A stretch of 64,000 bases of DNA from positions 95,975 through 159,974 of the forward strand of contig CAWDOD010000001.1 of the NCBI GenBank assembly GCA_963803805.1, in the 5' to 3' direction. Origin of the DNA: an uncultured cyanobacterium. GTDB lineage: Bacteria > Cyanobacteriota > Cyanobacteriia > Cyanobacteriales > CAWCAG01. The position numbers and the translations under genes were made by a program. This document shows, piece after piece, positions 1 through 64,000 of this stretch; position 1 is the first letter of the stretch, and each line of letters starts with the position of its first letter. Below the pieces are notes generated by a model. That model did not search any database and was not told where the DNA came from. It saw only the letters and a list, made by a program, of their open reading frames with translations.

Positions 1-595
1 CTGGTTTGTTTATATGTTCGTCTATTACTTGGTCAACAAGCTTGTTTTCGGCTATATATCTACCAGTAAAATAATGTTGCAAGGTAGGATCTATGAAGGA
101 ATAGCCAGAGGGAGTATTAATGAGTATTCCTTGATAATCTTCAAAGAGATTAAGAATATCTCCTGCTTCTAAATTAGGAAAGTTGAGGTTTTGCTCTATT
201 GAGCTATTGATTATTGCTATAACTTCATTTTTTGGTAAAGTTACTGTTGCATTTAGAGTATATTTGTAAGCTAACTCTGATAAAAGTAGCATTTCTAATT
301 CAGGGTATATATTTCTAAGTTCAGTAGGATGTAACTGCCTATAGTCGAGTTTGTGTAATAGTAAGTATAAAGCTTCTTCATATATTAAAGAGTCGCTTTT
401 ATAAGTTGAATTAAAGTCGGTTGGTGAAATTGAAGTGTGTTCACAAACATAACAGCGCAAGACTGAATTGAAGTAGCTTTTAGGATTAAGTAAATCCTGA
501 ACACAATCGCCGTTCCCCATTGCAGTTAGTATTGGCTTGAAAGCTGCTGTGTCTGTTTGAAGTAATTTTTTGAGATTGGATTGTTGTTTAATCAT
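1..595 (-). CDS. Partial ORF running off the window edge; resembles the C-terminal helical/winged-helix part of cyanobacterial NACHT proteins, without the P-loop
   Basis: Manual translation from ATG at 595 is open to the edge: ...LLLSELAYK...GILINTPSGYSFIDPTLQHYFTGRYIAEN, compare the NACHT YSFSHLTLQEYLTA motif. Confidence 0.5.
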   Translation of the reverse strand, partial: MIKQQSNLKKLLQTDTAAFKPILTAMGNGDCVQDLLNPKSYFNSVLRCYVCEHTSISPTDFNSTYKSDSLIYEEALYLLLHKLDYRQLHPTELRNIYPELEMLLLSELAYKYTLNATVTLPKNEVIAIINSSIEQNLNFPNLEAGDILNLFEDYQGILINTPSGYSFIDPTLQHYFTGRYIAENKLVDQVIDEHINKP

Positions 596-602
596 TTTGT
601 AC

Positions 603-1061
603 CTAAATTGTATTAATATTTAACTTAGCTATTTTTGTATTTTGGAGAAGATCGCTTAGACTTTTACATAAACTTTCTGGAATAACGATACCACTTTCTT
701 CAAACTCAAAAGTTTTTGAAGAAAGGTAAAAATATACATAGAAATTATAAATTTCCCCTAAGCAGTGCTTTTCATGTATTGATTTCCCTAACTCTTCTAT
801 AAGTAAAATAGCTGCTTTTTCTAAAAACTTAAGATAGCCATTTTCTCCATATGGAAAACAAGGTTCAGTTTCCCAGCGAATTTGTACTGTAATTACTGCT
901 ACTTCTGGTTCTTTTCCTAATAGCTTTAGTATCCAGTTTAGTAAAAACTTCCCTTCATAGTACCAACTATCAAGATCACCAGCTAGCTTATAAACGCCTG
1001 GATGAACACGTCCTCCAATGTATCTTTTCCAACCTTTGTGTCTAAGTTTCATAATTGACAA
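603..1061 (-). CDS. Hypothetical protein
   Basis: 152-aa ORF directly downstream of rep. Confidence 0.5.
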   Translation of the reverse strand: MSIMKLRHKGWKRYIGGRVHPGVYKLAGDLDSWYYEGKFLLNWILKLLGKEPEVAVITVQIRWETEPCFPYGENGYLKFLEKAAILLIEELGKSIHEKHCLGEIYNFYVYFYLSSKTFEFEESGIVIPESLCKSLSDLLQNTKIAKLNINTI

Positions 1062-1073
1062 ATTGATAAAAGG

Positions 1074-4000
1074 TCAAATCGCTGCAACCCACTGTCTGAT
1101 TAAGGCTTGCTTGCTCTTAGTTAGTAATTTGCAAGCTTGGTTGAGCTTCTTCCTTGTAAAGGTAGCTGCTAACTTCCCGTTGGAGTAGAGAGAGTTTTTT
1201 AAGTCTTCTGGGGAGTAGCAGTTGCTCAATAAATTTGTAGCAGCCTCAACTTCCGGGACTAGCAATCTCGCTATTTGTGGTACTTCGTAATATTGGTTAA
1301 AGAACATAGCAGACTGTTCTGGATGAAGTTCTAATTGCTCGAAAATAAGGAGATATCTAGAATCTAACTCTAATGTTGCTAGTAGTCTAGCTATCTTCTC
1401 AGTATCTCCTGAATCAATAGCTTGCAGGAAAGACTTGATGGTTATTTTAGAAGAATTTTCTGGTTGTGTAACCAGTGATTCTTCGGGTTGTTGAGTTTGT
1501 AGCAACACTTGTATAGCAGGGGATTGCAGATACTCGTTACAAAACAGCTTTGCAGCCTCTGGAAACTCATCAAGCTGACCATAGACTAGTTGCCATCTTT
1601 GTTCAATCTTAAGCCCTTTCAGGAAGCTACAAACTGCTTCTAAGCTTTTGTTGATAGCTGATATAAAGTTCTCTAAAAGAGCTTGCTGTTGTTGTTCGAT
1701 TTCTTTTTGGAGTTTTTCTTCATCTCTCTTCAACCAGAATGCAAACACTTCTTCTCTTTCATCCCAGATAGGAATTGCATTGCCTTCTTCATCAAAAACT
1801 GGTTTGTTGTCTTCGTCTTTCTCCCAACTGGGCATTACTGGGCCGTAGATTCTTACTTGCTTGCCTCTACCTCCTTCTTTCCCTAGCAAGGGGACATCTA
1901 GTCCAACTAACTTAAGTAGTTGTTTAAATATGGTTACTGGAGAGGAATTGGGATTGATGGTAACGCCTAACCATTCTTTGATTGCTGGGGCTTTTTCTAT
2001 ACAGACTTGCTGGAACTGAATTAGATCAGGGTCATCGTTACGGTGCATCTGTTTTTTGGCAAAGCGAAGTTTGGTAAAGCCGATTTCATCTAAACCTAAA
2101 ACTTTGGCCCATTTCTGGCTTTTATTTAAGTCGGGGGAGAAGTACTGCCCCTCAAATATTTGTGCCTGGGCGCTTCTTCTTGATTTGTGGGGTAAATGGG
2201 CGCGTCCAGCTTCTAGTTGGTAGTCAAGGTTCCAAAGCTTGTATAAGCCGGCCTCATCACGTTCTACTAAATCTGCCGTAACTGGTAAGCCGTATTTGAG
2301 CTTGATTATGCCTTTTTTTAGCTCCTTCTGTTCTTGGGGTGTTCTGGTTTGTTGATCTTGCAGGGTCTGTATTTCTTCTTCATTTTTATCGTTTGCACCC
2401 TCAACCCCCCGGCAATACCTTTGGTAGTTGGAGTTTCTGATTGTTTTAATTTCGGATTTTTTATTTTTGGCCGTTGCAGAATCATTCTCAACTTCTATAA
2501 CTTCGTATCCTTCCTCTTTAATGCCGATGAGAACTGATTCTCTGTAGGTAGACATTTCTAAGTTTATTAGCGCCGCCATTCGACACCAGGTTTGGAGCGC
2601 TGCGGGACAAACTTCTATTAGTTCTTCATCGTCGAAGAATGCTCCAGATTGAATGAGTAAGTTTAGGTGCTGCTTGGTTTTGTTTTGCTGGCTAGCATAG
2701 AGTGATTTACTGCTGGTTGAGCCATTACCAACTTTTTTAGAACCAGTTTTACTAGACCAAAAATAGCGAGGAACATTCTCTCTTACTCTTCTCAAAGACT
2801 GCCTAACACTATTTTCTGTCTGGACTCCGTAGGCTATGCCCCAAACACTATCAAAGTGACCCCTAACATCGAAACTTATCCCTGTCTCGATAATTGGGGA
2901 AGCGACGACAATATCGTACTGGGGTAGGATTTCGTTGAGGTTAGCCATACTACCATAGGCCGCATGGTTGGGATCTGCTAGGGTATCTTTGTCTATACGG
3001 AGGATTGAATACTGCCTCTTTTTAAAATTGTGTAGAAGTAAACAACCAAGCAGAATACTTTTTTGCATCGCTAACCAAATAATTGGTAACTCATTATTTT
3101 GCGATCGCAGGCTTAGTAATTTGGTTTCTAAAGTTTGGGTTCCCCAGGCTGATTTGGCTTGTTGCCCACTTAGGCAGATGAAGGCTTTACCTCCATTTAG
3201 TACGTGTTTTTCCAGATCATTTATCAGATGACCAGGATTATTTTCTGTGTAGTTGTAAAGTTTTGTTTTCTTCTTTCTCTGGTCATCGGCTACGATGGTG
3301 AGAGTTTTAACTTTATGTCCGATGATTTTTTGGTAGAAATTAACGGTCATGTCGTTGAGATCGGCACTGATGAGGATGACTTTGCCTCCAGTGGCAATGA
3401 TGTAACGAATTATCTCTTTAAGTCTTTGGAGAATTGGGACACGTTTTTTTCTTACTTCTGTATTGGCATTTAGTAGATGCCAGAGGCTTTGATCTGCTTC
3501 ATCTAAAAGCAACCAACAGCCATGAAGCGACTCTAATTCTTCTTCATTCCTAGCTACTTTGAGTAAAGAATCGTAACAAAGAACTTTGCCAAAACAACCT
3601 TCGTATTCGTCGGCTTCTTTTTCATTAACATTCATTAAGGAAAAGCGGTTAGCTTGGGCATTATTGAGAGTTTGGCGGTGGGTGAGGCTAATGGTTTTAC
3701 CACCGTTTTGCTGGTGTTGAGCAATTTTTTCCGCTACCGATTCGGTTTTTCCGGCCCCTTTAGGAGCGCGGAGGAGAATTAGTTGGTTGTCGGCGAAGTC
3801 GGTTAAATCTCCTAAGTAGGGAGATTTGTCAGTTAAGCGGATGACTTGATCTGGTTTCTTGGAGAGGCGTTTTTTGTAGTTTAACCAGAATGAGTGTAGG
3901 GATTGAGCAGAATCAACTACTAATTCAAAGGTTTCTGCCCCTACGTTATAGATAAAGTCGTCACAACCTTTACCGAACTTATTGTCCCAGTTCGTAACAA

Positions 4001-4757
4001 AAACGTCACAACCTTCTTTTTTAAAGAGTCTTCCGGTTTTACGAGTTGCGATCGCGACGTTTTTGATGGTTTTTTGCTTTGTATCCTCATCGAAAGCGAA
4101 GATGATTTTTCTACCTTTGGTGGCGAATATTTCTAAGTCGGGGATAAGCTTTGCTTTACCAATTTTCTGCCCTAAGTCATCTTTGGGAGCGCGGTAGCCT
4201 CCGTAGATGCCGGGAAGCCCTATTGCTGCGTAGCCTTGGGAGATTAAACAGGCGGTTTTTTTGGCCGCTTCTGTAATGGTGAGGGGGACTTGGGATTTAA
4301 TTACCCATCTCCAAAAACCTAGTGCTTGTCCCTCTACTACTTTGATATTTTCCGGGAGGGGTCGGTCGTAGCGGGCCGCGACCATTTTCCAAATTTTTAG
4401 GGACACCTTGGGGCAGAATATCCTTGTTGGAGTTTTGGGAGGATGTTCGTATTTTATTTGTTTTCTTTTACCGTATTCGACCCAGGAACGGGGGTGATCT
4501 GGTTTGAAACAACCCCAAGTCATCTCATGGTGGGTCAAAGGATCTACTCCATTAAACCAAAAGCCACCTTTTTCAGTGTGGGCATATTTGGTTAGGTAGT
4601 GTCTTCTTACCCTACCGTCGTTACGACGTTCTGATCTGGGTAGAGAACCAAGCAGCGCATCGAGAGCGGCGGCTCCTTCTAAGGAGTGGAAATTTAATGA
4701 GGCGATCTCTGGGGCGATCGCACTTTTTAGTAGTTCTTCTTGATGCTCTGATTTCAT
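1074..4757 (-). CDS. Plasmid replication primase-helicase (DUF3854 + CyRepA1-type)
   Basis: KYEHPPK, ITEAAKK, AIGLPGIYGG, FAFDED, KGCDD (TOPRIM-like DUF3854); Walker A APKGAGKT; Walker B LLLDE. Confidence 0.85.
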   Translation of the reverse strand: MKSEHQEELLKSAIAPEIASLNFHSLEGAAALDALLGSLPRSERRNDGRVRRHYLTKYAHTEKGGFWFNGVDPLTHHEMTWGCFKPDHPRSWVEYGKRKQIKYEHPPKTPTRIFCPKVSLKIWKMVAARYDRPLPENIKVVEGQALGFWRWVIKSQVPLTITEAAKKTACLISQGYAAIGLPGIYGGYRAPKDDLGQKIGKAKLIPDLEIFATKGRKIIFAFDEDTKQKTIKNVAIATRKTGRLFKKEGCDVFVTNWDNKFGKGCDDFIYNVGAETFELVVDSAQSLHSFWLNYKKRLSKKPDQVIRLTDKSPYLGDLTDFADNQLILLRAPKGAGKTESVAEKIAQHQQNGGKTISLTHRQTLNNAQANRFSLMNVNEKEADEYEGCFGKVLCYDSLLKVARNEEELESLHGCWLLLDEADQSLWHLLNANTEVRKKRVPILQRLKEIIRYIIATGGKVILISADLNDMTVNFYQKIIGHKVKTLTIVADDQRKKKTKLYNYTENNPGHLINDLEKHVLNGGKAFICLSGQQAKSAWGTQTLETKLLSLRSQNNELPIIWLAMQKSILLGCLLLHNFKKRQYSILRIDKDTLADPNHAAYGSMANLNEILPQYDIVVASPIIETGISFDVRGHFDSVWGIAYGVQTENSVRQSLRRVRENVPRYFWSSKTGSKKVGNGSTSSKSLYASQQNKTKQHLNLLIQSGAFFDDEELIEVCPAALQTWCRMAALINLEMSTYRESVLIGIKEEGYEVIEVENDSATAKNKKSEIKTIRNSNYQRYCRGVEGANDKNEEEIQTLQDQQTRTPQEQKELKKGIIKLKYGLPVTADLVERDEAGLYKLWNLDYQLEAGRAHLPHKSRRSAQAQIFEGQYFSPDLNKSQKWAKVLGLDEIGFTKLRFAKKQMHRNDDPDLIQFQQVCIEKAPAIKEWLGVTINPNSSPVTIFKQLLKLVGLDVPLLGKEGGRGKQVRIYGPVMPSWEKDEDNKPVFDEEGNAIPIWDEREEVFAFWLKRDEEKLQKEIEQQQQALLENFISAINKSLEAVCSFLKGLKIEQRWQLVYGQLDEFPEAAKLFCNEYLQSPAIQVLLQTQQPEESLVTQPENSSKITIKSFLQAIDSGDTEKIARLLATLELDSRYLLIFEQLELHPEQSAMFFNQYYEVPQIARLLVPEVEAATNLLSNCYSPEDLKNSLYSNGKLAATFTRKKLNQACKLLTKSKQALIRQWVAAI

Positions 4758-4846
4758 CTTAGGATTACCTTTTTGGGTGGTAGTCCTTAAGCTCAGTTTT
4801 TGAAAAACGCTATCTCGATTTCATCCGGAGATTATCACTTAACAAG

Positions 4847-4876
4847 TTGACAAATTCCGGAATTTGTCATTAATAT
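4847..4876 (+). promoter_or_regulatory. Sigma70-like promoter facing away from rep, overlapped by a perfect 22-bp palindrome
   Basis: TTGACA (4847-4852), 18 bp, TAATAT (4871-4876); TGACAAATTCCGGAATTTGTCA at 4848-4869. Confidence 0.5.
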
Positions 4877-5047
4877 AAGAATTAACAAACAAGTTTAGAA
4901 AAACAGGTGTTGGCAAATACAAAAGTTTTCTATTCTTGAAGTTGGAAATCGAGTACCGTATTACTTACTCCTTAAGGACTAGCTTAAACAGTTGTGACAT
5001 CCTGCTTAAGTAGAAAGTCATAGTGATATCGTTACTGATATATGATT

Positions 5048-5101
5048 CCGAACCGAACCCGTCTCTTTAACTAGGGGCGGGTTTTGTTCGGTTTTCTTTT
5101 T
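5048..5101 (+). terminator. GC-rich hairpin followed by a T-tract
   Basis: CCGAACCGAACCCGTCTC...GGGGCGGGTTTTGTTCGG then TTTTCTTTTT. Confidence 0.55.
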
Positions 5102-5467
5102 AAGTGTTTTGGTTGGCATCTTCCCAGTTATCAAAAATTGGGGATTCTCTAGCTAAGAAAGATAACAATCTCGCGTCAACTTCAACTGGAGTTGGCGAGT
5201 CACAAAATTGCTGCTTCTCTATGGTAGAGATAACTAACTCCACAGCCGCCTCTCGTTCGGTGTGACCAACGGCAATGGCCCCACGAACGTAACGACAACA
5301 GATTTGTATGGTTTAAAGTCTCAGGGGATACCCCGCGACTGAAGTTTTTAGGTTGTTTTGGGTGACATCAAAACGCATAAGGCAAGGATACACCATAAGT
5401 TACCAAGATTGCCAACTATTATTTGTCCAAATAATTAATTATTTACTCCAAAAAGGTAATTTTTCCT

Positions 5468-5794
5468 TCAATCGAGCGCATTACTAATAGCTTTTCCCAA
5501 GCTGTTCAGGGTACGATCACGAACAAAATCTGCTGCTGCTCTAGCACTCTCTGCCAGAATTGTATCTGTGTTAGGGGTTAGTTTGAGAGCGCTCCCTAAG
5601 TACCCTAAAGATTTGCAATAACAATCTGATAGGTTTGTTGAAGAAAGTCGTTTTACTACCCCATAATCGCCAGAATGGAACGCTTTGAGGGCTTTCTGGT
5701 GTAAATCTGTTTCTGGTTTTCCTAGTGTTTCAAGAATTGCATTAACAGCTTGTTGAACTCGTTCTTTAGTTAGTTCAGGTGTTGTTGTAATCAT
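5468..5794 (-). CDS. Hypothetical protein
   Basis: 108-aa ORF, co-oriented with 5808-6359. Confidence 0.6.
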   Translation of the reverse strand: MITTTPELTKERVQQAVNAILETLGKPETDLHQKALKAFHSGDYGVVKRLSSTNLSDCYCKSLGYLGSALKLTPNTDTILAESARAAADFVRDRTLNSLGKAISNALD

Positions 5795-5807
5795 TTTTGA
5801 GAGTATC

Positions 5808-6359
5808 CTATTGCTGATAGTCGTTTAATTTGTCCCTAGCTATTTGGGGGAAATAAGCAGATTCCCAGTTATCAGCTAAATGGGAACGAATTATTCTACC
5901 TACTATTTGGGGATAGGAATCGCGATAGATAATATGGGCTACCCTTAGTAGCACAAAGTTGTAGCGCGATAGCTTGATAGTGTTATATCCCCTTCTGTAC
6001 TGTGAATCTTTCGGAAGAGGTGGGATAGAGTCAATTGGTGATCTTCCGAAGTCTGGGAATTTATTCCCGTAGGGGGGCAAATCGTCTTCAGACTTGTCTC
6101 TAAGAGTAGTGAAATGCTTTGATGTAGTTATTCCTCTGGCTTTAGCATCAAGAATTCCCGCTCTGACATAGTAGTCGCGGTAACGCCTGAAGAATCCCTG
6201 TAGACAATTTTTTACAATTGAACTCTTGTCGTAATCTAGCTCTTCACAAGCCAGCATTAGTTTTTCCCAATCTTCGTCCAAAACAAGAACGTGACTGATC
6301 CTTAGTTCCTTGATCACAGTTTCATTGCAATAGCAGGTATTATGTCTCAATTTTCGCAT
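5808..6359 (-). CDS. Hypothetical protein, possibly tandem RHH-like domains
   Basis: Strand-helix-helix patterns ISHVLVLDEDWEKLMLACEELDYDKSSIVKNCL and TIKLSRYNFVLLRVAH...YPQIVGRIIRSHL. Confidence 0.45.
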   Translation of the reverse strand: MRKLRHNTCYCNETVIKELRISHVLVLDEDWEKLMLACEELDYDKSSIVKNCLQGFFRRYRDYYVRAGILDAKARGITTSKHFTTLRDKSEDDLPPYGNKFPDFGRSPIDSIPPLPKDSQYRRGYNTIKLSRYNFVLLRVAHIIYRDSYPQIVGRIIRSHLADNWESAYFPQIARDKLNDYQQ

Positions 6360-6464
6360 GAGTAGGTAACTACTGTAACATTTTAGTGTCTTTTTAAGCT
6401 ACTAAAATGAATTACTTTTTCATCTTTGTGAAAGATTATGCTATAAGAAGAAGGCGAACAAAAT

Positions 6465-6699
6465 TGGCAGCCAACAATTCAACCAAAATGGTAGCCAATA
6501 AAGGTGACACAAAATGGCTAAAAACTTTACAGAGACAGGATTAAACAACATGGAAACTACAGATTACCAAGATAAAAACGAGGCAGAGGTGGCTACCACC
6601 TTTACCAAAAAAGAGTTAATCGCCAAACTTGGCAGGTCAGATAGATGTGTCAGGGGATGGATCAAAACCGTAAAAGATGCTTATTCCTTCAAGCTGTGA
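6465..6699 (+). pseudogene. Truncated duplicate of the upstream region and 5' end of gene 7373-8125
   Basis: About 220-bp direct repeat, 6465-6684 vs 7324-7543; the ORF stops after 61 aa. Confidence 0.8.
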
Positions 6700-6834
6700 T
6701 CTCATTATGTTAAGCAAACTAGTGATTACAGGTCGCAAATTGAGGTACATCAGTCAGTAAGGAGGACACAGGATGGTCAAAAGCTTTATGGAAATAGGAT
6801 TTTAAAATATGGCATTAGAAGTTCTTGTAACTTA

Positions 6835-7155
6835 TTATTCATCCTCATCTTCATCTTCAAACCTAGTACGATGGCTGCGACTAGCCTCTTCGTAATAATC
6901 CCGAATTCCAGATATTACTTCTTGCTCACTTATACCTAAAGATTCAGCTTTCCTTCTAATAGCTTCTTCTGTGACTTCAGCATTAGCACGAAGCCATTCC
7001 AACAAAGCTGATTGTAGGATGTCTGCTTTGGTGAGTCCTAATATTCCACCAGAAACCATGACTTGATGATAAAGCTCGCGAGAAATAGAACCACGCATCT
7101 GCTGTTTGCTGGTTGTAATGACCTTTTCAGTCTTCTTGCTGCCTTTTTTTGCCAT
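6835..7155 (-). CDS. RHH/CopG-like transcriptional regulator
   Basis: QQMRGSISRELYHQVMVSGGILGLTKADILQSALLEWL; divergent from the 7373 operon. Confidence 0.6.
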   Translation of the reverse strand: MAKKGSKKTEKVITTSKQQMRGSISRELYHQVMVSGGILGLTKADILQSALLEWLRANAEVTEEAIRRKAESLGISEQEVISGIRDYYEEASRSHRTRFEDEDEDE

Positions 7156-7223
7156 TTCCTATTAACTGCATTGCTTGCTCTCTTACATATCATACCGCCC
7201 TTAAATGATTTGTAGATTCTGTT

Positions 7224-7277
7224 TGAGTACTCAGCAAGTACTTGATGAATATTTGCTGAGTACTTGACAAGTACTTA
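7224..7277. promoter_or_regulatory. Five palindromic boxes at an exact 11-bp period
   Basis: AGTACT at 7226, 7237, 7259, 7270 and AATATT at 7248. Confidence 0.75.
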
Positions 7278-7372
7278 GGGAAGCGATACTTTAAAAAAAA
7301 GCTGGCTACCACGATGGCAATAGTGGCAGCCAACAATTCAACCAAAATGGTAGCCAATAAAGGTGACACAAA

Positions 7373-8125
7373 ATGGCTAAAAACCTTACAGAGAAAAGAT
7401 TTAAAAACATGGAAACCACAGACTACCAAGATAAAAACGAGGCAGAGGTGGCTACCACCTTTACCAAGAAAGACTTAATCTCCGAACTTGGCAGGTCAGA
7501 TAGATGTGTCAGGGGATGGATTAAAGTAGCAAGAAATGCTTATCACTGGATGCCTGAGAAGGAATTAGTGATCAAAGATGGCAAACGTCATGTATACACC
7601 GCTTTTATTCTTGAGCAATTGAAAGCTATCAAATCTCACCTTGAAGCTGGTGGGACAATCGAGACTTGGGAGAACTCTGTAGTTCAACCTGTCAAGAAAG
7701 AGGTTGAGGAGGAAGTAAAGACTGTTCCCAGTTCAGCTATTGAAATACTAGGACAGCAGCTAGAAATCGGGTTAGATATTCCTACAATTCACACCACCGA
7801 GGGCTTAGTTGATCTAAATGCTTTAGAAACTTTCGGCACAGAAGCCTTAACTCACAACCAGGAAGAATTAGTTGCTGAACAAGAACGGTTAGCAAGAACT
7901 AAAAATAAAGTTGCAGATGGTTTGTTGTCTTTGGCTAAGCAAATCTTCACCAATCAAGTTGCTGAAGAAACTGAAAGGCAGACGGATTTAGAGAAAGCTA
8001 GCGCAGAAGGTTTTAACCAAGAACTTCTAAGAATACAAGCTTATGAGGGTGGAAAGATGGAAGCTCGTAAAGCTTATCAGAAAGTCAAAGCAAGCGTGGG
8101 AAAGTCTTCCTCTGCTCAGTCCTAA
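7373..8125 (+). CDS. N-terminal HTH-like DNA-binding protein with coiled coil
   Basis: FTKKDLISELGRSDRCVRGWIK helix-turn-helix pattern; helical C-terminus. Confidence 0.55.
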   Translation: MAKNLTEKRFKNMETTDYQDKNEAEVATTFTKKDLISELGRSDRCVRGWIKVARNAYHWMPEKELVIKDGKRHVYTAFILEQLKAIKSHLEAGGTIETWENSVVQPVKKEVEEEVKTVPSSAIEILGQQLEIGLDIPTIHTTEGLVDLNALETFGTEALTHNQEELVAEQERLARTKNKVADGLLSLAKQIFTNQVAEETERQTDLEKASAEGFNQELLRIQAYEGGKMEARKAYQKVKASVGKSSSAQS

Positions 8126-8185
8126 TTCTGCTACTGCTTGCAGTAGGAATGGGAATGGGATATTACCTTGCGAACCACAACAACA

Positions 8186-8275
8186 ATGAAACAACAAACC
8201 ATCAAAATCAGCATTGAACTCGCTCTATGGCTTCTTACTATTGCAGCTATTCATTACTTGAGCAATCGCCCATGA
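8186..8275 (+). CDS. 29-aa single-TM peptide (below the ORF-track cutoff)
   Basis: MKQQTIKISIELALWLLTIAAIHYLSNRP; ATGA overlap with the ATG at 8272. Confidence 0.4.
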   Translation: MKQQTIKISIELALWLLTIAAIHYLSNRP

Positions 8276-8445
8276 TAGCCAAGAACGATAGTAGCGAATA
8301 CAAACAGATAAATGGTTGTGTTCCAAAAGAGATAGCCATTAAATTCAAAGTTACCTGTCAGTTCTTGGAAATTCCTGTGAGTGAGGGAGTAGAACGAGCA
8401 TTGTTTTTGTGGCTGTTTTGGATCGAAATACAGAAGGAGCAATAG
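8272..8445 (+). CDS. Small RHH-like protein
   Basis: YKQINGCVPKEIAIKFKVTCQFLEIPVSEGVERAL; ORF track starts at 8227, the 8272 start is more likely. Confidence 0.5.
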   Translation: MIAKNDSSEYKQINGCVPKEIAIKFKVTCQFLEIPVSEGVERALFLWLFWIEIQKEQ

Positions 8446-8496
8446 TTGGCAAAGACTATCGCTCCAAACTCAATAATAACCTAACCAATTGTAACC

Positions 8497-8652
8497 ATGA
8501 ATACTCCAGGTATCAAAACATTAATAGGAGTTTGTTGCATCGCCACTGCGATCGCAATACTTGTTGGAGGCATTTTTATAGCTATTGATGCTAATTCGGC
8601 TACTGCTAACAGTAACTCAACAAGCCAGACAAGAGGGAGTAGCAGAAGGTAG
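8497..8652 (+). CDS. 51-aa single-TM protein (below the ORF-track cutoff)
   Basis: MNTPGIKTLIGVCCIATAIAILVGGIFIAIDANSA... Confidence 0.4.
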   Translation: MNTPGIKTLIGVCCIATAIAILVGGIFIAIDANSATANSNSTSQTRGSSRR

Positions 8653-8732
8653 ATAGGAAAAAGCAGCCGGGGAGTGTCGTCCGAAGTATGTCAAAAATCC
8701 GGCTGCAATAGGATTCATTACTGGTAACTATT

Positions 8733-8927
8733 ATGGACGAAAACAAAAGCGCTTTGCAAAAAGAGGCTCCTTATTTGCTAAAGCTTCAAGAAAATTTATC
8801 TCAAGCTTCCTTTGAAAAACTCAAAGCGAAGAGGATGCAATTGATGAATCAGCTTAGAGAACTACAAGTTGACTACCAAGCTTATGTACAGACTTGGTTG
8901 AACTTGTACTCCGATTCCGATAACTAA
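8733..8927 (+). CDS. Small coiled-coil protein
   Basis: 64-aa helical ORF within the operon. Confidence 0.45.
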   Translation: MDENKSALQKEAPYLLKLQENLSQASFEKLKAKRMQLMNQLRELQVDYQAYVQTWLNLYSDSDN

Positions 8928-8950
8928 AAATCAACAATTAGGAGATTAAA

Positions 8951-9628
8951 ATGGTAAGAAGAAAAGCAGAAATAGAAGCAGAATTAGCAGCAAAAAACGA
9001 ACGGTTGCAGGAAGTGCTTGGTGAGCTAAAGGAGGCAAAGAATCAGCTTCAACCGACTAAACCTAGTAAGCTTGCCCAAACGAAGGTTCCGGGTTTACCT
9101 AACTTTACCCCTAAAACTTCAAAGGGTATGATTCCCCAGTTCAATGAAGGGGATTTCGTAATCAAAGACCCTTTAAACCCAAAGCTACCAACTGTATCCA
9201 TCGAGCAGCATGAGGAGGCTGTTGAGAATTATAAGGGGGCAAATCGCGCTCTTGATCTTTATGGAATGGGTTTTGACACCACAGGCAAAATGTTTAGTGT
9301 TGTTGGCAAACGAGCTAAAGCTGTTGGTGCTGGTATTGATGCTGTAACCGAAACAGAAAAAACTAGGGGAGCTTTCCTTAACTATTTAGGGCAGTTGCAG
9401 TCTAACCAACAATCTGCGATCGCATTAAACGCAGCAACATATAAAACGGGGATAGACTCTCAATCAGCAGCATTCACCATAACTGGACTGGACTACTCTT
9501 TGCAGGAAGCTGAAGTGAAGAGTCAGCTTGCTTTAGGTAAGTTAGCAGAAACTAGCAACAAACTCAGATTACTCAAAGAATCTTTGGGTAACGATTTTAT
9601 TGAAGCCAAAGCAGAAGAAACCGTGTAA
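8951..9628 (+). CDS. Coiled-coil hypothetical protein
   Basis: AGGAG ribosome-binding site; 225 aa. Confidence 0.65.
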   Translation: MVRRKAEIEAELAAKNERLQEVLGELKEAKNQLQPTKPSKLAQTKVPGLPNFTPKTSKGMIPQFNEGDFVIKDPLNPKLPTVSIEQHEEAVENYKGANRALDLYGMGFDTTGKMFSVVGKRAKAVGAGIDAVTETEKTRGAFLNYLGQLQSNQQSAIALNAATYKTGIDSQSAAFTITGLDYSLQEAEVKSQLALGKLAETSNKLRLLKESLGNDFIEAKAEETV

Positions 9629-9637
9629 AAGGAGTAA

Positions 9638-11815
9638 ATGATGATGAAACTTGATAAGAAAAAAGAAGAAGCTTTTTTTCTTATTACTTCTGCCTTGCTG
9701 GGGACTGGCATCGGTTTTGCAATAGGATTTGGGGTCAAAGCATCTCCAGTTGTAGTAGCTGCTGTAGCGGCTGCTGGAGGCTTGCCGGCAGCCTTAATTA
9801 CCTACCAGGTATCAGATAGTAGAAATAGTAGGAAGCACCTACAAGAGGTCAAAAAACTTAATCAGGCCCATCGGAAGGAATTAAAAGAAGCTAAAGCCAA
9901 ACTAGTTAAGTCTTCTAATCAATTGGAGAGGATATTTTATGCTAATACCTGTTTAGAAAAAGAAAATAGGGTTATTCCTAGGTTGAGGAAGGAAATAGCT
10001 GATTTATCTGCTGACTTAGAAGCAAGAATAGAAGCAATTAAGGTACTAGAAGAAGCAAACGAAACCTGGGAAGAAGGTTTTGATGACTTGTTAGAGAAGC
10101 AGTCAAACTCTAAGGCTCAACTGCTTGCTCAGCAAAGAGTTAGGGAAGAGCTTGTTTCTGTTTTTGACCATCATAACGGCTTTACTAAAAAAGCTATGAG
10201 TATAGCTTCGCAGATGGGGAAATTAGTAGAGGAAGCTGAGGGTAAAAATGATGCTTTGATCCTCAAAGATAAAGATGCAATGCTTCATTTTATGGATTCC
10301 TTAGAAGATTCTGGTAAGACTATGGCAGAAGCTAAGGCGGCATTTGCTGAAGAGAAGAATATCCTCAATGCCAAAATTCTTCATTTGGAGCGTCAGAATA
10401 AAGGTGAGTTGTTAGAGCCAGAATATGGCCAACACGGCTATGATATTCCGGCTCAAATAGCTACTGATATTTGCCGAATCCTATGGAATAAGCATCAAGT
10501 ACCTTTGAGGTTAGAAGGGGTAGAAACCTCTAGAAGTGGGTTAAGTACAGCAGGATATGGTTATGGGGGTAATCAAGATTCTACCCAGCTTGTTAGCTTT
10601 ATTAAAGACAAATCAAAAGCTCTTTGTGAACAGTTAGGGATTCATAAAATAACCAAGGTTGAGAAACTTGCGATCGCACCAGTGATTGCAGTTAGTTTTT
10701 TACGTGAATCAGTATTGAAAGAATCTGAGATTAAACTTCTGATTGGGAGTGGGGAAGAGTTCTTGAATTATGTAGTTAACCACCCAATCAGGTATAGGTT
10801 GATAGCAGATCCTGGTGAGGGTAAAACTCCTACTACGGCTGTTATGTTATCGGCAATTCTTAAGTCTGGTTGCAAGACGGGTAACGTTCCCAATGGGCGC
10901 AAAGTTCCTCATACTTTAGTAGACGTTAGCTATCCAGATAGATACAGTTCTATTAAGGATGAAGAATATCCTTTAGATCGTTTTCTAAAGTATGCAACTA
11001 CAAGAGAAGCAGTTAACAGCTTCAATCAGGCTATTGAGGAATGGGAATATAGAAAAACTCATTTAGATTATGCTAAAAAGGTTTTTCAGATTCTTTTCTG
11101 GGATGAATTTGACAATACGATAAGTAGTGCTTCTAGTCCTAAAGATGTTGCTAACTCTCTTAAGATTTTACTAAAAGAAGGAGGACATTCCAACATTGGT
11201 TGGATACTCTCTGGACAGTCAGTAATGACTCGTCAGATACCGGGCTTTACTAACGATGATCGGAGTTTGTTTACTGAAATAGTTATTGGTATTCCTAAAA
11301 TTAGGAAATATTTACAAAACTATGGGAGAAAGCTAGGGGACAAAGTTAACAAAAAGCTATTAGAGAATCTTGATAGTATTGACGACTACGTTACTAGCAG
11401 AAATAGCAATATTGTCGATTCAGCTAGATTATTAAGAGTTAGTTTAGTAGTTGATAGCAAATCACCAAAACTTTTCTTCCTTCCTAACTTTGACTTAGCT
11501 AACTTTGACGAGGAAGCTATTAGAAACTCAGAGAATGTAGCGAAACAAATTAGAAATGGAAGCTACCAAAGTAGATCCCAGACTAATGGGGGAGCAAAAG
11601 CTAAAAGCCAGTCAGGTCAACTGGTTAACCTATCCCAAGATTTGCCCCCACAAATGACTATAGAGGTACAACCCCAAACCCCAATTAGTAAGAAGATACC
11701 TTGTTGTCCTAAGTGTAACAGTACCAACTTAGGGAAGAAATCAGCTAAGAGGTATTTATGTAAAGATTGTAGAAAAACTACAGGTGAACATTTGGTTAAT
11801 TGGAAGAAAGTTTAG
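9638..11815 (+). CDS. Membrane-anchored coiled-coil P-loop ATPase (FtsK/HerA/VirD4-like) with C-terminal Zn ribbon
   Basis: Two N-terminal TM segments; Walker A ADPGEGKT; Walker B ILFWDE; SGQ sensor; CPKC...CKDC. Confidence 0.6.
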   Translation: MMMKLDKKKEEAFFLITSALLGTGIGFAIGFGVKASPVVVAAVAAAGGLPAALITYQVSDSRNSRKHLQEVKKLNQAHRKELKEAKAKLVKSSNQLERIFYANTCLEKENRVIPRLRKEIADLSADLEARIEAIKVLEEANETWEEGFDDLLEKQSNSKAQLLAQQRVREELVSVFDHHNGFTKKAMSIASQMGKLVEEAEGKNDALILKDKDAMLHFMDSLEDSGKTMAEAKAAFAEEKNILNAKILHLERQNKGELLEPEYGQHGYDIPAQIATDICRILWNKHQVPLRLEGVETSRSGLSTAGYGYGGNQDSTQLVSFIKDKSKALCEQLGIHKITKVEKLAIAPVIAVSFLRESVLKESEIKLLIGSGEEFLNYVVNHPIRYRLIADPGEGKTPTTAVMLSAILKSGCKTGNVPNGRKVPHTLVDVSYPDRYSSIKDEEYPLDRFLKYATTREAVNSFNQAIEEWEYRKTHLDYAKKVFQILFWDEFDNTISSASSPKDVANSLKILLKEGGHSNIGWILSGQSVMTRQIPGFTNDDRSLFTEIVIGIPKIRKYLQNYGRKLGDKVNKKLLENLDSIDDYVTSRNSNIVDSARLLRVSLVVDSKSPKLFFLPNFDLANFDEEAIRNSENVAKQIRNGSYQSRSQTNGGAKAKSQSGQLVNLSQDLPPQMTIEVQPQTPISKKIPCCPKCNSTNLGKKSAKRYLCKDCRKTTGEHLVNWKKV

Positions 11816-12009
11816 CTTAACAAGGTGATAAGCAAATTTGTTTGTCACCTTAAGTTTTAAGCAAGCTTTATATTTAGTTCTTTTCAAAAACTAGAATAAA
11901 CTAACTTCCAAAAGTGTAGACTCAGGTATTTTTAACTTTTGCTTCAGTCAGCTTACTAAAAGAAAGAGACAAGCTACCTGAAGAAGCAGTAATTTATTAA
12001 AGCAATATT

Positions 12010-12456
12010 ATGACTCGCTACCGAGAATATCTATATTCAAAAGAATGGCAAAATAACCATAGAGTCTGGTTGAAGAAAGCCAACCACAGATGCTGTATAC
12101 TTCCTTGGTTAAAATTGGGACAAGTTAAGGGAAAGTACCATCCTTACTCAATCCACCATACCAATTATGAAAACCTTGGCTCCGAGAAGTTTGGGCATGA
12201 TGTTTTACCTGTATCTCGGTTTACCCATCGGTTTATTATTCATGGTGTTTTATCAGGTTTTAAGCGTCCTTCTGAACAAAAGATATATCCTAACTTACCT
12301 CAAAGAATTGCCCATAATTGGGGACGATTAGTTTTAAATAGACCTGCTCAATGCTTACTCATAGGTTTATTAGCAAGTCTTGTTTGGACATTTAATTGGG
12401 CTTATTCAGTGGCGATAATTTTGTTCTATACAGGTTTACAAGTTTGGTTTGACTAA
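12010..12456 (+). CDS. Degenerate HNH-endonuclease-like protein with C-terminal TM helices
   Basis: YREYLYSKEW...HHTNYENLGSE...H pattern; hydrophobic tail. Confidence 0.5.
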   Translation: MTRYREYLYSKEWQNNHRVWLKKANHRCCILPWLKLGQVKGKYHPYSIHHTNYENLGSEKFGHDVLPVSRFTHRFIIHGVLSGFKRPSEQKIYPNLPQRIAHNWGRLVLNRPAQCLLIGLLASLVWTFNWAYSVAIILFYTGLQVWFD

Positions 12457-13411
12457 CTATAGAATTTTACAACTATTAGATATGCAATACGATCAACCAG
12501 ACTATCTACCTAAATTCAATCAAACTAGGGGCTATATTCCTAGTAGTTTTAATTTAATAAGAGCGTTCAACGAGCTTTGTCTTGAACCTCAATTTCTTAG
12601 CGATCAGTACTACCAAGCTTGTAGTCGATTAGGAGTTACTTGGAGCCAGTGCCAAGGAATTAAGTATTACCTTCAGTTATATAAGCTTTGTCGAGAAGTT
12701 AAAGGTAAGCTTTATCCCACAGGATTAGGTACTAATTTACTTCACGAATGGGACGGCTGCTTAGAGAATATTAATTCTCTTTATTTGCTGCATTGGAAGT
12801 CTCTACAATCACCTTGTTATTCTGCTTCTCTTTGGTGTCTCTTTTTTCAAAGTAACTTCTCTGAATTCACTAAGCAGGAACTCATTTTAGGCTTACAAAG
12901 GTTTGTTAAAAGCGAGAAACTAAATGTAGCTCGCTCTTCTATTATTTGCGATTGTGATTGGTTAATTAATAGTTATAGCCACGATTATTCTTGGACTAAA
13001 AGCCCCTTCAACCGCTTCCAGGGAAAGGTTAGCCTTGATGTGCTTCATACAACGAATAAATTTAACCAACAGAAAACATACATTTGGGAGTTCCTCAAAC
13101 AAGGAAAACCGGATGTAGATGAGGCAGTAATTCTGGCTGCTTGTTTGGAGTTTGCAGGTAGTCGTGGATTAATTTCTTTGACAAATCTTACTTATGCACC
13201 TGGCTCTCCGGGTAGGGCTTTTAAGTTGCTGCATGACCTAGCCTTAACAGAGAAGCTGGAGCGGGTGATTAAAGATTGGCAACTACACTCAGAGGTGCAG
13301 TTACTTGTAGATGAAAATAACGCGGTTAGTCTCCAGGTATTAGTTGAGCCTAAAAAATTCGCATTTGAGGTACTAAATAAATATTATGAGCATTACTGCC
13401 ATGAAGGATGA
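12449..13411 (+). CDS. DUF4007 (SspB-like) protein, divergent
   Basis: RLGV, PTGLGTNLL, WDGCLENINSLYLLHW and SSIICD match the DUF4007 pattern. Confidence 0.6.
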   Translation: MTNYRILQLLDMQYDQPDYLPKFNQTRGYIPSSFNLIRAFNELCLEPQFLSDQYYQACSRLGVTWSQCQGIKYYLQLYKLCREVKGKLYPTGLGTNLLHEWDGCLENINSLYLLHWKSLQSPCYSASLWCLFFQSNFSEFTKQELILGLQRFVKSEKLNVARSSIICDCDWLINSYSHDYSWTKSPFNRFQGKVSLDVLHTTNKFNQQKTYIWEFLKQGKPDVDEAVILAACLEFAGSRGLISLTNLTYAPGSPGRAFKLLHDLALTEKLERVIKDWQLHSEVQLLVDENNAVSLQVLVEPKKFAFEVLNKYYEHYCHEG

Positions 13412-14360
13412 CGTAAGGGCTTACTTAGATTCTATTGGTAGAGTTTCTCTGCTTAAAGCTGATGAAGAGGTACTGTTGGCTAAGGAGATTGCTCACTCTT
13501 CTAAGTTAAAAGTAGTTGGTGAGGAGCTTGCTAATGAATTAGGGCGACAACCAACTAAATCAGAGTGGGCTAGGGCTGTTGGTTTATCTGTAGACGAACT
13601 TGTTTATAAGTTAGAACTAGGGCAAAGCGCCAGAGACAAAATGATTAAAGCCAACTTGCGCTTAGTTGTCAAGATGGCAAAGAAGTATACCGGCCGTGGC
13701 TTGGATTTTATGGATCTAATTCAGGAAGGTAATCTTGGGCTGTTCAAAGCAGTAGAAATGTTTGATTACCGCAAGGGTTATAAGTTTTCTACTTATGCTT
13801 ATTGGTGGATTTTTCAGTCTATTAATCGGGGCATTGCTCAAAGGGGAAGAATAATTCGTTTGCCTGTTCATTTGCAGGAGAAGTACACCAAGATAAACAA
13901 GGCAACAGGGAGGCTTGCCAGGAAATTAGGGTGCTATCCTTCCCTGGCAGAATTATCTCTTGAGGCAAGAATAGAGCCAGAGGAACTTGAGAGATTGAGA
14001 AAATGCTTTGCGAGTGTTGCCTCTTTAAATATTAAGATTGGAGAAGAGCAAGACAAGGAACTTCTCGACTTCATCGCTACTGATGCACCGGATGAAGAAT
14101 TAATTCAAACTGAACTTGAAGAAAAGGTTGCTCAACTGTTAAGAGAAGTTCTCAATCCACAGGAAGAGGAAGTTCTTCGTTTACGCTACCGCATTGGGCA
14201 AAAACAGCCTAGCAATAGCGAAAAACCAATCAGCCTGAAAAAAGTGGGTGAGGCGATGAATAACATCTCAAGAGAGAGAGTGCGACAGATTGAGGCGAAA
14301 GCTTTTGAAAAGCTGAAAAATGAAGAAGCTTTTTGGGAACTAATTGAATTTTTACGTTAG
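13386..14360 (+). CDS. Sigma-70 family (RpoD/group 2-like) sigma factor
   Basis: DDVRAYL, ANLRLVVKMAKKY, DLIQEGNLGL, KFSTYAYWWI, SRERVRQIE. Confidence 0.92.
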   Translation: MSITAMKDDVRAYLDSIGRVSLLKADEEVLLAKEIAHSSKLKVVGEELANELGRQPTKSEWARAVGLSVDELVYKLELGQSARDKMIKANLRLVVKMAKKYTGRGLDFMDLIQEGNLGLFKAVEMFDYRKGYKFSTYAYWWIFQSINRGIAQRGRIIRLPVHLQEKYTKINKATGRLARKLGCYPSLAELSLEARIEPEELERLRKCFASVASLNIKIGEEQDKELLDFIATDAPDEELIQTELEEKVAQLLREVLNPQEEEVLRLRYRIGQKQPSNSEKPISLKKVGEAMNNISRERVRQIEAKAFEKLKNEEAFWELIEFLR

Positions 14361-14434
14361 GAGGGGCAGCGCAACGGGACGATCATCCGACGCTAACCCC
14401 AACGACAACCAAGCAAGAGAAGGTTGACAAAACT

Positions 14435-15922
14435 ATGATAGCAACAACAACTGATACTGAACCAATCGTTTTATCCCTATTTAGTGGGGTAGGAGGCTTA
14501 GATTTGGGTTTCCATGCCCAAGGATTAGAAATTGCGATCGCAATCGAGGCTGATGAAAATGCAGCTTCTCAATACCAGAAGAATTTCCCAAAAACTAAGG
14601 TAATTCAAGAGGATATTAGTCAAGTAAAAGTTAAGGATATTGCTAAGCTTTTAGACCCGCAGCGCCCTTTGATTATTATTGGTGGGCCACCTTGTCAGGG
14701 ATTCTCTCAAGCAGGGACGAGGGAGGTAGATGATCCGCGTAACTTGATGATTGGGGAGTTTTTACGGTTTGTGGTTGAATTGAAACCTACTTTCTTTATC
14801 ATGGAGAATGTCACAGGAGTATTAATTCCTCGTTACAAGGAATTAATTGAGGGGTATCGTACCTCGGTAACAGAAGCTGGCTATCAACTTAGTGAATGGG
14901 TTTTAAATGCTGTTGATTTCGGTGTTCCCCAGAATCGGAAGCGGTTATTTTGGGTTGGAGGGCTTGAAGAGAAGCTGATTGCACCTCCTCCGGCTTATTC
15001 GGAACCAACAACTGTTAGGGCTGCAATCGCAGATTTAGTGGGATACGATGAGGCGACTTGGACTAGGGATAAGCGAGGGGAATTTGCTCAATATCTTCTG
15101 GAAATTTTTCCTCCTATTACTGGTTGGGATGAATCGAGGTTAAGTAATTGCCAGCAGACTAATCACTCCTTAAAGGTAATTAAACGGTTTAAAGCTACTC
15201 CTAACGGTCAGTTAGAGCCGATTAGTCACTTTTATCGTCTTGACTGGGAAGGGGTTGCACCAACTGTCCGGGCTGGTGGTCGGGATAGGCATACGGCTAC
15301 ACGTCCAATTCATCCCCAAGAACATCGGGTCGTTACTCCCAGGGAAGCTGCACGGTTGCAGTCTTTTCCTGACTGGTTTGAGTTCTCAACTCCTAAAACC
15401 CATGCCCACCAGCAGATTGGTAACGCAGTACCTCCTTTATTAGCTTATTTTATTGCTGGAGTTGTTAAGAGGAGTTTTCCTGATCCTGCTGATAGTTTAG
15501 TTGAGCAGTTGAATTGGTTGCAGCAGCAGTTGCAGGAGAAAGATAAGGTTATTGAAAAGCTACAAGCTAATCTTGAACAACTGAAGAAAGTAAATGTACT
15601 TAGGGATGAGGAACTTTACTCTGGGGCTAAGGTATTGGTGCTTGAAGATGATTACTGGCAGGGCTGCACGGGGGTAGTTACTGGCAGAAATGGTGGTGGT
15701 TGGTGGGTAAATTTAGATGCAAGTTGTACAGGGAACGATGTGATTAGTCGTGTCGTTTTCAAGGCACGGCAGTTAACAGCTAATTTACCTGATTTTAATA
15801 GCTTGGTTTTTCAAGCACACAAGCAGCGTTATGCCAATGAGAATGAGAGGTTGCGCTTTAGACTGAATGGTTTGCAAAAAAGACTTGAAGAATTTGAAAC
15901 TAACGAAAGGAAGGCTAGTTAG
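14435..15922 (+). CDS. C5-cytosine DNA methyltransferase with coiled-coil C-terminal extension
   Basis: FSGVGG, GPPCQGFS, ENV, QNRKR, REAARLQSFPD, IGNAV. Confidence 0.92.
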   Translation: MIATTTDTEPIVLSLFSGVGGLDLGFHAQGLEIAIAIEADENAASQYQKNFPKTKVIQEDISQVKVKDIAKLLDPQRPLIIIGGPPCQGFSQAGTREVDDPRNLMIGEFLRFVVELKPTFFIMENVTGVLIPRYKELIEGYRTSVTEAGYQLSEWVLNAVDFGVPQNRKRLFWVGGLEEKLIAPPPAYSEPTTVRAAIADLVGYDEATWTRDKRGEFAQYLLEIFPPITGWDESRLSNCQQTNHSLKVIKRFKATPNGQLEPISHFYRLDWEGVAPTVRAGGRDRHTATRPIHPQEHRVVTPREAARLQSFPDWFEFSTPKTHAHQQIGNAVPPLLAYFIAGVVKRSFPDPADSLVEQLNWLQQQLQEKDKVIEKLQANLEQLKKVNVLRDEELYSGAKVLVLEDDYWQGCTGVVTGRNGGGWWVNLDASCTGNDVISRVVFKARQLTANLPDFNSLVFQAHKQRYANENERLRFRLNGLQKRLEEFETNERKAS

Positions 15923-16513
15923 ATGAGTAATGAACCTATGAGTACGGATGTGGTTTTGGGTGGAGATGCTACCCAGGATGATTGGTTGGTTGAGACTTCG
16001 ACTCAAAATGACTTAAGGAGTAAGATTAGGAACTACTGTCTCAACTTCGAGACTAGGGGTATGGGGTTAAATAAACTGTGTGAGATTTCTTTAGAGTATT
16101 TGATGGAAAGCATTGAATATAGTGATGTTCAAGGAGTACTTGAACAGAGTGATGTCTCACAGCGAGATGTTGACTGCTGGTTACACAATGGTTACGAATT
16201 GAATGTTAATTTCTTTGAAAATGTAGCTTATGAATCTAGCTTTTTGAGTGAGGATGCTTTCAATACTTTAAAGAGTAAGCTAGCTCGGTGGTGCGAGTAC
16301 CTACCGGAAGAGAAGGGAATTGCGATCGCTAAAAATCTTATTGGTTGGAAGGTATACTTTTTTGAAGAGAATGATTTTATTTGGGCGCTTCAAGAAAGTG
16401 TGGATACAAGTAGTAGCACGGGGGATATTAATTTTAGTGTGGGCAAGGAGAATGCAATGGCTTTAGAAGCGTTGCTGAAAGACAATGATATTCCTTATTC
16501 TACTGGGAGTTAA
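15923..16513 (+). CDS. Hypothetical protein, paralog of 18580-19158
   Basis: Shared DWLV...KLCE.SL and KENAMALE.LLK...IPYS. Confidence 0.7.
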   Translation: MSNEPMSTDVVLGGDATQDDWLVETSTQNDLRSKIRNYCLNFETRGMGLNKLCEISLEYLMESIEYSDVQGVLEQSDVSQRDVDCWLHNGYELNVNFFENVAYESSFLSEDAFNTLKSKLARWCEYLPEEKGIAIAKNLIGWKVYFFEENDFIWALQESVDTSSSTGDINFSVGKENAMALEALLKDNDIPYSTGS

Positions 16514-16627
16514 GGGACTGTGGACTTATACAGTCTTGAAAATATCGCTACAGAGATGATAGGGGAGCAGAAGGTTTCTGTTCGGTTCCGGAATTGTCTC
16601 TGTAGTTTCCTTGCGGAAGCCTATGGA

Positions 16628-17964
16628 TTGACACTCCCCTGCCTAAAGGCGAGGGGATTCTTCCTTCATAGACCCAGCTTGTTTAGACAGGTTTTCACCA
16701 ATCCAAATAGAGGCTAAATCTCCAGAAGCGTGAGTTCCCGTATGCCCTACGGTACTTAAGGCTCGATTCAGAATATTAATGGCTGCGTTATGGTCGCGGT
16801 CTAGAGTACATCCACACTGACACGTATGTGTGCGAGTACTCAGAGATTTTTTGACCGTTGCACCACAACTAGAGCAATCTTGGGATGTGTAAGCCGGATT
16901 AACCGCAACGGTCGTCTTGCCGAATACCTTCCCGTAGCGCTCTAGCCAAGTTCTGAACTGATACCAACCTACATCATTAATCGATTTAGCCAGACAGTGA
17001 TTTTTAACCAAATTCCGAACTCTCAAGTCTTCATAAGCTACCAAATCGTTAGACTGGATTACGCACCGTGCCAATTTTACGGCATGGTCTTTACGTTGCC
17101 TACTTATCTTAAGATGCTGTCTACCGAGTCGATTAATCGCTTTTTTGCGGTTAGCAGAACCTTTCTTTTTGCGAGAAACCCGACGCTGATGAAACTTCGT
17201 GCGTTCCTCTCCTAAGCGATAGAATCTAGGGTTAGGAACTGTTTCGCTGTTGGAGTCGGTATAAAACTCCTTCAGTCCCACGTCTAACCCAATTGCCCGT
17301 CCACTTGGGTTGATGGACTCTTCCCGTTCTACTTTCACGCAGAACTGGACATAATAACCATCAGCACGACGAATAATGCGAACACGCTTAATAGAGTCGA
17401 TATCGTAGAAGTGGAGGTCGTAACCACCTTTGAGCTTGAGTTTACCAATTCCCTTCTTGTCGGTGAAACTGATGTGCTTTCGCTCCTCGGACAATTTCCA
17501 ACCACTAACTTTGTACTCAACAGAGCGCGTGTTCTGCTTGAATTTCGGATAGCCTTTTTTACCTACTACTTTCAGTTTGCAGTTAGCGTAGAATCGTAAA
17601 ATACTTGACCATGCACGCTCTACTGAGGTTTGGCAAGCGTGAGAATTTAGTTCTTTGACAAAAGAAAACTCGGTTCTAAGTTTGGTGTTGTAGCGAAAAA
17701 TCTCTTTTTTGCCAATGTTGTGATTATCCATCCAATATCGTAGACATTTGTTCCGAACAAACTGTGCGGTACGAATAGCTTCTAGGATTGCTGAAGATTG
17801 CTGTGGGTTGGGGTAGGCTTTAAATTCTAAGACTATCACTCTTGATCAACCTGTTTATCGCGCTTCAGATTGATTCTACAATATCACCGCCTCAAACTTC
17901 CACTCTATCTGACCAACCCTCAAAGTCCCCCTAGAAGGGGGAGGCTTGAAACCCATTATCTTTG
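16628..17964 (-). mobile_element. IS200/IS605-family TnpB-only (IS1341-type) element
   Basis: Minus strand: TTGAC then CAAAGATAATGGG with left-end hairpin; right-end hairpin ending GGGGAGTGTCAA; no tnpA. Confidence 0.85.
16643..17839 (-). CDS. tnpB: TnpB RNA-guided nuclease
   Basis: RuvC motifs GLDVG, AYEDL, DRDHNAA; Zn finger CSSC...CQC. Confidence 0.95.
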   Translation of the reverse strand: MIVLEFKAYPNPQQSSAILEAIRTAQFVRNKCLRYWMDNHNIGKKEIFRYNTKLRTEFSFVKELNSHACQTSVERAWSSILRFYANCKLKVVGKKGYPKFKQNTRSVEYKVSGWKLSEERKHISFTDKKGIGKLKLKGGYDLHFYDIDSIKRVRIIRRADGYYVQFCVKVEREESINPSGRAIGLDVGLKEFYTDSNSETVPNPRFYRLGEERTKFHQRRVSRKKKGSANRKKAINRLGRQHLKISRQRKDHAVKLARCVIQSNDLVAYEDLRVRNLVKNHCLAKSINDVGWYQFRTWLERYGKVFGKTTVAVNPAYTSQDCSSCGATVKKSLSTRTHTCQCGCTLDRDHNAAINILNRALSTVGHTGTHASGDLASIWIGENLSKQAGSMKEESPRL

Positions 17965-18579
17965 GTCAAGCAGCGCTGGACAAAAGCAGAGGGAGAACTA
18001 GCAGTTAGGGAAACAGTTGCTGCCGCCGCTTACTTAGCCTCCCAAAGGGAAAGCATTTATCCCTTTCGTCCGTTACTTGGATGTCAAGGCGTGGATACCG
18101 AGCAATATAAACGTTGTGTAGCAGAAGTACTTAATCATGCTCAAAGTACTGATGTGATTGGGCTTGGGGGATGGTGTATTCTAGGTCGTAAGAAAAGCTA
18201 TTTACCTGTATTTGAGGAAACTACTAGGGAAGTAATTCCTATGATTGCTGAAGCGGGTTGTACTCAAGTACATATTTTCGGCGTAACTTGGTACAAGCCG
18301 TCTCCAGGATTCCCTGTACCTCCGCTCCAGAGGTTACTGCATGAGTGTGACAAATTTGGTATTTCGGCATCTACAGATGGTACTTCCCCTATAGGAAGTG
18401 CTTTGTGGAAGAATATTAAGAAATCGGGGGCAGATTTTAACTATTGGAGACATAATTTGGCTTGGGTTAAGGCCAAATTAGCTACTTTAAGAGAGTCTTC
18501 AGAGTATCAGAAGTGTAGCAAAGAAGACTATATTAGTAAGCAATTACGCTTGTTTTAAAAAATCAATAGGGGAGTTATT

Positions 18580-19158
18580 ATGAGCAACACGTCAACGAAC
18601 GATTGGCTTGTTAGCGACTCATCTCAAGACAGTTTGAAAAAAAAGATTGAAGGCTATTGTGGTGATTTTGAAGTGGTCAGTTTAGCTTTAGATAAATTGT
18701 GCGAACTTTCGTTAATTTGGTTAGTAAGTAATGCCAACGAAGCTACTATTCCAGCAGCAGTTGCGGTGGGTTGTATTCCTTACCCAGATATAGATACTAA
18801 TAATGGCCAGAATAACACGGGGGAAGATATTATTTTGCTTGGTGTTGAAAATCTTCCTTTATTTAAAGATGTTGAGTATAAGCCTAGTCTTTTAAATAAG
18901 GGAGCTTTTGAGGATTTAAAGAATTTGTTAAGTGATTGGCGCGACGATCTTTCGGAGGAAGAAGGAATTAGGATAGCTAGGCATCTCATTTGTTTATTAG
19001 TAGATTCGTTGGACGAGGATCAGTTTCTAAATGTGCTTCAAGATAATGTAAATGTAGCTAGTGAGGGAAGCGAGGTTACTTTTGGCATTGCCAAGGAAAA
19101 CGCTATGGCTTTAGAATCACTCCTAAAAGAGTGGGAAATACCTTACTCCGTTATGTAA
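18580..19158 (+). CDS. Hypothetical protein, paralog of 15923-16513
   Basis: Same conserved blocks as its paralog. Confidence 0.7.
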   Translation: MSNTSTNDWLVSDSSQDSLKKKIEGYCGDFEVVSLALDKLCELSLIWLVSNANEATIPAAVAVGCIPYPDIDTNNGQNNTGEDIILLGVENLPLFKDVEYKPSLLNKGAFEDLKNLLSDWRDDLSEEEGIRIARHLICLLVDSLDEDQFLNVLQDNVNVASEGSEVTFGIAKENAMALESLLKEWEIPYSVM

Positions 19159-19204
19159 TTTTCTTGAAACAAAATATACTCTACTCTATCTTGCAGCTTT
19201 TTGG

Positions 19205-20003
19205 TTATGTCCTCTTTCTTCCTTCAGGGCTAATAACATCTTCAGTTAATAATCGTTTACGAACTTTAGCAACCGTAACATCGGAAACGAAGCCTAACTC
19301 TTTTGCGATCGCACGGTTGCTTTTATTACTCATCTCGCCACGTAGAGCTTGTTCTACTCTCTTGGCTTTTTCTTCATAGACTTCTTTTTTTAGGAGTGTA
19401 AGTAGTTCACACTTCTGCTCAAAGTTTAAAGAGTTGATTATTGCATTTAGGTATTGTTTTGCTGGTACTTCCTCTTGGGTTGTGTCGGCTGTTTTTTCTT
19501 CTTCCTTGATTAGCCAAGCTGGTTTACCAACGACATATAATTTTGATTTACTACGGGTTAAAGCTACATACAGAAGATTATCTTCCTGTTGCCGTTGCCA
19601 TTGCGTTTGGTTCCGCCAAGTTAGAGGGAGGTCGTTGGCTTGGAGTATGAAAATACGCTCTCCTTCTAAACCTTTGGCTCTATGTACTGTAGAGAGAGTT
19701 ACGGTGGGCAATTAAATCTAATTTTTGAGCAATCTTTTTGTATTTCTTACTATCAACTAAATTATAAGTATTTCTTAGCTTTAAATATTACTTAGTTAGT
19801 TGCCATCCAGCACTGTGGAGAGTGGAAATTGAACTTTTCCATTCTATGCCAAATTTCCTTACTAAATCTTGAGAGTTAGCCTTGCCAAAAACAATAATTT
19901 TAATTCTGCTATACTTTGTATCATTGCTTTTCAGAGCTTTTGCTATCATCTCTAAAGTAGTACTTTTACCACTTCCTGCTACAGCATTACAAATAGCATT
20001 TCC
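19205..20003 (-). pseudogene. UvrD/Rep-like SF1 helicase remnant with internal deletion
   Basis: N-terminal fragment NAVAGSGKSTT...STLHS ends in a stop; C-terminal fragment STVHRAKGLE...LLYVALTRSK is in another frame, followed by an HTH-like tail. Confidence 0.8.
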
Positions 20004-20073
20004 TTAGAATCTTCCTACAGTGTAGCCTAACTGAAATTGAACTCTTTTATTGTTAGTATAAAAGCCAAAGAAA

Positions 20074-20421
20074 ATGAATAGCAACGACGATAACCCCTTT
20101 GTCAATGGTAATTGTCCCTATGGAGGGAATTGCATTGACAATGCTTCACCTCCTGATTGCGCCATCAATAACTACTGCTTTAACTTTAAGTCTCCCCAGG
20201 AGAAAACAGACTGGGAAAAAGACTACTTAAGCTATTCGTATTATGCCTCTTACGGCGGATTCAAATTTGGAGGTAGCACTCCAGAGGAATCCCAAGATAA
20301 AGCTTATAGCTACTATAAGTCAAGCACTCCAGTAAGTGAAAGAGATGGAGAGCCAGAGATCAAAGTGTTCACAAGTGAAGGTAAGCAAATTGAAAAAAAG
20401 GTAATTTGGGGAAGAGACTAA
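20074..20421 (+). CDS. Hypothetical protein with Cys-rich N-terminus
   Basis: 115-aa ORF. Confidence 0.5.
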   Translation: MNSNDDNPFVNGNCPYGGNCIDNASPPDCAINNYCFNFKSPQEKTDWEKDYLSYSYYASYGGFKFGGSTPEESQDKAYSYYKSSTPVSERDGEPEIKVFTSEGKQIEKKVIWGRD

Positions 20422-20465
20422 ATTAGTAACTTTTCTCTTTCCTTCATCTTCATTGTGTATAAAGT

Positions 20466-20497
20466 TCAAGACACCGGATATTCCTCCGGTGTCTTGA
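20466..20497. terminator. 13-bp hairpin between convergent genes
   Basis: TCAAGACACCGGA-N6-TCCGGTGTCTTGA. Confidence 0.7.
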
Positions 20498-20521
20498 TTT
20501 GATAGTAAGTTTGTAGATTAA

Positions 20522-21511
20522 TCAGCTAGGGCCGTCACTTTCTCCGTAGGCTCCTAATGGTAGTTCCCAGTTGTCAACTTTGATGTCGTAGTGAAGATCC
20601 CAATCAGGATCTCTTAGCTCTTTGATTATTTCTGGTGTTAGTCCGGCATAGGGTATTCCAGAATTTGCGATCGCAGCAATACTGGTTTTTACTCCTTTGC
20701 TACTAGGTGGTTTGATAGTTTGGCTACTTCCTTCTTCTTTCCGAGCTATTGCTTCAAAGCGCTCTGGCATTGCCTTCTTAGCACTGGCAAACTGGTTTTT
20801 ATTGCCGAAGATACAGAAGGCACAACTTAGTCTTGCAAAGCCTGCTCTGTAAGCCGGGGAAGGGTTTATTTTGTATAGTTCTATCATGAACCATACCTGT
20901 TGCTCCTTCCACTTGTGTATAGGTCGCCATCTGTCTACGTGGCGAAGTAGTTTGGGGTTATTGCGACAATCGCTTTCATGGGGTTCTAGCTCTTGGTATT
21001 TAGCTCTTGCAGTAGATTCTTCGGCTCTTTCTCCAGAGATTACTAGGGTTCTGGAGTTATTAAATCTAGGTTGGTTGACGATTGCAGTCTTAGCAACACA
21101 TATCTTCAGGATAGCGCTGCACCATCTTCCTTTGTTGATATTTCCTAGAGCAGGGAAGATACCGCGAGTTAGCCCCTTGCCTCTATTACCTCCTGCTTTT
21201 GTAAGCCCTATGGGAGTCTCGAAGTAGGTAGGTAGGCTTTTTTCATTATTTCTCTCTAATTCTCTTTTAAATCCCCCTTCTTTCCAGGAGAAGTAGATGG
21301 GGATATCGAAGTGCTTGGCTACCGCTCTACAGTAGCCTATGGCATGGGGCCAATCCATAAACTCCTCAGACTTACCATCGACAAGGTGATGCCAAATTTC
21401 TATTTTCTCCTTGGGAACTCCCAGGAATAGCAGGTATAGAAGGGATGCAAGGCTATCTTTGCCCCCTGAGAAGAATACTATGTAGCGGTCGTAGTTTAGA
21501 TAGTCTTGCAT
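20522..21511 (-). CDS. PAPS-reductase-like (PP-loop) protein of the plasmid/phage type
   Basis: FSGGKDS, GERAEESTARA, RLSCAFCIF. Confidence 0.85.
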   Translation of the reverse strand: MQDYLNYDRYIVFFSGGKDSLASLLYLLFLGVPKEKIEIWHHLVDGKSEEFMDWPHAIGYCRAVAKHFDIPIYFSWKEGGFKRELERNNEKSLPTYFETPIGLTKAGGNRGKGLTRGIFPALGNINKGRWCSAILKICVAKTAIVNQPRFNNSRTLVISGERAEESTARAKYQELEPHESDCRNNPKLLRHVDRWRPIHKWKEQQVWFMIELYKINPSPAYRAGFARLSCAFCIFGNKNQFASAKKAMPERFEAIARKEEGSSQTIKPPSSKGVKTSIAAIANSGIPYAGLTPEIIKELRDPDWDLHYDIKVDNWELPLGAYGESDGPS

Positions 21512-21735
21512 TTGTTACAAAGCTGAATGTTGTTTTTATATGCAATTTGTTGCGTATAGCTATGTTATAGTATATGATTGAGAAATGCAAGGTTTTTTCG
21601 CTTTTTTCTGAAACTGTTGCAATTACTACAATATAGATAAGGCAGGAGTTTGCATAGAATATTAATCTTGGTATTGCACGAATATTTCATGGTAGGATAC
21701 AAGTGCAATGAGCAGTTGTCCATCTAGAAGAAATT

Positions 21736-22488
21736 ATGAGTATTATCAAACAGATTGTAGGTGAAGAAGCTTACAACAATGCTCCTGATGACAATGTTTG
21801 GGAAGAGGAGAAAACAAGTCAGCAGGAGAGAGTGGAGGAATTGCAGTTGGAGTTGTTTAAATTTTTACCACCCACATTGTCTAAAGATTTACCTGGAAAG
21901 CAAGCCTTAAGCAATGCTCCGTTGTTTAAGGATTTACCTACTGCAAGGTATTCCTGCATTGTTGTAGATCCGCCTTGGTTCTACAGGCTAAGGAATAAAG
22001 ATAAAAGTCACCGTAATAAAATACCTTATCCACCAATGGCTATTGAGGATATTCTCAAGCTACCAGTCCCTGATCTCTGTAGCGAACAGGGGACAGTACT
22101 TTGGTTATGGTTTACTAACAACCATATGATTGAAGCTGGACGTTGTATAGAGGAGTGGGGATTCACTCTCAAAACTATACTCACTTGGGAAAAAATTTCC
22201 CAGTCTGGTAAAACCCGAATAGGGACGGGTCATTGGCTAAGGAATGCTACAGAGCATTGTGTTTTAGCAACCAAGGGTAAAGTTCCCAGTTTTTCTCACC
22301 TCCGGAAGCTGACTAATCAGCCGACGATCCTACACGCTCTAAGACGTGAGCATTCTAGGAAACCAGAGAAGTTTTTTACTTTAGTCGAGGGACTTTGTGA
22401 AGGGCCAAGACTGGAAATGTTTGCTAGGGAGAAGCGTCCAGGGTGGGATGCTTGGGGGAATGAAACGGAGAAATTTGAATGCCTATAA
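21736..22488 (+). CDS. MT-A70 family adenine methyltransferase
   Basis: VVDPPW, LWLWFTN, EHSRKP, LEMFAR, GWDAWGNE. Confidence 0.92.
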   Translation: MSIIKQIVGEEAYNNAPDDNVWEEEKTSQQERVEELQLELFKFLPPTLSKDLPGKQALSNAPLFKDLPTARYSCIVVDPPWFYRLRNKDKSHRNKIPYPPMAIEDILKLPVPDLCSEQGTVLWLWFTNNHMIEAGRCIEEWGFTLKTILTWEKISQSGKTRIGTGHWLRNATEHCVLATKGKVPSFSHLRKLTNQPTILHALRREHSRKPEKFFTLVEGLCEGPRLEMFAREKRPGWDAWGNETEKFECL

Positions 22489-22910
22489 TCATTAGAAAAT
22501 ATAACCCAACACTTTTAAATACTCCTGGAGTAATTTATTGTGCTAGGAAGAGTCAGGATTTAGGTTTAGGAAATCCTTTTTCTCATTTAAAAAATAGTAG
22601 AGCCAAGTTTCAGGTTAATACTTTAGAGGAATCTCTTAAGGAATATAGGAGATGGTTGTGGAAGCTTATCAAGTTTTTTGAAGGTGGGCAAGTACAACTA
22701 GAAAGCTGGGAGCAGTTATATTTGAATAGAGTTGTCAACTTAGCGAAGGAAATTAGAGAAGGCAAAGTTGATACTTTGGTTTGTTTTTGCGTTAACAAAA
22801 GCAACTATAATTACGATAAGTATTCTGTTAAACAATGCCATACAGAAATACTGTATGGAGCTTGCTGTTACTTACAACGTAAAGGAGATGAAATAAAGTT
22901 AGACAAGTAA
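22479..22910 (+). CDS. DUF4326 protein
   Basis: LGNPF, YRRWL, LVCFC, CHTEIL. Confidence 0.7.
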   Translation: MPIIIRKYNPTLLNTPGVIYCARKSQDLGLGNPFSHLKNSRAKFQVNTLEESLKEYRRWLWKLIKFFEGGQVQLESWEQLYLNRVVNLAKEIREGKVDTLVCFCVNKSNYNYDKYSVKQCHTEILYGACCYLQRKGDEIKLDK

Positions 22911-22972
22911 CAGAAGCATAAACAGAAAACTGATTTTTTGATAAAATTAAACAACAACTACTTACTTAGAAA

Positions 22973-23512
22973 ATGGGACATAGACTTGATAACTGGTTAC
23001 AAGAATTAAATAGTGAAGCGGCAGCAGACGAATATGATGTCTTGTGTCGCTCTTTGCGAAGGAAAAAAGGCTTTGGTCTATTTTTTGTGCAGTGTAACTC
23101 AGAGGAAAGAAAAAGCATTGAAGAAAGCTTGCATCTAGATATTCAGGATAAAGAAATTGCTGTTTTAAACCTTACTAAACCTATTAATAGCCTCTATGAT
23201 GAAGTTGAAGCAGTTTCTGGTATAGATGAAGCTAATATCTTGTTCATTTCTGGATTAGAATATTCTTTTTGTGAATATGAAAAATCTGTTTATGAAGGTA
23301 GCTTTTCTGATGGTAAGAAGGAGCTTTCTCACGATTGGCGAGGTGTTCCTCGCTTTCTAGGTCATCTGAACTTACAAAGGGATAGATTTCGAGAAGACTT
23401 TGATCTTTCTTTTGTTTTCTTTCTTGACCCTTCTAGCATTGACTATTTTATTAGACGCGCTCCTGATTTATTTGATTGGAGAAATGGTCTTTATCGGTTT
23501 GGTTCTACTTAG
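22973..23512 (+). CDS. Stand-alone N-terminal domain typical of cyanobacterial TPR proteins (inactive STAND-like)
   Basis: GFGLFFVQC...HLNLQRDRF...RRAPDLFDWRNG; no TPRs follow. Confidence 0.5.
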   Translation: MGHRLDNWLQELNSEAAADEYDVLCRSLRRKKGFGLFFVQCNSEERKSIEESLHLDIQDKEIAVLNLTKPINSLYDEVEAVSGIDEANILFISGLEYSFCEYEKSVYEGSFSDGKKELSHDWRGVPRFLGHLNLQRDRFREDFDLSFVFFLDPSSIDYFIRRAPDLFDWRNGLYRFGST

Positions 23513-23543
23513 AATATTTCATTTTTTGTCAAGGTCTAGGTAA

Positions 23544-24059
23544 TTGAAATCATTTTTCTTTGATGAGACTATGACTTTAAAGGTACTTTTACTATCAGTG
23601 CATCCAGAACATTCAAATAATATATTTAATGGCTCTAAGTCAGTTGAGTTGAGGCGCACTAAACCCAAACTTGAAGAAAGAGATATTATAATTGTTTACG
23701 CTTCTTCTCCTAAGAAATCGATTGTTGGTATTGTAACTGTAAAAGAAGTTGTTAGAAAGCCAGTAGAGCAGCTTTGGTTAGATGTTGAAGATAAAGCTGG
23801 TATTTCTTATGAGAAATTCACGAATTATTTTTCTGGACGTTCTACTGGTTGTGGTATTTTTTTGCATAAAAGGTTTCGATGTCTACAGACTATTAGCCTT
23901 GAAGAATTACGCCAAAACTGGGATAACTTTCATCCTCCCCAAAGTTATCGTTATTTGAAACCGGATGAGATAGAAATTTTTAAGGAGAAGTTTGATTGTG
24001 ATGTTTACAAAATTTGTCAGCAGAGCCAAACTTTTTTGAGTTCTACTCAAAGCAAATGA
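23544..24059 (+). CDS. ASCH domain protein
   Basis: LLSVHP...IFNGSKSVELRR...YASSP...PPQSYRY. Confidence 0.85.
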   Translation: MKSFFFDETMTLKVLLLSVHPEHSNNIFNGSKSVELRRTKPKLEERDIIIVYASSPKKSIVGIVTVKEVVRKPVEQLWLDVEDKAGISYEKFTNYFSGRSTGCGIFLHKRFRCLQTISLEELRQNWDNFHPPQSYRYLKPDEIEIFKEKFDCDVYKICQQSQTFLSSTQSK

Positions 24060-24143
24060 AAAGTCAGATGTAGTTAGATTTTCACGGAAATACTCGGTTT
24101 AAGTCTAATATGCGATCGCTAACCTTCCAAGTTATGTTTAAAC

Positions 24144-24881
24144 TTAAGGCAGAGATTCACAAGCAATACCATCTTGATCACGATCTAGCTGGTGAGGGTC
24201 GCTGGGGTCAGAATCTAGTAGGGACTGCGCTTCTGCTTTGCTACCGAAGTCGGAACAGTTATAGTCGTTGTTAGGGTTAGATTCTACTGTTGAATCTGGA
24301 ATCGTTTTATCTTCTGTGTTAGATTTTTGCTTGCGAAAGTCCCAAGGCATAGTGGGATTATCTTGATTCCAAAAAGCAAGTTTTTGCTCTTGGGCTTTAG
24401 TCTCAGCGTCCAAATAGAGTTGTTGAGTATCGCTGCAACTATTAAGGTACTGTCGATAAACGACTGCCTGCCCTTCTTCAACCATTTGCAGGTTAATAGA
24501 CTTAGTACCAACATAAACTTCAGCTACGGTACGACCATAGCGGTCTTGTTCTATTTCTCGTAGTTTTACAACTTGTCCTTTGGGTAAAAGTTCTTGGAGC
24601 CTATCTCGTGATTGACTTCCCCAAGGAGACTGGGTAGTTTCAGGAGCATCTATACAAGCGAGTCTTATGGTCGTATTTTCCCCTTCGAGATTAACTCGGA
24701 GGGTATCTCCATCTCCAGTGCTGATTACTGTAGCTTCGAGTAGATTAGATGTCTCTAAAGGTAAGGGGCTTTGTGAGGGTTGTGGGGGGTTTTGCTCTTG
24801 GGATGTATTTGTAGAGTTGCTTGAAGACTGACATCCAAGCATAAGTAAAAGAAGTGGTAAGAGCAAAAAAGTTTTTCTCAT
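24144..24881 (-). CDS. Thermonuclease (SNase) lipoprotein with Excalibur Ca-binding domain
   Basis: Lipobox [28 protein letters not shown]...[11 protein letters not shown]. Confidence 0.9.
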
Positions 24882-25150
24882 AAGGTTAACTGTAGTCAGA
24901 ATCTTCTTTTGGGGTGAAGGAAAAATTACCCCACCTCCTTTATTATTTCATCAAAAGCTTCACGTACAAGGCATCAAAGGTTTGGGCTGGTTTGATAACT
25001 GTAACTAATTCAGCAAGACAGCGATCGCAACTCTTGTGTGAATTAGTAAAGGTGTTTTCGCAGAAGAATCTTGCCCTACCAGGGTGTAGTTGTGTAAGCT
25101 CATTTTCTCAACCAAGACATTAAGATACTTTCAACTAAAGCGAAGACTTC

Positions 25151-25363
25151 TCAAATAAGCAGCTGCTGGCAAGGAATATTATCTGCAATGGTAGATGTTA
25201 CATAAGCATCTTTTATAAGAATGCTGTCTTCTGGTGAAGCATCAAACTCGATTGAACTGCCAGGTGAAAGAAATCTTTCTAAGCCAACAATCACAACGAT
25301 CTGAAAAGCATTCGTAGTGTTTTCATAGCGGCAACGTAATTGTTCCATTGTGCTATCCCTCAT
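25151..25363 (-). CDS. DUF1830-like small protein
   Basis: CRYENTTNAFQIV...ERFLSPG...ADNIPCQQL. Confidence 0.6.
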   Translation of the reverse strand: MRDSTMEQLRCRYENTTNAFQIVVIVGLERFLSPGSSIEFDASPEDSILIKDAYVTSTIADNIPCQQLLI

Positions 25364-25590
25364 AAGTAAGGTTAAATGACATTACATTTATCCTCACTCA
25401 TTGCTGTAGCACTTACTGCTTTAGTTGCTTTAGGACTTAGACGATGCTGTTTAGGCTAACAAGTCTGACTTTCTTCTACTGTCTGACTTAGTGTCTGTCT
25501 TTATTCTTGCCCGCCTGACTTACACAGAGATTGTTAATATCGAGAAAAAATCTAGTAACATTAAACGAACAACATTTGGATGCTTAAGAT

Positions 25591-28500
25591 ATGAGCCGCT
25601 CTGTCTGTATTAAGTCTGAATTCATCGCAAAAGTTAAAAATGCACTTAAGCACAGAAATCTGAGTCAGAAGGCATTGGCAGATCATCTTTTATTTTGTCG
25701 CTCTACAGTGAATAAATTTTGCAATGGCAAAGCAGTAGACCGCAGCAAGGCCCAGGAAATTTGCTTTAGATTAGAATTAGACTTGGAAGAAATAACAGGT
25801 TATTCCCATCCAATACCAGGCATTAAAAGAAGAGTGGACTGGGGAAAGGCAATAGATACGTCTGATCTCTCTGCACGAGAAGAAGAACTAAATGTACTGG
25901 AGCAGAGAATTGTTGAGGATAACTGTAGGGTAGTTCTAATTGAAGGAATGCAAGGGATGGGCAAAACAAATCTCTCCTATCGATTAGGTAAGCAGATCCA
26001 ACAGCATTTTGATTTTATTATTTGGAGATCACTAGATGACTATGCTTCTTCTGAAGAATTATTCGCCGATTTACTTGAATTTTTTACCGCAGGAGAGCCA
26101 GGAGAAGAATCTTTAGTGAGCGACGAAGAAAGTTGGAGAACTTTGACTTCATACTTAAAGAAATATCGTTGCTTGCTAATTTTCCCAAACACTGATTTTT
26201 TCCTACAAGATTACGCCTTACATCAAAGATATGGGAAGTTTGTGAAATGGATGATAGAAGAGCAAGGAAAAAGTTGCCTAATTATAACTAGTGATATTGA
26301 ACCTAAAGAAATCGTTCAATTAAGAGGAAATAAATTTCTTCATTGCATAAAAATAGAGCCGTTAATAGTTTCTGAAATTAAAAAGATTTTTAATGATATT
26401 GGAATTTTTAGTGGTTCTAGTGAAGATTGGATTGCATTGCAGGAAACCTACTCTGGCAATCCATTTGTTCTGAAAAATATAGCAGTTAATATTCATCAAT
26501 CATTTGGCGGAAATATAACTAATTTTATTAATTTTGCTGAAGTCGTTTTTAATGGAGTTGAAAAATTTCTTGACCTTCAAATAGGTTATCTTTCAAAAGA
26601 AGAGGAAACTTTAATGTATTGGTTGGCAATTTATCGACATCCTATAAATTTATTTGAGTTGAATGATATTGTTTCAAGTTTTTCTCGTGATCGCCTTTTA
26701 TCTACTGTCAAAAACCTCCGTCTACGCTTTTTTGTTGAATCTGATGGAGAAAGTATCCTTGTTCAACCACCCATGATTCAGGAGTTTTTCGTTAAACGAT
26801 TAATCAATCAGATTACTGAAGAAATTATTGATGAAAGACTTTCGTTATTAGATGCTTTTCCTTTATTAATTGCAGCTAAAAAAAGAACTGTGCAAAAAGA
26901 TCAAGAGAAATTTATTCTCAAGCCAATAATTGTTCGCCTTAGAAATGAATTAGGCACAGATAGACACGTTGAAACTTGCTTAAGAAAAATTCTTAGCCAG
27001 CATCAGAACTTGATGAATCAGGCTACTGGTTATGCAAATGGAAATATTGTCAATCTACTTACTCAATTAGATATTATTAGTTTCAATGGTCACAACCTCT
27101 CTAACCTAGTTATCAGAAATGCTGATTTCAGAGATGTAAATTTGCATAATGTAGATTTTTATAAGAGCGATCTTTCAGATTCCATTTTCTTGAATTCCTT
27201 TAGTAATGTCTTGTCAGTAGCCTTTAGTCCTGATGGTCAATTTCTAGCAATAGGAGATACAAATGATAATATTTATATCTGGAAATTAACTGAAGGAAAG
27301 CTTATTCTGAAACATATTTTTACCAGCCATAACTATTGGGTAAGAACCGTGGTATTTAGTCCTGATAGTAAGGTTATTGCTAGTGGTGGTGAGGATGGAA
27401 CAATTTATTTGAGAGCAATTGAGACAGGAAAAGAGCTAGTTAATTTTGATGGACATATTGATAGGGTTCGATCAGTAGCCTTCAGTTCAAATGGCCAACT
27501 TCTAGCAAGTGGTGGTGATGACAAAACAGTTAGAATTTGGGATTTAACTCGGAATGAACTTATCCATGTTTTAATAGAACATCAAGACAAAGTTAGATCA
27601 GTCGTTTTTCATCCCGTAGATAATGTCTTAATTAGTTTGAGTCAAGATAACAAAATTTGTTTATGGGCAATTAGCTCTCAATCCGTAAGATTGAAAAAAT
27701 CATTTAAACTTCAAGAAAATGGTAAGAACATCACACGCACACTTGCTATTAGTCCAGATGGAAAAATTTTAGCTAGCGGTAGTGATGATGGTGTAGTACG
27801 TTTTTGGAATCCAGAAACAGGGGCATTTATCAAAAATCTTGAACATCGTCATACTAACTGGATTAGAAGTATTGCTTTTAGTCCCAAAGGAGATCAATTA
27901 GCTAGTGCGGGCGAGGACAGATTAATTTACTTATGGAATGCTATTACAGGTGAATGCCTACATACCTTACGTGGTCATACTGGACGAGTTTGGTCTGTTG
28001 CATTTCATCCCTTTGAATCATGGCTGGCTAGCGGGGATGATAGACTAAAAGTTAAGCTTTGGCACACTGAAACGAGCGAGTGTCTAAGAGGGTTCAAAGG
28101 ATATAGTCAAGAGACAAGACCTATTACGTTTAGTCCTGATGGAGAGAATTTAGCAACTGGTAACAACTATTCGATTGTGGATTTAAAGAATAGTTCGACA
28201 GGAGAAACAAAATCATTTCTCCGGACATATAGTGGAAACATTTGGTCACTTGCATTTAGTCCAGATGCTCATAGGTTGGTAGGAGGAAGCGATGATACAA
28301 TGATTAGAATATGGGATCTTCTCCAGCCAAAAAAACCTCCTGAAACTTTGAAAGGACACGGTAATTGGGTAAGGACAGTTGCCTGTAGTAGAAATGGAAA
28401 ATTGGTTGCAAGCGGTAGTGACGACAAAACTGTGAGGTTGTGGGATGCTTACGATTCTAAGTGCTTGCATACTTTCACTGGACATACCGATTGGGTTCGT

Positions 28501-29100
28501 GCAGTCTTTTTTCATCCTAAAAATTCAGTGTTGGCAAGTGGTAGCGACGATGGAACAGTCAAACTATGGGATCTTGATTCTTATAAGTTAATTGGAACGT
28601 TAAAGGCGAATCAACACCAAATCTGGACGATATCGATTCATCCAGAGAAAGATATACTAGCTAGTGGAAGTAATGACAACACTATCAACATTTGGGATCT
28701 CCAAGAGCAACGGCTACTGATGACTCTTAAAGAGCATCGAAACTGGATTTCATCTCTCGCTTTCAGTGCTGACGGTAGATGGCTAGCAAGCGGGAGTTAT
28801 GACAGCACGATACGTCTTTGGGAGCTTTCATCAGATCAATATATTTGTCGTAAAATCCTCCAAGGACACGGAAAAGCCGTTATTTCAGTATCTTTTCATC
28901 CTAAGCAACCGAGGTTGGTAAGTACTAGTAAAGATGGCAGTATTAAGTTGTGGGATATTGAAACAGGGGATGTATTAGATACCTGGCGCTCATTAAGACC
29001 TTATGAAGGTTTAAACATTACCGAAGTTACTGGTATAACGTCAACCCAAAAATTATGTTTAAAGGCCTTAGGCGCAGTAGAGTGCAAGAGTCCTTTTTAA
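25591..29100 (+). CDS. HTH + NB-ARC/STAND + pentapeptide + WD40 protein
   Basis: XRE-like N-terminus, GMQGMGKT, about 14 WD40 repeats, terminal RPYEGLNIT. Confidence 0.9.
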   Translation: MSRSVCIKSEFIAKVKNALKHRNLSQKALADHLLFCRSTVNKFCNGKAVDRSKAQEICFRLELDLEEITGYSHPIPGIKRRVDWGKAIDTSDLSAREEELNVLEQRIVEDNCRVVLIEGMQGMGKTNLSYRLGKQIQQHFDFIIWRSLDDYASSEELFADLLEFFTAGEPGEESLVSDEESWRTLTSYLKKYRCLLIFPNTDFFLQDYALHQRYGKFVKWMIEEQGKSCLIITSDIEPKEIVQLRGNKFLHCIKIEPLIVSEIKKIFNDIGIFSGSSEDWIALQETYSGNPFVLKNIAVNIHQSFGGNITNFINFAEVVFNGVEKFLDLQIGYLSKEEETLMYWLAIYRHPINLFELNDIVSSFSRDRLLSTVKNLRLRFFVESDGESILVQPPMIQEFFVKRLINQITEEIIDERLSLLDAFPLLIAAKKRTVQKDQEKFILKPIIVRLRNELGTDRHVETCLRKILSQHQNLMNQATGYANGNIVNLLTQLDIISFNGHNLSNLVIRNADFRDVNLHNVDFYKSDLSDSIFLNSFSNVLSVAFSPDGQFLAIGDTNDNIYIWKLTEGKLILKHIFTSHNYWVRTVVFSPDSKVIASGGEDGTIYLRAIETGKELVNFDGHIDRVRSVAFSSNGQLLASGGDDKTVRIWDLTRNELIHVLIEHQDKVRSVVFHPVDNVLISLSQDNKICLWAISSQSVRLKKSFKLQENGKNITRTLAISPDGKILASGSDDGVVRFWNPETGAFIKNLEHRHTNWIRSIAFSPKGDQLASAGEDRLIYLWNAITGECLHTLRGHTGRVWSVAFHPFESWLASGDDRLKVKLWHTETSECLRGFKGYSQETRPITFSPDGENLATGNNYSIVDLKNSSTGETKSFLRTYSGNIWSLAFSPDAHRLVGGSDDTMIRIWDLLQPKKPPETLKGHGNWVRTVACSRNGKLVASGSDDKTVRLWDAYDSKCLHTFTGHTDWVRAVFFHPKNSVLASGSDDGTVKLWDLDSYKLIGTLKANQHQIWTISIHPEKDILASGSNDNTINIWDLQEQRLLMTLKEHRNWISSLAFSADGRWLASGSYDSTIRLWELSSDQYICRKILQGHGKAVISVSFHPKQPRLVSTSKDGSIKLWDIETGDVLDTWRSLRPYEGLNITEVTGITSTQKLCLKALGAVECKSPF

Positions 29101-29170
29101 ACGAAGTCCGGTTTAACTGCTCGATACTGTTACTCAAGTGAAGACAAAGAATTTTACAGTCCCCAGTTGT

Positions 29171-29608
29171 TTACTTTTCAATGTCGTCTACCCAGTTGCA
29201 ATTAGGACAGTTCCACTCATCCTTTGGTAAACAAATTCCACCAAAATCAAAACCACACTCAGGGCAAATTCCAGTGAAGAAGGGATGATTGTTTAAAATA
29301 TCTAACTGCTCTTCTCTGGTGTACTTGGGAGTGTGTAAGATTAACTCGCCATTGTAGTAACTAGCCCCTTGAGGTTCCCATAGTTCATCTGATTTTTCTA
29401 GCTCTGGGTTTGGTTTAAAGTCTGAGCAGCTATTTTCCTCAATGCCATAAGGATGTATGGCGCAAACGATGTGGGGGTTTCTAGAATAAAACAAGCAGCG
29501 ATCGCAATCTGAAATTTTGCCCATTTGAGTATTAAGGTAGATTTTAGAACAAATTCTTTCGGAATTAGTATTGACTAAAAAGGTACAAAAAATGGCTTTT
29601 GTTTCCAA
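29171..29608 (-). CDS. DUF6464-like Cys-rich protein
   Basis: CDRCLFYSRNPHIVCAIHPYG; CPEC...CPNC. Confidence 0.6.
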   Translation of the reverse strand: METKAIFCTFLVNTNSERICSKIYLNTQMGKISDCDRCLFYSRNPHIVCAIHPYGIEENSCSDFKPNPELEKSDELWEPQGASYYNGELILHTPKYTREEQLDILNNHPFFTGICPECGFDFGGICLPKDEWNCPNCNWVDDIEK

Positions 29609-30217
29609 ATATACTTGCTAATGGGAATGTTATCGAGGATTTCAGTGCCATCGACAACACGGAAAACTTTGCCTCTACCTTTTTTGAGAAATTCCTGGGG
29701 CAAGACAAATCTTTCTCGAAACAGGAATATAAGAATAAACAGCTTCCTGCCTTGTCTGAGGGCTGCTTTAGCTTGAATCAAACTACCGCTCGTATCGGAA
29801 GCCTCCACGATCACCGTCGCTTGACATAGTTTTATTGCGCTCTGGGAAAAATCCTCGATTACTTCTGTAATCTCGTTGAGAATAAAAGTAAAAAGGCACT
29901 TGGCTAACGAGAAGATGAGTTTGAGATATTTTCTGTTGCAACTGGCGATTTGAGCGAGGGTAGTACTCATTAAGGGGAGTTCCTATAACTCCTATAGTTC
30001 TACCCCCAGCTTCAAGAGCAGCTAGATGTGCAGCAGTATCTATACCTTCTGCCAAGCCGCTCATAACTGTAATGTTGTTATTAACAAGTAAACGTGCTAA
30101 CTTCTTAGCTCGTCTTAAGCCTTCAGGAGATGCTTTACGGGCCCCCACCACCGAAACAATCTTAGTGTGGAGTAGATCGAGAATTCCTTGATAGTTTAGC
30201 AAAGCTGATTCCTCCAC
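29575..30217 (-). pseudogene. dprA: DprA/SMF protein, frameshifted near 29825
   Basis: VVGAR, SGLAEGIDTAAH, FPERNKTMS in one frame; ATVIVEASDTSGSL in another. Confidence 0.8.
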
Positions 30218-30620
30218 TATTCATAGCTTTTGTGCTTGAGTCTAACAGGAGTATAGCTTTCAAGAGTTAGATTAATTAATCTGCGATCGCATGATTAATC
30301 ATTATAAGAATGCGTAGACAAAGCCTGTCATAGGCATGGCTAACAGCTAATAGCTAATAGTATATAAATACCAACTTCCTTTGCTCTTTCTAATTAGTCG
30401 TGAGAATTCATCTTCTTTGTACTAATTTTTCTGTCTCCCTACTAGAAATAACACTCTCCCTCCTTTATTTACTCACTTTCTAACTTTAAACCTGGAAAAG
30501 ATTTTTTTGTAAAGGAATGTTGCAGAAAAGGCAAAGCTTAAAATCTCCCAGTTCCCTAATTTGTGAAAATACTCATGAAGTTAGACAATAAAGCCAGCAT
30601 GAATTACGGAAGTAACTTTC

Positions 30621-31601
30621 ATGGTGGAACGTTTGTTGGGAGAAAACCAAGAGGGGAGTCTCAGGTTAAGGACACCCCTTCCTTTAGCTTGCCACCCAGC
30701 AGAAGTTTATTTAGATAGTTTGGCTCCTGGTTCGAGGACGACCATGAGGCAAGCTCTAAATGCGATCGCGTCCATATTAACCAACGGAGAATGTGATGCC
30801 CTCTCCTTAGATTGGTCGAAATTACGTTATGTCCATACAGCCACAGTTCGGTCTGTACTAGTAAAAAAGAAATTAGCCCCAGCAACCACTAATAAAATGT
30901 TGTGTGCCTTGCGTAGAGTGTTAGGGGAGGCGCAAAAGTTAGACTTAATCTCTAGTAGTGACTATACCAAAGCTATTAGTATTAGTAACGTTAAAGAAGA
31001 CTCCCGGTTGAGGGGACGTTTAATACAGCGTGAAGAAGTAGCCTTACTTTTGGAATTATTAGAAGAAGGGAGAAATAAAAAAGAACCAGGATACGCTCAA
31101 CCCATTGATATTAGGGATATGGCTTTAATTGCCATATTGAGGGGAGGAGGGCTACGGCGTAATGAAGTAGTCAGGTTGGAGTTGAAAGACTTTAACCCCA
31201 GGACAGGAGCAGTGGAAGTGCGCCAGGGTAAGGGGGGTAAAAGTAGAATTGTTTATTTGCCAGAGGTGGCGGTGGAGTTGGTGATTAAATGGTTAGGTAT
31301 TAGAGGGCGTAAGAGTGGGGCTTTGTTATGTCCAGTGGTTAAGGGAGGAAAAATAGTAATTCGCCACATTAGTGCGGATGCGGTGGGTAAGACTTTGCAA
31401 AGATTGGGGAAAAAGGCTGGGTTAGCTTCTTTTTCAGCCCATGATTTTCGGAGGACATTTTGTTCTGAACTGTTGGATTTGGGTGCAGATATAGTGACGG
31501 TGCAGAAGTTAGCAGGTCATGCTTCTCCTGCTACTACAGCGATTTATGACCGTCGGGGGGAAGAGGTGAAGCGTTCTGCTATTCGGAAAATGAAGTTTTA
31601 G
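30621..31601 (+). CDS. Tyrosine recombinase/integrase
   Basis: GLRRNE, KGGK, HDFRRT, LAGH and catalytic Y (AIYD). Confidence 0.93.
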   Translation: MVERLLGENQEGSLRLRTPLPLACHPAEVYLDSLAPGSRTTMRQALNAIASILTNGECDALSLDWSKLRYVHTATVRSVLVKKKLAPATTNKMLCALRRVLGEAQKLDLISSSDYTKAISISNVKEDSRLRGRLIQREEVALLLELLEEGRNKKEPGYAQPIDIRDMALIAILRGGGLRRNEVVRLELKDFNPRTGAVEVRQGKGGKSRIVYLPEVAVELVIKWLGIRGRKSGALLCPVVKGGKIVIRHISADAVGKTLQRLGKKAGLASFSAHDFRRTFCSELLDLGADIVTVQKLAGHASPATTAIYDRRGEEVKRSAIRKMKF

Positions 31602-31696
31602 AGGGTGGGTATCTGCTCGTTAAAATAGAGCCAAGGGTTTTTCCCACCTTACTAGTGGTTTGTCCAGATTGTAACTATCAAGTGTACGACCCTTAA

Positions 31697-31740
31697 CCTT
31701 TACCCCTTAACCGTCAATTGAAAATTGACAGAATACTAGC
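31697..31740. repeat. About 45-bp element with an inverted copy at 50018-50061
   Basis: Shared CCGTCAATTGAAAATTGACA-N3-TACTAGC preceded by CCCCTTA-type heptamers. Confidence 0.75.
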
Positions 31741-32491
31741 CATGTCTGTTGCCAAAGAATTAGCACCTAAGCAAAATAGCCCAGAAGTAGAGGAACAAAC
31801 CTCATCTGGGGAAACTTGGAGGGAACAGCGAGAAGATGTTATCTTTCCTCCTGGTGACTTGTACAGTGATGAACCCCCCTTGGAAACTGAACTGCATCTA
31901 CGGCAAATAATTATCTTGCTGCAAAGCCTCGAATGGTTATGGAAAGATAGAAACGATTTCTATAGTGCTGGTAATCTTACCATTTACTATAGTCCTAACC
32001 AGAAGAAGTCAGAAGACTTTCGCGGCCCAGACTTTTTCGTAGTTTTGGGAGCAGAAAGGAAAACCAGAAAAAGCTGGGTAGTGTGGGAAGAAAATGGTCA
32101 ATATCCCCATGTGATTGTGGAAATTCTTTCTTCTAGTACCGCGAATATAGATAAGGACTTCAAAAAACAACTTTATCAAAACACCTTCCGCACCCCAGAT
32201 TATTTCTGGTTTGACCCCTACAGCTTAGAATTGGCAGGCTTTCATTTAGTAGATGGAGAATATCAGCCTCTAGAAGCTGATAGCCAAGAGCGCCTGTGGA
32301 GTCAGCAGTTAGGTTTGTATTTGGGAATTGACAACGAGCAGTTACGTTTTTTCACCACGGAAGGGAAGTTAGTTCCTACCCCAGAAGAAACCGCAGAAGA
32401 GTTGGCCACTCAAGCAGAGCAATCGGCGGCTCAAGCAGAAAGATTTGCTGCTAAACTGCGGGAGTTGAATATCGATCCTGATGCCATTTAG
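31718..32491 (+). CDS. Uma2 family (DUF820) endonuclease
   Basis: SDEPPLETELH, GPDFFVV, VEILS, YFWFDP; ATG at 31742 is the likelier start. Confidence 0.9.
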   Translation: MKIDRILAMSVAKELAPKQNSPEVEEQTSSGETWREQREDVIFPPGDLYSDEPPLETELHLRQIIILLQSLEWLWKDRNDFYSAGNLTIYYSPNQKKSEDFRGPDFFVVLGAERKTRKSWVVWEENGQYPHVIVEILSSSTANIDKDFKKQLYQNTFRTPDYFWFDPYSLELAGFHLVDGEYQPLEADSQERLWSQQLGLYLGIDNEQLRFFTTEGKLVPTPEETAEELATQAEQSAAQAERFAAKLRELNIDPDAI

Positions 32492-32900
32492 ATTCACAGT
32501 TATTGGTGCTTCGAGGGGTGGGGTGGCAGCTAATCCAAAACTTTCCATGATTTCCCTAGTAGTTAAGTAGCCGTCATCTTCACCAGTAGGGGTAAGGGCG
32601 ATCGCAACCTGTACTAAAAGTTCTCCTCAAGCTCCTACCAACTCCAAAATCAAACCCTTAACCACATCTGGACACCAATCACTACCTAAAATTTCCAACA
32701 ATAAAGGAGAACTTTGGCTCTCAACCTTATAAATCGCCTTCACTAGGAAAAAAAGACGGGCTTCGCCTATTCGGTAGGGACGGTTGAATTAGATAATAGA
32801 CGATGGATAATGGTTTACAGGGATTGATGAGGCTCTAACGGCAGCGATACGTACCTTCTTTTTCACCATACCCCACACCCCACCCCCTAAACCCTGTCTC

Positions 32901-33212
32901 CTTTTGACCTAACTTTTTTTCTGAATAGCCCTTAAGGTGGAAACAAGGCAAAAATTAAGGTTTTGAAATTGTTAAATCCTTTACTATGACTGAATTATAG
33001 CGGTAATTTTGTGCCAAAAATCTAAGGGGGTCAGGGAATGGCTGAAATGCCTATTCTTTCGTTGACCCCCTTAGATTCATATCCCTGTAAGGGTTTTAGA
33101 GGTTGTAATTTGATTTTATTAGAAACTATTGTCAATTATTTAGGGGTAAATTTGACCCCCTTAGATTTGATGGTTTATAATCTTCTCATACCAAGGCTTT
33201 CATAAGCCGAGG
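32901..33212 (+). promoter_or_regulatory. CRISPR leader 1, homologous to 38414-38725
   Basis: Alignable over about 310 bp; last ~75 bp nearly identical. Confidence 0.8.
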
Positions 33213-33394
33213 GGTTCACCAATTACCTAAATTGGTCTTGTTGGAAACCCGCCTAAGCTAGGAGAAAACCCACCAAGGGTTATATCGGGTTCACCAATTA
33301 CCTAAATTGGTCTTGTTGGAAACATGAACTGGAGAGTAGTTGTTGTCTCAGTCATGATGGTTCACCAATTACCTAAATTGGTCTTGTTGGAAAC
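33213..33394 (+). CRISPR. CRISPR array 1: 3 repeats, 2 spacers
   Basis: (G)GTTCACCAATTACCTAAATTGGTCTTGTTGGAAAC; 35-nt core starts at 33214, 33289, 33360. Confidence 0.95.
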
Positions 33395-33416
33395 CTGAAC
33401 AGTTTGCAGAGATAAA

Positions 33417-33444
33417 AAAGGTTAGAGCTTAAGCTCTAACCTTT
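33417..33444. terminator. Perfect 28-bp palindrome downstream of array 1
   Basis: AAAGGTTAGAGCTTAAGCTCTAACCTTT. Confidence 0.65.
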
Positions 33445-33498
33445 AAGTTTTGCTAACACAAGGGCAAAACAAAAAGCTACCAAAATTAGTAAACTTTA

Positions 33499-33534
33499 GT
33501 TTCCAACAATACCGATTAAAGCTAATCGGTGAAG
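33499..33534 (-). repeat. Single inverted CRISPR-repeat variant
   Basis: Minus strand CTTCACCGATTAGCTTTAATCGGTATTGTTGGAAAC; stem preserved by a compensatory change. Confidence 0.8.
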
Positions 33535-33673
33535 CTAGTAATACACCAGACTTGAATTAATCAAAAAAATGTTTTTTCAGTAATTCCTTAATCTAGTGCA
33601 GAACTTACACATAACTGTAGGGGAAATGAACCGAACAAAACAGGTCATTTTGACCTTGATTTTTTCTGTTTAG

Positions 33674-33994
33674 TTATTTACTAACTTTCTCTTTCTCCTG
33701 GCAAAGAATTTCTAAAAGTTCATCAGGAATCTCTTCAAAATGCTCAAGTAGGAAATCCATGAATGCTAAATTCCTCAAATCATGGGGTTGGGGACGACGG
33801 TAATAATGATTCCTTTTGAACCATCTTTGTACAGTAGAGTAGGAACGGGAACAGATTTGAGCCATTTGCTCATAAGTAACTGACCACTTGAGATAAAACC
33901 TTTGGGGAGATAAACCCAACTCGCAATTAGCATAAAGCCTAATTAAATCTAGCTCTCGCTCACCTAAAGAATCTGACATAATATTACTCCACAA
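33674..33994 (-). CDS. Small HTH protein
   Basis: VTYEQMAQICSRSYSTVQRWF. Confidence 0.7.
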   Translation of the reverse strand: MWSNIMSDSLGERELDLIRLYANCELGLSPQRFYLKWSVTYEQMAQICSRSYSTVQRWFKRNHYYRRPQPHDLRNLAFMDFLLEHFEEIPDELLEILCQEKEKVSK

Positions 33995-34301
33995 CTGCTT
34001 CTAAATCTTCTTCCCAAGCAAAATCAAACTGACACCAGGAATAGCTAAAGGAACTGCTATCTAAAACAATTAAATAACACCAACTCCAACTTTTAAGATG
34101 TCGAGAATAAGTGTAAAAAACTCCTGCAATTACTCCCCAATCAAAACAATCATCAAGGGGTAGCCAGCGTACCTTAACCCCATAAACAAACTTGGGTTTC
34201 TTAACTTTTGACCAGTCAATATCTGTCAGTGGTTGCAATTTTGCTAAAGGTAGTAACTGAACCACTGATTGGGTATTTTGTCTCAGCATATCCTCTCCCA
34301 T
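33984..34301 (-). CDS. Hypothetical protein (DUF1392/SH3-like), translationally coupled to cas2
   Basis: PKFVYGVKVRW...WGVIAG...WCYLIVL; start overlaps the cas2 stop. Confidence 0.5.
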   Translation of the reverse strand: MGEDMLRQNTQSVVQLLPLAKLQPLTDIDWSKVKKPKFVYGVKVRWLPLDDCFDWGVIAGVFYTYSRHLKSWSWCYLIVLDSSSFSYSWCQFDFAWEEDLEAVVE

Positions 34302-34579
34302 CAGGCGAAAAAAACTTCATCATCAATGGCATAATCTGGTTTAATTCCTAGTACAGTAACTTTATGGCGACAAGGTTGGGAAAGGGGATAAAATCTCAAC
34401 TGATCCTCCTTGGCATTTAATAACTTACTGAGCCTTGGTAATAGCTTCTTGTACTGGCGTGGATTCAAAACCAGTTCAAACACAGACTTTTGCACTCGCA
34501 AACCGTAAGCTTCCAATAATTTGGATACCCTAGTACGGCGACGGTCATCTACAATGTCATAGCAAACTAAGTAAAACAT
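34301..34579 (-). CDS. cas2: CRISPR-associated Cas2
   Basis: YLVCYDIVDDRRR...RVQKSVFE...DQLRFYPL. Confidence 0.95.
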   Translation of the reverse strand: MFYLVCYDIVDDRRRTRVSKLLEAYGLRVQKSVFELVLNPRQYKKLLPRLSKLLNAKEDQLRFYPLSQPCRHKVTVLGIKPDYAIDDEVFFA

Positions 34580-34583
34580 TAGA

Positions 34584-34616
34584 TAGGTAATAGGTAATAA
34601 GTAATAGGTAATAGGT
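34584..34616. repeat. Heptamer tandem repeat (STRR-like)
   Basis: TAGGTAA x4.7. Confidence 0.7.
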
Positions 34617-34653
34617 GTTACAGCTATTACCTATTTTCTGTCTTGAATTCCTG

Positions 34654-35649
34654 TTAACAATTAGGAAAATTAGTGTGGCATAACATGGGACGATAAAAAT
34701 CTCTGATGCCCACAATGCAAGCTAAATACTCCTTAACCTGTAACTCAATGCAACGGCGATAGGTAACTTTTCCTGCCCGTAAATGCTTCACAGGAGTATC
34801 TAATTTAGCTTCCCAAGCTTTAATGAATTTCCGCAAAGGTAGGGGATAAAGATGGATTTCTCCCTCTTCATCAGGCAAGGTAAAATCAGAGCAATTAATA
34901 ATGCGATCGCTAGTTAATTGAAGAACAAAAGAATCAACAAAAATTGCCCCTAACTCCAGCATTAAATCAGCAACTAAAGGTAAGGTATATTCCACCTCAT
35001 TATGAAAGTTGCTAATATTAGGGTCGAGTCCCACCTGCTCTAAGCAAGTCCTGATTTTGTCCCCTAAAAAGATGTAGCCTAGGTTTAATAAACAAGCTAA
35101 TTGCTGGCTAACTTCATCTTGGTGATAGGTCTTTAACCAGTCTGGAGGCAGCAAACTATCTAAAGCTGTAAAGTAGATTTCATCGGCTTTTTCTTCTAAC
35201 TTAGTAAAGGTATGAAAACCTTTAACCAGAGGCAAATTGTCCTCAATTTTCTTGAGTATGCAAACAGCTTTCTCTACAGATGCTTGATGATTATTTAATT
35301 GCTTAAGTAAATTAGAGCGATTATGACAACTAGCCCTTAAAATACTTTCGGTGGTTTCCCAAGTAAACTCATGGTTTTGGCAATATCGTAACTGCTTTTG
35401 CTGATGCTTGATAGTAGCTTGCCCAGGACTATGATAGGGCTTTTCTTGTTCGAGGAAGAGCAGAGGAATATTGAGAGAGCGTACCAATTTGAGGGCTTCT
35501 TGAGAAATATTAGTATAGCCAAAGAGAACGATTTCTTCGACTTTAGCAATAGCTACTTGGTAAGAAAAGCTGCGATTAGGGAAGACATGAAAGTTGGTTT
35601 TGTCTGCCTTTAATAAAGCTCCTGGTTCAGGAATATAGAGAGTAGTCAT
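34654..35649 (-). CDS. cas1: Degenerate Cas1 paralog
   Basis: MTTLYIPEPG, IVLFG, LLNLGY, NFH, LVADLMLE; aligns with the Cas1 domain of RT-Cas1. Confidence 0.85.
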   Translation of the reverse strand: MTTLYIPEPGALLKADKTNFHVFPNRSFSYQVAIAKVEEIVLFGYTNISQEALKLVRSLNIPLLFLEQEKPYHSPGQATIKHQQKQLRYCQNHEFTWETTESILRASCHNRSNLLKQLNNHQASVEKAVCILKKIEDNLPLVKGFHTFTKLEEKADEIYFTALDSLLPPDWLKTYHQDEVSQQLACLLNLGYIFLGDKIRTCLEQVGLDPNISNFHNEVEYTLPLVADLMLELGAIFVDSFVLQLTSDRIINCSDFTLPDEEGEIHLYPLPLRKFIKAWEAKLDTPVKHLRAGKVTYRRCIELQVKEYLACIVGIRDFYRPMLCHTNFPNC

Positions 35650-35822
35650 GTTCTAAAAAAGATAAACAAGTAATAAGTAAAAGCCTGTATTTGTCCAGAT
35701 AACTTGTTAGTTTTTTCTGAGATTTGACTTTTAACTTGCTTCCATCTTTTCAGTGGCTATATGAGTACTTGTATGAGTAAAAATGGAAAAGTATGAGTTG
35801 ATATATGAGTTTTATATGACTT

Positions 35823-35852
35823 AAAAAAAAGCTAGAGAATTAATCTCTAGCT
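35823..35852 (-). terminator. Intrinsic terminator after the wHTH gene
   Basis: AGCTAGAGA-N5-TCTCTAGCT with a T8 tract on the minus strand. Confidence 0.7.
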
Positions 35853-35858
35853 GGAGGG

Positions 35859-36152
35859 CTATTGTTTTTGGTAATTTAGCCGTTTGAGCATCTTTTTGCC
35901 CTTACTTTTGCTAATTCGGAAGCTGAGTTTACCGTTTTTGCTGCTACGTTGAACAACTCGAATAAAGCCTTCATCTTCCAAACCTAACAAGTGATGACTA
36001 AGCCGAGATATATCACCTCCTCGTAAATGACTTAAAGCGCATAATTGAGCTTTAGTAATCCCAGGTTGAGTTGCGATCGCTAGGAAAAGAATTTTCCTAA
36101 CTCCGGAAAGAGGTTTCCGCAAGGGATGACCTCGGTGCGACAACAATTTCAT
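35859..36152 (-). CDS. Winged-HTH (MarR/ArsR-like) regulator
   Basis: ILFLAIATQPGITKAQL...SRLSHHLLGLEDEGFIRV...FRISKSKG. Confidence 0.7.
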   Translation of the reverse strand: MKLLSHRGHPLRKPLSGVRKILFLAIATQPGITKAQLCALSHLRGGDISRLSHHLLGLEDEGFIRVVQRSSKNGKLSFRISKSKGKKMLKRLNYQKQ

Positions 36153-36332
36153 GGTTGCACCGAGGTATATGAGTATCTGTATGAGAAGATTTGTCTGACT
36201 AAATACATTCCTAGCTCATAGGAAAGTTAAATCGTTTTGGAACAACTCATACAACCCCTCAAGAAAAGTCATACAAGTACTCATATAGCCCCTGAAAACA
36301 TGGAAGAGAAGTAAATTCAAGGGGTAAATAGG

Positions 36333-38309
36333 ATGCAAATTGAACCAATAGAACTGATAACAGCTTGGCAACAAGTGCGTAATCGTAGTCCGGCGGCGGG
36401 GGTAGATGGTATTACCTTAGATTTGTTTGCGGGGGTAGCCAAAGAACAACTAAGAAACTTAAAACGAGAACTGGAACGGGAATACTACCAAGCCAGTCCT
36501 GCTAAAGGTTTTTACTTAAAGAAAAAGAGCGGAGGTCAACGTTTAATTGGTATTCCCACAGTACGCGATCGCGTGGTACAAAGATTGACCCTCCAATCAA
36601 TTTACCCCACCTTAGAAACGGAATTTCCCACCCATAGTTATGGCTACCGTCCAGGGCATTCTGTACAAATGGCCATAGAACATTTCTCGGAATATTACCG
36701 AGAAAGACCCACTTGGGTAATCAAAGCAGATATTGCTCAGTTCTTCGATAGCCTTATTTGGGCCATTTTGCTCGAAAGTCTCGAAGATATTGCTATAGAG
36801 CAGTTTTGGGAACAGCTTATTGCCGGGCAATTGCAGGCGGGAATAAGGTTGCAAGGGCAGTGGTTTAACCCTGGTAAAGGAGTATTACAAGGAGGCATTT
36901 TATCAGGTGCTTTAGCAAACCTTTACCTCAGTGAGTTTGACCGTTACTGTGCTGATTTTGGTATCCAAATTGTGCGCTATGGGGATGATTTTGTCATTGC
37001 CACTGGAGGTTTATTAGAAGCTACAAGGGTTTTAGCCCAAGTGAGTCAGTGGTTGGAGGATATTTACCTAACCCTACAACCAGAGAAAACCCAGATTTTT
37101 GCCCCTAGTGAGGAGTTTGTTTTCCTGGGCTATAGGTTTCAGGGGGGAGAAATTATTCCCCCTCCCTCTAAAAGTCGTAGCACCTCAGCTAAACCCAAAC
37201 AAAGACCAGCACCAGAATCCAGACCCCCCAAAGCCTGTAGCATCCTCAAACCTTCTTCCTACCACCATCAAGTCAACCAAGATTTTTACTGGAGTGATTC
37301 TATGACTACTCTTTATGTGACTGAACAGGGAGCCTATCTCAAGGTACGACACCAACAGTTTCAGGTTTTCCACCACCAGGAATTACGCATTACTGTTCCC
37401 GTGAATCGGGTGAGCCATATTGTTCTCTTTGGCTGTTGTAATCTTTCCCACGGGGCAGTGCAACTGGCCCTGAAACGACGTATTCCGGTGATGTATCTTT
37501 CCCACCAAGGACGTTACTTCGGCCGTTTACAAACCGATGGCATGGCAGAAATTGATTACCTCCTATTGCAAATGCAGCGTCATCAAGAACCAGCTTTTCA
37601 ACGTCGGCAGGCAGAAGTTATAGTTATGGCTAAACTGCACAATTCCCGTAAGCTGTTACTACGGATGAATCGGGGCAAAAAGATTACTAAGGTGAATAAA
37701 GCCGTTAATAAAATTGCCCAGATTATTGATAAGCTACCCTCCGCTAAATCTGTTGAGAGTTTGTTAGGTTATGAAGGGCAAAGCGCCCATTTATACTACC
37801 AAGCTTTAGGAATGCTTTTTAATGGTAAGTTTGCCTTCGAGAAGCGTACCCGCCGTCCTCCCACCGACCCCATTAATAGTCTGCTCAGTTTGGGTTATAC
37901 TCTGTTGCACCAAAATGTTTTTTCTTTGGTACAGGCAGTAGGTTTACATACCCATTTTGGTAATCTCCATACCCCCCGTCGTAATCATCCGGCTTTAGTT
38001 TCTGATTTAATCGAGGAGTTTCGCGCCCCAGTGGTGGATTCTTTCATTGCTTACTTGGTTAATTCCAAGATTTTCAAGCAAGGGGATTTTACTCCAGCAG
38101 ACGGAAGGGGTGGGGTTTATCTTCATCCTGGTTCTTTGCGGAAGTATCTTAAGCATTGGCAAGAGAAGTTACAGACTCAGGTTACTCACCCCCATACAGG
38201 TTATAAGGTGAGTTATTACCGTTGTTTGGAGTTACAGGTTTGGGAGTATATTGCTTGTTTGAAGGGAGAGCAGGAGGTTTATCGGCCGATGATGTGGAAG
38301 ATCAAATAG
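36333..38309 (+). CDS. cas1: Reverse transcriptase-Cas1 fusion
   Basis: RT motifs AGVDG, GIPTVRDR, ADIAQFFD, QGG, RYGDD; Cas1 motifs GYEG, RRPPTDPIN, GNLH, SDLIEEFR. Confidence 0.95.
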   Translation: MQIEPIELITAWQQVRNRSPAAGVDGITLDLFAGVAKEQLRNLKRELEREYYQASPAKGFYLKKKSGGQRLIGIPTVRDRVVQRLTLQSIYPTLETEFPTHSYGYRPGHSVQMAIEHFSEYYRERPTWVIKADIAQFFDSLIWAILLESLEDIAIEQFWEQLIAGQLQAGIRLQGQWFNPGKGVLQGGILSGALANLYLSEFDRYCADFGIQIVRYGDDFVIATGGLLEATRVLAQVSQWLEDIYLTLQPEKTQIFAPSEEFVFLGYRFQGGEIIPPPSKSRSTSAKPKQRPAPESRPPKACSILKPSSYHHQVNQDFYWSDSMTTLYVTEQGAYLKVRHQQFQVFHHQELRITVPVNRVSHIVLFGCCNLSHGAVQLALKRRIPVMYLSHQGRYFGRLQTDGMAEIDYLLLQMQRHQEPAFQRRQAEVIVMAKLHNSRKLLLRMNRGKKITKVNKAVNKIAQIIDKLPSAKSVESLLGYEGQSAHLYYQALGMLFNGKFAFEKRTRRPPTDPINSLLSLGYTLLHQNVFSLVQAVGLHTHFGNLHTPRRNHPALVSDLIEEFRAPVVDSFIAYLVNSKIFKQGDFTPADGRGGVYLHPGSLRKYLKHWQEKLQTQVTHPHTGYKVSYYRCLELQVWEYIACLKGEQEVYRPMMWKIK

Positions 38310-38413
38310 GAATGAGGAATGCGCCAAGCTTTTTAAGCTTTGAGCAGTTGGCTTTTGAGTAACTTTTCCTTACACCTTTTTCAGCACAAAGCTGTTGTAA
38401 AAAGTCAAGTTCG

Positions 38414-38725
38414 TTTTGACCTAACTTTTTTCCTGAATAGTTCCTAAACTGGAAACAAGGCAAAAATCACGGTTTTATAATTGCCAAATCACTTGCTCTG
38501 CATAACTTTTAGCTTGAAAAATCTTCTTGAGATCCGTAGGGGTCACCGAATGGCTGAAACCCTTATTCTTTCGTAGACCCCTGCGGATCTACTTCTGTGT
38601 AAGGGGTCTAGAGCTTATGAACAAGTGTTTATTAGTAAGAATTCTCAACTATTTGGGGGTAAATTTGACCCCCTCGGATTTGATGGTTTATAATCTCCTT
38701 ATACCAAGGCTTTCATAAGCCAAGG
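38414..38725 (+). promoter_or_regulatory. CRISPR leader 2
   Basis: Homologous to leader 1. Confidence 0.8.
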
Positions 38726-39170
38726 GGTTCACCAATTACCTAAATTGGTCTTGTTGGAAACACCTAAACCCCCCATTACTTTGTCAACATTGTTCAAGGT
38801 TCACCAATTACCTAAATTGGTCTTGTTGGAAACCAATATCATCTGACTTTTCATCCATAAACTTACTTGCTGGTTCACCAATTACCTAAATTGGTCTTGT
38901 TGGAAACAGTAAGCATGGAGTGGCGTCAATGCCTACGCAAACCCGGTTCACCAATTACCTAAATTGGTCTTGTTGGAAACCTTCACTAGGGGTTTTTCCA
39001 GTGCCTTCAAATGGGTTCACCAATTACCTAAATTGGTCTTGTTGGAAACCGGTGTAGTCGAAAAGAGAGAGACTAATCATCATAAGAAGTTCACCAATTA
39101 CCTAAATTGGTCTTGTTGGAAACCACTTTAAAAACAAGGCGGTCAAAAAGCCCAAAAAGGGTTCACCAAT
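38726..39170 (+). CRISPR. CRISPR array 2: 6 full repeats, 6 spacers, 7th repeat cut by ISAs1
   Basis: Cores at 38727, 38799, 38873, 38946, 39015, 39089; partial GTTCACCAAT at 39161. Confidence 0.96.
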
Positions 39171-40422
39171 CAGGGCGAACGCATCTAAATAGAGTGAAAA
39201 GCGCGAAAGTAAGAAACAAAGAAGTAGATTAGTACAACAACGCCAGAAATCTGAGAATCTACTGCAATGAAACTAAAACCGAAAATCACACTAATAGACC
39301 ACTTCACAGAATTAACAGACCCAAGGGTAGAGCGAACAAAAGAACATAAGCTAATAGATATAGTGGTGATAGGGATTTGTGCAGTAATCTGTGGAGCAGA
39401 CACCTGGGTGGGAATAGAAACCTATGGCAAAGCAAAATACCAATGGTTAAAGCAGTTCTTGGAGCTAGCAAATGGAATACCATCTCATGATACTTTTTCA
39501 AGGGTGTTTGCTCGTATAGACCCAAAGGAATTTCAAGGCTGTTTTCTGAGTTGGGTAAAATCAATCAGCAAGTTGATTCCATCGGAAGTTATCAGCATAG
39601 ATGGTAAAACTCTGAGACATTCTGAGGACAAAGGAAGTAACAAAAGAGCAATTCATTTGGTAAGTGCCTGGGCAAGTTCTCAAAGATTAGTACTGGGACA
39701 ACAGAAAGTAGAGGAAAAGTCCAATGAAATTACCGCAATACCTGAGTTACTAAAGGTCTTGGAAATATCAGGATGTATAGTCACAATTGATGCGATGGGA
39801 ACTCAGAAAAAAATTGCCCAACTAATCATTTCTCAAGAAGCTGACTATTGCCTGGCCCTAAAAGGCAATCAAGGAAACATCCATGAAGATGTCAAGCAAT
39901 TATTTACTCAAGCCCAAGCTCAACAATGGCAAAATATCGACCATAACTTCTTTGAGACGGTAGAGAAAGGTCATGGGCGTGTTGAGATTCGCCGTTATTG
40001 GACAATGGCCAATGTGGAATTTTTAATTGATAGTGAGCAATGGGTTGGACTTAAGAGTATTGGTATGGTTGAATCAAAGCGGACTTTTGCAGGAGAAACT
40101 ACCTCGGAAATTCGCTACTATCTCAATAGTTTTCCTTCTGATGCCCAAATGTTTGCCCATGCTGTTCGTAGTCACTGGGGAGTGGAAAATTGCCTTCATT
40201 GGGTCTTAGATGTTGCCTTTAGGGAGGATGATTGTCCTATTCGTAAAGATAATGCTCCTGAAAATTTTGCTTTACTACGCCACATTGCTCTCAATCTTCT
40301 TTCCCAGGAGAAAACTGCCTCTATGGGAGTTCAGAACAAGCGTCTTCAAGCTGCTTGGGATGATGACTATCTTGCCAGAGTTTTGAGAATTTGACCTTTT
40401 ATTTTTAGATGCGTTTGCCCTG
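39171..40422 (+). mobile_element. ISAs1-family insertion sequence
   Basis: IRs CAGGGCGAACGCATCTAAA and TTTAGATGCGTTTGCCCTG (1 mismatch). Confidence 0.92.
39267..40394 (+). CDS. ISAs1 transposase
   Basis: DPR, IPSHDTF, IDGKTLR, KSNEI, TIDAMG, HWGVEN. Confidence 0.95.
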   Translation: MKLKPKITLIDHFTELTDPRVERTKEHKLIDIVVIGICAVICGADTWVGIETYGKAKYQWLKQFLELANGIPSHDTFSRVFARIDPKEFQGCFLSWVKSISKLIPSEVISIDGKTLRHSEDKGSNKRAIHLVSAWASSQRLVLGQQKVEEKSNEITAIPELLKVLEISGCIVTIDAMGTQKKIAQLIISQEADYCLALKGNQGNIHEDVKQLFTQAQAQQWQNIDHNFFETVEKGHGRVEIRRYWTMANVEFLIDSEQWVGLKSIGMVESKRTFAGETTSEIRYYLNSFPSDAQMFAHAVRSHWGVENCLHWVLDVAFREDDCPIRKDNAPENFALLRHIALNLLSQEKTASMGVQNKRLQAAWDDDYLARVLRI

Positions 40423-40457
40423 CGTTGCTGAGGCTCTAACTTTCTTTTAATTGATAC

Positions 40458-40808
40458 TTGTTTTATACTTGCTTAAGTAAGTTCGTTTTAAGCAAAGGGT
40501 GGGAAGTATTGATTGCTGGTAGAACGCCTGAACTAACCATTAAATTTACTGAAAAACCGGAACTGCCTGAGCAAGGTAAGAAAGTTGCTTTAGAAGTAAA
40601 AGCAGAAAATGGTGCTGTTGTGAGAGCGGAGGTTAATCGGAAGACTCTTAAAAAGCAGTTAACTAAAGCTGAGACAGAGGGATGGGACAGTTGGATAGCA
40701 GTGCTTTCTGGAAAAATGAGTTCTTTTTCTGAAGAAGGTGTAATCGAATTAGAAGGTGCAGGAGTAAGTATTTTTGGCTCTACCAAACTTGCAATGTCAA
40801 ACTATTAA
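40458..40808 (+). CDS. Hypothetical OB-fold-like plasmid protein
   Basis: ELTIKF...WIAVLSGK; start uncertain. Confidence 0.4.
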   Translation: MFYTCLSKFVLSKGWEVLIAGRTPELTIKFTEKPELPEQGKKVALEVKAENGAVVRAEVNRKTLKKQLTKAETEGWDSWIAVLSGKMSSFSEEGVIELEGAGVSIFGSTKLAMSNY

Positions 40809-41527
40809 AAAACAACTAGCACAAGCCTTGTTGTATAAGCACTTCGGCTTTTAATAGTTTGATTTCTTATAAACAAACGAATTTATTAGACTTGGTGCGT
40901 TTTTCAGCGCTTTTGTGCATTCTAGGTTCGGTAGAACCGTATTTTTGAAGTTAAATCAAAAGAAAATAACGTTGACTAAGTAAGTCTTCATCGGAGTAAG
41001 ATTCAGGAACACGAGCAACATCGGTGGGAAAGTCGCTTTTAAGAGGGCGATCAGAATCAGAACGCTTACTACCATACCGGTTCCTAAGCTTAGAAATCTC
41101 GCCATAATGAATAAGCCGTTCTAGATCTTCATAAGAGGAATAGCTTTCAGGGTCAGACATAGAAGGTTTCGTGTAAACCAAAGACTTCACTATCACAACA
41201 ATTGTGACATAGCTTCCCGAAAATTATGACATAATTGATATTAGGCTTTGTCTTGTTGACAGTAAACTCTGCCGTTTTGACTATTTTCGGAGATGTCTAA
41301 TGGTCAAAGAGCAGTGAGGGTTCGTGTGATCGCATTGAGAGTAAATTAAGTATTTAGAAGTTAAATGTTTATTCAGGTTACGTTTATATTACAGAAAAAC
41401 TTTAGGTTACTAGAACGAAGAATATAGACTTAGCAAGAGTTGTAAAAAATTAAACTAGAAGCTGTCGCCCAAAACAGCTTCTGTTTAGTTGTAGTACAAA
41501 AGGAAGAAAACTTGGGGCTTCAGTACA

Positions 41528-41887
41528 CTAGTCATTATTAGGAAAAGTGCATTTAACCTCAATAGCAACATTACTTTCTGCCGAACCTTCAGTGATGTAA
41601 GGAATACCAGCTTTACCGCCAATCTTCAAACCAAAAGAAATTTTAACTTCCTCAACATTTGCAGCACTAAAATTTCTAAAGGCACTAATCACATAAGTTG
41701 CGTAACCTCGAATCATCCTGGCAGCTTTTTTCATCTCAACAGTTCTACTGTTTCCTCCCCGGCCTGGACGACCATCACCCTCATCATCTTTAGGAAAATC
41801 TACTGATTTAGTTTCAATAAAAATTTCGTACTCTTCACCCTTATCGTCAGTGTAGGTAAGCTTTTGAATTTGGGAAGGTTCAGGCAT
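41528..41887 (-). CDS. CU044_2847/Trypco-like peptidase co-occurring protein
   Basis: VEEVKISFGLKIGGKAGIPYITEGSAESNVAIEV; divergent from the caspase gene. Confidence 0.75.
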   Translation of the reverse strand: MPEPSQIQKLTYTDDKGEEYEIFIETKSVDFPKDDEGDGRPGRGGNSRTVEMKKAARMIRGYATYVISAFRNFSAANVEEVKISFGLKIGGKAGIPYITEGSAESNVAIEVKCTFPNND

Positions 41888-41966
41888 AATGAAAACTCTC
41901 CTGACAAGAATAATGACTGTTTGCTAAGATTCTACAATCTATTGTTACAAAAGCTATTGCTCCCAG

Positions 41967-43529
41967 ATGGCTAAACGCTATGCTTTAGTAGTTGCGATTT
42001 CAAAGTATGAACACTTACGTCCTCTGGAGAATGTGATCAGAGATGGAAAAGCTATTGCCCAGAAATTAGACGATCATGGTTTTGGAGTAACAAAATATCC
42101 TCCAAAATGGATTGAAAAAGAATATCGCGAAGAACTTAAGTCATCTTTGGTATCTACTGAAGATTTATTACGCGAAATAGAGGAGTTTCTTTTTGATACA
42201 GCCCAAAACAGTGAAGCTCTAATCTACTTAGCTGGTCATGGTTTAAGAGTAAAAGGTTGCTCTCAGAGAATCCCTCCCAAAGCCTACTTTGCTGTTTCTG
42301 ATAGTCGCAGCGATGGTAGAAATGCCATCCCTTTTACAGACCTCAATACCCTTTTTGCTCAAGCTCGTAGTGAAGCTCATTTAAGCAGCTTAGTAGTTTT
42401 GCTAGATTGCTGTCATGCAGGTATGGCTTTTGAGGGAACCGTTGAAAGAGAAATATTCCAATCTAGTTTTACAGCCTTTCAGAACCAACCTAGCTACGGA
42501 ATTTTGGCATCTTGCCGTGGTCATCAAGAGTCTTATGAATTGGGGGAACATGGCTTATTTACCAGCAAAGTACTTGAAGGGCTGAAGCCAGGGAATGCTG
42601 ATGAGAATGGCGTAATTTCTTTTAATCGCCTTGCCGATTACGTTAACCTGAAGCTGCAAAATATGGGTCAAGAATCGGTTGATTTAGCTTTTAAGGGTTC
42701 GGCAATTCAATTGGTAAGTTACTCAAAGGAATTAATCTCAGACATAACAGGAACAGCTCAAAATAGTTTCATCCAAGCTCTACAGGAACTAAATTATGCA
42801 GGTGAAGATAAACTATTTACAGATTTTCTTGAGGTAGAATCACCATCCTTGCCAGTAGGTGCGTTTTGGATACGTGCTGAAGAGGGTGGTGGTCAGCGCT
42901 GGTTAATAAACCGCCTCTGGCAAAAGAAAGTCCCTTTCTACCCTCAAGCTATTAAATATCCCTTCTTCATCAATAAAAGGTGGACAATCAACACAATCTG
43001 GGAAAAAGTAGGAGCTACTTTAGCCGTAGGAACTGAACCAGAAGAGATTGTCGAAGAACTGTACAACTTTTGGGTCAAACCTAATACGGTAGCTTTAGCC
43101 TTATACGGAGTAGAACGTTTGACGAAGGCTGATTTAGAAGAGCTATTCATCTCCTTTTGGCGACCCTTAACCCAAAAAGCTGCTCAGCAAAGTAATTCAG
43201 ACCTACCTTTGCTACTATTTTTAATTGACACTGGTATTAAAGATAACTGTGATTGCTGTTTAGAGCATCTCCAAGAATATGACTGCGATCGCCCTTGGCT
43301 ACCCGTTGAATTCCCTTTAAAGCCTTTTAGGAGAAAAAGCTTAGTTAACTGGGCCAACGCTCACCACCAAATAATTCAACCTTTGTTGAGAAACTGCTCA
43401 TCAATGCAAGAATTTAATCAGCAGCTCGAAAGTTGTAACCGTCGCGAGGATCTATGTCCAGAAGACGTGCTAGAAAAAATTTGTCAACTTTGTGGCCAAG
43501 AGCATTTTGAAATAACTTTCAACATTTGA
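41967..43529 (+). CDS. Caspase-like (C14) peptidase fused to an inactive-STAND-like domain
   Basis: YALVVAISKY; catalytic dyad LAGHG and LDCCHAG. Confidence 0.85.
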   Translation: MAKRYALVVAISKYEHLRPLENVIRDGKAIAQKLDDHGFGVTKYPPKWIEKEYREELKSSLVSTEDLLREIEEFLFDTAQNSEALIYLAGHGLRVKGCSQRIPPKAYFAVSDSRSDGRNAIPFTDLNTLFAQARSEAHLSSLVVLLDCCHAGMAFEGTVEREIFQSSFTAFQNQPSYGILASCRGHQESYELGEHGLFTSKVLEGLKPGNADENGVISFNRLADYVNLKLQNMGQESVDLAFKGSAIQLVSYSKELISDITGTAQNSFIQALQELNYAGEDKLFTDFLEVESPSLPVGAFWIRAEEGGGQRWLINRLWQKKVPFYPQAIKYPFFINKRWTINTIWEKVGATLAVGTEPEEIVEELYNFWVKPNTVALALYGVERLTKADLEELFISFWRPLTQKAAQQSNSDLPLLLFLIDTGIKDNCDCCLEHLQEYDCDRPWLPVEFPLKPFRRKSLVNWANAHHQIIQPLLRNCSSMQEFNQQLESCNRREDLCPEDVLEKICQLCGQEHFEITFNI

Positions 43530-43545
43530 GGATTAACTTAGCATC

Positions 43546-44529
43546 ATGACAGGGAAACTAAACTATTCTGGAGAGCCAAAATATCAACCCCAAAAACCTG
43601 GCTTAGATAGCCAGGGAAGGCGTTTATTTCCCTATCTGCCAGAGCCAAATCTAATCAAAGCTGTCAATCTAGCCCTAGCCTTGGAGCGTCCCCTGCTCAT
43701 ACAAGGTGAACCAGGTTGCGGTAAAACCCTCATTGCTAGAGCTATTGCCTACGAATTTGGTCAAAAGTATCTTCAAGGTAAAGAGGAATGGCCCTATTTC
43801 CGTTGGAATATCACCTCCCGCACTGAAGCTCAACAAGGGCGCTACACCTTCGATGCTTTGGGTAAGCTGCGAGATGCTCAAATGGTAGGTATAGAATACC
43901 TTACCCCACAACAAAGAGGAGCTTTAAACCAAAGGTTAGCAGACCCTGAAGGTTACATACTTTGGGGGCCATTAGGTCAAGCCTTTCGTGAACAAAACCA
44001 TCGTCCCATACTACTAATAGATGAAATAGATAAAGCTGATGTAGACTTTCCCAACGACTTACTCTCAGAACTAGAAGAACCTCGCTTTAGGGTTACTGAA
44101 ACTCAAAAGCCAGTTGTGGCTAGACAGCAGCCCATTGTCATCATCACCAGTAACTCAGAAAGAGAACTTCCCGAAGCCTTTTTAAGACGCTGCTTATTTT
44201 ATTGGTTGGAGTTTCCTGAAGAAACAAGGTTGCGAAAAATAGTCTCTTTACACTTTCCTGAGTATGAACTAGTAAAGCTATTTGACCAAGCCATTTCTCA
44301 ATTTTTCAAAGTTCGTAATAAACTTGCGACTCGAAGAAGTGGCAATAAGCAGGCTAGCACCAGTGAGCTACTTGATTGGCTAAGGATTTTGACTAACTTA
44401 CCTGCTGAGGAGGCTTTGATAGCAGTAGAAAATGTTTTTACTGATGCTGCTCAGCTTGGTATCTTGGTTAAATCTAAAGCAGATTTAGAAGCAATCAAAA
44501 GAGATATTGGTGAGGTAAATAATCAGTAG
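43546..44529 (+). CDS. MoxR family AAA+ ATPase
   Basis: GEPGCGKT, LLIDEIDKAD, TSNSERELPEAFLRRC. Confidence 0.93.
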   Translation: MTGKLNYSGEPKYQPQKPGLDSQGRRLFPYLPEPNLIKAVNLALALERPLLIQGEPGCGKTLIARAIAYEFGQKYLQGKEEWPYFRWNITSRTEAQQGRYTFDALGKLRDAQMVGIEYLTPQQRGALNQRLADPEGYILWGPLGQAFREQNHRPILLIDEIDKADVDFPNDLLSELEEPRFRVTETQKPVVARQQPIVIITSNSERELPEAFLRRCLFYWLEFPEETRLRKIVSLHFPEYELVKLFDQAISQFFKVRNKLATRRSGNKQASTSELLDWLRILTNLPAEEALIAVENVFTDAAQLGILVKSKADLEAIKRDIGEVNNQ

Positions 44530-44532
44530 AAA

Positions 44533-45588
44533 ATGGTGAGTCTACCTACCTTACCCTTGTTTGAATTGTTCCAAGAGTTGCGTGTACCTCTTTCGCTGCA
44601 ACCAGATCAGTATGTCTGGCTTTTGGAAGGACTGAAGCAGGGTTTTGGTTGTGAAAGTGTAGATGACTTGAAAGAAGTTTGTCGTCTGCTCTGGCTGAAA
44701 TCAAGAGATTCCCAAGCTGAAAAAGCATTTGAAACTACTTTCAATCGCTACATTAAAAAACATCAACAAACACTTCAATCAGTAACAACATCCTCATCAG
44801 CGAGAAAAGAAACTGTAAACCGCTCAACAAGCCAACAAAATACATATCCAACTTATCAACCAGCTACTAATCAAACCACAGCGCCTCAAAGCACTAGCTC
44901 CAACCTGCGTTTAACTAGTGCTTATCAAACAACTCAAGAAATGGAAGTCACTCAATCTCAGCAAGGCTATATTCTCAAAGTCAGTGATTTTCCTTTCTTA
45001 TTACGCCAAACACGCCATGCTTGGTTACGTCTGCGTTATCCTCAAAAAAGAGGAGAGACTTCTCAGATTGACATACCAGCAACAATAAGAAAAATTGGTT
45101 GTTATGGTATTTGCCTAGAGCCAGAAACAAAACCACAACTGATTAATCAAATTGAGTTGGTCTTTTTAGAAGATAGAGAAGGTTCAATGATTCCTTTTCG
45201 TCCTATAATTGATGGTTTATTTACCACAGTAGAAAAGAACCGTTTTCAGAGAGTTTATCGCTACTTTTTCCGTAACTGTCCTGGTGATTTCGTCTATTTA
45301 CGACCCAAAGGAACAGATACTATCCTTTTAGAAGACTTACCCTTAAGACCGCAAAGAACTATTTTAGTAATTATTAGTGATGCTGGTGCTGCTAGGGGAG
45401 GTCATAGTTTTCGTAGACTGGAGATGACAGAAAAATTTTTGAGTGCAGTACAGCCAAGAATAAAATCTTTACTGTGGATTAATCCCTTACCTTACAAAAG
45501 GTGGACAGGAACAACCGCAGCAGATATAGCTGGTTTGATGGGAGTCAAAATGTTTGAAATGTCCGCTATCAGTGAATATTTATCATGA
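44533..45588 (+). CDS. vWA/CoxE-like protein
   Basis: DREGSM, ISDAGAARG, WINPLP. Confidence 0.85.
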   Translation: MVSLPTLPLFELFQELRVPLSLQPDQYVWLLEGLKQGFGCESVDDLKEVCRLLWLKSRDSQAEKAFETTFNRYIKKHQQTLQSVTTSSSARKETVNRSTSQQNTYPTYQPATNQTTAPQSTSSNLRLTSAYQTTQEMEVTQSQQGYILKVSDFPFLLRQTRHAWLRLRYPQKRGETSQIDIPATIRKIGCYGICLEPETKPQLINQIELVFLEDREGSMIPFRPIIDGLFTTVEKNRFQRVYRYFFRNCPGDFVYLRPKGTDTILLEDLPLRPQRTILVIISDAGAARGGHSFRRLEMTEKFLSAVQPRIKSLLWINPLPYKRWTGTTAADIAGLMGVKMFEMSAISEYLS

Positions 45589-47237
45589 ATCTAACCAAGG
45601 AAAGGGAGAAAGCAAAAGATGAGGTAATACGCTTTACCCAAAAGTGGGGAAGAGATTACCTTAATTTGGCTTGTCATGCTGCCTTTCCTTTAGCCATAAC
45701 CCCAGAGTTGGCTTATTGTCTGCGTGAGAATTTCCTCCCTGAGTGTCCTTGGTTTGCTGTTGCCGACTTGATTTTATCTTCCCTTTGTGACCCAGTAGGA
45801 GATGAATTATATGAGATGGATGCCATAGTACGAGATGTGCTGCTACGCCGTCTAGCTAAGGATGCGCGATTCGGGGCAGCTCGTCTTCAGAGTATGGGGG
45901 AGTTTATGGGAGCTTACATTGGGGCAAAGTTACCAACAAATTCCCTAGCAGGACGTGATTTTGGTGTCGGTTTAGAATGGGTAGCTTTGGCATATATTCA
46001 TAGTGAAGATGCTAATCTATTGCGGGAAAAAATTCAGCAAGAATTGCAAAGAGGACGAGGAGAAGTAAGAGAGCGCTTAGCTAGTTTTCTAGATGCTCAA
46101 GAAGATTTATTAGTTGCTGCTGGTTTAGAACCGTTGCTTATTTCTACTCAAGTTCAATTAGATATTGGTGTAATCTTAGAAACTTTTGAAGCGGAAATTG
46201 TCAGCATTATTTCTGAAGAAGAATCTCAAACTGAGGAAGAGTATAGCACTTGGGAATTTGAAACAGTTTTTGTTAATGAGCGAGGAGAAATTATTGAAAC
46301 TCAGCAGTGCCAAGGTTACTACTTTGAGGAGTTTTTAGCAGAGGATGTACCTCCTTTGGTAATGGTAGCTATACCTGAAGGAGAATTTATTATGGGTTCT
46401 CCTCCGGAAGAGAAAAAAAGATACGATGATGAAGGGCCCCAACATCCTGTTAAAGTTAAACCCTTTTTTATGGCTCAAACTCCCATTACTCAAGGACAAT
46501 GGCGTATTGTAGCAGCAATGGAACAGGTAGGAAAAGAGTTAGACCCTAATCCTTCCAACTTTAAAGATGATGACCATCCTGTGGAGGAAGTGAGTTGGTA
46601 TGATGCCATAGAATTTTGCGCTCGGTTGTCGCGTCATACAGGTAAAGATTATCGTCTGCCTAGTGAAGCTGAGTGGGAATATGCTTGTCGGGCAGTTACC
46701 AGTGAATCATCATGGCTTACGGAAGAAGGTGAACCATTTCTTACTGAACAGGGTGAACAATTGCTAACTGAGGGGGAGCCTGATATTAGAAAAAGTTCTT
46801 ATTCTCCTTTTCATTTTGGTGAGACTCTTACAACTGATTTAGCTAACTATAATGGTTCAGTGTATAAGAATGAGCCTGAAGGAAAAAGTCGAGGTGGAAC
46901 TAGCCCTGTTAAGAGTTTTCCACCTAATGCCTTTGGTTTATACGATATGCACGGGTTAGTTTGGGAGTGGTGTTTAGATCCTTGGCATGGGAGCTATGAA
47001 AACGCACCAGCAGATAGTAGGGTGTGGGATGAAGAAAATAATGATAATCATTATCAAAAAATAGCGGATAATATTAAAGTTTTGTTAAGTGATGAGCGTA
47101 GTCGTATTCGGCGCGGCGGTTCCTGGTTCAGCTCTCCGAGGGTCTGTCGCTCTGCTTCTCGCGTCGTCGACTATCCCGATTTTCGTAGCTTCAGCTACGG
47201 TTTTCGTGTTGTCTGCGGAGCTGCGAGGACTCTTTAG
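45585..47237 (+). CDS. DGR target 1: helical N-terminal domain + FGE-sulfatase (C-type lectin fold) domain
   Basis: RLPSEAEWEYACRA, NAFGLYDMHG, RGGSW, GFRVV; VR at the 3' end. Confidence 0.92.
   Translation: MNLTKEREKAKDEVIRFTQKWGRDYLNLACHAAFPLAITPELAYCLRENFLPECPWFAVADLILSSLCDPVGDELYEMDAIVRDVLLRRLAKDARFGAARLQSMGEFMGAYIGAKLPTNSLAGRDFGVGLEWVALAYIHSEDANLLREKIQQELQRGRGEVRERLASFLDAQEDLLVAAGLEPLLISTQVQLDIGVILETFEAEIVSIISEEESQTEEEYSTWEFETVFVNERGEIIETQQCQGYYFEEFLAEDVPPLVMVAIPEGEFIMGSPPEEKKRYDDEGPQHPVKVKPFFMAQTPITQGQWRIVAAMEQVGKELDPNPSNFKDDDHPVEEVSWYDAIEFCARLSRHTGKDYRLPSEAEWEYACRAVTSESSWLTEEGEPFLTEQGEQLLTEGEPDIRKSSYSPFHFGETLTTDLANYNGSVYKNEPEGKSRGGTSPVKSFPPNAFGLYDMHGLVWEWCLDPWHGSYENAPADSRVWDEENNDNHYQKIADNIKVLLSDERSRIRRGGSWFSSPRVCRSASRVVDYPDFRSFSYGFRVVCGAARTL
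47114..47237 (+). repeat. DGR variable repeat VR1
   Basis: 11 differences from TR, all at TR adenines, plus one 3' T/G difference. Confidence 0.95.
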
Positions 47238-47358
47238 CCCTTTGCTCTCTTGCCCTCTTGCTCTTTTAAATTTTTTTGAAATATTAAGAAAAACTTCAAA
47301 CTATAGACAATTTGTTAATAAATTGGTACAGACTAATTGCTGTAGATTTTGATTTACT

Positions 47359-47706
47359 TTGAGAGTGAATGAGTTACCAATTATTCAAAAAACCTATGAT
47401 TTAATCAAATGGTATATTCCTATTATCAACCGCTTACCTCGTAATCATCGTTTTGCTTTAGGAGAGCGTATTACTGACAACCTTTACAATTTATTAGAAA
47501 ATTTACTTCGCGCTCGTTATCTCAAAGAAAACAAATTACAATTTCTTAGTAATCTCAATACTCAAATAGATATTTTACGTTATCAAACCCGCTTATTATA
47601 TGACTTTAGCCTAATTTCTGAACGCCGCTACGGTTATGTTAATCAACAAATTGATAGTATTGGTAAAGATTTAGGTGGCTGGATTAAGTCTTTGAAAAAA
47701 TTATGA
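47359..47706 (+). CDS. avd: DGR accessory variability determinant
   Basis: [11 protein letters not shown]...RFALGERI...IGKDLGGW; overlaps the RT start. Confidence 0.92.
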
Positions 47707-48761
47707 AGCGCTACGGCAATCTCTGGTCACAAATTACTGCCTGGGAAAATTTACTTCTAGCCTCGCGTCAAGCTCAAAAAGGCAAGCGCTTTCGAGATAA
47801 TGTCTTAGCTTTTAATCACAACCTGGAAAAGGAGTTGCTGCAACTACAAAAAGAACTACAGGAGAGAACTTATCTACCAGGTCAATACAAAACCTTTAGA
47901 ATTTTTGAGCCAAAACCGCGTCTAATTTCCGCAGCACCTTATCGAGATAGAGTAGTTCACCACACTTTTTGCAATATCGTTGCTCCTCTTATTGAAAAAT
48001 CTTTCATTCCCGATAGTTATGCTAATCGTCAAGGGTATGGAACTCATAGAGCTTTGAAGCGTTTTATTAAGTTTGCTCGCTCTAGCCGCTACATTTTGCA
48101 GTGTGACATTTGTAAATACTTTCCTAGCCTTGACCATGAAATTCTGAAAAGAATGCTCAGAAGTAAGATTAAATGCCAAGAGACACTCTGGTTAATTGAG
48201 CTAATTATTGATAGTAGTAATGCTCAGGAAGCAGTTGTTGATTACTTCCCTGGAGATGATCTGTTGACTCCTGTTATGAGGCGTAAAGGCTTACCAATTG
48301 GTAATTTAACTAGCCAGTTTCTCGCTAACTTTTATCTTGATAAGTTTGACCATTTTATCAAACACGAACTCAAAGTAAAAAAATACTTACGTTATGTAGA
48401 TGACTTTGCGTTGTTCAGTGATGATCTAGAATTTTTGCGACAAGCTCGTTACGCTATAGAAGACTATTTAACCACCATTCGCTTAAAAATACATCCTATC
48501 AAAAGTCAGTTATTTGCTACTGAATATGGAGCAAATTTCTTGGGATTTCGTATTTTTCCTGAGCGAATCAGAGTTCGCAATGATAACCTCCGCAAAGCTA
48601 GACGCAGGCTTAAAAAACTACAACGAAGTTATGCTCAAGGACAAGTTAGTCTAGAAAAGCTTTGCCAAAGTCTCCAGAGTTGGGAAGCTCATTTGAAATA
48701 TGGGGATACTTACCAGCTACGAAAAGATATATTCAGGCACTACAGTTTTTCTCGCCAGTAG
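47703..48761 (+). CDS. DGR reverse transcriptase
   Basis: [40 protein letters not shown]. Confidence 0.95.
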
Positions 48762-48823
48762 TTAATAGTTAAGAAATGTAGAGTTTTACTTTATGCTGTA
48801 TTCGGGACAGGCAAAGCAAAAGA

Positions 48824-48945
48824 CGGCGGTTCCTGGAACAACAATCCGAGGAACTGTCGCTCTGCTTATCGCAACGACGACTATCCCGATTTTCGTAGCT
48901 TCAGCTACGGTTTTCGTGTTGTCTGCGGAGCTGCGAGTACTCTTT
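48824..48945 (+). ncRNA. DGR template repeat (TR)
   Basis: CGGCGGTTCCTGGAACAACAATCCGAGGAAC...; homologous to both VRs, AAC-rich in the 5' half. Confidence 0.93.
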
Positions 48946-49075
48946 CGTGCCAGAGCTGGCAAATGGGAATTTGTCGGGCGTGCCAAGAAAGAGTCCAGAC
49001 CTGTTCCGGTGATGCTATAGGCATCCGAAAATAAACCGGAGTCAAGTATGCTAGTAAGCAAAGCTGAAAGTTTAC

Positions 49076-49948
49076 TTGGCTCCTCCTATGTCGAAACTAG
49101 TTATTCAGCGACGAAAACAGCAATTTGTTTACTTTATTGAAGATAAAGGCAGACTGAACTTAGATATGGTGCAGATCCCTGCTGGTCGTTTTCTCATGGG
49201 TTCGCCAGAAGATGAACTAGAACGCTCAGATAGTGAAGGGCCACAGCATGAAGTAGCAGTAACTAGTTTCTTCATGGGACGTTACCCCATAACTCAAGCA
49301 CAATGGCGTAGAGTAGTCCAAATGCCAAAGGTAGCTAGAGATTTGGAAGTAAATCCTTCTCACTTCAAGGGAGATAAGCGGCCAGTTGAGAATGTGAGTT
49401 GGTACGATGCTATAGAATTTTGCGCCCGTCTGTCTCACCATACTCAAAGAAACTATCGCCTACCTAGTGAAGCAGAGTGGGAATATGCTTGTAGAGCTAA
49501 TACGAGAACGCCATTTCACTTTGGGGAGACTATTAGTACTGACTTCGCTAACTATGATGGTAACTATGTTTACGGAGGAGGAATAAAAGGAGAGTATCGA
49601 GAAGAAACAACAGAAGTAGACTATTTCCGAGTAGTTAATAATTTTGGTCTGAGTGATATGCACGGGTTAGTTTGGGAGTGGTGTTTAGATCCCTGGCATG
49701 GGAGCTATGAAAATGCACCAGCAGATAGCAGGGTATGGGATGAAGACAATAATGATAATCATTATCAAAAAATAGCAGATGATATTGAAGTTTTGTTAAG
49801 TGATAAGCGCAGTCGTATTTTGCGCGGCGGTTCCTGGGACGGCTATCCGTGGCTCTGTCGCTCTGCTTGTCGCGGCGACGTCTATCCCGATTTTCGTAGC
49901 TTCAGCTACGGTTTTCGTGTTGTCTGCGGAGCTGCGAGGACTCTTTAG
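49076..49948 (+). CDS. DGR target 2: stand-alone FGE-sulfatase domain protein
   Basis: Same FGS motifs; VR at the 3' end; ATG at 49088 is a possible start. Confidence 0.92.
   Translation: MAPPMSKLVIQRRKQQFVYFIEDKGRLNLDMVQIPAGRFLMGSPEDELERSDSEGPQHEVAVTSFFMGRYPITQAQWRRVVQMPKVARDLEVNPSHFKGDKRPVENVSWYDAIEFCARLSHHTQRNYRLPSEAEWEYACRANTRTPFHFGETISTDFANYDGNYVYGGGIKGEYREETTEVDYFRVVNNFGLSDMHGLVWEWCLDPWHGSYENAPADSRVWDEDNNDNHYQKIADDIEVLLSDKRSRILRGGSWDGYPWLCRSACRGDVYPDFRSFSYGFRVVCGAARTL
49825..49948 (+). repeat. DGR variable repeat VR2
   Basis: 11 differences from TR, all at TR adenines, plus the same 3' T/G difference. Confidence 0.95.
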
Positions 49949-50260
49949 CCCTTTGCTCTCTTGCCCTTTAGCCCTTTTTAAAATTTTTTCAATGATATGA
50001 TACCTTCATTTAGCAATGCTAGTAGTATGTCAATTTTCAATTGACGGGTAAAGGGGTAAGGGGTAGAGCTATAGGCGTTTCGCAGTTGGCGTTAGCCTTG
50101 CCGTAAGACTAAGCTAAAATCAGGGATCTTTGGATACTTCATTAGTTGGAGTACACCAACTTGCGATCGCACAACCTTTGGTAGTGTTCTTTCTTGTACA
50201 AAGTTTTAGTAAAATGAGTTAAACTACGGCTGTACAGCCGTAGTGGAGCTTGAGGGCTTA

Positions 50261-51255
50261 TAGTTATTTTAATTAAGTTTGAGACAATAAGAAGGTAAAA
50301 TGAAAAGAGTATATTTATAATAGCTCAACATAATGCCATACAGTCTAGATTTAAGAAAAAAGGTCATAAAATATATAGAAGATGGTGGAAAGATTAGGGA
50401 AGCAGCAAAAGTCTTTAACATTGGAAGAGCGACAATATACAGATGGTTAGAGCGTGAGAATCTGGAAGCCACGAAGGTAGAACGCCGTCAAAGAAAACTG
50501 GATTGGAAAGCATTAGAACAAGATGTCAAAGAAAATCCAGATGCTAAACTATCGCAAAGAGCCAAGAAATTTGGGGTAAATCCAAGTGCGATCTTCTATG
50601 CTCTCAAAAAAATGAAGATAACTAGGAAAAAAAAAGAACTTCGTTATCGAGAAAGAAACAGACTTGAAAGAATTAAGTATTTAAGAGCATTAAGAGAATT
50701 AATAAAAATCTACGGAAGTGAAAGCCTAGTGTTTATTGACGAGTCAGGATTTGAGGAGATGCAGTCGGTGCATTATGGATGGTCAAAAAGCGGTGTGACC
50801 CCGCGTCGGCGTAAGACGCAAGGGAACGCACACCAAGAAAGGCAAAAACTGTATGGAGAAAAACAAGGTAAACGAGGTAAAAGAGAGAATCTAGTAGCTG
50901 GTAGAAGAAAAAAGTCAAAAAACTTAATAGCCCCAATGTTGTTTAGAGGAAGTCTGAATGCAGAAGGATTTGAAGGATGGTTAAGGAAGTATTTATTACC
51001 ATCATTAACCATAGCGTCGGTACTAATTATGGATAATGCACCAATTCATAGGAAAAGAATGATTAGAGAGTTAGTGAAAGAAGCAGGTCATGAAGTATTA
51101 TTCTTGCCGAAATATTCTCCTGACTTCAATGATATTGAGCATGATTTTAGTGCTTTAAAGAGAGGAAGAATGTATGCAGATTCTGGAACATCTGTAGATG
51201 AAATTATTCGTAACTATTGTGCAGCTTAATGTCTCATTGTTATTTAAAATAACTA
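50261..51255 (+). mobile_element. IS630-family (ISY100-like) insertion sequence
   Basis: IRs TAGTTATTTTAATTAAGTTTGAGACA and TGTCTCATTGTTATTTAAAATAACTA; TA on each side. Confidence 0.9.
50333..51229 (+). CDS. IS630 transposase with a ~17-aa in-frame insertion
   Basis: YSLDLRKKV, FIDESG, MDNAPIH, LPKYSPDFNDIE. Confidence 0.92.
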   Translation: MPYSLDLRKKVIKYIEDGGKIREAAKVFNIGRATIYRWLERENLEATKVERRQRKLDWKALEQDVKENPDAKLSQRAKKFGVNPSAIFYALKKMKITRKKKELRYRERNRLERIKYLRALRELIKIYGSESLVFIDESGFEEMQSVHYGWSKSGVTPRRRKTQGNAHQERQKLYGEKQGKRGKRENLVAGRRKKSKNLIAPMLFRGSLNAEGFEGWLRKYLLPSLTIASVLIMDNAPIHRKRMIRELVKEAGHEVLFLPKYSPDFNDIEHDFSALKRGRMYADSGTSVDEIIRNYCAA

Positions 51256-51365
51256 TAGTAACAGTACAGAAGTTAGCAGGTCATGCTTCTCCTGCTACTA
51301 CAGCGATTTATGACCGTCGGGGGGAAGAGGTGAAACGTTCTGCGATTCGGAAGATGAAGTTTTAG
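51256..51365 (+). pseudogene. 3' remnant of a second tyrosine recombinase
   Basis: Near-identical to 31492-31601; the coding differences are synonymous. Confidence 0.88.
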
Positions 51366-51591
51366 AAGGTTCAGGCTGTATTGCTTACTGAATATAAGAC
51401 TTAATCGGAAATAGCTGGAAAAATTCGCTGAATAGCTTACTGAGTAAAGGTTATAGTGATTCTTTAATGCAAACATCTAAAACTCTTGTACAGTAAGGAT
51501 TTCAAGCATTTTTTCTTAAAACCGATAAAGTCTATACTTTATAGCTCTTTGAAAACCTGATGAGTACAAAAGGACTTACCAGAAATCCAAA

Positions 51592-51608
51592 TTTCATAAC
51601 TGTTTCAT
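51592..51608 (+). promoter_or_regulatory. CopR-type direct-repeat box
   Basis: TTTCAT-N5-TTTCAT upstream of copA. Confidence 0.7.
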
Positions 51609-51660
51609 ATTCTTGAGCAAAACTTAGGAATAGCTTTGTGTCCTATCAACACTAGGAACT

Positions 51661-53535
51661 ATGAATCTTAAACTAAACCGATTAAGCAGACGCAACTTTT
51701 TACGTTTTACTACTGGGGCAGGTATAGCTGTTGGGCTAGAACAACTGATTCCCCGTTATGCTAAAGCACTCCCAGGTATTCAGCAAGCTCAATATCCAGA
51801 CATCGTTGAGTTGAAGATTCAAGAAACGAGTTTAAAAATTGGCGATCACACCACCCAAGCTTTAACGGTTAATGGTTCAATACCAGGATCTTTAGTGCGT
51901 TTCAAAGAAGGACAAACCGCCACAATTAGAGTAACCAACCAACTGAAAAAAGATACCTCAATTCATTGGCATGGCATTATCCTTCCCCCAGAAATGGATG
52001 GTGTTCCCGGTTTAAGTTTTGCCGGAATAAGACCAGGACAAACCTTCACTTACAAGTTTCCCCTCAACCAAAGCGGCACATACTGGTATCACAGTCATAG
52101 TGGGCTACAAGAACAAAGAGGTCATTTTGGGCCTCTCATTGTCGATCCCCTAGAACCTGAACCTTTTGAGTATGACCAAGACTATATCATCATGCTCTCT
52201 GATTGGACATTTGAAGAACCCCATGATGTCCTCAGTAATCTTAAAAAGATGCCCGCCTTCTACAACTACCAAAGAAGAACTGTTGGTAGCCTCGCTGAAG
52301 ATTGGGAATGGAAAGGGATGAGAATGGACCCAACCGATATTGCTGATATTACCGGGGCAACTTATACCTATTTAATGAATGGTTTAGCTCCAGATTCCAA
52401 CTGGACAGCAGTTTTTAAACCAGGTAATAAAGTGCGACTACGGTTTATTAACGCTGCGGCAATGACCTTTTTTGATGTACGTATTCCGGGATTGAAAATG
52501 ACCGTTGTTCAGGCAGATGGTCAAAATGTACAACCTGTCAGTGTCGATGAATTCCGTATTGGGGTTGCAGAAACCTATGACGTGATTGTAGAACCTCAAG
52601 ATGAGCAAGCCTACACCATCTTTGCAGAAACAATGGATCGCAGTGGTTATGCCCGTGGTACATTAGCTATTCGTCAAGGACTCAGCGCCCCCCTGCCTGA
52701 ACGCCGCCAGCGCCCTCTACGCACTATGGCTGATATGGGCATGAATCATGATATGTCAGGTATGAATGGTGGCTCTTCGATGAATCATGATATGTCAGGT
52801 ATGAATGGCGATTCTTCGATAAATCATGATATGTCAGGTATGAATGGCGGCTCTTCGATGAACCATGATATGTCAGGTATGAATGGCGGCTCTTCGATAA
52901 ATCATGATATGTCAGGTATGAATGGCGATTCTTCGATGAACCATGATATGTCAGGTATGAATGGTGACTCTTCAATGAATCATGATATGTCTACTCCTAC
53001 ACCACACGGTGATGACGATCATGGTTTAGGTAATGCAGGCGTACCTATGATGGTCAGAAGTCGCCTACATGAACCAGGCATAGGGTTAGAAAACACCGGG
53101 ACTCGCGTACTAGTTTATACTGATCTCCGCAGTGTATCTCCAGGCTACGACCAAAGGAAGCCTGAACGAGAACTTGAACTACATCTTACTGGCAATATGG
53201 AACGGTATATGTGGTCTTTTGATGGCAAAAAGTATTCCCAAGAAAAACAAATCACTTTCTACAACGGTGAAAGACTGCGCTTGATTATGGTCAATGACAC
53301 CATGATGGAACATCCCATTCATCTTCATGGGATGTGGATGGAACTAGATAATGGTGCAGGAAAATACAAACCTCGTAAACACACGATTAACGTCAAACCA
53401 GCAGAAAGGCTAGCAGTAGAAATCAACGTTGATGCGCCAGGAAAATGGGCTTTCCATTGCCATTTGCTCTACCACATGAAAGTAGGAATGTTTCGCACTG
53501 TAGCTGTTATTGATCGCCCAGCAGGAGTAAGTTAA
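51661..53535 (+). CDS. copA: Copper-resistance multicopper oxidase
   Basis: Tat signal SRRNFL; HWHG, WYHSH, HPIHLHG, HCHLLYH; Met-rich insert. Confidence 0.93.
   Translation: MNLKLNRLSRRNFLRFTTGAGIAVGLEQLIPRYAKALPGIQQAQYPDIVELKIQETSLKIGDHTTQALTVNGSIPGSLVRFKEGQTATIRVTNQLKKDTSIHWHGIILPPEMDGVPGLSFAGIRPGQTFTYKFPLNQSGTYWYHSHSGLQEQRGHFGPLIVDPLEPEPFEYDQDYIIMLSDWTFEEPHDVLSNLKKMPAFYNYQRRTVGSLAEDWEWKGMRMDPTDIADITGATYTYLMNGLAPDSNWTAVFKPGNKVRLRFINAAAMTFFDVRIPGLKMTVVQADGQNVQPVSVDEFRIGVAETYDVIVEPQDEQAYTIFAETMDRSGYARGTLAIRQGLSAPLPERRQRPLRTMADMGMNHDMSGMNGGSSMNHDMSGMNGDSSINHDMSGMNGGSSMNHDMSGMNGGSSINHDMSGMNGDSSMNHDMSGMNGDSSMNHDMSTPTPHGDDDHGLGNAGVPMMVRSRLHEPGIGLENTGTRVLVYTDLRSVSPGYDQRKPERELELHLTGNMERYMWSFDGKKYSQEKQITFYNGERLRLIMVNDTMMEHPIHLHGMWMELDNGAGKYKPRKHTINVKPAERLAVEINVDAPGKWAFHCHLLYHMKVGMFRTVAVIDRPAGVS
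52741..52992 (+). repeat. 39-bp coding tandem repeat
   Basis: (M/I)NHDMSGMNG(G/D)SS x6 plus a partial unit. Confidence 0.95.
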
Positions 53536-54609
53536 GTGAAAAATTTAATACAAACCTTAGCTACAGCGATATTACTGAGTTTAGCAAGCATATTAACTCA
53601 GACCTCAGAAATATCTGCCCAGAATTTACCATCACCACCAACAGAAGCGAAGAGTTTTACTGAGTCAGAAACTACTGATGAAGAAGAACCAATAAGCTAC
53701 TCAGCAAAACAACTTGCTGAGCAACCTATCAAAATTTCTAACCCAGAACAACCTCCTTTATTTGACTCCAAAGATGAAGCTTTAGAAGTAGCTGGTGAAG
53801 AATTAGAAGTACTAGACACTATTGATTCTCTAGCTACTAGTGATGCCGGATTTCCAGCAAGGGAAGAGTCTCAAGAAGATAAGGAATTAATTACTGAGGA
53901 GCGATTGCAGTTATCCCAAAATAATAGCCAAACTCCAGAAGATTGGCCTGAACCTATTGATGATAATCAAATTTTCTGGTTATTACTGCTAGATCAGCTA
54001 GAGTACCGTGCTAATGATGGTGAAGATTCTTTTAACTGGGACATTCTAAGCTGGGTTGGGGGAGACTATGAACGACTCTGGATTAAGAGTGAGGGAGAAG
54101 TTGGTCTAGATGCTGGAGATGGAGAAGCGGAACTACAACTCCTCTATGGTAGGCTTATTAGTCCTTTCTGGGATTTACAAGCGGGTGTACGATACGAGCA
54201 GTTATATAGTTCTGAGGGTGGCCCTGGACGAGTTTTTGGAGTGATAGGAGTTCAAGGGTTAGCCCCGTACTTTTTTGAAGTTGATGCTGCTCTTTTTGTG
54301 AGTCAACAAGGAGATGTTTCAGCAAGATTTTCCGCCGAATACCAGTTACTCCTTTCTCAAAAACTAATTTTACAACCTGAATTTGAAACTAATATTGCTC
54401 TGCAAACAGTAGAAGAATTTGGTGTAGGTTCTGGGATTAACGATGTTGAATTAGGCTTGCGATTACGCTACGAATTTAACCGTCAATTTGCCCCCTATGT
54501 TGGTATTAACTGGACAAGAAAATTAGGCGCTACTGCTGATTTTGCCAGGGCAGAGGGTGAGAGTACTGATAACTTTGCTATTGTAGGAGGAATTAGACTA
54601 CTGTTTTGA
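53536..54609 (+). CDS. copB: Copper-resistance outer-membrane protein B
   Basis: DQLEYR, WVGGDYERLWIKSEGE, GLAPYFFE, GLRLRYE, FAPYVG. Confidence 0.92.
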   Translation: MKNLIQTLATAILLSLASILTQTSEISAQNLPSPPTEAKSFTESETTDEEEPISYSAKQLAEQPIKISNPEQPPLFDSKDEALEVAGEELEVLDTIDSLATSDAGFPAREESQEDKELITEERLQLSQNNSQTPEDWPEPIDDNQIFWLLLLDQLEYRANDGEDSFNWDILSWVGGDYERLWIKSEGEVGLDAGDGEAELQLLYGRLISPFWDLQAGVRYEQLYSSEGGPGRVFGVIGVQGLAPYFFEVDAALFVSQQGDVSARFSAEYQLLLSQKLILQPEFETNIALQTVEEFGVGSGINDVELGLRLRYEFNRQFAPYVGINWTRKLGATADFARAEGESTDNFAIVGGIRLLF

Positions 54610-54744
54610 AATTTCCCGTACAAATAATTAACTCCTCTTAGTCTACTAATATGAAATGGTCAATTTTAACTATTAGCTTGGTCTTAAAGCTATAGCTAAT
54701 TTATTTGTCGTCTGGTTTCTTCTATTTAATATAACTTTATCTTT

Positions 54745-55062
54745 ATGTTTTTCTCAGCATCACCAGTCTTCGCCCATAGTGAACAATTTCACCAAAGGGA
54801 AGAGCCTCAAGAAACAGAAAATAAGCCTGCTGAAAATACTGCTACAGAAGAAAAAGAAGGGATGCAAATGTCGGAAGAAGAGGCTTCAACTTCTCCTGCC
54901 ACAGAAGAGAAAAAAGCTTCGGAAACACATACTTCAGTGCAGCAATCTCCACAACAAACAGCAAATTTTCTGCTTCAACCTGGAGAAGGAGTATTTTTAT
55001 TACTCTTATTTAGTCCGCTATTACTCTACACCATGAAACATCGCTTTTATCACCGCTCATAA
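54745..55062 (+). CDS. Hypothetical secreted/anchored protein
   Basis: SPVFAH signal end, acidic linker, C-terminal TM; true start may be upstream. Confidence 0.5.
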   Translation: MFFSASPVFAHSEQFHQREEPQETENKPAENTATEEKEGMQMSEEEASTSPATEEKKASETHTSVQQSPQQTANFLLQPGEGVFLLLLFSPLLLYTMKHRFYHRS

Positions 55063-55165
55063 ATCTATTTTCCCTGACTAACTCATTGATAGTTAGTAAC
55101 TGTTCACTGTTTACTGATAACTGAAATGACCCCTTTGCCTACTTCTAAAAAGAGTAAACTTCAAT

Positions 55166-55450
55166 ATGGCAATCAACAAAGCGCGTCTTCGCCAACTACA
55201 CTTTTGGTTTGCGCCAATCATGGTTTTTCCGGTACTTTTAACTTTAGTCACTGGTTCTCTTTTCCAAGTAGCAGTAATTACTAATAAAGCTAACGATTTC
55301 TTATGGCTTTTAGATTGGCATCGAGGTAAATTTGGTCGGATTAATCTAGAAACGATTTACCCTTTCTTAAACGCCTTTGGACTACTACTCTTAGCAATCA
55401 CAGGTATTATGATGTGGTGGCAAACTCGTCCCCGTAAAGTGAAGAAATAG
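55166..55450 (+). CDS. Small PepSY-TM-like membrane protein
   Basis: LRQLHFW...TLVTG...LDWHRG...ITGIMMW. Confidence 0.7.
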   Translation: MAINKARLRQLHFWFAPIMVFPVLLTLVTGSLFQVAVITNKANDFLWLLDWHRGKFGRINLETIYPFLNAFGLLLLAITGIMMWWQTRPRKVKK

Positions 55451-55479
55451 ACGATAGTTTAATCATTTACTCTCCTTCA

Positions 55480-56835
55480 TTAAGCAAAAGGCAAATAAAC
55501 GCTGAAAGTACTACCTTCTCCTAAACAACTTTGCACTTCAATTCTACCTTGATGGGCTTCGGCAATGGCTAAAGCAATGGGTAATCCTAAACCAAATCCC
55601 CCGGTGTTTCTGGAGCGATCGCAACCAATACGATAAAAACGCTTAAAAACTTCTTCTTGTTGCTCTGGGGCAATACCAACCCCTGTATCTTTAACCCTAA
55701 TAACAGCTTTTTCTAAAGAAGGAGCAACTTCTAAAATTACCGTTACCTTGCCTCCACTGGGAGTGTAGTTAATAGCATTAGTAACTAAGTTAGCTACCAA
55801 GCGATATAACTGTTCTTCATTACCTTTAACTTTAATAGTTTGATTCACTCTTATTTCTAACCCCAATTCTACCTTAACCTTTCTCCCTAAAGGGGCTAGT
55901 TCTTCAGTTAAATCACTAACTAAGTCATTAATGCAAATGCGATCACACTCCTGATTAGGCAAAGATAATAACCCTTTTTGATCTGCCCTCGAAAGAAGCA
56001 ACAACCCCTCTACAAGCTGCACTAAGCGGGAATTTTGCCGAGCAATTACCTTAAGAGTTTCTTGTACTTCTGCCTCTTTTAAATGAGCTATCCTCTGGGT
56101 AGACTCTACCGTCGCACGAATAGCTGCTAAGGGGGTACGCAACTCATGGGCAGCATCAGCCGTAAACTGCTGAATTTGTTTATAAGACTGATAAACAGGT
56201 TCCATAGCCAGTTTAGCTAACCACCAACTAGCTATGGTCACTACAACCATAGTTAGAGGTAATCCTAATAGCAAAATTAGTCTGACACTGGCTAAATATT
56301 TGTTTGTCTGTTGAAGAGAACGCCCGACCAGAAGATAGCCCCAGACTTGATTGTCTTTGGTATGAAGTAAAAGGGAAGTTTGTTGATAATCTTTATTGTG
56401 CTTATCCTTTAGGGCAAGCCACTTTTGCTCTACAGATGTGGTTGATAGATTACGAGGGAATGCACCAGCGTAAGCGATGAGCTTTCCGGAGTTATCCATT
56501 AAACTTAGGTAATAATCATCTTGGACTATAGCGTTAGCCAAAGCGTGACTGGTGTGATTACTCTGAGTAAAGCAAGTCTTGTGAACTAGGCAAAGATTAG
56601 GTAAGAATCTAGCTTCTTCAAAGTCTATTTTTCCTGGTTCAACTAACGTAGATTCCAAACTATTATGAATAGTAGCAGAAACAGACCTTAGCTCCCTTTC
56701 TACGGTAACGCGATGGGCATGGACAATTGCTTCATAAACACCAAAGCCAAACAAATAAAGTATCCCACCCATTATTCCCGCATACCAACTAGCTAACTGC
56801 CACCGTGTTGTCTTAAATAATTTATTCTGCCTCAC
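55480..56835 (-). CDS. Sensor histidine kinase (RppB/CopS-like)
   Basis: ADAAHELRTPL, NLVTNAINYT, DTGVG, GFGLGL. Confidence 0.92.
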   Translation of the reverse strand: MRQNKLFKTTRWQLASWYAGIMGGILYLFGFGVYEAIVHAHRVTVERELRSVSATIHNSLESTLVEPGKIDFEEARFLPNLCLVHKTCFTQSNHTSHALANAIVQDDYYLSLMDNSGKLIAYAGAFPRNLSTTSVEQKWLALKDKHNKDYQQTSLLLHTKDNQVWGYLLVGRSLQQTNKYLASVRLILLLGLPLTMVVVTIASWWLAKLAMEPVYQSYKQIQQFTADAAHELRTPLAAIRATVESTQRIAHLKEAEVQETLKVIARQNSRLVQLVEGLLLLSRADQKGLLSLPNQECDRICINDLVSDLTEELAPLGRKVKVELGLEIRVNQTIKVKGNEEQLYRLVANLVTNAINYTPSGGKVTVILEVAPSLEKAVIRVKDTGVGIAPEQQEEVFKRFYRIGCDRSRNTGGFGLGLPIALAIAEAHQGRIEVQSCLGEGSTFSVYLPFA

Positions 56836-56963
56836 AAACTAAGTCCTTCCAGCAAGAGTATATTCATGTGGATTAATAGTGATACAAAATCCGGCACGTG
56901 AAAAACCTGCTATAAAATTCCTAAGCAAATGTCTAAGACCTCTGCTGCGGTGCTGCCTACTCC

Positions 56964-57662
56964 CTACTCCCTTTCTATCTTAAATCGATACCCCAAACCA
57001 TAAACTGTCTCAATCACCGACTCGCAATTATATTGTTCCAGTTTACGCCGTAAAAGACGTATTTGCGCCGCAACTACATTACTCATTGGTTCTGTGCCAA
57101 CTTCCCACATTTGGTCTAAGATTTGCTCACGGGTAAGGATTTGCCCAGGATGCCTCATAAAGTACTCTAAAAGCTGAAATTCCTTGGCAGTGAGAATAAT
57201 TTCTTGTTTTTCTCCTTGAACATTTTCCCAGGAAACCTGGTGGGTTGCATAATCTAAACAAAGATTCCCCACTTGCAACTTAGGTGGTTGCAAGTGGGGA
57301 GAGCGCCGTTGCAAAGCCCGCATTCTCGCTAATAGTTCCGCCATACCAAAAGGTTTAACCAAATAATCATCAGCACCAGCGTCTAAACCAGCTACTTTAT
57401 CTGCTTGGGTATCTTTGGCAGTAAGCATCAAAATAGGTAGAGGATTGTCTTGCGATCGCAGCTTTTTTACCAGTTCTAATCCTGATTGCCCCGGCAACAA
57501 CCAATCAAATATTGCTAAGGTATATTCTGTCCAATCACTCTCCAAAAGCCCCCAAGCTTCATTACCATCACCAACCAAATCCACAATATAAGCTTCTTGC
57601 TGGAGAGTACGTTTAATTGCTCTACCTAAATCTGGTTCATCTTCTACTAAAAGAACACGCAT
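56964..57662 (-). CDS. OmpR-family response regulator (RppA/CopR-like)
   Basis: LLVEDE, FDWLLP, GADDYLVKPF, ETVYGLGY. Confidence 0.93.
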   Translation of the reverse strand: MRVLLVEDEPDLGRAIKRTLQQEAYIVDLVGDGNEAWGLLESDWTEYTLAIFDWLLPGQSGLELVKKLRSQDNPLPILMLTAKDTQADKVAGLDAGADDYLVKPFGMAELLARMRALQRRSPHLQPPKLQVGNLCLDYATHQVSWENVQGEKQEIILTAKEFQLLEYFMRHPGQILTREQILDQMWEVGTEPMSNVVAAQIRLLRRKLEQYNCESVIETVYGLGYRFKIERE

Positions 57663-57685
57663 AGCTTCTTTTCAACCATTAGCTA

Positions 57686-59766
57686 CTAAGCTAGTTTAGC
57701 TCTCCTCAAAAGCACAGCATTAATCGCTACAATAACTGTTGACAAACTCATTAACAAAGCTCCAACAGCAGGAGAAAGCACAAAGCCCCAAGCAGAAAGC
57801 ACTCCAGCCGCTAAAGGAATAGCCAGAAAATTGTAACCTGTGGCCCAAAAGAGATTCTGAATCATCTTACTGTAGGTTTTCTTTGCTAAATTCAGAGCCT
57901 TAACCGCATCTAAAGGATCATCTTCAATTAAAACTAAATCAGCAGATTCAATAGCTACATTAGTACCTGCCCCAATTGCCAAACCCATATTAGCCTCCAG
58001 TAATGCTGCTGCATCATTAACCCCATCACCAACAAAAGCCGTTGGTTGCTCTTGTTTGAGCCGTTTGATAATATTTACTTTGTCTTCAGGTAATACACGG
58101 GCATAGTATTTATCAATACCCAAATCCTTAGCTACGGTTTTAGCAACCGCCTCCGCATCCCCTGTAATCATTACTGGTTGTATATTTTCTGCCTTTAACT
58201 TATTAATGCTTTCCCTGGCCCTTTCTCTAACCTTGTCTGCTAAAGAAATAACAGCGATCGCTCTTTCCTCATCCAGCAAAACCACTGCGCTTTCCCCTCT
58301 CTCATCGGCAATTTCCAAGCCCCTTTGCAAAGAAAAAGGTAAATTCAACTGCAACTCTTCAATCCATTCTGGTCTACCAACTTGATAAATTTTACCATTA
58401 ACTATACCTTTAACCCCTCTGCCTGTAACGGTTTCAAAATCCCTCATCTCAGGTAAATCTAGTTGTTCAGTTTCTGCGGTTTCAACTATCGCTTTACCTA
58501 AAGGATGTTCTGAAGAAGTTTCCAAAGCTGCTGCGATCGCTAAAGCTTCCTCTCTATGCAGACTATCAGTATAAACTTTCTCTACTCCAAAATGTCCTTC
58601 TGTCAGGGTTCCCGTCTTATCAAAAGCCATAGTCTTAATATCTTTAGCCCTTTCTAAAGCATCACGATTACGCACCAAAATACCATTCTTAGCAGCCAAA
58701 GCCGTAGAGTTAGCAATAACCAAAGGTATAGCTAAACCTAAAGCATGGGGGCAGGTAATTACTAAAACAGTTACCGTGCGGTTAATAGCAAATACTAAAT
58801 CAGATAAAGATAACCAAACAATAAACGTCAACGTCCCTGCTGCAATCGCAATCAAAGTTAGCCAAAAAGCAGTACGATCTGCTAATACCTGATAACGACT
58901 GCGGGAATTTTGCGCTTCCTCCACCAAACGCATAATTTGGCTTAGGGTAGTTTCATTGCCAGTACGAGTAACTTTAACTTTAACCGAACCAGCATTGTTA
59001 ACCGAACCAGCAACCACCTCATCCCCTTCTCCTCTAGGAATGAGACGAGATTCCCCCGTTAAAAATGATTCATCTACTTCCGTTGTTCCTTCGATTACCT
59101 CCCCATCGTTAGGAATTTGTTCCCCAGGACGAATCAAAATGACATCCTTTACCTTCACCTGAGTAACAGGTACGTCCTCGACTTTACCATTGCGTAACAA
59201 ATGGGCTTGGGCTGGAACTAATTCTTTAAGAGACTCCAAAGCCTGGGATGCACCTTGTACTGAAGCCATCTCTATCCAATGCCCCAGCAGCATAATATCC
59301 ACTAAAGTAGCCAATTCCCAATAAAAAGGCTCCCCCTCAAGTCCCAAAGACACCGCTAGGCTATAGACAAAAGCTACAGTAATTGCTAAGGCAATCAAGG
59401 TCATCATACCAATCTTGCCCTGCAACTCTTGCCCTGCAACTCTTGCCATGCTCCTTTAAGGAATACCCAACCTCCATAGAAGTAAATAATAATTCCAAAA
59501 ATAGGATTGATCCAGTTAGAAGCAGGAAATTCGGCAGCTTGATAGCCTAACCAACTTTGCAGTTGAGTTGAAAAGTAAAGTATTGGTATGGTTAAGATTA
59601 AACAGATAAAAAAGCGACGCTTAAATATTTCTGGACTATGGCCAGCGTGTTTGTCATGTCCACCATGACCGTGATGACTGTGATGACCGTGAGGCCCATG
59701 ATGAGAGTTACGATGATGTTGATGTTCTTCTCTAATCTCTTCCATAAAACCTATCCTGAAATGCAA
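57686..59766 (-). pseudogene. P1B-type (CopB-like, His-rich N-terminus) copper ATPase, frameshifted
   Basis: TGES, CPH, DKTGT, GDGVND; 14-bp tandem duplication at 59413-59440 splits the frame. Confidence 0.9.
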
Positions 59767-59774
59767 CTATCTTT

Positions 59775-59806
59775 ACTTTCCAATCTCCACTCCACTGGAG
59801 AGTCAA
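59775..59806 (-). promoter_or_regulatory. MerR-type promoter/operator
   Basis: TTGACT with CTCCA...TGGAG dyad; -10 is weak. Confidence 0.55.
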
Positions 59807-59843
59807 ACAACTGTTAACTTATGCGATCGCAATTTGTCCTCCA

Positions 59844-60296
59844 CTACTCCATCAAAGCTTTCATAATTCGTATTTCCTCCTTTTGGGTTTGAACAATCTC
59901 TGTACATAACTCTTCAATAGGAGGATTCGTTATAGAAGCTTGCTGACAAACAAGAATAGCCGCAGCATGATGGGGAATCATTGAATGGAGAAATTGCTGA
60001 TTTCCTACTCCTGTTTGCGATCGCAAAAGAGTCCAGAACAAAACTATCGCTACCGTTGCTACTCCCAGAAGTATAAAGTTCAACTTCTTGTTGTGGTACA
60101 TCGAACCCATTGTCAATAACATAATAATCAGCATTGGTGCAATCATTAGCCCTGCCATGTACACTTGGTTGAGACTAATAAACAAATTGCTGAATACATT
60201 CACCCGTGAAAACATTAAAGCAAACATCACGACATAAGAGATTGATAGGGAAATCAGCAAGCGAACATAAGGGTTCATATCTAATTTAGATTTCAT
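59844..60296 (-). CDS. DUF305 membrane protein
   Basis: FLHSMIPHHAAAI...QKEEIRIM. Confidence 0.85.
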   Translation of the reverse strand: MKSKLDMNPYVRLLISLSISYVVMFALMFSRVNVFSNLFISLNQVYMAGLMIAPMLIIMLLTMGSMYHNKKLNFILLGVATVAIVLFWTLLRSQTGVGNQQFLHSMIPHHAAAILVCQQASITNPPIEELCTEIVQTQKEEIRIMKALME

Positions 60297-60428
60297 AATT
60301 AATTTTCAAACCCCATAAACTGGCTAGGTTAAACAAACTTTTCTTCGGGTTATTGAGCAACGTTGAACACTTTTTAGGGGATAAAGAACAAATATTACCT
60401 TGCTCCCCATCCCCCAAATCCTAATTGT

Positions 60429-60764
60429 CTAAGCAGCAACAGCAGCAATCTTCTTATATTCTTCCACTGCTTCCTTACAAGCTTGAGCGCACTTTTGACA
60501 ATGATCCATATTGTGAGAACCACATTCATCAGCACAGGCTTGGCAAATCTCAGCACAAGCCTTAGCTAAATGAGCAATAAAGCGAGAACCACGCACCATA
60601 TAAGTCGCCAAAGTACGACAGATTTCTGCACAATCTAAGCAAGTACGAGCGCATTTAAACATATCAGGCTTTCCTGTACAAGCCTCGGCACAATGTTCAC
60701 ACTCTACTGCACATTTCATGGCGATATCAAAACTAGATTGATATTTTTCATGAACTAACAACAT
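60429..60764 (-). CDS. Four-helix-bundle copper storage protein (Csp3/DUF326)
   Basis: Repeated CxxxCxxCxxxC motifs. Confidence 0.9.
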   Translation of the reverse strand: MLLVHEKYQSSFDIAMKCAVECEHCAEACTGKPDMFKCARTCLDCAEICRTLATYMVRGSRFIAHLAKACAEICQACADECGSHNMDHCQKCAQACKEAVEEYKKIAAVAA

Positions 60765-60989
60765 TAGATGTTTCCTATTACTTTATTTCACAATAAAACA
60801 ATAAGATAAACAGTCTCATTACTGCTTCTCTCAACCGAAGTAATAAGAAAAATATAATATTATCTCTTAGGTTTTATTAGCATTTCATCACGATTTCATC
60901 TTTATTTGATAAGGCAAGGGATTAAATTACAGAAATTAGTTTGTTAGCATTAATTGATTGTCTTTAATTCAATCGATTAATGCCTATCA

Positions 60990-61244
60990 TTAGCTTTTTT
61001 GCCCAATACCAACAGCCTTTAGCTGGTCTAGGTCAGGTTTCCCTATTAATACTAAATGACCATTAACTGAGATTGCTGGAACTCCATTAACTCCATATTC
61101 CTTTGCCTTAGCAAAATTGTCCTCTTCCCTCAAATCGTAAACTGATACCTGGCAACTAGGACAAGCTAATTCCTGTACCAACTTGACAGTTTCATCACAT
61201 AAAGGACAATCGGCAGTAAAGATTTCTACTTGGCGTTTATTCAT
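60990..61244 (-). CDS. Thioredoxin/glutaredoxin-like protein
   Basis: CPLC, CPSC, GVPAI. Confidence 0.85.
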   Translation of the reverse strand: MNKRQVEIFTADCPLCDETVKLVQELACPSCQVSVYDLREEDNFAKAKEYGVNGVPAISVNGHLVLIGKPDLDQLKAVGIGQKS

Positions 61245-62053
61245 CTTTGAAACTTGTATTCTCTAATATTCTGCACTTGAACGGCTTCAACAGACTCTAC
61301 TTCTTTTGTCTTTGTTACCTCCGTTTCTGATGTCGCAGCAGAGAAAATCAGCATTGCTCCCATAATTGCCATAATTGCATTCTCAGTAAAGCTAACCACT
61401 CCCAAAGGGGCTTTAGAATTGCCCCCCACACAAGCGCAGTTGAGTGCCAACTTGTCAATATATACCGCTTTGAATACCGAAACGCCTCCGCTAACACCAA
61501 TAAGCAAAGAAGTTATCCCTGTCGCTAAAGGGGCAATTCCAGAAAGAAAACCCAGTCCAATTGCTAACTCAGCAAAGGGATAGACTTTTGCATAAGGTTT
61601 AACTCGTTTGGTTATCAAGTCATATTTAGCAAAACTCTCAGCAAAAGATTCAATATCCATCAGCTTTAAAGAAGCTAGTAGGGACAAGGAGTATCCCATA
61701 AATCCCGTTACTCCCGCAGTAGTTGCCAAAGCCATTAGTCCTGCGGTGGAAAATATAGCGATGACAGGAGTGTAAGAATATTCTGCACCTTCTGCTTCAA
61801 CGTCTAATTTTTCAGCTAAATCTGTGTAACCACCAACTCTTTCCTCACCAAAGAAAATCTGCGGTGTGGTTGAGACTTGATGCTTTGCTTTAAATGCTTC
61901 AGTTTCTTCTTTCGACTTCAGTTTGTTATCTTCAAACTCAATTTCCTTTTCCTCAAGTAAGTTGACTGCCTTTAACCCCCAAGGACATTCGTGTTCTGGG
62001 GTAGACATTCTATACAGTCTCACTTTCTCTTTGGTAGTTGTAGTATTAGCCAT
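61241..62053 (-). CDS. Glutaredoxin + MauE/DoxX membrane protein
   Basis: CPWG, TTPQIF, GGYTDL, CACVGG. Confidence 0.85.
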   Translation of the reverse strand: MANTTTTKEKVRLYRMSTPEHECPWGLKAVNLLEEKEIEFEDNKLKSKEETEAFKAKHQVSTTPQIFFGEERVGGYTDLAEKLDVEAEGAEYSYTPVIAIFSTAGLMALATTAGVTGFMGYSLSLLASLKLMDIESFAESFAKYDLITKRVKPYAKVYPFAELAIGLGFLSGIAPLATGITSLLIGVSGGVSVFKAVYIDKLALNCACVGGNSKAPLGVVSFTENAIMAIMGAMLIFSAATSETEVTKTKEVESVEAVQVQNIREYKFQR

Positions 62054-62085
62054 GATTTTATTTAGTTTCAGTTTCCTATAAATTT

Positions 62086-62117
62086 ATGATAAAGTCTCTA
62101 AATTACTGGAGAGTCAA
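62086..62117 (-). promoter_or_regulatory. MerR-type promoter with 20-bp spacer
   Basis: TTGACT-N20-TATCAT with TCTCCA...TAGAGA dyad. Confidence 0.65.
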
Positions 62118-62179
62118 GGCTGGACAGCATAAATTCTACTGAAGTAAATTCAACAAAGAAAGTAGAGCCTAATTAACCA

Positions 62180-63652
62180 TCAAGCTTGAATCATCAAATT
62201 CCCCATCATGCCTAAATCTTCATGGTCAAGAATGTGACAATGATAAACAGTTTTACCAGCAAAGTCCCGGAAGGGAATGCGAACACGAACAGTTTCATTT
62301 CTCTTAACCAAAACAGTATCTCGCCAAGCCAATAGTTTCTCTGTTTTTCCATCACGACTAATTACTTGAAAAGCGTGGCCGTGAACGTGGAAAGGATGAT
62401 CCATCACTCCAACATTACTTATTTCCCAATCTTCTACAGTACCTAATTGGGCTTTTGTATCTATGCGATCGCCTTTGTAAGGTTCACCGTTAATTAAAAA
62501 GCCCATGCCTACACCAGGATTCATACCGTGATTGAGTTCAAAACGTCTCACCTGTTGGGTTTCTGGCAAAGCAGGGATAGATGCAAGCTTACTTGGTAAA
62601 GATAAAGATAGGGATTCAACAGGAGATTCGTAGTTCAGTGTAGCTAAGGTAAGAGGTTTGTCGCTGGGATTATTTCTATTCCCCCCCATCATTCCTCTAC
62701 CACCCATCATCCCTATACCACCTCGGTCATAAGGTAAACTAACTAAGCGATATTTTCCAGGTTTGTGATTGCCTTTAACTAAAACTTCAGCACGTTGTCC
62801 GGGAGTTAGCAGTAATTCCCTAACTTCTACTGGTTCATTAAATGCCCCGCCATCGGTAGCAATCTGATAGAAAGGATGATCTTCTAAAGCCAGTCTATAA
62901 AAGCGGGAAGGAGAAGCGTTAAGAATCCGCAACCGCAACAATCCTGCTTCTGATACAGAAAGACGGGGATTGACTTGCCCGTTGACTGTGATTATATCTC
63001 CTTCTCGCCCTGCCATTAGAGACATATGCTTAGAAGCCATTGGTTTACCATCTTTATCTAAAGCAAAGTCTTGCAGTACCAGAAATTCTTCCTTTGCTGC
63101 TTTTATCTCCGGAATTTCGTCTAACTCACCCCGTACAATAAATAAACCTGCTAACCCCCCAAACAATTGTTCTGCCACTAAACCGTGGAGATGAGGGTGA
63201 TACCAAAAGGTTCCAGCCGGATGATTAGGGGGAATCTGAAATTCATAGGTTAGTTTGTCCCCTGGTTCAATTTTTAGGAAGACATTATCTGCATTACCTG
63301 TAATGGGAATATGCAACCCGTGGTAGTGAATATTGGTTGCCTGGGAGAGGTTGTTAGTAAAGTGAATGCGAACCTGATCCCCTGCTTTCGTTTCCAAGCG
63401 GGGTGCAGGAACTTGTCCATTGTAAGTTAATAAATATGCTTGCTTCCTACCCAAATTAACAAGGCGTTCACTAGCTTCCAAATCTAACTCTAGTAAACCA
63501 CCTTTGCTTTGATGGAGTTTAGGTAAATCCAGAGACGAATTTGATGAAGCTTGGGTGTTACTAGCCTGATTTCCGGCACAACTGGCAATGATAGCAGATC
63601 CAGCACTAGCAGCACTTAAAGTGAGAAACTGGCGACGATTAATTCTAGCCAT
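62180..63652 (-). CDS. Multicopper oxidase (CueO/SufI-like), Tat-exported lipoprotein
   Basis: NRRQFL, IASC, HYHG, WYHPH, HPFHVHG, HCHILDHED. Confidence 0.92.
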   Translation of the reverse strand: MARINRRQFLTLSAASAGSAIIASCAGNQASNTQASSNSSLDLPKLHQSKGGLLELDLEASERLVNLGRKQAYLLTYNGQVPAPRLETKAGDQVRIHFTNNLSQATNIHYHGLHIPITGNADNVFLKIEPGDKLTYEFQIPPNHPAGTFWYHPHLHGLVAEQLFGGLAGLFIVRGELDEIPEIKAAKEEFLVLQDFALDKDGKPMASKHMSLMAGREGDIITVNGQVNPRLSVSEAGLLRLRILNASPSRFYRLALEDHPFYQIATDGGAFNEPVEVRELLLTPGQRAEVLVKGNHKPGKYRLVSLPYDRGGIGMMGGRGMMGGNRNNPSDKPLTLATLNYESPVESLSLSLPSKLASIPALPETQQVRRFELNHGMNPGVGMGFLINGEPYKGDRIDTKAQLGTVEDWEISNVGVMDHPFHVHGHAFQVISRDGKTEKLLAWRDTVLVKRNETVRVRIPFRDFAGKTVYHCHILDHEDLGMMGNLMIQA

Positions 63653-63653
63653 G

Positions 63654-63725
63654 ATTGATTAGATGAAGTTGTGTTAAATTGATTAGATGAAGTTGTGTTA
63701 AATTGATTAGATGAAGTTGTGTTAA
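63654..63725. repeat. 24-bp perfect tandem repeat x3
   Basis: ATTGATTAGATGAAGTTGTGTTAA at 63654, 63678, 63702. Confidence 0.95.
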
Positions 63726-64000
63726 TAAGATTGATATTCCTTAAATACTTCAACTTCCCCTTTATCATCGAACGCTAGTACTTGAAACGGTTGCTTGGTT
63801 TCCCCTGCTTCCATCCCTGGTGTCCCCAGAGGCATTCCTGGTACAGCTAAACCTACCATTTCTGGTTTTTTAGCTAAGAAACGTTTGATATCGTCAGCAG
63901 GGATATGTCCTTCCATAACATAGCCATCAATGATAGTGGTGTGACAAGAAGCTAATTCTGCTGGAATATTATGTTTTTGCTTGAGAGCTTCCATCTCTTC
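63722..64000 (-). CDS. DUF411 metal-binding protein (5' end outside the window)
   Basis: SCHT...EGHIPA...GLAVPGMPLGTPGME. Confidence 0.88.
   Translation of the reverse strand, partial: EEMEALKQKHNIPAELASCHTTIIDGYVMEGHIPADDIKRFLAKKPEMVGLAVPGMPLGTPGMEAGETKQPFQVLAFDDKGEVEVFKEYQSY

Follow-up and report, generated by a model that had tools for sequence, protein, structure and literature searches.

Why would a locus that encodes a complete reverse transcriptase-Cas1 fusion also keep a second Cas1 with a decayed active site? The window analyzed here, a 64-kb stretch of a 5.3-Mb genome (G000), holds a spacer-capture module at 32899-39170, made up of RT-Cas1, two CRISPR arrays, and a divergent operon for an RT-less Cas1 paralogue (Cas1b), Cas2, a 105-aa protein, and a helix-turn-helix (HTH) protein. 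The locus represents a spacer-acquisition module that is conserved among cyanobacteria. An earlier sequence-only reading had interpreted it as a mobile cassette in which RT-Cas1, a non-catalytic Cas1, and Cas2 form one integrase that supplies effectors in trans. What survives of that interpretation is a conserved, selected, co-diverging family of apparently non-catalytic Cas1 proteins, but not the mobility or the effectors. Our preferred explanation, which we hold to be evenly balanced between right and wrong, is that Cas1b serves an RT-Cas1/Cas2 integrase as a Cas1 subunit or accessory without catalytic function, in a division of labor with RT-Cas1.

The fusion (658 aa; 36333-38309, plus strand) matches Pfam RVT_1 (2e-35) and Cas_Cas1 (1.6e-88) as well as TIGR04416 (3.8e-73). 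It joins a group II intron-type RT with YGDD (VRYGDDFVIA) to a Cas1 domain bearing the E/H/E triad, both intact as had been read from the letters, and the motifs GYEG, GNLH, DLIEEFR, GRYFGR, and RRPPTDPIN are present. The triad is complete in 21 of the 21 RT-fused Cas1 domains examined. Cas1b (331 aa; 34654-35649, minus strand; Pfam Cas_Cas1, 2.3e-42) shares 35% identity with the fusion's Cas1 domain. The sequence-only reading had called it degenerate, with DLML for DLIE and without RRPPxDPxN and GRYFGR, in a divergent cas1-cas2-DUF-HTH operon, and all of these features were found. The third catalytic position is L (DLMLELG versus DLIEEFR in the fusion), YHQDEVSQQL aligns to the fusion's RRPPTDPINS, with loss of the RRPPxDP motif, and GRYFGR is absent. 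The degeneracy is partial, however, as the catalytic E and H, two of the three residues, are retained. Cas2 (92 aa; 34301-34579, minus strand; Pfam CRISPR_Cas2, 1.6e-24; TIGR01573, 1.2e-19) is co-operonic with Cas1b rather than with RT-Cas1.

The pairing of RT-Cas1 with a separate cas1 was already noted in 2017 (Toro et al., PMC5541045; Silas et al., PMC5513706). Toro and colleagues assigned cyanobacterial RT-Cas1 loci with an extra RT-less cas1 to “RT-CRISPR clade 3”, for which their Table 1 has 15 records (four Cmr, six Csm, five none), and Silas and colleagues described a type III-B-RT locus of Arthrospira platensis. Our locus resembles these in its fusion, its RT-less cas1, its cyanobacterial host, and its adjacent arrays, and effector genes are sometimes missing nearby in those loci too; it differs in having no adjacent effector and in having one array cut by an insertion sequence (IS). 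In describing these loci, the two papers note the extra cas1 but give it no function and say nothing of lost catalytic residues; here that degeneracy is documented.

A Cas1 search covered 401 genomes of the order, with counts made by hand among the matches listed. Among those matches, outside G000, at least 48 hits were of RT-fusion size: for 26 of the 48, the same contig also carried a Cas1 hit of stand-alone size no more than about 17 kb away, for six such a hit lay on a different contig, and for 16 there was none at E<=1e-20. In a first batch of 19 paired loci, picked for showing RT-Cas1 with Cas1b, Cas2 adjoins Cas1b in all 19 and the HTH protein is found in 18. RT-Cas1 with Cas1b-Cas2-(small protein)-HTH thus recurs across many cyanobacterial genera and is not a one-off. 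A second batch of 12 loci, drawn from RT-Cas1 loci without a paired Cas1 in the first search, was re-examined; a still more divergent Cas1b was present in five and absent from seven. Five of these seven are contiguous RT-Cas1-Cas2-(small protein)-HTH loci, two of them in the same-genus sister genome G027. Cas1b is therefore not obligatory for RT-Cas1 loci and is dispensable in some lineages. Dispensability had been raised by the sequence-only reading as counting against its own proposal; it holds for those seven loci, and in G027 the orthologous gene is split.

Judging from the alignments, loss of catalytic residues is systematic across the Cas1b family. With hmmalign, 25 Cas1b proteins fall into one with a complete triad, six with two residues, 14 with one, and four with none, so that 24/25 have lost at least one, and the single protein with all three (locus L043) is the nearest relative of the window's Cas1b; with MAFFT, the corresponding counts for 20 proteins are one, five, ten, and four. 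In 16/20, A, L, V, or S stands at the third catalytic position. Nearly all members have a degenerate form of the DNA-contacting RRPPxDP motif. An independent sample was obtained by comparing a Cas1b profile with 1.84 billion representatives and sorting the top 149 matches by profile preference. Of these, 25 scored better with the Cas1b profile by a margin above 50 bits; one of them is a fragment, and none of the other 24 kept the triad; among the 118 that favored the RT-fused/canonical profile, 116 did.

To judge from substitution rates, Cas1b is nevertheless kept by purifying selection despite its lost catalytic residues. Across nine close pairs, dN/dS was 0.10-0.16 for Cas1b, 0.05-0.11 for RT-Cas1, and 0.04-0.13 for Cas2. 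Neutral evolution of the second Cas1 had been named as a refutation, and neither this range nor the 0.15-0.21 seen within the genus is neutral. Mean column identity is 45% in Cas1b and 79% in the fused Cas1 domain, and Cas1b evolves at about twice the rate of its RT-Cas1 partner. Distances among Cas1b proteins correlate with those among their partners (Mantel r 0.66, reached by 0/2000 permutations), a correlation that is confounded with shared species history. The 25 Cas1b proteins form one clade (UFboot 98, SH-aLRT 93) within the RT-linked Cas1 radiation, with a caveat for long branches, which is consistent with a single origin within that lineage and later catalytic loss. For the clade 3 loci, by comparison, it was stated that the two cas1 genes “have no common ancestor” (Toro et al., PMC5541045); our tree, with the same long-branch caveat, puts Cas1b inside the RT-linked radiation.

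The recurrent pairing of RT-Cas1 with a degenerate but selected Cas1b suggests a built-in non-catalytic integrase subunit. The canonical integrase, a Cas1 tetramer with a Cas2 dimer, is asymmetric: only two of its four identical Cas1 protomers catalyze integration, and in solved Cas1-Cas2 complexes just one Cas1 per dimer engages a substrate end. Cas1b likewise has a full-length Cas1 fold, with Synechocystis Cas1 of 7cr6 as its nearest solved relative (E 3.9e-23), but the asymmetry would here be divided between a catalytic gene and a non-catalytic one. Cas1b, probably enzymatically dead, would bind RT-Cas1 and/or Cas2; within an RT-Cas1/Cas1b/Cas2 integrase, it would occupy the non-catalytic Cas1 positions or act as a structural or accessory component in some other way. 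The chemistry would be left to RT-Cas1, the one protein of the module with a complete Cas1 active site and also the bearer of the reverse transcriptase. The module further comprises at least one array, every array having a leader and promoter of its own. Characterized RT-Cas1/Cas2 systems are not known to use more than one kind of Cas1 protomer. Like them, with which the matched PDB entry 7kft is grouped, our module has a group II intron-type RT with a complete Cas1, a Cas2 partner, and a type III array association; unlike them, it has a degenerate second Cas1, two small conserved proteins, and no Cas6 domain by Pfam and NCBIfam. Characterized examples include Cas6-RT-Cas1 of Marinomonas mediterranea and Thiomicrospira and RT-Cas1 of Vibrio vulnificus and Fusicatenibacter (PMC8632793).

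The arrays suggest that acquisition has continued. Array A (33213-33394, plus strand) has three 36-nt repeats and two spacers (39 and 35 nt). Array B (38726-39170, plus strand) has six full repeats (38726-39123) with five spacers between them, then one more spacer and, at 39160-39170, an 11-nt remnant of a seventh repeat that abuts an ISAs1-family IS (39171-40423, plus strand; NF033564 transpos_ISAs1, 6.3e-135; transposase at 39267-40394) with visible terminal inverted repeats. The missing part of this repeat was looked for beyond the IS and not found. The same repeat on both sides, as previously described, is borne out by eight identical copies among the nine full ones, the ninth having one mismatch. 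Each array follows a leader on the plus strand, and the duplication of these leaders had gone unmentioned: leader A (about 310 nt; 32899-33212) and leader B (38411-38725) are 76-92% identical over about 310 nt. They hold the region's two best promoter-like sites, a sigma-70-like TTGACC-18-TATAAT at 33152-33181, which matches at 11/12 positions and lies about 30 nt ahead of the first repeat of array A, and its counterpart at 38665-38694. The leader is conserved in two leaders of G027. Between G000 and G027, DLMLELG and the repeats are identical and no spacers are held in common; spacer turnover with a shared DLMLELG implies that spacers were still being acquired once the degenerate state had arisen. 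Array A is followed by a 12-bp hairpin (33417-33444) that resembles a bidirectional terminator.

This turnover, which is complete, bears on whether the module is simply an inert relic, its small arrays stranded on an accessory replicon after effector loss and its genes kept by inertia. The arrays are indeed small, with two and six spacers versus up to 67 repeats elsewhere, and one is truncated by ISAs1. The 36-nt repeat has no other copy in the genome, whose sole Cas6 is that of a type I-D locus. There are two type III-B loci; these rely on another repeat, and each contains frameshifts and a broken Cmr4-like gene. The proposed search for type III effectors with this repeat thus returned none, and the idea that the module feeds effectors in trans is left unsupported. 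The claim that the window lacks cas6, cas10, csm, and cmr genes is upheld, with no Pfam match to any of them among its 61 longest non-overlapping ORFs (62 of at least 80 aa were picked and one 90-aa window-edge ORF was left out; thresholds were E<=0.01 for eight ORFs and E<=1e-5 for 53). A cut array, no cognate Cas6 or effector, and frameshifted III-B loci make present-day interference from these arrays doubtful. Yet the leaders and promoters are conserved, and dN/dS between G000 and G027 is 0.054 for RT-Cas1, 0.068 for Cas2, and 0.05-0.09 for these two and the HTH protein together, so we consider inertia decidedly unlikely as an explanation. A mobile cassette is likewise unsupported: no ends or target duplications were found, and an integrase upstream of the module and an IS downstream are all that is present.

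A different possibility is that RT-Cas1 and Cas2 are the working integrase, as in characterized RT-Cas1 systems, and that Cas1b is a dispensable passenger being lost in this genus, its motifs degenerate through relaxed constraint and without a structural role. Its absence from the seven re-examined loci fits this, as does G027, in which an internal deletion splits the orthologous Cas1b into 155-aa and 103-aa ORFs beside intact RT-Cas1, Cas2, and small genes. The window copy also sits on the third-longest terminal branch of the tree (1.04 versus a median of 0.14), lacks the C-terminal tail, with LVK or LVR at its end, found in most Cas1b proteins, and shows a dN/dS against G027 (0.215 in the N-terminal part, 0.147 in the C-terminal part) three to four times that of RT-Cas1. 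However, these ratios are far below 1 over a dS of about 0.5-0.66, Cas1b ORFs are intact in 24 other loci under the family-wide constraint described above, and the ORF is intact both in the window and, with the same degenerate motifs, for 334 aa in P0002, a third lineage (86% identity by BLASTP, 92% by MAFFT) whose record stops about 21 residues before the C-terminus of the window protein. We regard the passenger role as unlikely. Cas1b could instead still be an enzyme that forms a separate integrase with its co-operonic Cas2, for example for DNA spacers, parallel to RT-Cas1. The D of DLxE is invariant (25/25), E is kept at +4, one residue past the lost E, in 17/20 and found at -2 relative to the lost first E in 13/20, and H is kept in 15/20; the invariant D and nearby conserved E residues may point to an altered active site in some Cas1b proteins, built from D, the neighboring E, and the upstream E. 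Against a retained activity, four of the 25 have no canonical catalytic residue, H is Y or S in five of 20, the DNA-contacting motif has decayed, and the third-site substitutions are of the kind used experimentally to inactivate Cas1. We find a second active integrase very unlikely, and a non-catalytic subunit or accessory remains our preferred explanation for Cas1b.

The module also includes two small conserved proteins, HTH and, in part of the loci, a predicted SH3-like barrel protein, for which a role in leader recognition or regulation can be proposed. The HTH protein (HTH106; 106 aa; 33674-33994, minus strand) is the last gene of the Cas1b operon. It matches Pfam HTH_23 at 3.8e-4, weaker than Pfam's cut-off, has homologues in eight of the 12 second-batch loci in addition to the 18 noted above, and has 22 invariant columns in an alignment of 23 sequences. 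Its AF2 model is all-helical (pLDDT 73), with weak fold matches to XRE-type HTH (E>=0.19). The 105-aa protein (33984-34301, minus strand) has a Trp/Cys-rich conserved C-terminal domain and is predicted to form an SH3-like beta-barrel (AF2 pLDDT 81); it belongs to no family in Pfam, NCBIfam, or PADLOC. It is a short form of a protein with relatives of about 96-194 aa, with homologues in 13 other loci, and Foldseek matched its model to chromo-barrel, KOW, and Tudor-like folds, the best E of 0.011 not being significant. Between the divergent operons lies a 97-aa ORF (35859-36152, minus strand), possibly a winged-helix regulator, with no family in Pfam or NCBIfam and, in PADLOC, a weak match (E 1.2e-3) to CARF3 models over their C-terminal part. 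Its homologues adjoin RT-Cas1 at four other loci (L059, L068, L069, and L075), and in G027 it is broken by a TnpB insertion.

RT-Cas1 integrases write RNA into DNA, and they have drawn interest for immunity against RNA phages and as transcriptional recorders. To our knowledge, every characterised RT-Cas1 integrase has a single kind of Cas1. The locus examined here encodes a second Cas1 of 331 aa that lacks a reverse transcriptase (RT) domain, and we refer to it and its relatives as Cas1b. Strong comparative evidence, drawn from sequences, makes it our best reading that Cas1b is a non-catalytic paralogue that partners, and presumably binds, RT-Cas1.

All of the features that had been listed from the sequence alone were found, between 32899 and 40423 of the window, which is the final 64 kb of a 159,974-bp contig (C1) in a 5.3-Mb genome of 11 contigs whose 10 phycobilisome-family matches mark it as cyanobacterial. 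A leader of ~310 nt (from 32899) precedes array A (33213-33394; three repeats, then a terminator-like hairpin). The minus strand then carries an operon of cas1b (34654-35649, 331 aa), cas2 (34301-34579, 92 aa), a 105-aa ORF, and a 106-aa helix-turn-helix (HTH) ORF, followed by a 97-aa ORF on the same strand. RT-cas1 (658 aa) lies on the plus strand, and after it come a second copy of the leader, array B (38726-39123; six repeats and an 11-nt stump of a seventh), and an ISAs1 element that extends to 40423. The repeat is 36 nt long, and its nine full copies agree throughout except for a single mismatch in one of them. The two leaders share 76-92% identity across about 310 nt, and in both a TTGACC-18-TATAAT sequence, representing the region's two best promoter-like matches, stands ~30 nt ahead of the first repeat. 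The seventh repeat of array B is cut at the ISAs1 junction and its remainder is missing, so sequence was lost or rearranged there. An Rfam scan of window positions 32000-40500 returned a single sub-threshold chance match.

The single RT-Cas1 ORF matches RVT_1 (2e-35), TIGR04416 (3.8e-73), and Cas_Cas1 (1.6e-88), with a group II intron-like RT bearing the YxDD active-site motif (YGDD) N-terminal to a Cas1 domain that has the whole Glu/His/Glu(Asp) catalytic triad (GYEG, GNLH, DLIEEFR), and a cas2 gene and CRISPR arrays adjoin it. In our tree, this domain clusters with 31 other RT-fused Cas1 domains from the same order. Toro et al. (PMC5541045) and Silas et al. (PMC5513706) recorded an extra cas1 at cyanobacterial loci in 2017, with no function assigned to it; clade 3 of the former is described there as having cyanobacterial hosts and an additional, more distant cas1, and both features are present at our locus.

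Cas1b of the window is recognisably a Cas1, matching Pfam Cas_Cas1 (2.3e-42) across positions 1-282 of 283 and TIGR00287 (7.8e-45) over that model's cut-off. The sequence-only reading had called it degenerate, and this holds for the third catalytic residue, which is Leu (DLMLELG versus DLIEEFR), but not for the first Glu and the His, which are retained. In a joint alignment, Glu/His/Glu (GYEG, GNLH, DL[MIV]EEFR) and RRPPxDP were present in 21/21 RT-fused domains, whereas among 20 Cas1b proteins all three residues were retained in one, two in five (including that of the window), one in ten, and none in four, the third position being occupied by Ala (11), Leu (3), Val (1), or Ser (1). With five further Cas1b proteins and alignment by hmmalign to the fused-domain profile, three, two, one, and no residues were retained in 1, 6, 14, and 4 sequences, respectively, so that the triad was incomplete in 24/25. 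To obtain a sample that was not hand-picked, the Cas1b profile was run against 1.84 billion representative proteins, and the best 149 were scored on both profiles. Of these 149, 25 scored over 50 bits higher on the Cas1b profile; one was a fragment without the relevant columns, and a full triad was found in 0/24 of the others. The RT-fused/canonical profile was preferred by 118 of the 149, with the triad in 116/118; of the two without it, one is truncated and the other is borderline and resembles Cas1b. Every Cas1b has the Asp of DLxE, a Glu follows one residue past the lost Glu in 17/20, and a Glu stands two residues ahead of the lost first Glu in 13/20; a rearranged active site in some members is conceivable. 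Judged by these alignments, Cas1b appears to have lost its active site and the RT-fused domain has not.

Nor does the second Cas1 evolve neutrally, a prospect that had been raised from the sequence alone. Across nine close locus pairs, Nei-Gojobori dN/dS was 0.10-0.16 for Cas1b, 0.05-0.11 for RT-Cas1, and 0.04-0.13 for Cas2. Maximum-likelihood analysis of 66 Cas1 sequences placed the 25 Cas1b proteins in a single clade (ultrafast bootstrap 98, SH-aLRT 93) inside the radiation of RT-linked Cas1, and support for the split between this radiation and seven other Cas1 was 100/100. The exact placement of the clade is uncertain because the Cas1b branches are long; even so, the tree does not fit the statement of Toro et al. 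2017 (PMC5541045) that both cas1 genes “have no common ancestor”. Distances among Cas1b proteins were correlated with those among the partner Cas1 domains (Mantel r 0.66, reached by 0/2000 permutations), a correlation to which shared species history contributes, and mean pairwise distance was 0.65 for Cas1b versus 0.29 for the partner domain. On the alignments and tree, the extra Cas1 is one lineage, old and under selection, that has apparently shed its active site; the fused partner has retained its own. The terminal branch of the window protein (1.04) ranks third in length in the tree, and the protein is without the C-terminal tail of most Cas1b proteins, which has LVK or LVR at its end.

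To see how often Cas1b accompanies RT-Cas1, window Cas1b was searched against 401 genomes of the same order, with matches at E≤1e-20 in 104 genomes. Among the matches listed, a hand count gave 48 frames of RT-fusion size (at least 580 aa) outside the window's genome; a stand-alone-size Cas1 match lay within ~17 kb on the same contig for 26 of these, on another contig of a draft assembly for six, and nowhere at E≤1e-20 for 16. We fetched 19 paired loci; as they were chosen as paired, all of them have Cas1b by design. Their other genes did not enter into the choice: cas2 lies directly 3' of cas1b in 19/19, and a homologue of the HTH protein was found in 18/19 and of the 105-aa protein in 7/19. 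Compared with the window proteins, the RT-fused Cas1 domain was 60-71% identical, Cas2 57-73%, the HTH protein 50-68%, and Cas1b only 26-39%. Twelve of the 16 seemingly unpaired loci were fetched and searched with HMMs built from our alignments: five held a still more divergent Cas1b, five had a contiguous RT-cas1-cas2-(small ORF)-HTH operon without Cas1b, and two had RT-Cas1 with little else. Two architectures thus exist, and Cas1b is common, not obligatory. The pairing is a family trait and not a local oddity. A pattern search of genome contigs with Cas1b gave 122 matches, none of which was confirmed.

Several of the fetched loci had further genes beside RT-Cas1. Two genomes of one genus (L050:10272-11273 and L051:10392-11399) encode a third Cas1, without RT and with a complete triad, that groups with the RT-fused Cas1 domain of the same genomes, suggesting a recent duplication. 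ORFs of ~1150-1270 aa adjoin and diverge from RT-Cas1 at six loci (L046:11145-14618, L047:10800-14270, L048:1301-4915, L050:11397-14966, L051:11741-15307, and L058:416-4225); none matched a Pfam family, and those of L046 and L050 also matched no PADLOC family. A DUF4384 protein of ~250 aa is next to RT-Cas1 in L044, L045, L054, L055, L056, L057, and L061 (e.g., L045:10841-15539), followed in L044 and L045 by a TPR protein, which in L045 also has a CHAT protease domain. In TPR-rich cyanobacteria, this neighbourhood may be a coincidence.

Of the two small proteins of the cas1b operon, the HTH protein has 22 invariant columns across 23 sequences; it is modelled as entirely helical (pLDDT 73), and its fold matches, of XRE type, are all weak. 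Relatives of the 105-aa protein are up to about 194 aa long, which makes it a short form; its conserved C-terminal ~80 residues are predicted to form an SH3-like barrel (pLDDT 81), with no significant fold matches. For both proteins, profiles searched against PDB sequences found nothing credible (with the 105-aa profile, designed repeat proteins came out best, at an E-value of 0.0026 across 38 residues), the Foldseek matches were weak and of generic HTH and SH3-like barrel type, and PADLOC identified nothing. We speculate that they might act in leader recognition or regulation.

Comparison within the genus provides a view of more recent changes. In a sister genome (G027), a syntenic locus with 86-91% DNA identity has intact genes for RT-Cas1, Cas2, the small ORF, and the HTH protein; its Cas1b is broken by an internal deletion into ORFs of 155 and 103 aa, and a TnpB element interrupts the 97-aa ORF. 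Between the two genomes, dN/dS over the alignable parts was 0.215 and 0.147 for Cas1b and 0.054 for RT-Cas1, with 0.068 for Cas2, 0.088 for the HTH gene, and 0.31 for the small ORF. From these values, Cas1b was constrained for most of the divergence and was broken recently in the sister genome. A Cas1b from a third lineage (P0002) is 86% (BLASTP) or 92% (MAFFT) identical to that of the window, has the same degenerate motifs, and is open through 334 aa, where its record stops ~21 residues before the window protein's C-terminus. DLMLELG and identical repeats are common to the window's genome and the sister genome, and none of their spacers are (two and six spacers per array in the former, six and seven in the latter), so acquisition continued after the degenerate state arose. 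However, the sister genome additionally has two loci without Cas1b, which weakens the inference from its spacers. Near-duplicate spacers in different arrays of the sister genome (L042:12436-12472 and L042:17693-17730), with a one-base offset and a 4-nt indel, look like two captures from variants of one target.

The sequence-only reading had also proposed a mobile cassette that feeds effectors in trans, and for this we found no support; nothing shows that effectors are served in trans. No effector families were found in the 64-kb window, and the suggested genome search for type III effectors with this repeat found the repeat solely in the two window arrays. No complete type III system (Cas10 and RAMP effectors) is linked to it, and the locus has no Cas6 of its own. 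The genome's only Cas6 belongs to the type I-D locus of contig C10; this enzyme, or a host RNase, might conceivably cut the repeat. Two type III-B-like loci (C1:~27-35 kb and C2:~427-437 kb) have flanking arrays whose 36-nt repeat is another one (3' end GTTGAAAC). We compared these (L020, G000:C1:18001-38000; L021, G000:C2:422001-442000) with intact orthologues from other genomes. As assembled, Cmr3-like, Cmr4-like, and Cmr6-like genes of the C1 locus are spread across two or three frames, Cmr2, a Cmr4-like gene, and Cas1 of the C2 locus are all split, and the Cmr4-like gene is broken at a similar place in both. Assembly error was considered as the source of these frameshifts and dropped, as the junctions are outside long homopolymers and the window's other long ORFs are intact. 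Two pairs of CRISPR arrays (C1:354-4660 and C1:22542-26833) have mutually reverse-complement spacers, which implies either that a long segment about the C1 type III-B locus was duplicated in inverted orientation or that the assembly is in error there.

Neighbourhoods of this kind are not unusual. At least one effector-associated gene was present in the fetched span of 16/32 related loci, or 11/32 if an uncharacterised 597-aa neighbour is discounted, in agreement with the table of Toro et al. 2017 (PMC5541045), where an effector link is missing from 5/15 records of clade 3. It is thus normal in this family for a locus to have no effector nearby. Downstream of the syntenic locus, the sister genome has XisH-type genes and a third array, and no effectors. 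The window's spacers matched nothing in their own genome past chance 14-18-mers, those of array B had no match in a phage collection, and the whole locus had no near match in a plasmid collection. A search of sequencing runs found no RNA dataset and six metagenome DNA runs with shares of ≤0.21. In this strain, the module is stranded, without a cognate effector.

What remains of the earlier proposal, once the mobile cassette and its service in trans are set aside, is a hetero-oligomeric integrase, and the comparative evidence for a non-catalytic Cas1 paralogue partnering RT-Cas1 partly supports it. Cas1b would be a dedicated pseudo-enzyme paralogue that permanently occupies the non-catalytic Cas1 positions, perhaps so that space is left for only two bulky RT domains or so that spacer polarity is set. 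RT-Cas1 would carry out both reverse transcription and the chemistry of integration, and the conserved HTH and SH3-like proteins would serve as leader- or substrate-recognition factors. We put forward this natural heteromeric integrase of cyanobacterial RT-Cas1 systems tentatively, at somewhat less than even chances. A two-chain complex prediction of the RT-fused Cas1 domain with Cas1b scored 0.00 with controls that were not folded, and it carries no weight either way. A literature search, with incomplete coverage of subscription papers, found none that calls the second Cas1 inactive or gives it a role, and the available text of a 2021 review of prokaryotic RTs (PMC8632793) does not discuss it. 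If true, the heteromeric integrase would provide the first known example of a Cas1-Cas2 whose functional asymmetry is encoded in separate genes. The comparative results already turn a gene-list curiosity into a testable hypothesis of a pseudo-enzyme subunit that sets integrase stoichiometry or polarity. The five RT-Cas1-Cas2-(small protein)-HTH operons without Cas1b offer a natural comparison.

Other parts of the window also merit mention. Upstream (12449-13411, 14435-15922, and 20522-22488) are genes for DUF4007 (SspB-like), C-5 cytosine methylase, PAPS-reductase-domain, and MT-A70 methylase proteins, which may be DNA-modification or restriction modules. Directly 3' of the IS, a cluster at 41528-45588 encodes Trypco1, a caspase (Peptidase_C14) with an inactive-STAND domain, an AAA ATPase, and a VWA protein, and has the appearance of a system for conflict or defence. 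A bAvd-like gene and an RT (47359-48761, with 45585-47237 and 49076-49948) form a candidate diversity-generating retroelement, of which the two flanking FGE-sulfatase-fold genes may be targets. Further along, a copper-resistance island (51661-63652) comprises two multicopper oxidases, CopB, a P-type ATPase, and a two-component system, with a 39-nt tandem repeat of 6.4 copies (52741-52991) within the first multicopper oxidase gene.

What the first reader, a model, noticed from the sequence alone, without database searches (positions are those of the whole stretch)
33499..33534. Orphan inverted CRISPR repeat with a compensatory stem change at the end of the cas operon
Seen: one minus-strand repeat variant, 140 bp after the last gene of the cas1-cas2 operon and facing array 1 across a 28-bp palindrome. 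Stem ACCAATT/AATTGGT becomes ACCGATTA/TAATCGGT and the TTGTTGGAAAC handle is intact. Known: solitary repeat units yield regulatory or anti-CRISPR crRNA-like RNAs (CreA/CreR, Racr). Inference: Cas6 cleavage would release a ~60-80-nt crRNA-like RNA ending at the palindrome, or process the cas mRNA.
Basis: partly seen in the sequence, partly recalled or inferred. Interest (0 to 1): 0.7.

Follow-up and report, generated by a model that had tools for sequence, protein, structure and literature searches.

The report
Conserved lone CRISPR repeat ending cas operon
A single CRISPR repeat followed by a short stretch and a terminator sits at the end of the spacer-acquisition operon; the same layout recurs in many filamentous cyanobacteria, so it is probably a working RNA element, not debris.

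Summary
A 36-nt repeat variant lies on the minus strand at 33499-33534, 139 nt after the last ORF of a cas1-cas2-orfA-orfB operon. It is followed by 54 nt and a 28-nt bidirectional terminator, beyond which array 1 converges.

It is not a one-off. The same unit sits downstream of cas1-cas2-...-orfB(-orfC), on the same strand, in 21 loci that I collected, spanning many cyanobacterial genera and three repeat families. The unit is one repeat, about 23-57 nt, then an intrinsic terminator.

- The hairpin is kept through compensatory changes.
- The last 14 nt track the local array's repeat.
- The unit is far better conserved than cas2 third-codon positions.
- It was found only where orfB follows cas2.

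The stretch after the repeat has no detectable target. I searched the unit's own locus, six genomes and phage records. That stretch also turns over quickly in some lineages.

Best reading: a Cas6-recognised RNA element at the 3' end of the adaptation operon, yielding a processed mRNA end and a tag-bearing crRNA-like RNA. Which of the two products matters is unresolved. No RNA data exist and nothing is shown experimentally. The one survey I read of standalone CRISPR repeats judged such elements in type III loci to be unconserved debris. I rate it a new variant of a known kind.

The parts
33499..33534 (-). Solitary variant CRISPR repeat. 5' arm 33523-33530, loop 33519-33522, 3' arm 33511-33518. 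The presumed 8-nt tag TTGGAAAC is 33499-33506.
   Evidence: hairpin -8.8 kcal/mol; covariation across 21 loci. The tag length is inferred from the usual 8-nt Cas6 product, not shown.
33445..33498 (-). Stretch after the repeat ('pseudo-spacer', 54 nt). It is predicted to form two small hairpins (33479-33500 and 33447-33470).
   Evidence: fold of the whole unit, z = -5.1. (the congener differs at 4 positions; the three in hairpin 1 keep pairing). No target found.
33417..33444 (.). 28-nt palindrome: an intrinsic-terminator-like hairpin on both strands. It ends the solitary unit (minus strand, tail TTTATC after a stem ending in TTT) and array 1 (plus strand).
33642..33656 (-). Short hairpin AGGTCAAAATGACCT plus GTTTTG, directly after the orfB stop. 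It is a conserved motif that lies between orfB and orfC in other genera.
33674..33994 (-). orfB, a small HTH protein and the last gene of the operon. The family is common on cyanobacterial plasmids and mobile elements.
33984..34301 (-). orfA, 105 aa, no known family. It accompanies orfB in several other loci.
34301..34579 (-). cas2
34654..35649 (-). cas1 (without a reverse-transcriptase domain)
33213..33394 (+). Array 1: 3 repeats and 2 spacers, convergent with the solitary unit. Its promoter-like site is at 33152-33181.
   Evidence: Leader homology with array 2.
36333..38309 (+). RT-cas1 fusion gene, divergent from cas1.
38726..39123 (+). Array 2: 6 repeats, cut short by an IS (transposase ORF 39267-40394).

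Best explanation
The element is a genuine, selectively maintained solitary CRISPR repeat, acting as RNA. It belongs to a class found at the 3' end of the cas1-cas2-(orfA)-orfB(HTH)-(orfC) operon of adaptation islands in filamentous cyanobacteria, many of them with an RT-cas1 gene nearby. The class consists of one repeat with a conserved hairpin and the local array's own 3' handle, then about 23-57 nt, then an intrinsic terminator.

Proposed mechanism (inferred, not shown):
1. The unit is transcribed by read-through from the operon, or from a weak start just upstream.
2. The endoribonuclease that matures the arrays' crRNAs binds the hairpin and cuts 8 nt before the repeat end, near 33506/33507.
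3. This leaves the adaptation mRNA ending in a protein-bound hairpin. It also releases a tag-bearing RNA of about 96 nt that ends at the terminator.

I judge the processing site itself, which couples the adaptation operon's mRNA 3' end to Cas6 activity, to be the selected feature. I think this somewhat more likely than a specific guide function of the released RNA. The reason is that the repeat is conserved much more strongly than the stretch behind it, and no target exists.
For: Architecture elsewhere:
- The same unit was seen downstream of orfB or orfC, on the operon strand, in 21 loci. These are the window, a congener (G001), G005, G008, 2 of the 45 orfB-anchored loci, and 15 of the 22 Cas2-anchored cyanobacterial loci in which orfB follows cas2.
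- In 4 more of those 22 the handle has decayed; in 3 I saw none.

Unbiased scan: I searched each locus with its own array repeat, allowing up to 4 substitutions over 22 nt and excluding the arrays.
- It recovers a lone 3' half at that place in 12 loci.
- It finds none in the 12 array-bearing loci without orfB.
- One of the 12 loci (L079) also has two repeat-half relics on the opposite strand, about 170-230 nt further downstream.

Link to cas genes: 43 of the 45 orfB loci have no cas1-cas2 within 3 kb. None of these 43 matches a unit.

Structure:
- 5 of 8 stem pairs change on both sides.
- 16 cells have double changes, against 4.3 +/- 2.0 in shuffles (0 of 500 shuffles reach the observed value).
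- The covariation score is 0.329, against at most 0.112 for slid partners.

Handle:
- The last 14 nt match the locus's own array at a mean of 13.3 of 14, against 10.6 for other loci's arrays.
- 0 of 10,000 permutations reach this.
- The 16 nt of stem and loop match at only 10.1 of 16.

Selection:
- The solitary repeat is identical at 31-34 of 36 positions in pairs whose cas2 third-codon positions are near saturation (46-56 of 90).
- In two distant pairs, sequence past the terminator is essentially unalignable (2 and 10 of 60).

Window unit: it folds well below shuffles (z = -5.1, 0 of 200 shuffles) and ends in a terminator. In most Nostocales loci the repeat starts within about 20 nt of the orfC stop, leaving no room for a leader.
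Against: - No expression or cleavage data exist; no RNA run was listed.
- The genome's only Cas6 found with Pfam models belongs to a type I-D locus on another contig.
- The type III RAMP genes lie by arrays of a different repeat family. The enzyme that would read this repeat is therefore unidentified.
- A terminator-like hairpin directly after orfB may stop read-through. No sigma-70-like promoter was found between it and the repeat.
- The loci are related, so the counts and the shuffle and permutation tests overstate independence.
- In 5 of 19 loci the solitary hairpin is predicted less stable than the array's, and one (L078) has lost the simple stem.
- In the congener the unit is intact although cas1 matches only in two separate pieces (residues 1-134 and 228-331). 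Intactness there may only reflect recent divergence.
- The handle's conservation would be needed for effector loading, not obviously for a mere cleavage site. This favours the guide rival.
Confidence: 0.55

Rival explanations
1. It is a true crRNA-like guide. After Cas6 cleavage, the tag plus the following ~30-37 nt is loaded into a type III effector and directs it to a specific RNA. That RNA could be a regulatory self target (CreR/CreA/crlRNA-like) or a hard-wired target in a common invader.
For: - The 8-nt tag, and indeed the whole last 14 nt, are kept like the local array's. This is what effector loading needs.
- The single-stranded stretch before the terminator is spacer-sized, about 30-36 nt, in most loci.
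- In some pairs the stretch is better conserved than synonymous sites. L060/L076 has 25 of 30 against 54 of 90, and L079/L080 has 27 of 30.
- Many Nostocales units begin with a shared A(T/C)CTGC(G/A)TTT-like motif.
Against: No target was found:
- In the window's own genome the best matches are 17 nt.
- In five other carrier genomes only the element itself matches.
- In 50,697 phage records, searched with two queries, only chance-level hits appear.
- In all 21 loci the best complementarity is near the range of shuffled controls. It exceeds their maximum only in L014, L083 and L085 (12-13 nt), where the match lies within about 170 nt of the unit.

Other points:
- The stretch is largely replaced between close relatives. 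L066/L067 share 17 of 30 while cas2 third positions share 75 of 90. L069/L082 share 6 of 30 while their repeats share 34 of 36.
- In the window the stretch is predicted to be folded into hairpins, unlike a guide.
- The known regulatory crRNA-like RNAs work through DNA-binding type I, II or V effectors, according to the paper abstracts seen.
Confidence: 0.2
2. It acts as DNA: a lone repeat kept as a docking or integration site for the adjacent Cas1-Cas2, or as a seed from which an array can be rebuilt.
For: - It sits directly beside the adaptation genes in every case.
- Palindromic half-sites would also be preserved by paired changes.
- In L061 and L096 a full array with its own leader lies about 300 nt downstream on the same strand.
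Against: - None of the 21 loci shows an expansion at this position; each has one repeat.
- There is no leader-like sequence upstream, since the repeat abuts a stop codon in most Nostocales loci.
- A terminator at a spacer-like distance and an intact RNA tag are not explained by a DNA role.
- A protein reading half-site sequence should not tolerate the many different stems seen.
Confidence: 0.1
3. It is a non-functional leftover: the last repeat of an older array, or of an older repeat variant, stranded by deletion or rearrangement and slowly decaying.
For: - Its ACCGATT/AATCGG stem is the canonical stem of full arrays in other genomes of the order, so it could predate the present arrays.
- Terminal array repeats followed by terminators look similar (L067 and L076).
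- The region is rearranged: an integrase, an IS, and a possible second relic at 32660-32701.
- 4 loci show decayed versions and 3 have none.
- A published survey judged type III mini-arrays to be degraded repeats (passages of 10.1101/2023.03.03.530964).
Against: - The position, strand, single copy number, hairpin, handle and terminator are kept across many genera and three repeat families.
- Identity is 86-94% (31-34 of 36) where cas2 third-codon positions are 51-62% identical.
- The stem covaries.
- A neutral relic should not track the local array's handle.
Confidence: 0.1

Closest known systems
CreR / CreA / crlRNA-type regulatory mini-arrays (degenerate standalone repeats in or beside cas operons of type I, II and V systems)
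   Same: Both are a lone or degenerate repeat next to cas genes, keeping what is needed for processing and followed by a spacer-like stretch. Both are conserved in position among relatives.
   Different: Those RNAs are defined by partial complementarity to a cas or toxin promoter and act through DNA-binding effectors. Here no target was found. The context is an adaptation island with RT-Cas1, and only one repeat is present, with a terminator in place of a second repeat. What I saw: the listing and abstract starts. Details of CreTA are recalled.
[quoted passage not shown] (bioRxiv 10.1101/2023.03.03.530964)
   Same: Both are standalone repeat-like sequences flanking type III-related cas operons.
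   Different: That survey reports no positional conservation, no enriched clades and no targets, and concludes they are probably degraded repeats (passages). The class described here is conserved in position and structure. I did not open its supplementary files, so I cannot say whether they list these cyanobacterial loci.
Racr (RNA anti-CRISPRs: solitary repeats carried by phages and plasmids)
   Same: Both are a solitary repeat that mimics the host array repeat.
   Different: Racrs are encoded by invaders (abstract start). This unit is tied to cas1-cas2. The 43 orfB loci without cas genes match no unit; the two I annotated look like mobile elements.
Degenerate terminal repeat of a CRISPR array
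   Same: Both are a variant repeat followed by a terminator (examples L067 and L076).
   Different: This unit has no array or leader on its strand. It starts right after a protein-coding gene. Its handle is intact, whereas terminal repeats usually decay there (L076's terminal repeat ends in AATAGAAAC).
Delocalised or atypical crRNA units of CRISPR-associated transposons (type V-K, I-F3)
   Same: Both are a separate repeat-spacer unit outside the main array, found in cyanobacteria, with a fixed rather than acquired spacer.
   Different: Those guide homing to a conserved chromosomal site (recalled, not checked here). No genomic match exists for this unit, and no Tn7-like genes lie in the locus.

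Membership tests
CRISPR repeat of the local family (..ACC(A/G)ATT..AAT(T/C)GGT.TTGTTGGAAAC) | Sequence similarity to the array repeat, including the 3' handle | tested here: met
   13 of the last 14 nt are identical to the window's array repeat. The exact 11-nt 3' end is shared only with the 9 array repeats.
CRISPR repeat of the local family (..ACC(A/G)ATT..AAT(T/C)GGT.TTGTTGGAAAC) | Hairpin at the same distance from the 3' end | tested here: met
   An 8-bp stem ending 12 nt before the repeat end. The stem columns covary across 21 loci.
CRISPR repeat of the local family (..ACC(A/G)ATT..AAT(T/C)GGT.TTGTTGGAAAC) | Cleavage by the cognate Cas6 leaving an 8-nt tag | not testable with these tools
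   No RNA run was listed. The cognate Cas6 is not identified.
Regulatory crRNA-like RNA (CreR/CreA/crlRNA mini-array) | Standalone or degenerate repeat in or beside a cas operon, conserved among relatives | tested here: met
Regulatory crRNA-like RNA (CreR/CreA/crlRNA mini-array) | Spacer-like part partially complementary to a promoter of a cas, toxin or defence gene | tested here: not met
   In all 21 loci the best complementarity is near the shuffle range; the three small excesses lie within about 170 nt of the unit. The genome-wide best hit is 17 nt. Five other genomes give nothing.
Regulatory crRNA-like RNA (CreR/CreA/crlRNA mini-array) | Works with a DNA-binding effector (type I, II or V) encoded alongside | tested here: not met
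   The locus holds only adaptation genes and RT-cas1. A type I-D effector exists elsewhere in the genome, but its link to this repeat is untested.
Racr (RNA anti-CRISPR) | Encoded by a phage, plasmid or other invader | tested here: not met
   The unit follows cas1-cas2 in every case. orfB loci without cas genes match no unit; two sampled ones carry PolA and an integrase.
tracrRNA-like anti-repeat | Transcript complementary to the array repeat | tested here: not met
   On its operon's strand the element has the same sense as the repeat. It would be an anti-repeat only if transcribed from the plus strand past the terminator.
Decaying array remnant | No conservation of place or sequence beyond close relatives | tested here: not met
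   Conserved across genera (31-34 of 36 positions) where cas2 third positions are saturated. It keeps a fixed place.
Csx18 (adaptation-associated small protein), considered for orfB | Sequence similarity to named Csx18 proteins | tested here: inconclusive
   No NCBIfam or Pfam family was found. Sources name the homologues 'helix-turn-helix domain-containing'. No Synechocystis plasmid is among the 21 tblastn hits. No Csx18 sequence was compared directly.

The most novel reading that the evidence does not exclude
Filamentous cyanobacteria with RT-Cas1-type adaptation islands carry a dedicated, vertically conserved one-repeat CRISPR unit. Through Cas6, it ties the expression or stability of the spacer-acquisition operon to the state of the crRNA-processing and interference machinery. 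Alternatively, it supplies a fixed, non-acquired crRNA to type III effectors. Either would be the first functional standalone repeat described for a type III-linked system, and the first attached to the adaptation module rather than to effector genes.
Probability: 0.3. Interest if true: 0.75.

Novelty: new variant of a known kind. Interest (0 to 1): 0.62.

Why it matters
Standalone repeats are now known to regulate cas genes, guard them with toxins, or act as anti-CRISPRs. All worked-out cases use DNA-binding type I, II or V effectors. The one broad survey I read dismissed such elements in type III loci as debris.

A repeat conserved in structure and place at the end of the adaptation operon suggests a link between crRNA processing and spacer acquisition, about whose control little is known. 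That holds especially for reverse-transcriptase-linked systems. The idea can be tested directly in culturable carriers.

The comparison also gives a natural set of compensatory mutations. These define what the processing enzyme needs: the stem as a structure, and the last 14 nt as sequence.

Tried and rejected
RNA evidence:
All are DNA metagenomes with small word shares, and no RNA holder was listed.
- I did not lay reads.

Target searches for the downstream stretch found nothing meaningful:
- The window's own genome.
- Five other carrier genomes.
- Phage records, with two queries.
- The 21 loci against shuffled controls.
- The orfB loci without cas genes.

Other searches that led nowhere:
- Rfam gave only sub-threshold chance hits.
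- A single-protein Cas1 search of genome contigs found nothing.
- A Cas1 alignment was too divergent to search with. I used a Cas2 alignment instead.
- A first fuzzy-regex genome scan timed out and was replaced by BLAST.
- Two look-ups of earlier findings of this scan returned nothing.

Readings considered and rejected:
- Anti-repeat or tracrRNA: wrong sense.
- CAST homing guide: no Tn7 genes and no genomic match.
- Racr of the orfB-orfC mobile element: the orfB loci without cas genes match no unit.
- orfB being Csx18: could not be established.

Literature: five searches found no description of this class. Hou et al. 2019 on multicellular cyanobacteria was not in the searchable library and was not read.

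Full report
**1. What is in the window**

Minus-strand operon:
- The minus strand carries cas1 (34654-35649), cas2 (34301-34579), orfA (33984-34301, no family) and orfB (33674-33994, weak HTH_23 match).
- An RT-cas1 fusion gene (36333-38309) runs the other way from cas1. It is followed by a leader and array 2, which has 6 identical repeats and is cut short by an IS.

Downstream of orfB on the minus strand lie, in order:
- a short hairpin with a T-rich tail (33642-33656);
- the 36-nt repeat variant (33499-33534);
- 54 nt of other sequence;
- a 28-nt palindrome (33417-33444) that scores as an intrinsic terminator on both strands.

Plus strand:
- Array 1 (3 repeats, 33213-33394) runs into the same palindrome from the other side.
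- It has a near-consensus promoter at 33152-33181 and a leader homologous to that of array 2.
- This fixes the plus strand as the arrays' transcribed strand, and the minus strand as the strand on which the lone repeat has repeat sense.

**2.

- The variant shares the last 11 nt exactly with the 9 array repeats and with nothing else in the window.
- It differs in the stem by paired changes: ACCAATT/AATTGGT in the arrays, ACCGATTA/TAATCGGT here.
- It is unique in the 5.3-Mb genome.
- The whole unit, from a few nucleotides before the repeat to the terminator, folds at -43.2 kcal/mol. Shuffles give -26 +/- 3.4, so z = -5.1.
- One nuance: full arrays in other genomes of the same order have ACCGATT/AATCGG stems as their normal repeat. 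The direction of the change is therefore unknown, and the window's arrays may be the derived form.

**3. It is one member of a conserved class**

Congener:
- A genome of the same genus (G001) has the syntenic region at 89% identity.
- Its repeat differs at one position and the following 57 nt at four.
- The three differences inside the first predicted hairpin all keep pairing.

Other genera:
- Using orfB, and then a Cas2 alignment, as anchors I collected loci from other genera.
- Wherever a non-RT cas1-cas2 pair is followed by orfB, often with a further small ORF (orfC), I looked downstream.
- In 21 loci in all there is one repeat-like hairpin with the local handle, on the operon strand. It is followed by about 23-57 nt and an intrinsic terminator.
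- The 21 are the window, G001, G005, G008, L060, L061 and 15 of the 22 Cas2-anchored cyanobacterial loci that have orfB.
- Of the other 7 of those 22, four keep only a decayed version without the handle. All four have arrays of a different repeat family. In three I saw none.
- The named records among the 21 include Nostoc, Richelia, Halotia, Cronbergia, Iningainema, Scytonema, Rivularia, Microcoleus, Phormidium, Oscillatoria, Argonema and Floridaenema.
- Three different repeat families are involved.

Controls for the association:
- I scanned each locus with halves of its own array repeat, allowing up to 4 substitutions in 22 nt and excluding the arrays. A lone 3' half appears at this place in 12 loci. 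One of them also has two decayed relics of a convergent array nearby.
- The same scan found nothing in the 12 array-bearing loci in which cas2 is not followed by orfB.
- 43 of the 45 orfB-anchored loci have no cas1-cas2 within 3 kb. None of these matches a unit.
- In two such loci that I annotated, orfB-orfC lie beside a family-A DNA polymerase and an integrase, or a PIN-domain gene.
- The orfB family occurs on 21 cyanobacterial plasmid records.
- The lone repeat therefore goes with the cas context, not with orfB as such.

**4. Signs of selection and of an RNA-level constraint**

Stem, on the alignment of the 21 repeats:
- 5 of the 8 stem pairs show changes on both sides.
- 16 cells carry double changes, against 4.3 +/- 2.0 after shuffling (0 of 500 shuffles reach the observed value).
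- The covariation score is 0.329, against at most 0.112 when partners are slid.
- Four or five rows with loops of other lengths are out of register, which counts against the structure.

Handle and stem compared with the local array:
- The last 14 nt of each lone repeat match the array repeat of its own locus at a mean of 13.3 of 14.
- They match arrays of other loci at 10.6 of 14 (0 of 10,000 permutations reach the observed total).
- The 16 nt of stem and loop match the own array at only 10.1 of 16 (19 loci; L060 was dropped for a mis-oriented consensus and L083 for lack of an array).

Conservation:
- In pairs whose cas2 third-codon positions are near saturation (46-56 of 90 identical), the lone repeat is identical at 31-34 of 36 positions.

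Stability:
- The lone hairpin is predicted more stable than the array's in 13 of 19 loci.

Caveat: these loci are related, so the tests overstate independence. The pattern is nevertheless what a repeat read by a structure-and-sequence-specific RNA-binding enzyme should show.

Diverged stems with only 14 nt of shared sequence would also lower the risk of recombination with the array repeats that flank the operon. That is an inference.

**5. What the stretch after the repeat is**

It behaves unlike a regulatory guide. No target was found:
- Own genome: best hits 17 nt.
- Five other carrier genomes: only the element itself matches.
- Phage records: chance-level hits with two queries.
- The 21 loci: the best complementarity is near the range of shuffled controls. 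It exceeds their maximum only in L014, L083 and L085, where the match lies within about 170 nt of the unit.

Its conservation is uneven:
- Good in some pairs: 25-27 of 30.
- Poor in others that are otherwise close. L066/L067 share 17 of 30 while cas2 third positions share 75 of 90. L069/L082 share 6 of 30 while the repeats share 34 of 36.

Other features:
- Many Nostocales units share a short motif at its start.
- In the window it is predicted to fold into two hairpins.

The selected core is therefore the repeat and the presence of a terminator. The stretch between them is at most loosely constrained.

**6. Mechanism**

Shown: the anatomy, its conservation, the covariation and the lack of a target.

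Inferred:
- Transcription with the operon, or from just upstream.
- Recognition and cleavage by the Cas6 that matures the arrays.
- The resulting products: an mRNA with a hairpin 3' end, and an RNA of about 96 nt bearing the tag.

I favour the cleavage or binding site itself as the functional part, with confidence 0.55 for the RNA-element reading as a whole. A guide role is second (0.2), a DNA-level role for Cas1-Cas2 third (0.1), and a neutral remnant last (0.1).

Open problems:
- The cognate Cas6 is unidentified. The only Pfam-detected Cas6 belongs to a type I-D locus on contig 10.
- The type III RAMP genes lie by arrays of another repeat family.
- The hairpin after orfB may terminate part of the transcription.

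**7. Relation to what is known**

- Standalone repeats giving crRNA-like RNAs are established for type I, II and V systems and for phage-borne Racrs (listing and abstract starts).
- For type III loci, the survey by Shmakov et al. states that mini-array positions are not conserved and that no targets were found. It concludes that they are probably degraded repeats (passages; supplements not read).
- Papers on cyanobacterial systems that I consulted in passages mention an isolated cas1-cas2-csx18 cassette and adaptation-associated small proteins. None of the passages shown mentions a lone repeat.
- Five literature searches found no description of this class.
- I therefore rate it a new variant of a known kind. 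It works like a mini-CRISPR unit but fails the defining feature of the regulatory family (a target), and it is attached to an adaptation module.

**8. Verdict**

The finding is worth experimental follow-up (interest 0.62).

Noticed in passing
window 32660-32701: A possible second, decayed repeat relic upstream of array 1's leader. On the plus strand, a stretch resembling the 5' half of the repeat runs straight into 12 nt identical to the reverse complement of the lone repeat's TATTGTTGGAAA. On the minus strand, the bases after it resemble part of the lone unit's downstream stretch. Synteny with the congener ends at about window 33301, so the relic cannot be compared there.
   Followed up: partly
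window 33642-33656; also L013, L015, L017 and most of L021-L065: A conserved palindromic motif lies directly after orfB (AGGTCA-N3-TGACCT plus GTTTTG in the window; TGTCAATATCA-N3-TGACCTGTCTTTG in Nostocales). It could be an attenuator or the operator of the HTH protein.
   Followed up: partly
L049, L023; PLSDB hits H16-H36: The orfB-orfC pair is mostly found without cas genes. It lies beside a family-A DNA polymerase and a tyrosine integrase (L049) or a PIN-domain gene (L023), and on 21 cyanobacterial plasmid records. The adaptation operon seems to have recruited genes of a mobile-element family.
   Followed up: partly
L015 (G001:C6:40000-59999), about 9300-11600: In the congener, cas1 matches only in two pieces (residues 1-134 and 228-331). 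The small ORF between cas1 and RT-cas1 is split by about 1.1 kb. The lone repeat unit is still intact.
   Followed up: no
window 29171-30217 (minus strand): Two overlapping ORFs (29575-29970 and 29783-30217) match successive parts of DprA. This looks like a frameshifted or broken dprA. A third overlapping ORF (29171-29608) has no family match.
   Followed up: no
window 41528-47237: A cluster of Trypco1, caspase-iSTAND, an AAA ATPase, a VWA protein and an FGE-sulfatase-domain protein. It looks like a conflict or defence-type system next to the CRISPR island.
   Followed up: no
window 30621-32491 and 39267-40394: A tyrosine integrase and a Uma2-family nuclease lie upstream of array 1. A DDE transposase lies right after a truncated repeat at about 39160-39170. 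The CRISPR island sits in a rearranged, mobile-looking region.
   Followed up: no
genome contigs C1:354-41824, C2:78380-438550, C10:312000-332000 and 518883: The genome holds three repeat families in about a dozen scattered arrays. It has a type I-D effector locus with Cas6 but no adjacent array. Type III RAMP genes lie at C1:28-30 kb and C2:432-434 kb.
   Followed up: partly
genome C4:373556-373578 (minus strand): A 23-nt stretch matches the 3' two-thirds of the repeat at 21 of 23 positions (BLAST E about 0.1). No stem lies upstream. It may be chance or another relic.
   Followed up: no
window 52741-52991: A tandem array of 39-nt units, 6.4 copies at 91% identity (period divisible by three).
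   Followed up: no

Follow-up and report, generated by a model that had tools for sequence, protein, structure and literature searches.

Introduction

Csa3a is an activator of the adaptation genes of the type I-A system of Sulfolobus islandicus. According to the accessible parts of the two reports, this MarR-like protein binds the csa1 and cas1 promoters and controls spacer uptake (PMC4333418; PMC10013973). In cyanobacteria, CvkR is a MerR-type repressor that, in the available portion of its description, controls type V-K CRISPR-associated transposons (PMC9938897). At the CRISPR promoter of the Synechocystis type III-Dv system, direct-repeat sites are read by a winged-helix protein, RpaB. The sites in question, called HLR1, are presented in the accessible sections of the two sources as two octamers 2 nt apart, with a 10-bp period, bound by this global response regulator (10.1101/2023.12.07.570523; 10.1101/443713). 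Finally, Toro et al. (2017), in the part of their article open to us, delineate an "RT-CRISPR-3" clade in which a cyanobacterial RT-Cas1 fusion is accompanied by a more distant cas1 (PMC5541045).

The locus described here resembles the RT-CRISPR-3 clade in gene layout, namely RT-Cas1 plus a second cas1. The accessible text of PMC5541045 mentions no regulator or promoter element for such modules; the box arrays are described here. They lie in a 64-kb stretch of DNA, the whole of which was analysed and is called the window hereafter. We first present the layout of the locus and the boxes found upstream of its genes. Next, we discuss the conservation of these boxes and the small proteins that might read them.

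Organization of the adaptation locus

The window contains an RT-Cas1 fusion gene, a separate divergent cas1 (cas1'), a cas2 and a CRISPR array, as do the cyanobacterial adaptation modules having RT-Cas1 and a second Cas1 (Table 1). The RT-cas1 product matches TIGR04416 and TIGR00287 as well as the PADLOC model Cas1_IIIb (1.3e-95), and its Cas1 domain is 34.7% identical to the cas1' product. A single cas2 was found beside the two integrase genes. The two CRISPR arrays have an identical repeat and homologous leaders (74% over 516 nt, repeats counted in).

Between the divergent cas1' and RT-cas1 genes stands a small gene that the first-pass annotation described as a winged helix-turn-helix (wHTH) gene with its own terminator. 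Both parts of this description stand, on the basis of a predicted winged-helix fold and of a terminator-like hairpin running from 35852 to 35830. A second hairpin covers the wHTH start codon; its predicted RNA fold has an energy of -21.3 kcal/mol (z -2.97), equalled by none of 200 shuffles. Since its half-site occurs nowhere else in the window than in the two arms, and is absent at the wHTH genes of other loci, we rejected this hairpin as a conserved operator.

Table 1. Features of the adaptation locus (positions in the window).
Feature	Position	Strand	Remarks
Left CRISPR array	33213-33394	+	3 x 36-nt repeat; leader on the left side, ~32899-33212
o106	33674-33994	-	conserved HTH protein of ~100 aa; ends the cas1'-cas2 operon
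o105	33984-34301	-	small ORF; overlaps o106 and is paired with it
cas2	34301-34579	-	Pfam CRISPR_Cas2 1.6e-24; TIGR01573 1.2e-19
cas1'	34654-35649	-	stand-alone divergent Cas1; Pfam Cas_Cas1 2.3e-42
Mirrored 38-bp element, left copy	35739-35776	-	36/38 identical to right copy
cas1' upstream box array	35757-35825	-	5 boxes (35760, 35772, 35792, 35804, 35815), all towards cas1'
Intrinsic-terminator-like hairpin	35830-35852	-	3' of wHTH gene; 9-bp stem, 5-nt loop, T run
wHTH gene (P0001)	35859-36152	-	97 aa; between cas1' and RT-cas1
Inverted repeat (hairpin) over wHTH start codon	36129-36166	-	13 nt; arms 92% matched
wHTH upstream box pair	36165-36188	-	abuts wHTH start; towards wHTH
RT-cas1 upstream box array	36212-36288	+	4 boxes (36215, 36246, 36268, 36280), all towards RT-cas1
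Mirrored 38-bp element, right copy	36269-36306	+	36/38 identical to left copy
RT-cas1 fusion	36333-38309	+	658 aa; RVT_1 2e-35, Cas_Cas1 1.6e-88
Right CRISPR array	38726-39123	+	6 repeats; leader 38411 to ~38725
IS transposase gene	39267-40394		after right CRISPR array

Boxes upstream of both integrase genes and of the wHTH gene

The exact hexamer TATGAG occurs 31 times on the two strands of the window, for a shuffle mean of 32.68, and thus shows no overall enrichment. Nine of these sites are gathered in the 526 bp between 35760 and 36285, where 0.25 would be expected (Poisson P(>=9) ~1e-11). Six are on the forward strand (35760, 35772, 35792, 35804, 36168, and 36180) and three on the reverse strand (36215, 36246, and 36280). 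The first-pass annotation had listed eleven TATGAG-type boxes; the remaining two, at 35815 and 36268, belong to the same cluster and are in fact TATGAC variants. It had also noted that the boxes mostly form pairs 12 bp apart, which is correct for 35760/35772, 35792/35804, 36168/36180, and 36268/36280, the spacing being 11 bp in 35804/35815. The 18-mer pattern TATGAGTANNTGTATGAG has five matches with up to three mismatches in the window, four of them in the locus (expected 0.57), and none of 100 shuffles reached five. The ten top matches of a position weight matrix (PWM) in the window all fall in the locus, as they must by construction, the matrix having been built from these boxes.

Read towards the downstream gene, the boxes have the consensus AA[C/G]T[C/T]ATATAcaa. 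Successive boxes are separated by 11, 12, 20, and 12 bp upstream of cas1' and by 31, 22, and 12 bp upstream of RT-cas1, and the pair upstream of the wHTH gene is an 89% match to the one nearest to RT-cas1 in its promoter. The 38-bp element previously reported in front of both divergent genes was recovered with its 36 identities out of 38, and it is contained in longer arms, 35730-35776 and 36269-36315, that are complementary at 41 of 47 positions. This mirrored element comprises the proximal box pair and a TATAGC...CTGAAAA..ATGGAAG core.

Conservation of the boxes in related loci

A PWM derived from the eleven boxes of the window only was used to scan 21 other loci (319,516 bases), a pair being defined as two boxes on the same strand, 11-13 bp apart. 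Thirteen pairs were found, three in each of L002, L009, and L015, two in L016, and one in each of L004 and L017. Every one of them points towards RT-cas1, cas1', or wHTH and is located upstream of that gene, at a distance of at most 250 nt. A Markov model predicts about 0.5 pairs in total over the first 17 loci, and 60 column-permuted matrices gave 1.63 pairs on average and nine at most, none reaching 13. No box pair was found outside adaptation promoters in the ~384 kb formed by the window and the 21 loci, and all 18 pairs, five in the window and 13 elsewhere, are sense-oriented relative to the downstream gene.

Variant forms are also present. L007 and L013 have AACTCAG boxes in a 3+2 arrangement and L008 has CTTATA/GTTATA boxes, which, by eye, are laid out like the main form; no box array was seen at the RT-cas1 gene of L008. 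Altogether, the motif search at homologous RT-Cas1 loci that had been suggested as a check shows the boxes to be kept in 10 of the 11 related modules. The arrays are spread over Nostocales, Oscillatoriales, Coleofasciculales, and Pseudanabaenales, and occur in Chroococcales in a variant form. The association of RT-Cas1 with a second cas1 is also found in L004, L008, L009, L015, and L016.

When 47 boxes from 15 promoters are considered, 16 of the 32 gaps between neighbours measure 11-13 bp, eight 20-22 bp, and four 31-33 bp, the last four having other values. The core of the box is an invariant T-ATA preceded by C/G-T-C/T, and conservation extends to flanks lying beyond the search pattern (AA in 37/47 and 42/47, TA in 34/47 and 41/47). 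Seven promoters from three loci can be aligned with one another, and the left mirrored copy of the window can be aligned to promoters found in L002 and L004. The box variant is identical at both promoters of one locus, and the variants follow the RT-Cas1 clades. A blastn search of all plasmids with a 76-nt promoter of L002 gave nothing at E<=1, this query being too short and too divergent for blastn. Judged from these sequence comparisons, both cas1 promoters and the wHTH promoter share a conserved cis element, the boxes.

The wHTH protein

In the AF2 model of the 97-aa protein (pLDDT 79.9), secondary structure elements follow the order H-H-H-beta-beta-H (helices 17-28, 34-43, and 48-60, strands 64-69 and 76-80, helix 84-96). 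The top Foldseek matches of this model in the PDB are FabT (6jbx), MarR (3bpv), YgaV (3cuo), and SlyA (1lj9), with E-values from 2.7e-4 to 1e-3 and TMq of 0.55-0.67. As modelled, the protein is a MarR/ArsR-like winged helix, with a three-helix bundle and a beta-hairpin wing. At the sequence level, its match to the Pfam MarR family is below threshold (MarR_2, E 0.079, 13.6 bits vs. a cut-off of 27), NCBIfam gives no match, and PDB sequence searches nothing better than E 0.04. The family is small and cyanobacterial, with 36 clusters in 5.8 billion proteins; a search for longer or fused forms found no relatives of 306-2000 aa, which is weak evidence. Residues 47-73 weakly match the C-terminal part of the CARF-HTH models of PADLOC (CARF3, E 0.0012), which can serve as a lead only. 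The protein has a single domain and is consequently not a Csa3, in which a CARF domain is fused to a wHTH. Literature searches found no description of it as a CRISPR regulator, in agreement with the first-pass annotation.

Cyanobacterial type III loci encode Csx18 (slr7091, Cyan10605_3521), a small protein associated with adaptation. In Nostoc and Gloeothece loci, cas2 is followed by a small ORF; the idea that the wHTH protein is a diverged version of it was discarded (hhalign probability 0.8%). Tblastn searches of all plasmid records with wHTH, o105, and o106 did not return Synechocystis among the organisms listed.

The link of the wHTH gene with adaptation genes is one of association, through its position, its own box pair, present in the window and in L002, and its co-occurrence with them in 3 of the 11 modules of this RT-Cas1 clade, for box arrays in 10 of 11. 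Its distribution over the RT-Cas1 tree is scattered, and the nearest box-bearing relatives, L009 and L017, do not have it. A profile search of L001-L009 showed it to be absent from the plasmid-borne modules L007-L009, and tblastn against all plasmid records gave a single match, in an unrelated Nostoc record. Relatives encoded outside CRISPR loci (L001, L003, and L005) are accompanied by zero box pairs. The initial proposal that the wHTH protein co-regulates both Cas1 operons and itself is thus retained as regards the boxes, which are common to all three promoters, and weakened as regards the regulator, which is encoded by 3 of 11 modules only, is lacking in L009 and L017, and has no box pairs near it in L001, L003, and L005.

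A phased operator model

We propose, with a probability of roughly 0.6, that the boxes form a helically phased operator array within the core promoters of RT-cas1, of cas1'-cas2-o105-o106, and of wHTH, and that the three units are switched together by the bound protein. Spacings of 12, ~21, and ~33 bp indicate helical phasing, which makes a DNA-binding protein the likely reader. In a typical promoter, a distal group of two to three units 12 bp apart would be separated by a phase-keeping gap (~21 or 33 bp) from a proximal pair, whose final unit would overlap a TATA(G/A/C)C sequence followed by CTGA(A/G)A. The TATA(G/A/C)C stretch is a putative -10 and start region; it was assigned by eye, and TATAGC is devoid of the usual final T. 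A sequence-specific protein, bound co-operatively on one helix face, could then act on the three units at once. Joint switching makes sense, since no separate cas2 accompanies RT-Cas1, which has to rely on the one Cas2 encoded by the divergent operon. The overlap of the boxes with the putative -10 favours repression. A search of 35550-36450 found a canonical sigma-70-like promoter in neither spacer, which leaves room for activation.

There is good support for a control common to both integrase operons. The wHTH gene would be a member of the regulon whichever protein binds. For this window, the wHTH protein, regulating its own gene as well, tentatively comes first among the candidate binders, at well under even odds; o106 is about equally likely, and a factor encoded elsewhere slightly less so. 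More broadly, one small HTH protein of the module, either the orphan wHTH or o106, may read the phased 12-bp repeats and thereby couple two unrelated integrases sharing one Cas2. We regard such a module-encoded switch of spacer acquisition as conceivable, at somewhat less than even odds.

Alternative readers and alternative roles of the boxes

The protein o106 could be the clade-wide binder, autoregulating through the promoter of the cas1'-cas2 operon, in which case the wHTH gene would be an additional output of the regulon with another task. It is present in 10 of the 11 modules, nine of these ten having box arrays. In alignments its helix-turn-helix stretch is strongly conserved, and the corresponding Atlas clusters, all cyanobacterial, are named "helix-turn-helix domain-containing protein" (scores 0.97-0.98), a name to be taken as a lead only. 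However, its match to Pfam HTH_23 (E 3.8e-4) is under the curated cut-off and its structure model is unreliable (pLDDT 56.4). Moreover, L017 has four boxes and no o106; the best HMM match there has an E-value of 3.1, and Pseudanabaena is absent among the 21 tblastn matches. Relatives of similar identity are encoded in six non-CRISPR plasmid loci, where there are no box pairs. Finally, the recognition helix of o106 has an identical sequence in L015, where the boxes read ACTCATA, and in L016 and L008, where they read ACTTATA, so that protein and boxes do not co-vary. By eye, comparison of box variants and recognition helices gave no clear signal either for wHTH (3 loci) or for o106 (10 loci). 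On balance, a clade-wide role of o106 is possible, if doubtful. Its partner o105 has no family match and is found in 5 of the 11 modules, and the o105-o106 pair also exists on plasmids away from CRISPR loci. If o106 is the binder, the wHTH protein might act, for instance, on the CRISPR leader or on other genes.

Alternatively, the protein bound to the boxes could be encoded outside the module, in another part of the genome, and be a host factor of the cyanobacterium or an alternative sigma factor. The two HTH proteins of the module would then play no part. L017, which has boxes with neither wHTH nor o106, the conservation of the array across several cyanobacterial orders, and the missing sigma-70-like promoter are in favour of this view. 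LexA of Synechocystis offers a precedent, since, in the accessible part of the source, binding to 12-bp direct repeats of the type CTA-N9-CTA was proposed in vitro (PMC3091678). Yet the present boxes do not fit CTA-N9-CTA, L004 excepted. As no box pair lies outside adaptation promoters in the sequences scanned, any host regulon would have to be very small, and variants that differ among loci and agree within a locus better suit a module-encoded partner. We hold a binder encoded elsewhere to be rather unlikely. Consensus sites for NtcA, Anabaena LexA, and HLR1 were also compared with the boxes by eye, and none fits.

The repeats could also act in the transcript, as sites for an RNA-binding protein in the 5' leader or as part of leader control or of a short upstream reading frame; or else they could be promoter-intrinsic elements with no dedicated binder. 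Their constant orientation towards the gene, in 18 pairs out of 18, would equally suit a role at the RNA level. A conserved ATG is found ~15 nt past the last box, followed in many promoters by a stop within 1-6 codons, and, by eye, the promoter in L007 and L013 could reside in an AT-rich stretch that precedes the boxes. Nevertheless, 28 of the 32 gaps measure 12, ~21, or ~33 bp, as expected for helical phasing on duplex DNA, and the first box of the cas1' array follows the wHTH terminator by 10 bp, which leaves no room for a promoter upstream of that array. An Rfam search (E<=1, 32400-39400) gave three chance-level matches, none within either intergenic spacer. A transcript-level role thus appears improbable.

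The idea that the inverted repeat bounds an invertible 0.5-kb segment, flipping the wHTH gene as a phase switch, draws on the 41/47 arms flanking 492 bp with one gene and on a tyrosine recombinase gene at 30621-31601, but can practically be abandoned, because the arms are promoter/operator sequence standing in direct orientation in L002 and L004, flipping would exchange near-identical promoter halves with little change, that recombinase gene, which has a Uma2 gene next to it, is 4 kb away on the far side of the left CRISPR array, and the arrays of related loci have no neighbouring recombinase. By the same token, the locus does not qualify as a fim/hin-type invertible promoter switch, having no adjoining recombinase. 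On sequence grounds, the 47-nt inverted repeat is rather two homologous promoters facing opposite directions. It is inverted because of gene orientation, the elements being direct in L002 and L004, whose genes run the same way.

Spacer uptake by RT-Cas1 systems is hard to see in culture. If the boxes are a phased operator array, as we propose, an operator common to both integrase operons would provide a concrete handle on how and when these systems start to take up spacers from RNA. The array could be used as bait for its regulator, and acquisition should be unlocked by mutations in the array or by loss of the binder. The layout would also explain how two different Cas1 proteins relying on one Cas2 stay in step. 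For annotation, tandem AACTCATATACA units 12 bp apart would make a signature by which to recognise adaptation promoters in the defence islands and on the plasmids of cyanobacteria. If, in addition, the switch is an HTH protein encoded by the module, type III/RT-Cas1 systems would have their first adaptation-specific regulator, and Csa3a a CARF-less counterpart.

Comparison with known systems

The wHTH protein resembles MarR and ArsR-SmtB repressors in its fold, as seen with Foldseek, in its small size, and in having its own promoter beside presumed targets, a layout that is likely autoregulatory. In contrast with MarR, it is devoid of the long N- and C-terminal dimerisation helices and has one extra helix at 84-96. 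It also differs from both families in sequence similarity, which is below family cut-offs, and in its candidate sites, which are direct repeats. MarR/ArsR-type dimers usually bind inverted, not direct, repeats.

The consensus of HLR1 consists of imperfect octamers (G/T)TTACA(T/A)(T/A). Compared by eye, the boxes differ from it by their 12-bp period, their CTCATA core, the presence of up to five units, and their occurrence at adaptation genes only. Like CvkR, as far as the accessible part of its description goes, the wHTH protein is a small regulator candidate encoded inside a cyanobacterial CRISPR-related module. However, CvkR has a MerR fold and controls CAST, and to our knowledge it has neither a link to cas1 or RT-cas1 nor phased direct repeats associated with it.

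Finally, the regulator gene of the Csa3a system adjoins the adaptation genes on the opposite strand, as the candidate one does here, according to the available parts of the reports (PMC4333418; PMC10013973). Csa3a contains a CARF sensor domain, whereas the 97-aa wHTH protein has none. In the same parts of these reports, the site bound by Csa3a is an imperfect palindrome, whereas the candidate sites here are phased 12-bp direct repeats. Csa3a belongs to an archaeal type I-A system, and the present locus is cyanobacterial with RT-Cas1. Even with these differences, the arrangement described here is predicted, by analogy, to ensure a Csa3a-like control of adaptation genes.

Organization of the adaptation module

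The boxes and the wHTH gene are located within a self-contained CRISPR adaptation module, in which a stand-alone cas1 (cas1') and a reverse transcriptase-cas1 fusion (RT-cas1) diverge around a 97-aa ORF (wHTH). Two small ORFs, o105 and o106, come after cas2. No cas2 was found behind RT-cas1; the stretch there shows homology to the left array's leader, and a 63-aa ORF within it has no family match. No type III effector genes were found among the ORFs scanned in 7373-44529.

Features of the module in the window and related genes in other cyanobacterial loci
Feature	Locus	Position	Strand	Remark
Left leader	window	32899-33212		
Left CRISPR array	window	33213-33394	+	3 repeats
o106	window	33674-33994	-	
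o105	window	33984-34301	-	
cas2	window	34301-34579	-	
cas1'	window	34654-35649	-	divergent stand-alone cas1
Spacer	window			209 bp, between cas1' and 97-aa ORF
wHTH	window	35859-36152	-	97-aa ORF
Spacer	window			180 bp, between 97-aa ORF and RT-cas1
RT-cas1 fusion	window	36333-38309	+	
Right leader	window	38411-38726		
Right CRISPR array	window	38726-39123		6 repeats, same repeat as left array
IS transposase gene	window	39267-40394		after right array
Small ORF after cas2	L007	9674-9982		
Small ORF after cas2	L008	12581-12841		
Small ORF after cas2	L013	7037-7345		
Small ORF after cas2	L014	16363-16632		
Small ORF after cas2	L015	16799-17068		
Small ORF after cas2	L016	13848-14099		
wHTH	L002 (Symploca MAG)			between CRISPR array and cas1'-cas2
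wHTH	L004 (Planktothrix MAG)			flanked by cas2 and o106 homologue; RT-cas1 and cas1' lie upstream
wHTH	L003 (Nostocaceae MAG), L005 (Geminocystis)			amid housekeeping or transporter genes
Weak wHTH match	L006			probably unrelated
More distant wHTH relative	L001 (Nostoc plasmid)			no CRISPR link

The two arrays point the same way, and the left one is hence oriented away from the cas1'-cas2 operon. Their homologous leaders (~315 nt) have a promoter-like stretch, TTGATGGTTTATAAT, in common. A degenerate inverted repeat copy lies at ~33500-33536, and the short cas1'/cas2 spacer carries a tandem ATAGGTA heptamer (4.9 copies, 34583-34616). The neighbourhood (13386-17839, 25591-29100, 41528-44529) looks like a defence and mobile-element island, with a group-2-like sigma factor, a dcm methyltransferase, TnpB, a 1169-aa WD40 protein and a Trypco1/caspase-iSTAND/AAA ATPase set. 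A DprA-like gene (DNA_processg_A, 29575-30217), broken into a pair of overlapping ORFs at 29783-30217 and 29575-29970, is probably frameshifted. A STAND, CHAT or DUF4384-type gene occurs near RT-cas1 in 9 of 11 related loci. Further away, a 39-nt tandem repeat (6.4 copies, 91% matches) spans 52741-52991 within ORF 51661-53535.

A phased array of boxes ahead of the integrase genes

TATGAG is not enriched over the window (31 sites against 32.7 expected), and nine of the 31 sites fall within 526 bp (expectation 0.25, P ~1e-11). The cluster described in the first-pass annotation comprises these nine and two TATGAC variants, mostly in pairs, four spaced by exactly 12 bp and one by 11 bp. The locus holds four copies of a two-box 18-mer, the expectation over the entire window being 0.57. 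The 38-bp element reported before both cas1 genes holds at 36/38 identity (35739-35776 vs 36269-36306; 41/47 over longer arms); its two copies consist of the proximal box pair and a TATA(G/A/C)C...CTGA(A/G)A core, in opposite orientations. A terminator-like hairpin was likewise found downstream of the 97-aa ORF, as had been claimed.

Across 47 boxes from 15 promoters, the unit consensus is AA[C/G]T[C/T]ATATAcaa, and positions beyond the search pattern are also conserved. Gaps between neighbouring boxes (n=32) are 11-13 bp in 16 cases, 20-22 bp in eight, 31-33 bp in four and other in four, a phasing which argues for a reader, protein or protein oligomer, lying along one face of duplex DNA. The final unit shares bases with TATA(G/A/C)C, and CTGA(A/G)A comes next; together these may represent the -10 and start region. 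A consensus scan found no sigma-70-like promoter in either spacer. Overlap of the last unit with the putative -10 favours repression by occlusion; with no such promoter found, activation is also possible.

An ATG is conserved ~15 nt beyond the last box, with a stop after 1-6 codons (promoters of the window, L007, L013, L009, L002, L008 and L016). Four codons are present in both window copies (36299-36313; 35734-35748, - strand) and in the Gloeothece loci, and ATG-TAA in L002, L008 and L016. This could be a mini-ORF, a start-stop element or a mere part of the DNA motif.

Conservation across cyanobacterial loci

The boxes are conserved over a wider range than wHTH. With a position weight matrix derived from the window's 11 boxes only, the best matches in L002 and L004 lie upstream of cas1', RT-cas1 and wHTH; seven promoters from these loci and the window are alignable. 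Plasmid loci were collected by tblastn with o106, o105 and cas1'. A pair was taken as two same-strand matches of at least 7 bits with a spacing of 11-13 bp. The 21 other loci (319,516 bases) contain 13 pairs, each preceding RT-cas1, cas1' or wHTH by at most 250 nt and directed at the gene; about 0.5 pairs are expected from a first-order Markov control over the first 17 loci, and 60 column-permuted matrices found 1.63 on average and at most 9. By eye, the Gloeothece loci L007 and L013 have AACTCAG units in the same 3+2 layout, and the units of L008 (Anabaena cylindrica) are CTTATA/GTTATA.

Motif conservation at other RT-Cas1 loci, a check set beforehand, was borne out by arrays in 10 of the 11 modules of this kind. 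L014 is the one without; there, IS630 family transposase genes lie immediately upstream of cas1'. Counted by upstream regions of RT-cas1 or cas1', arrays are present in 15/18; the three lacking them are those of L014, of RT-cas1 in L008 and of the L002 gene with its RT deleted. They are also absent from L021 (Microcystis), where RT and cas1 are separate genes, and no box pairs occur elsewhere in ~384 kb. The box variant agrees between both promoters of a locus, and variants track RT-Cas1 clades.

The box observation is thus confirmed as real and conserved. We consider the array a probable functional protein-binding cis element (probability about 0.8), and transcriptional control common to the two integrase operons and the wHTH gene is well supported.

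The wHTH protein

At usual thresholds, neither Pfam nor NCBIfam matches the 97-aa protein (MarR_2, only E 0.079). An AlphaFold2 model (9-sequence alignment, pLDDT 79.9) displays helix-helix-helix-hairpin and one more helix, with FabT, MarR, YgaV and SlyA as Foldseek neighbours; by this model it is a winged helix, as had been guessed. In PADLOC, CARF regulators are matched marginally at their HTH end (E 0.0012); this is no result but a lead, pointing to Csa3-like proteins. The family has very few members: 9 among 1.84 billion representatives by exhaustive HMMER search, and 36 proteins, all named ones cyanobacterial, by profile search over 5.8 billion clusters. No long fused forms were found, which is weak evidence. 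A genome-contig profile search yielded five loci. The "first" cas1 of L002 (3792-4983) is an RT-cas1 with most of the RT part gone: the remnant matches RT residues 60-125 only, and the Cas1 domain is kept, 71% identical to the window's. In the window, the wHTH start codon lies in the loop of a hairpin/inverted repeat with a 13-bp stem (36129-36166; RNA fold z -2.97), which recurs neither elsewhere in the window nor at the wHTH genes of other loci.

Candidate readers of the boxes

wHTH had been proposed to regulate both Cas1 operons and itself. Its fold, its location flanked by the promoters and the box pair that it carries in both settings where it forms a transcription unit by itself (window, L002) agree with this, but it is present in only 3/11 modules. 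A tblastn search over all plasmid records matched only L001's record, and a profile search of L001-L009 found none in L007-L009. In the Cas1-domain tree, the window groups with L002, L009 and L017 (support 97/94), L004 falling outside; L009 and L017 share the window's ACTCATA boxes and lack wHTH. Moreover, three non-CRISPR relatives have no box pairs. wHTH is hence a tentative candidate.

The same doubtful standing applies to o106 as binder. It is present in 10/11 modules, but L017 has boxes without it, six relatives in non-CRISPR plasmid settings have no box pairs, and its recognition helix does not co-vary with box variants. o106 is common on cyanobacterial plasmids (21 records; o105, 8), within an overlapping o105-o106 pair in L010-L012 and alone in L018-L020. 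Many o106/o105 sites are distant from CRISPR loci, adjoining replication, conjugation or other defence genes, and the o106 family is therefore not CRISPR-specific.

A binder encoded elsewhere in the genome is slightly less likely still, as the box variant shared by both promoters and the lack of pairs elsewhere speak more for a dedicated partner than for a global factor. That the boxes act at the RNA level or intrinsically, rather than by binding a protein, is improbable. Finally, the invertible 0.5-kb switch bounded by the inverted repeat, suggested in the first-pass annotation, was rejected as extremely unlikely: in L002 and L004 the genes are co-directional and the same elements are therefore direct repeats, no recombinase adjoins the arrays, be it here or at any related locus, and an inversion would exchange near-identical promoter halves.

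Relation to known systems

RT-Cas1 with a second, distant cas1 is already published in cyanobacteria (PMC5541045), as is a cyanobacterial RT-Cas1 branch (PMC5513706), and the Csx18 proteins, which are small and associated with adaptation in type III loci of cyanobacteria, are listed as of unknown function (PMC6546367, 10.1101/2020.04.14.041012, 10.64898/2025.12.20.695498). The small ORF that comes right behind cas2 in modules of Nostoc, Anabaena and Gloeothece (6/11 loci, not the window) looks RelE/ParE-like by eye and may be this Csx18. In the full-text literature, most subscription journals excepted, we found no account of the box motif, a regulator of RT-Cas1 modules or the wHTH family.

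The closest functional precedent in these sources is Csa3a, a MarR-like CARF regulator adjoining csa1-cas1-cas2-cas4, which recognizes an imperfect palindrome in two promoters and induces spacer uptake (PMC4333418, PMC10013973). Dedicated control of adaptation genes is thus already known as a kind; in contrast to it, what is new here is a different cis architecture, without a CARF sensor.
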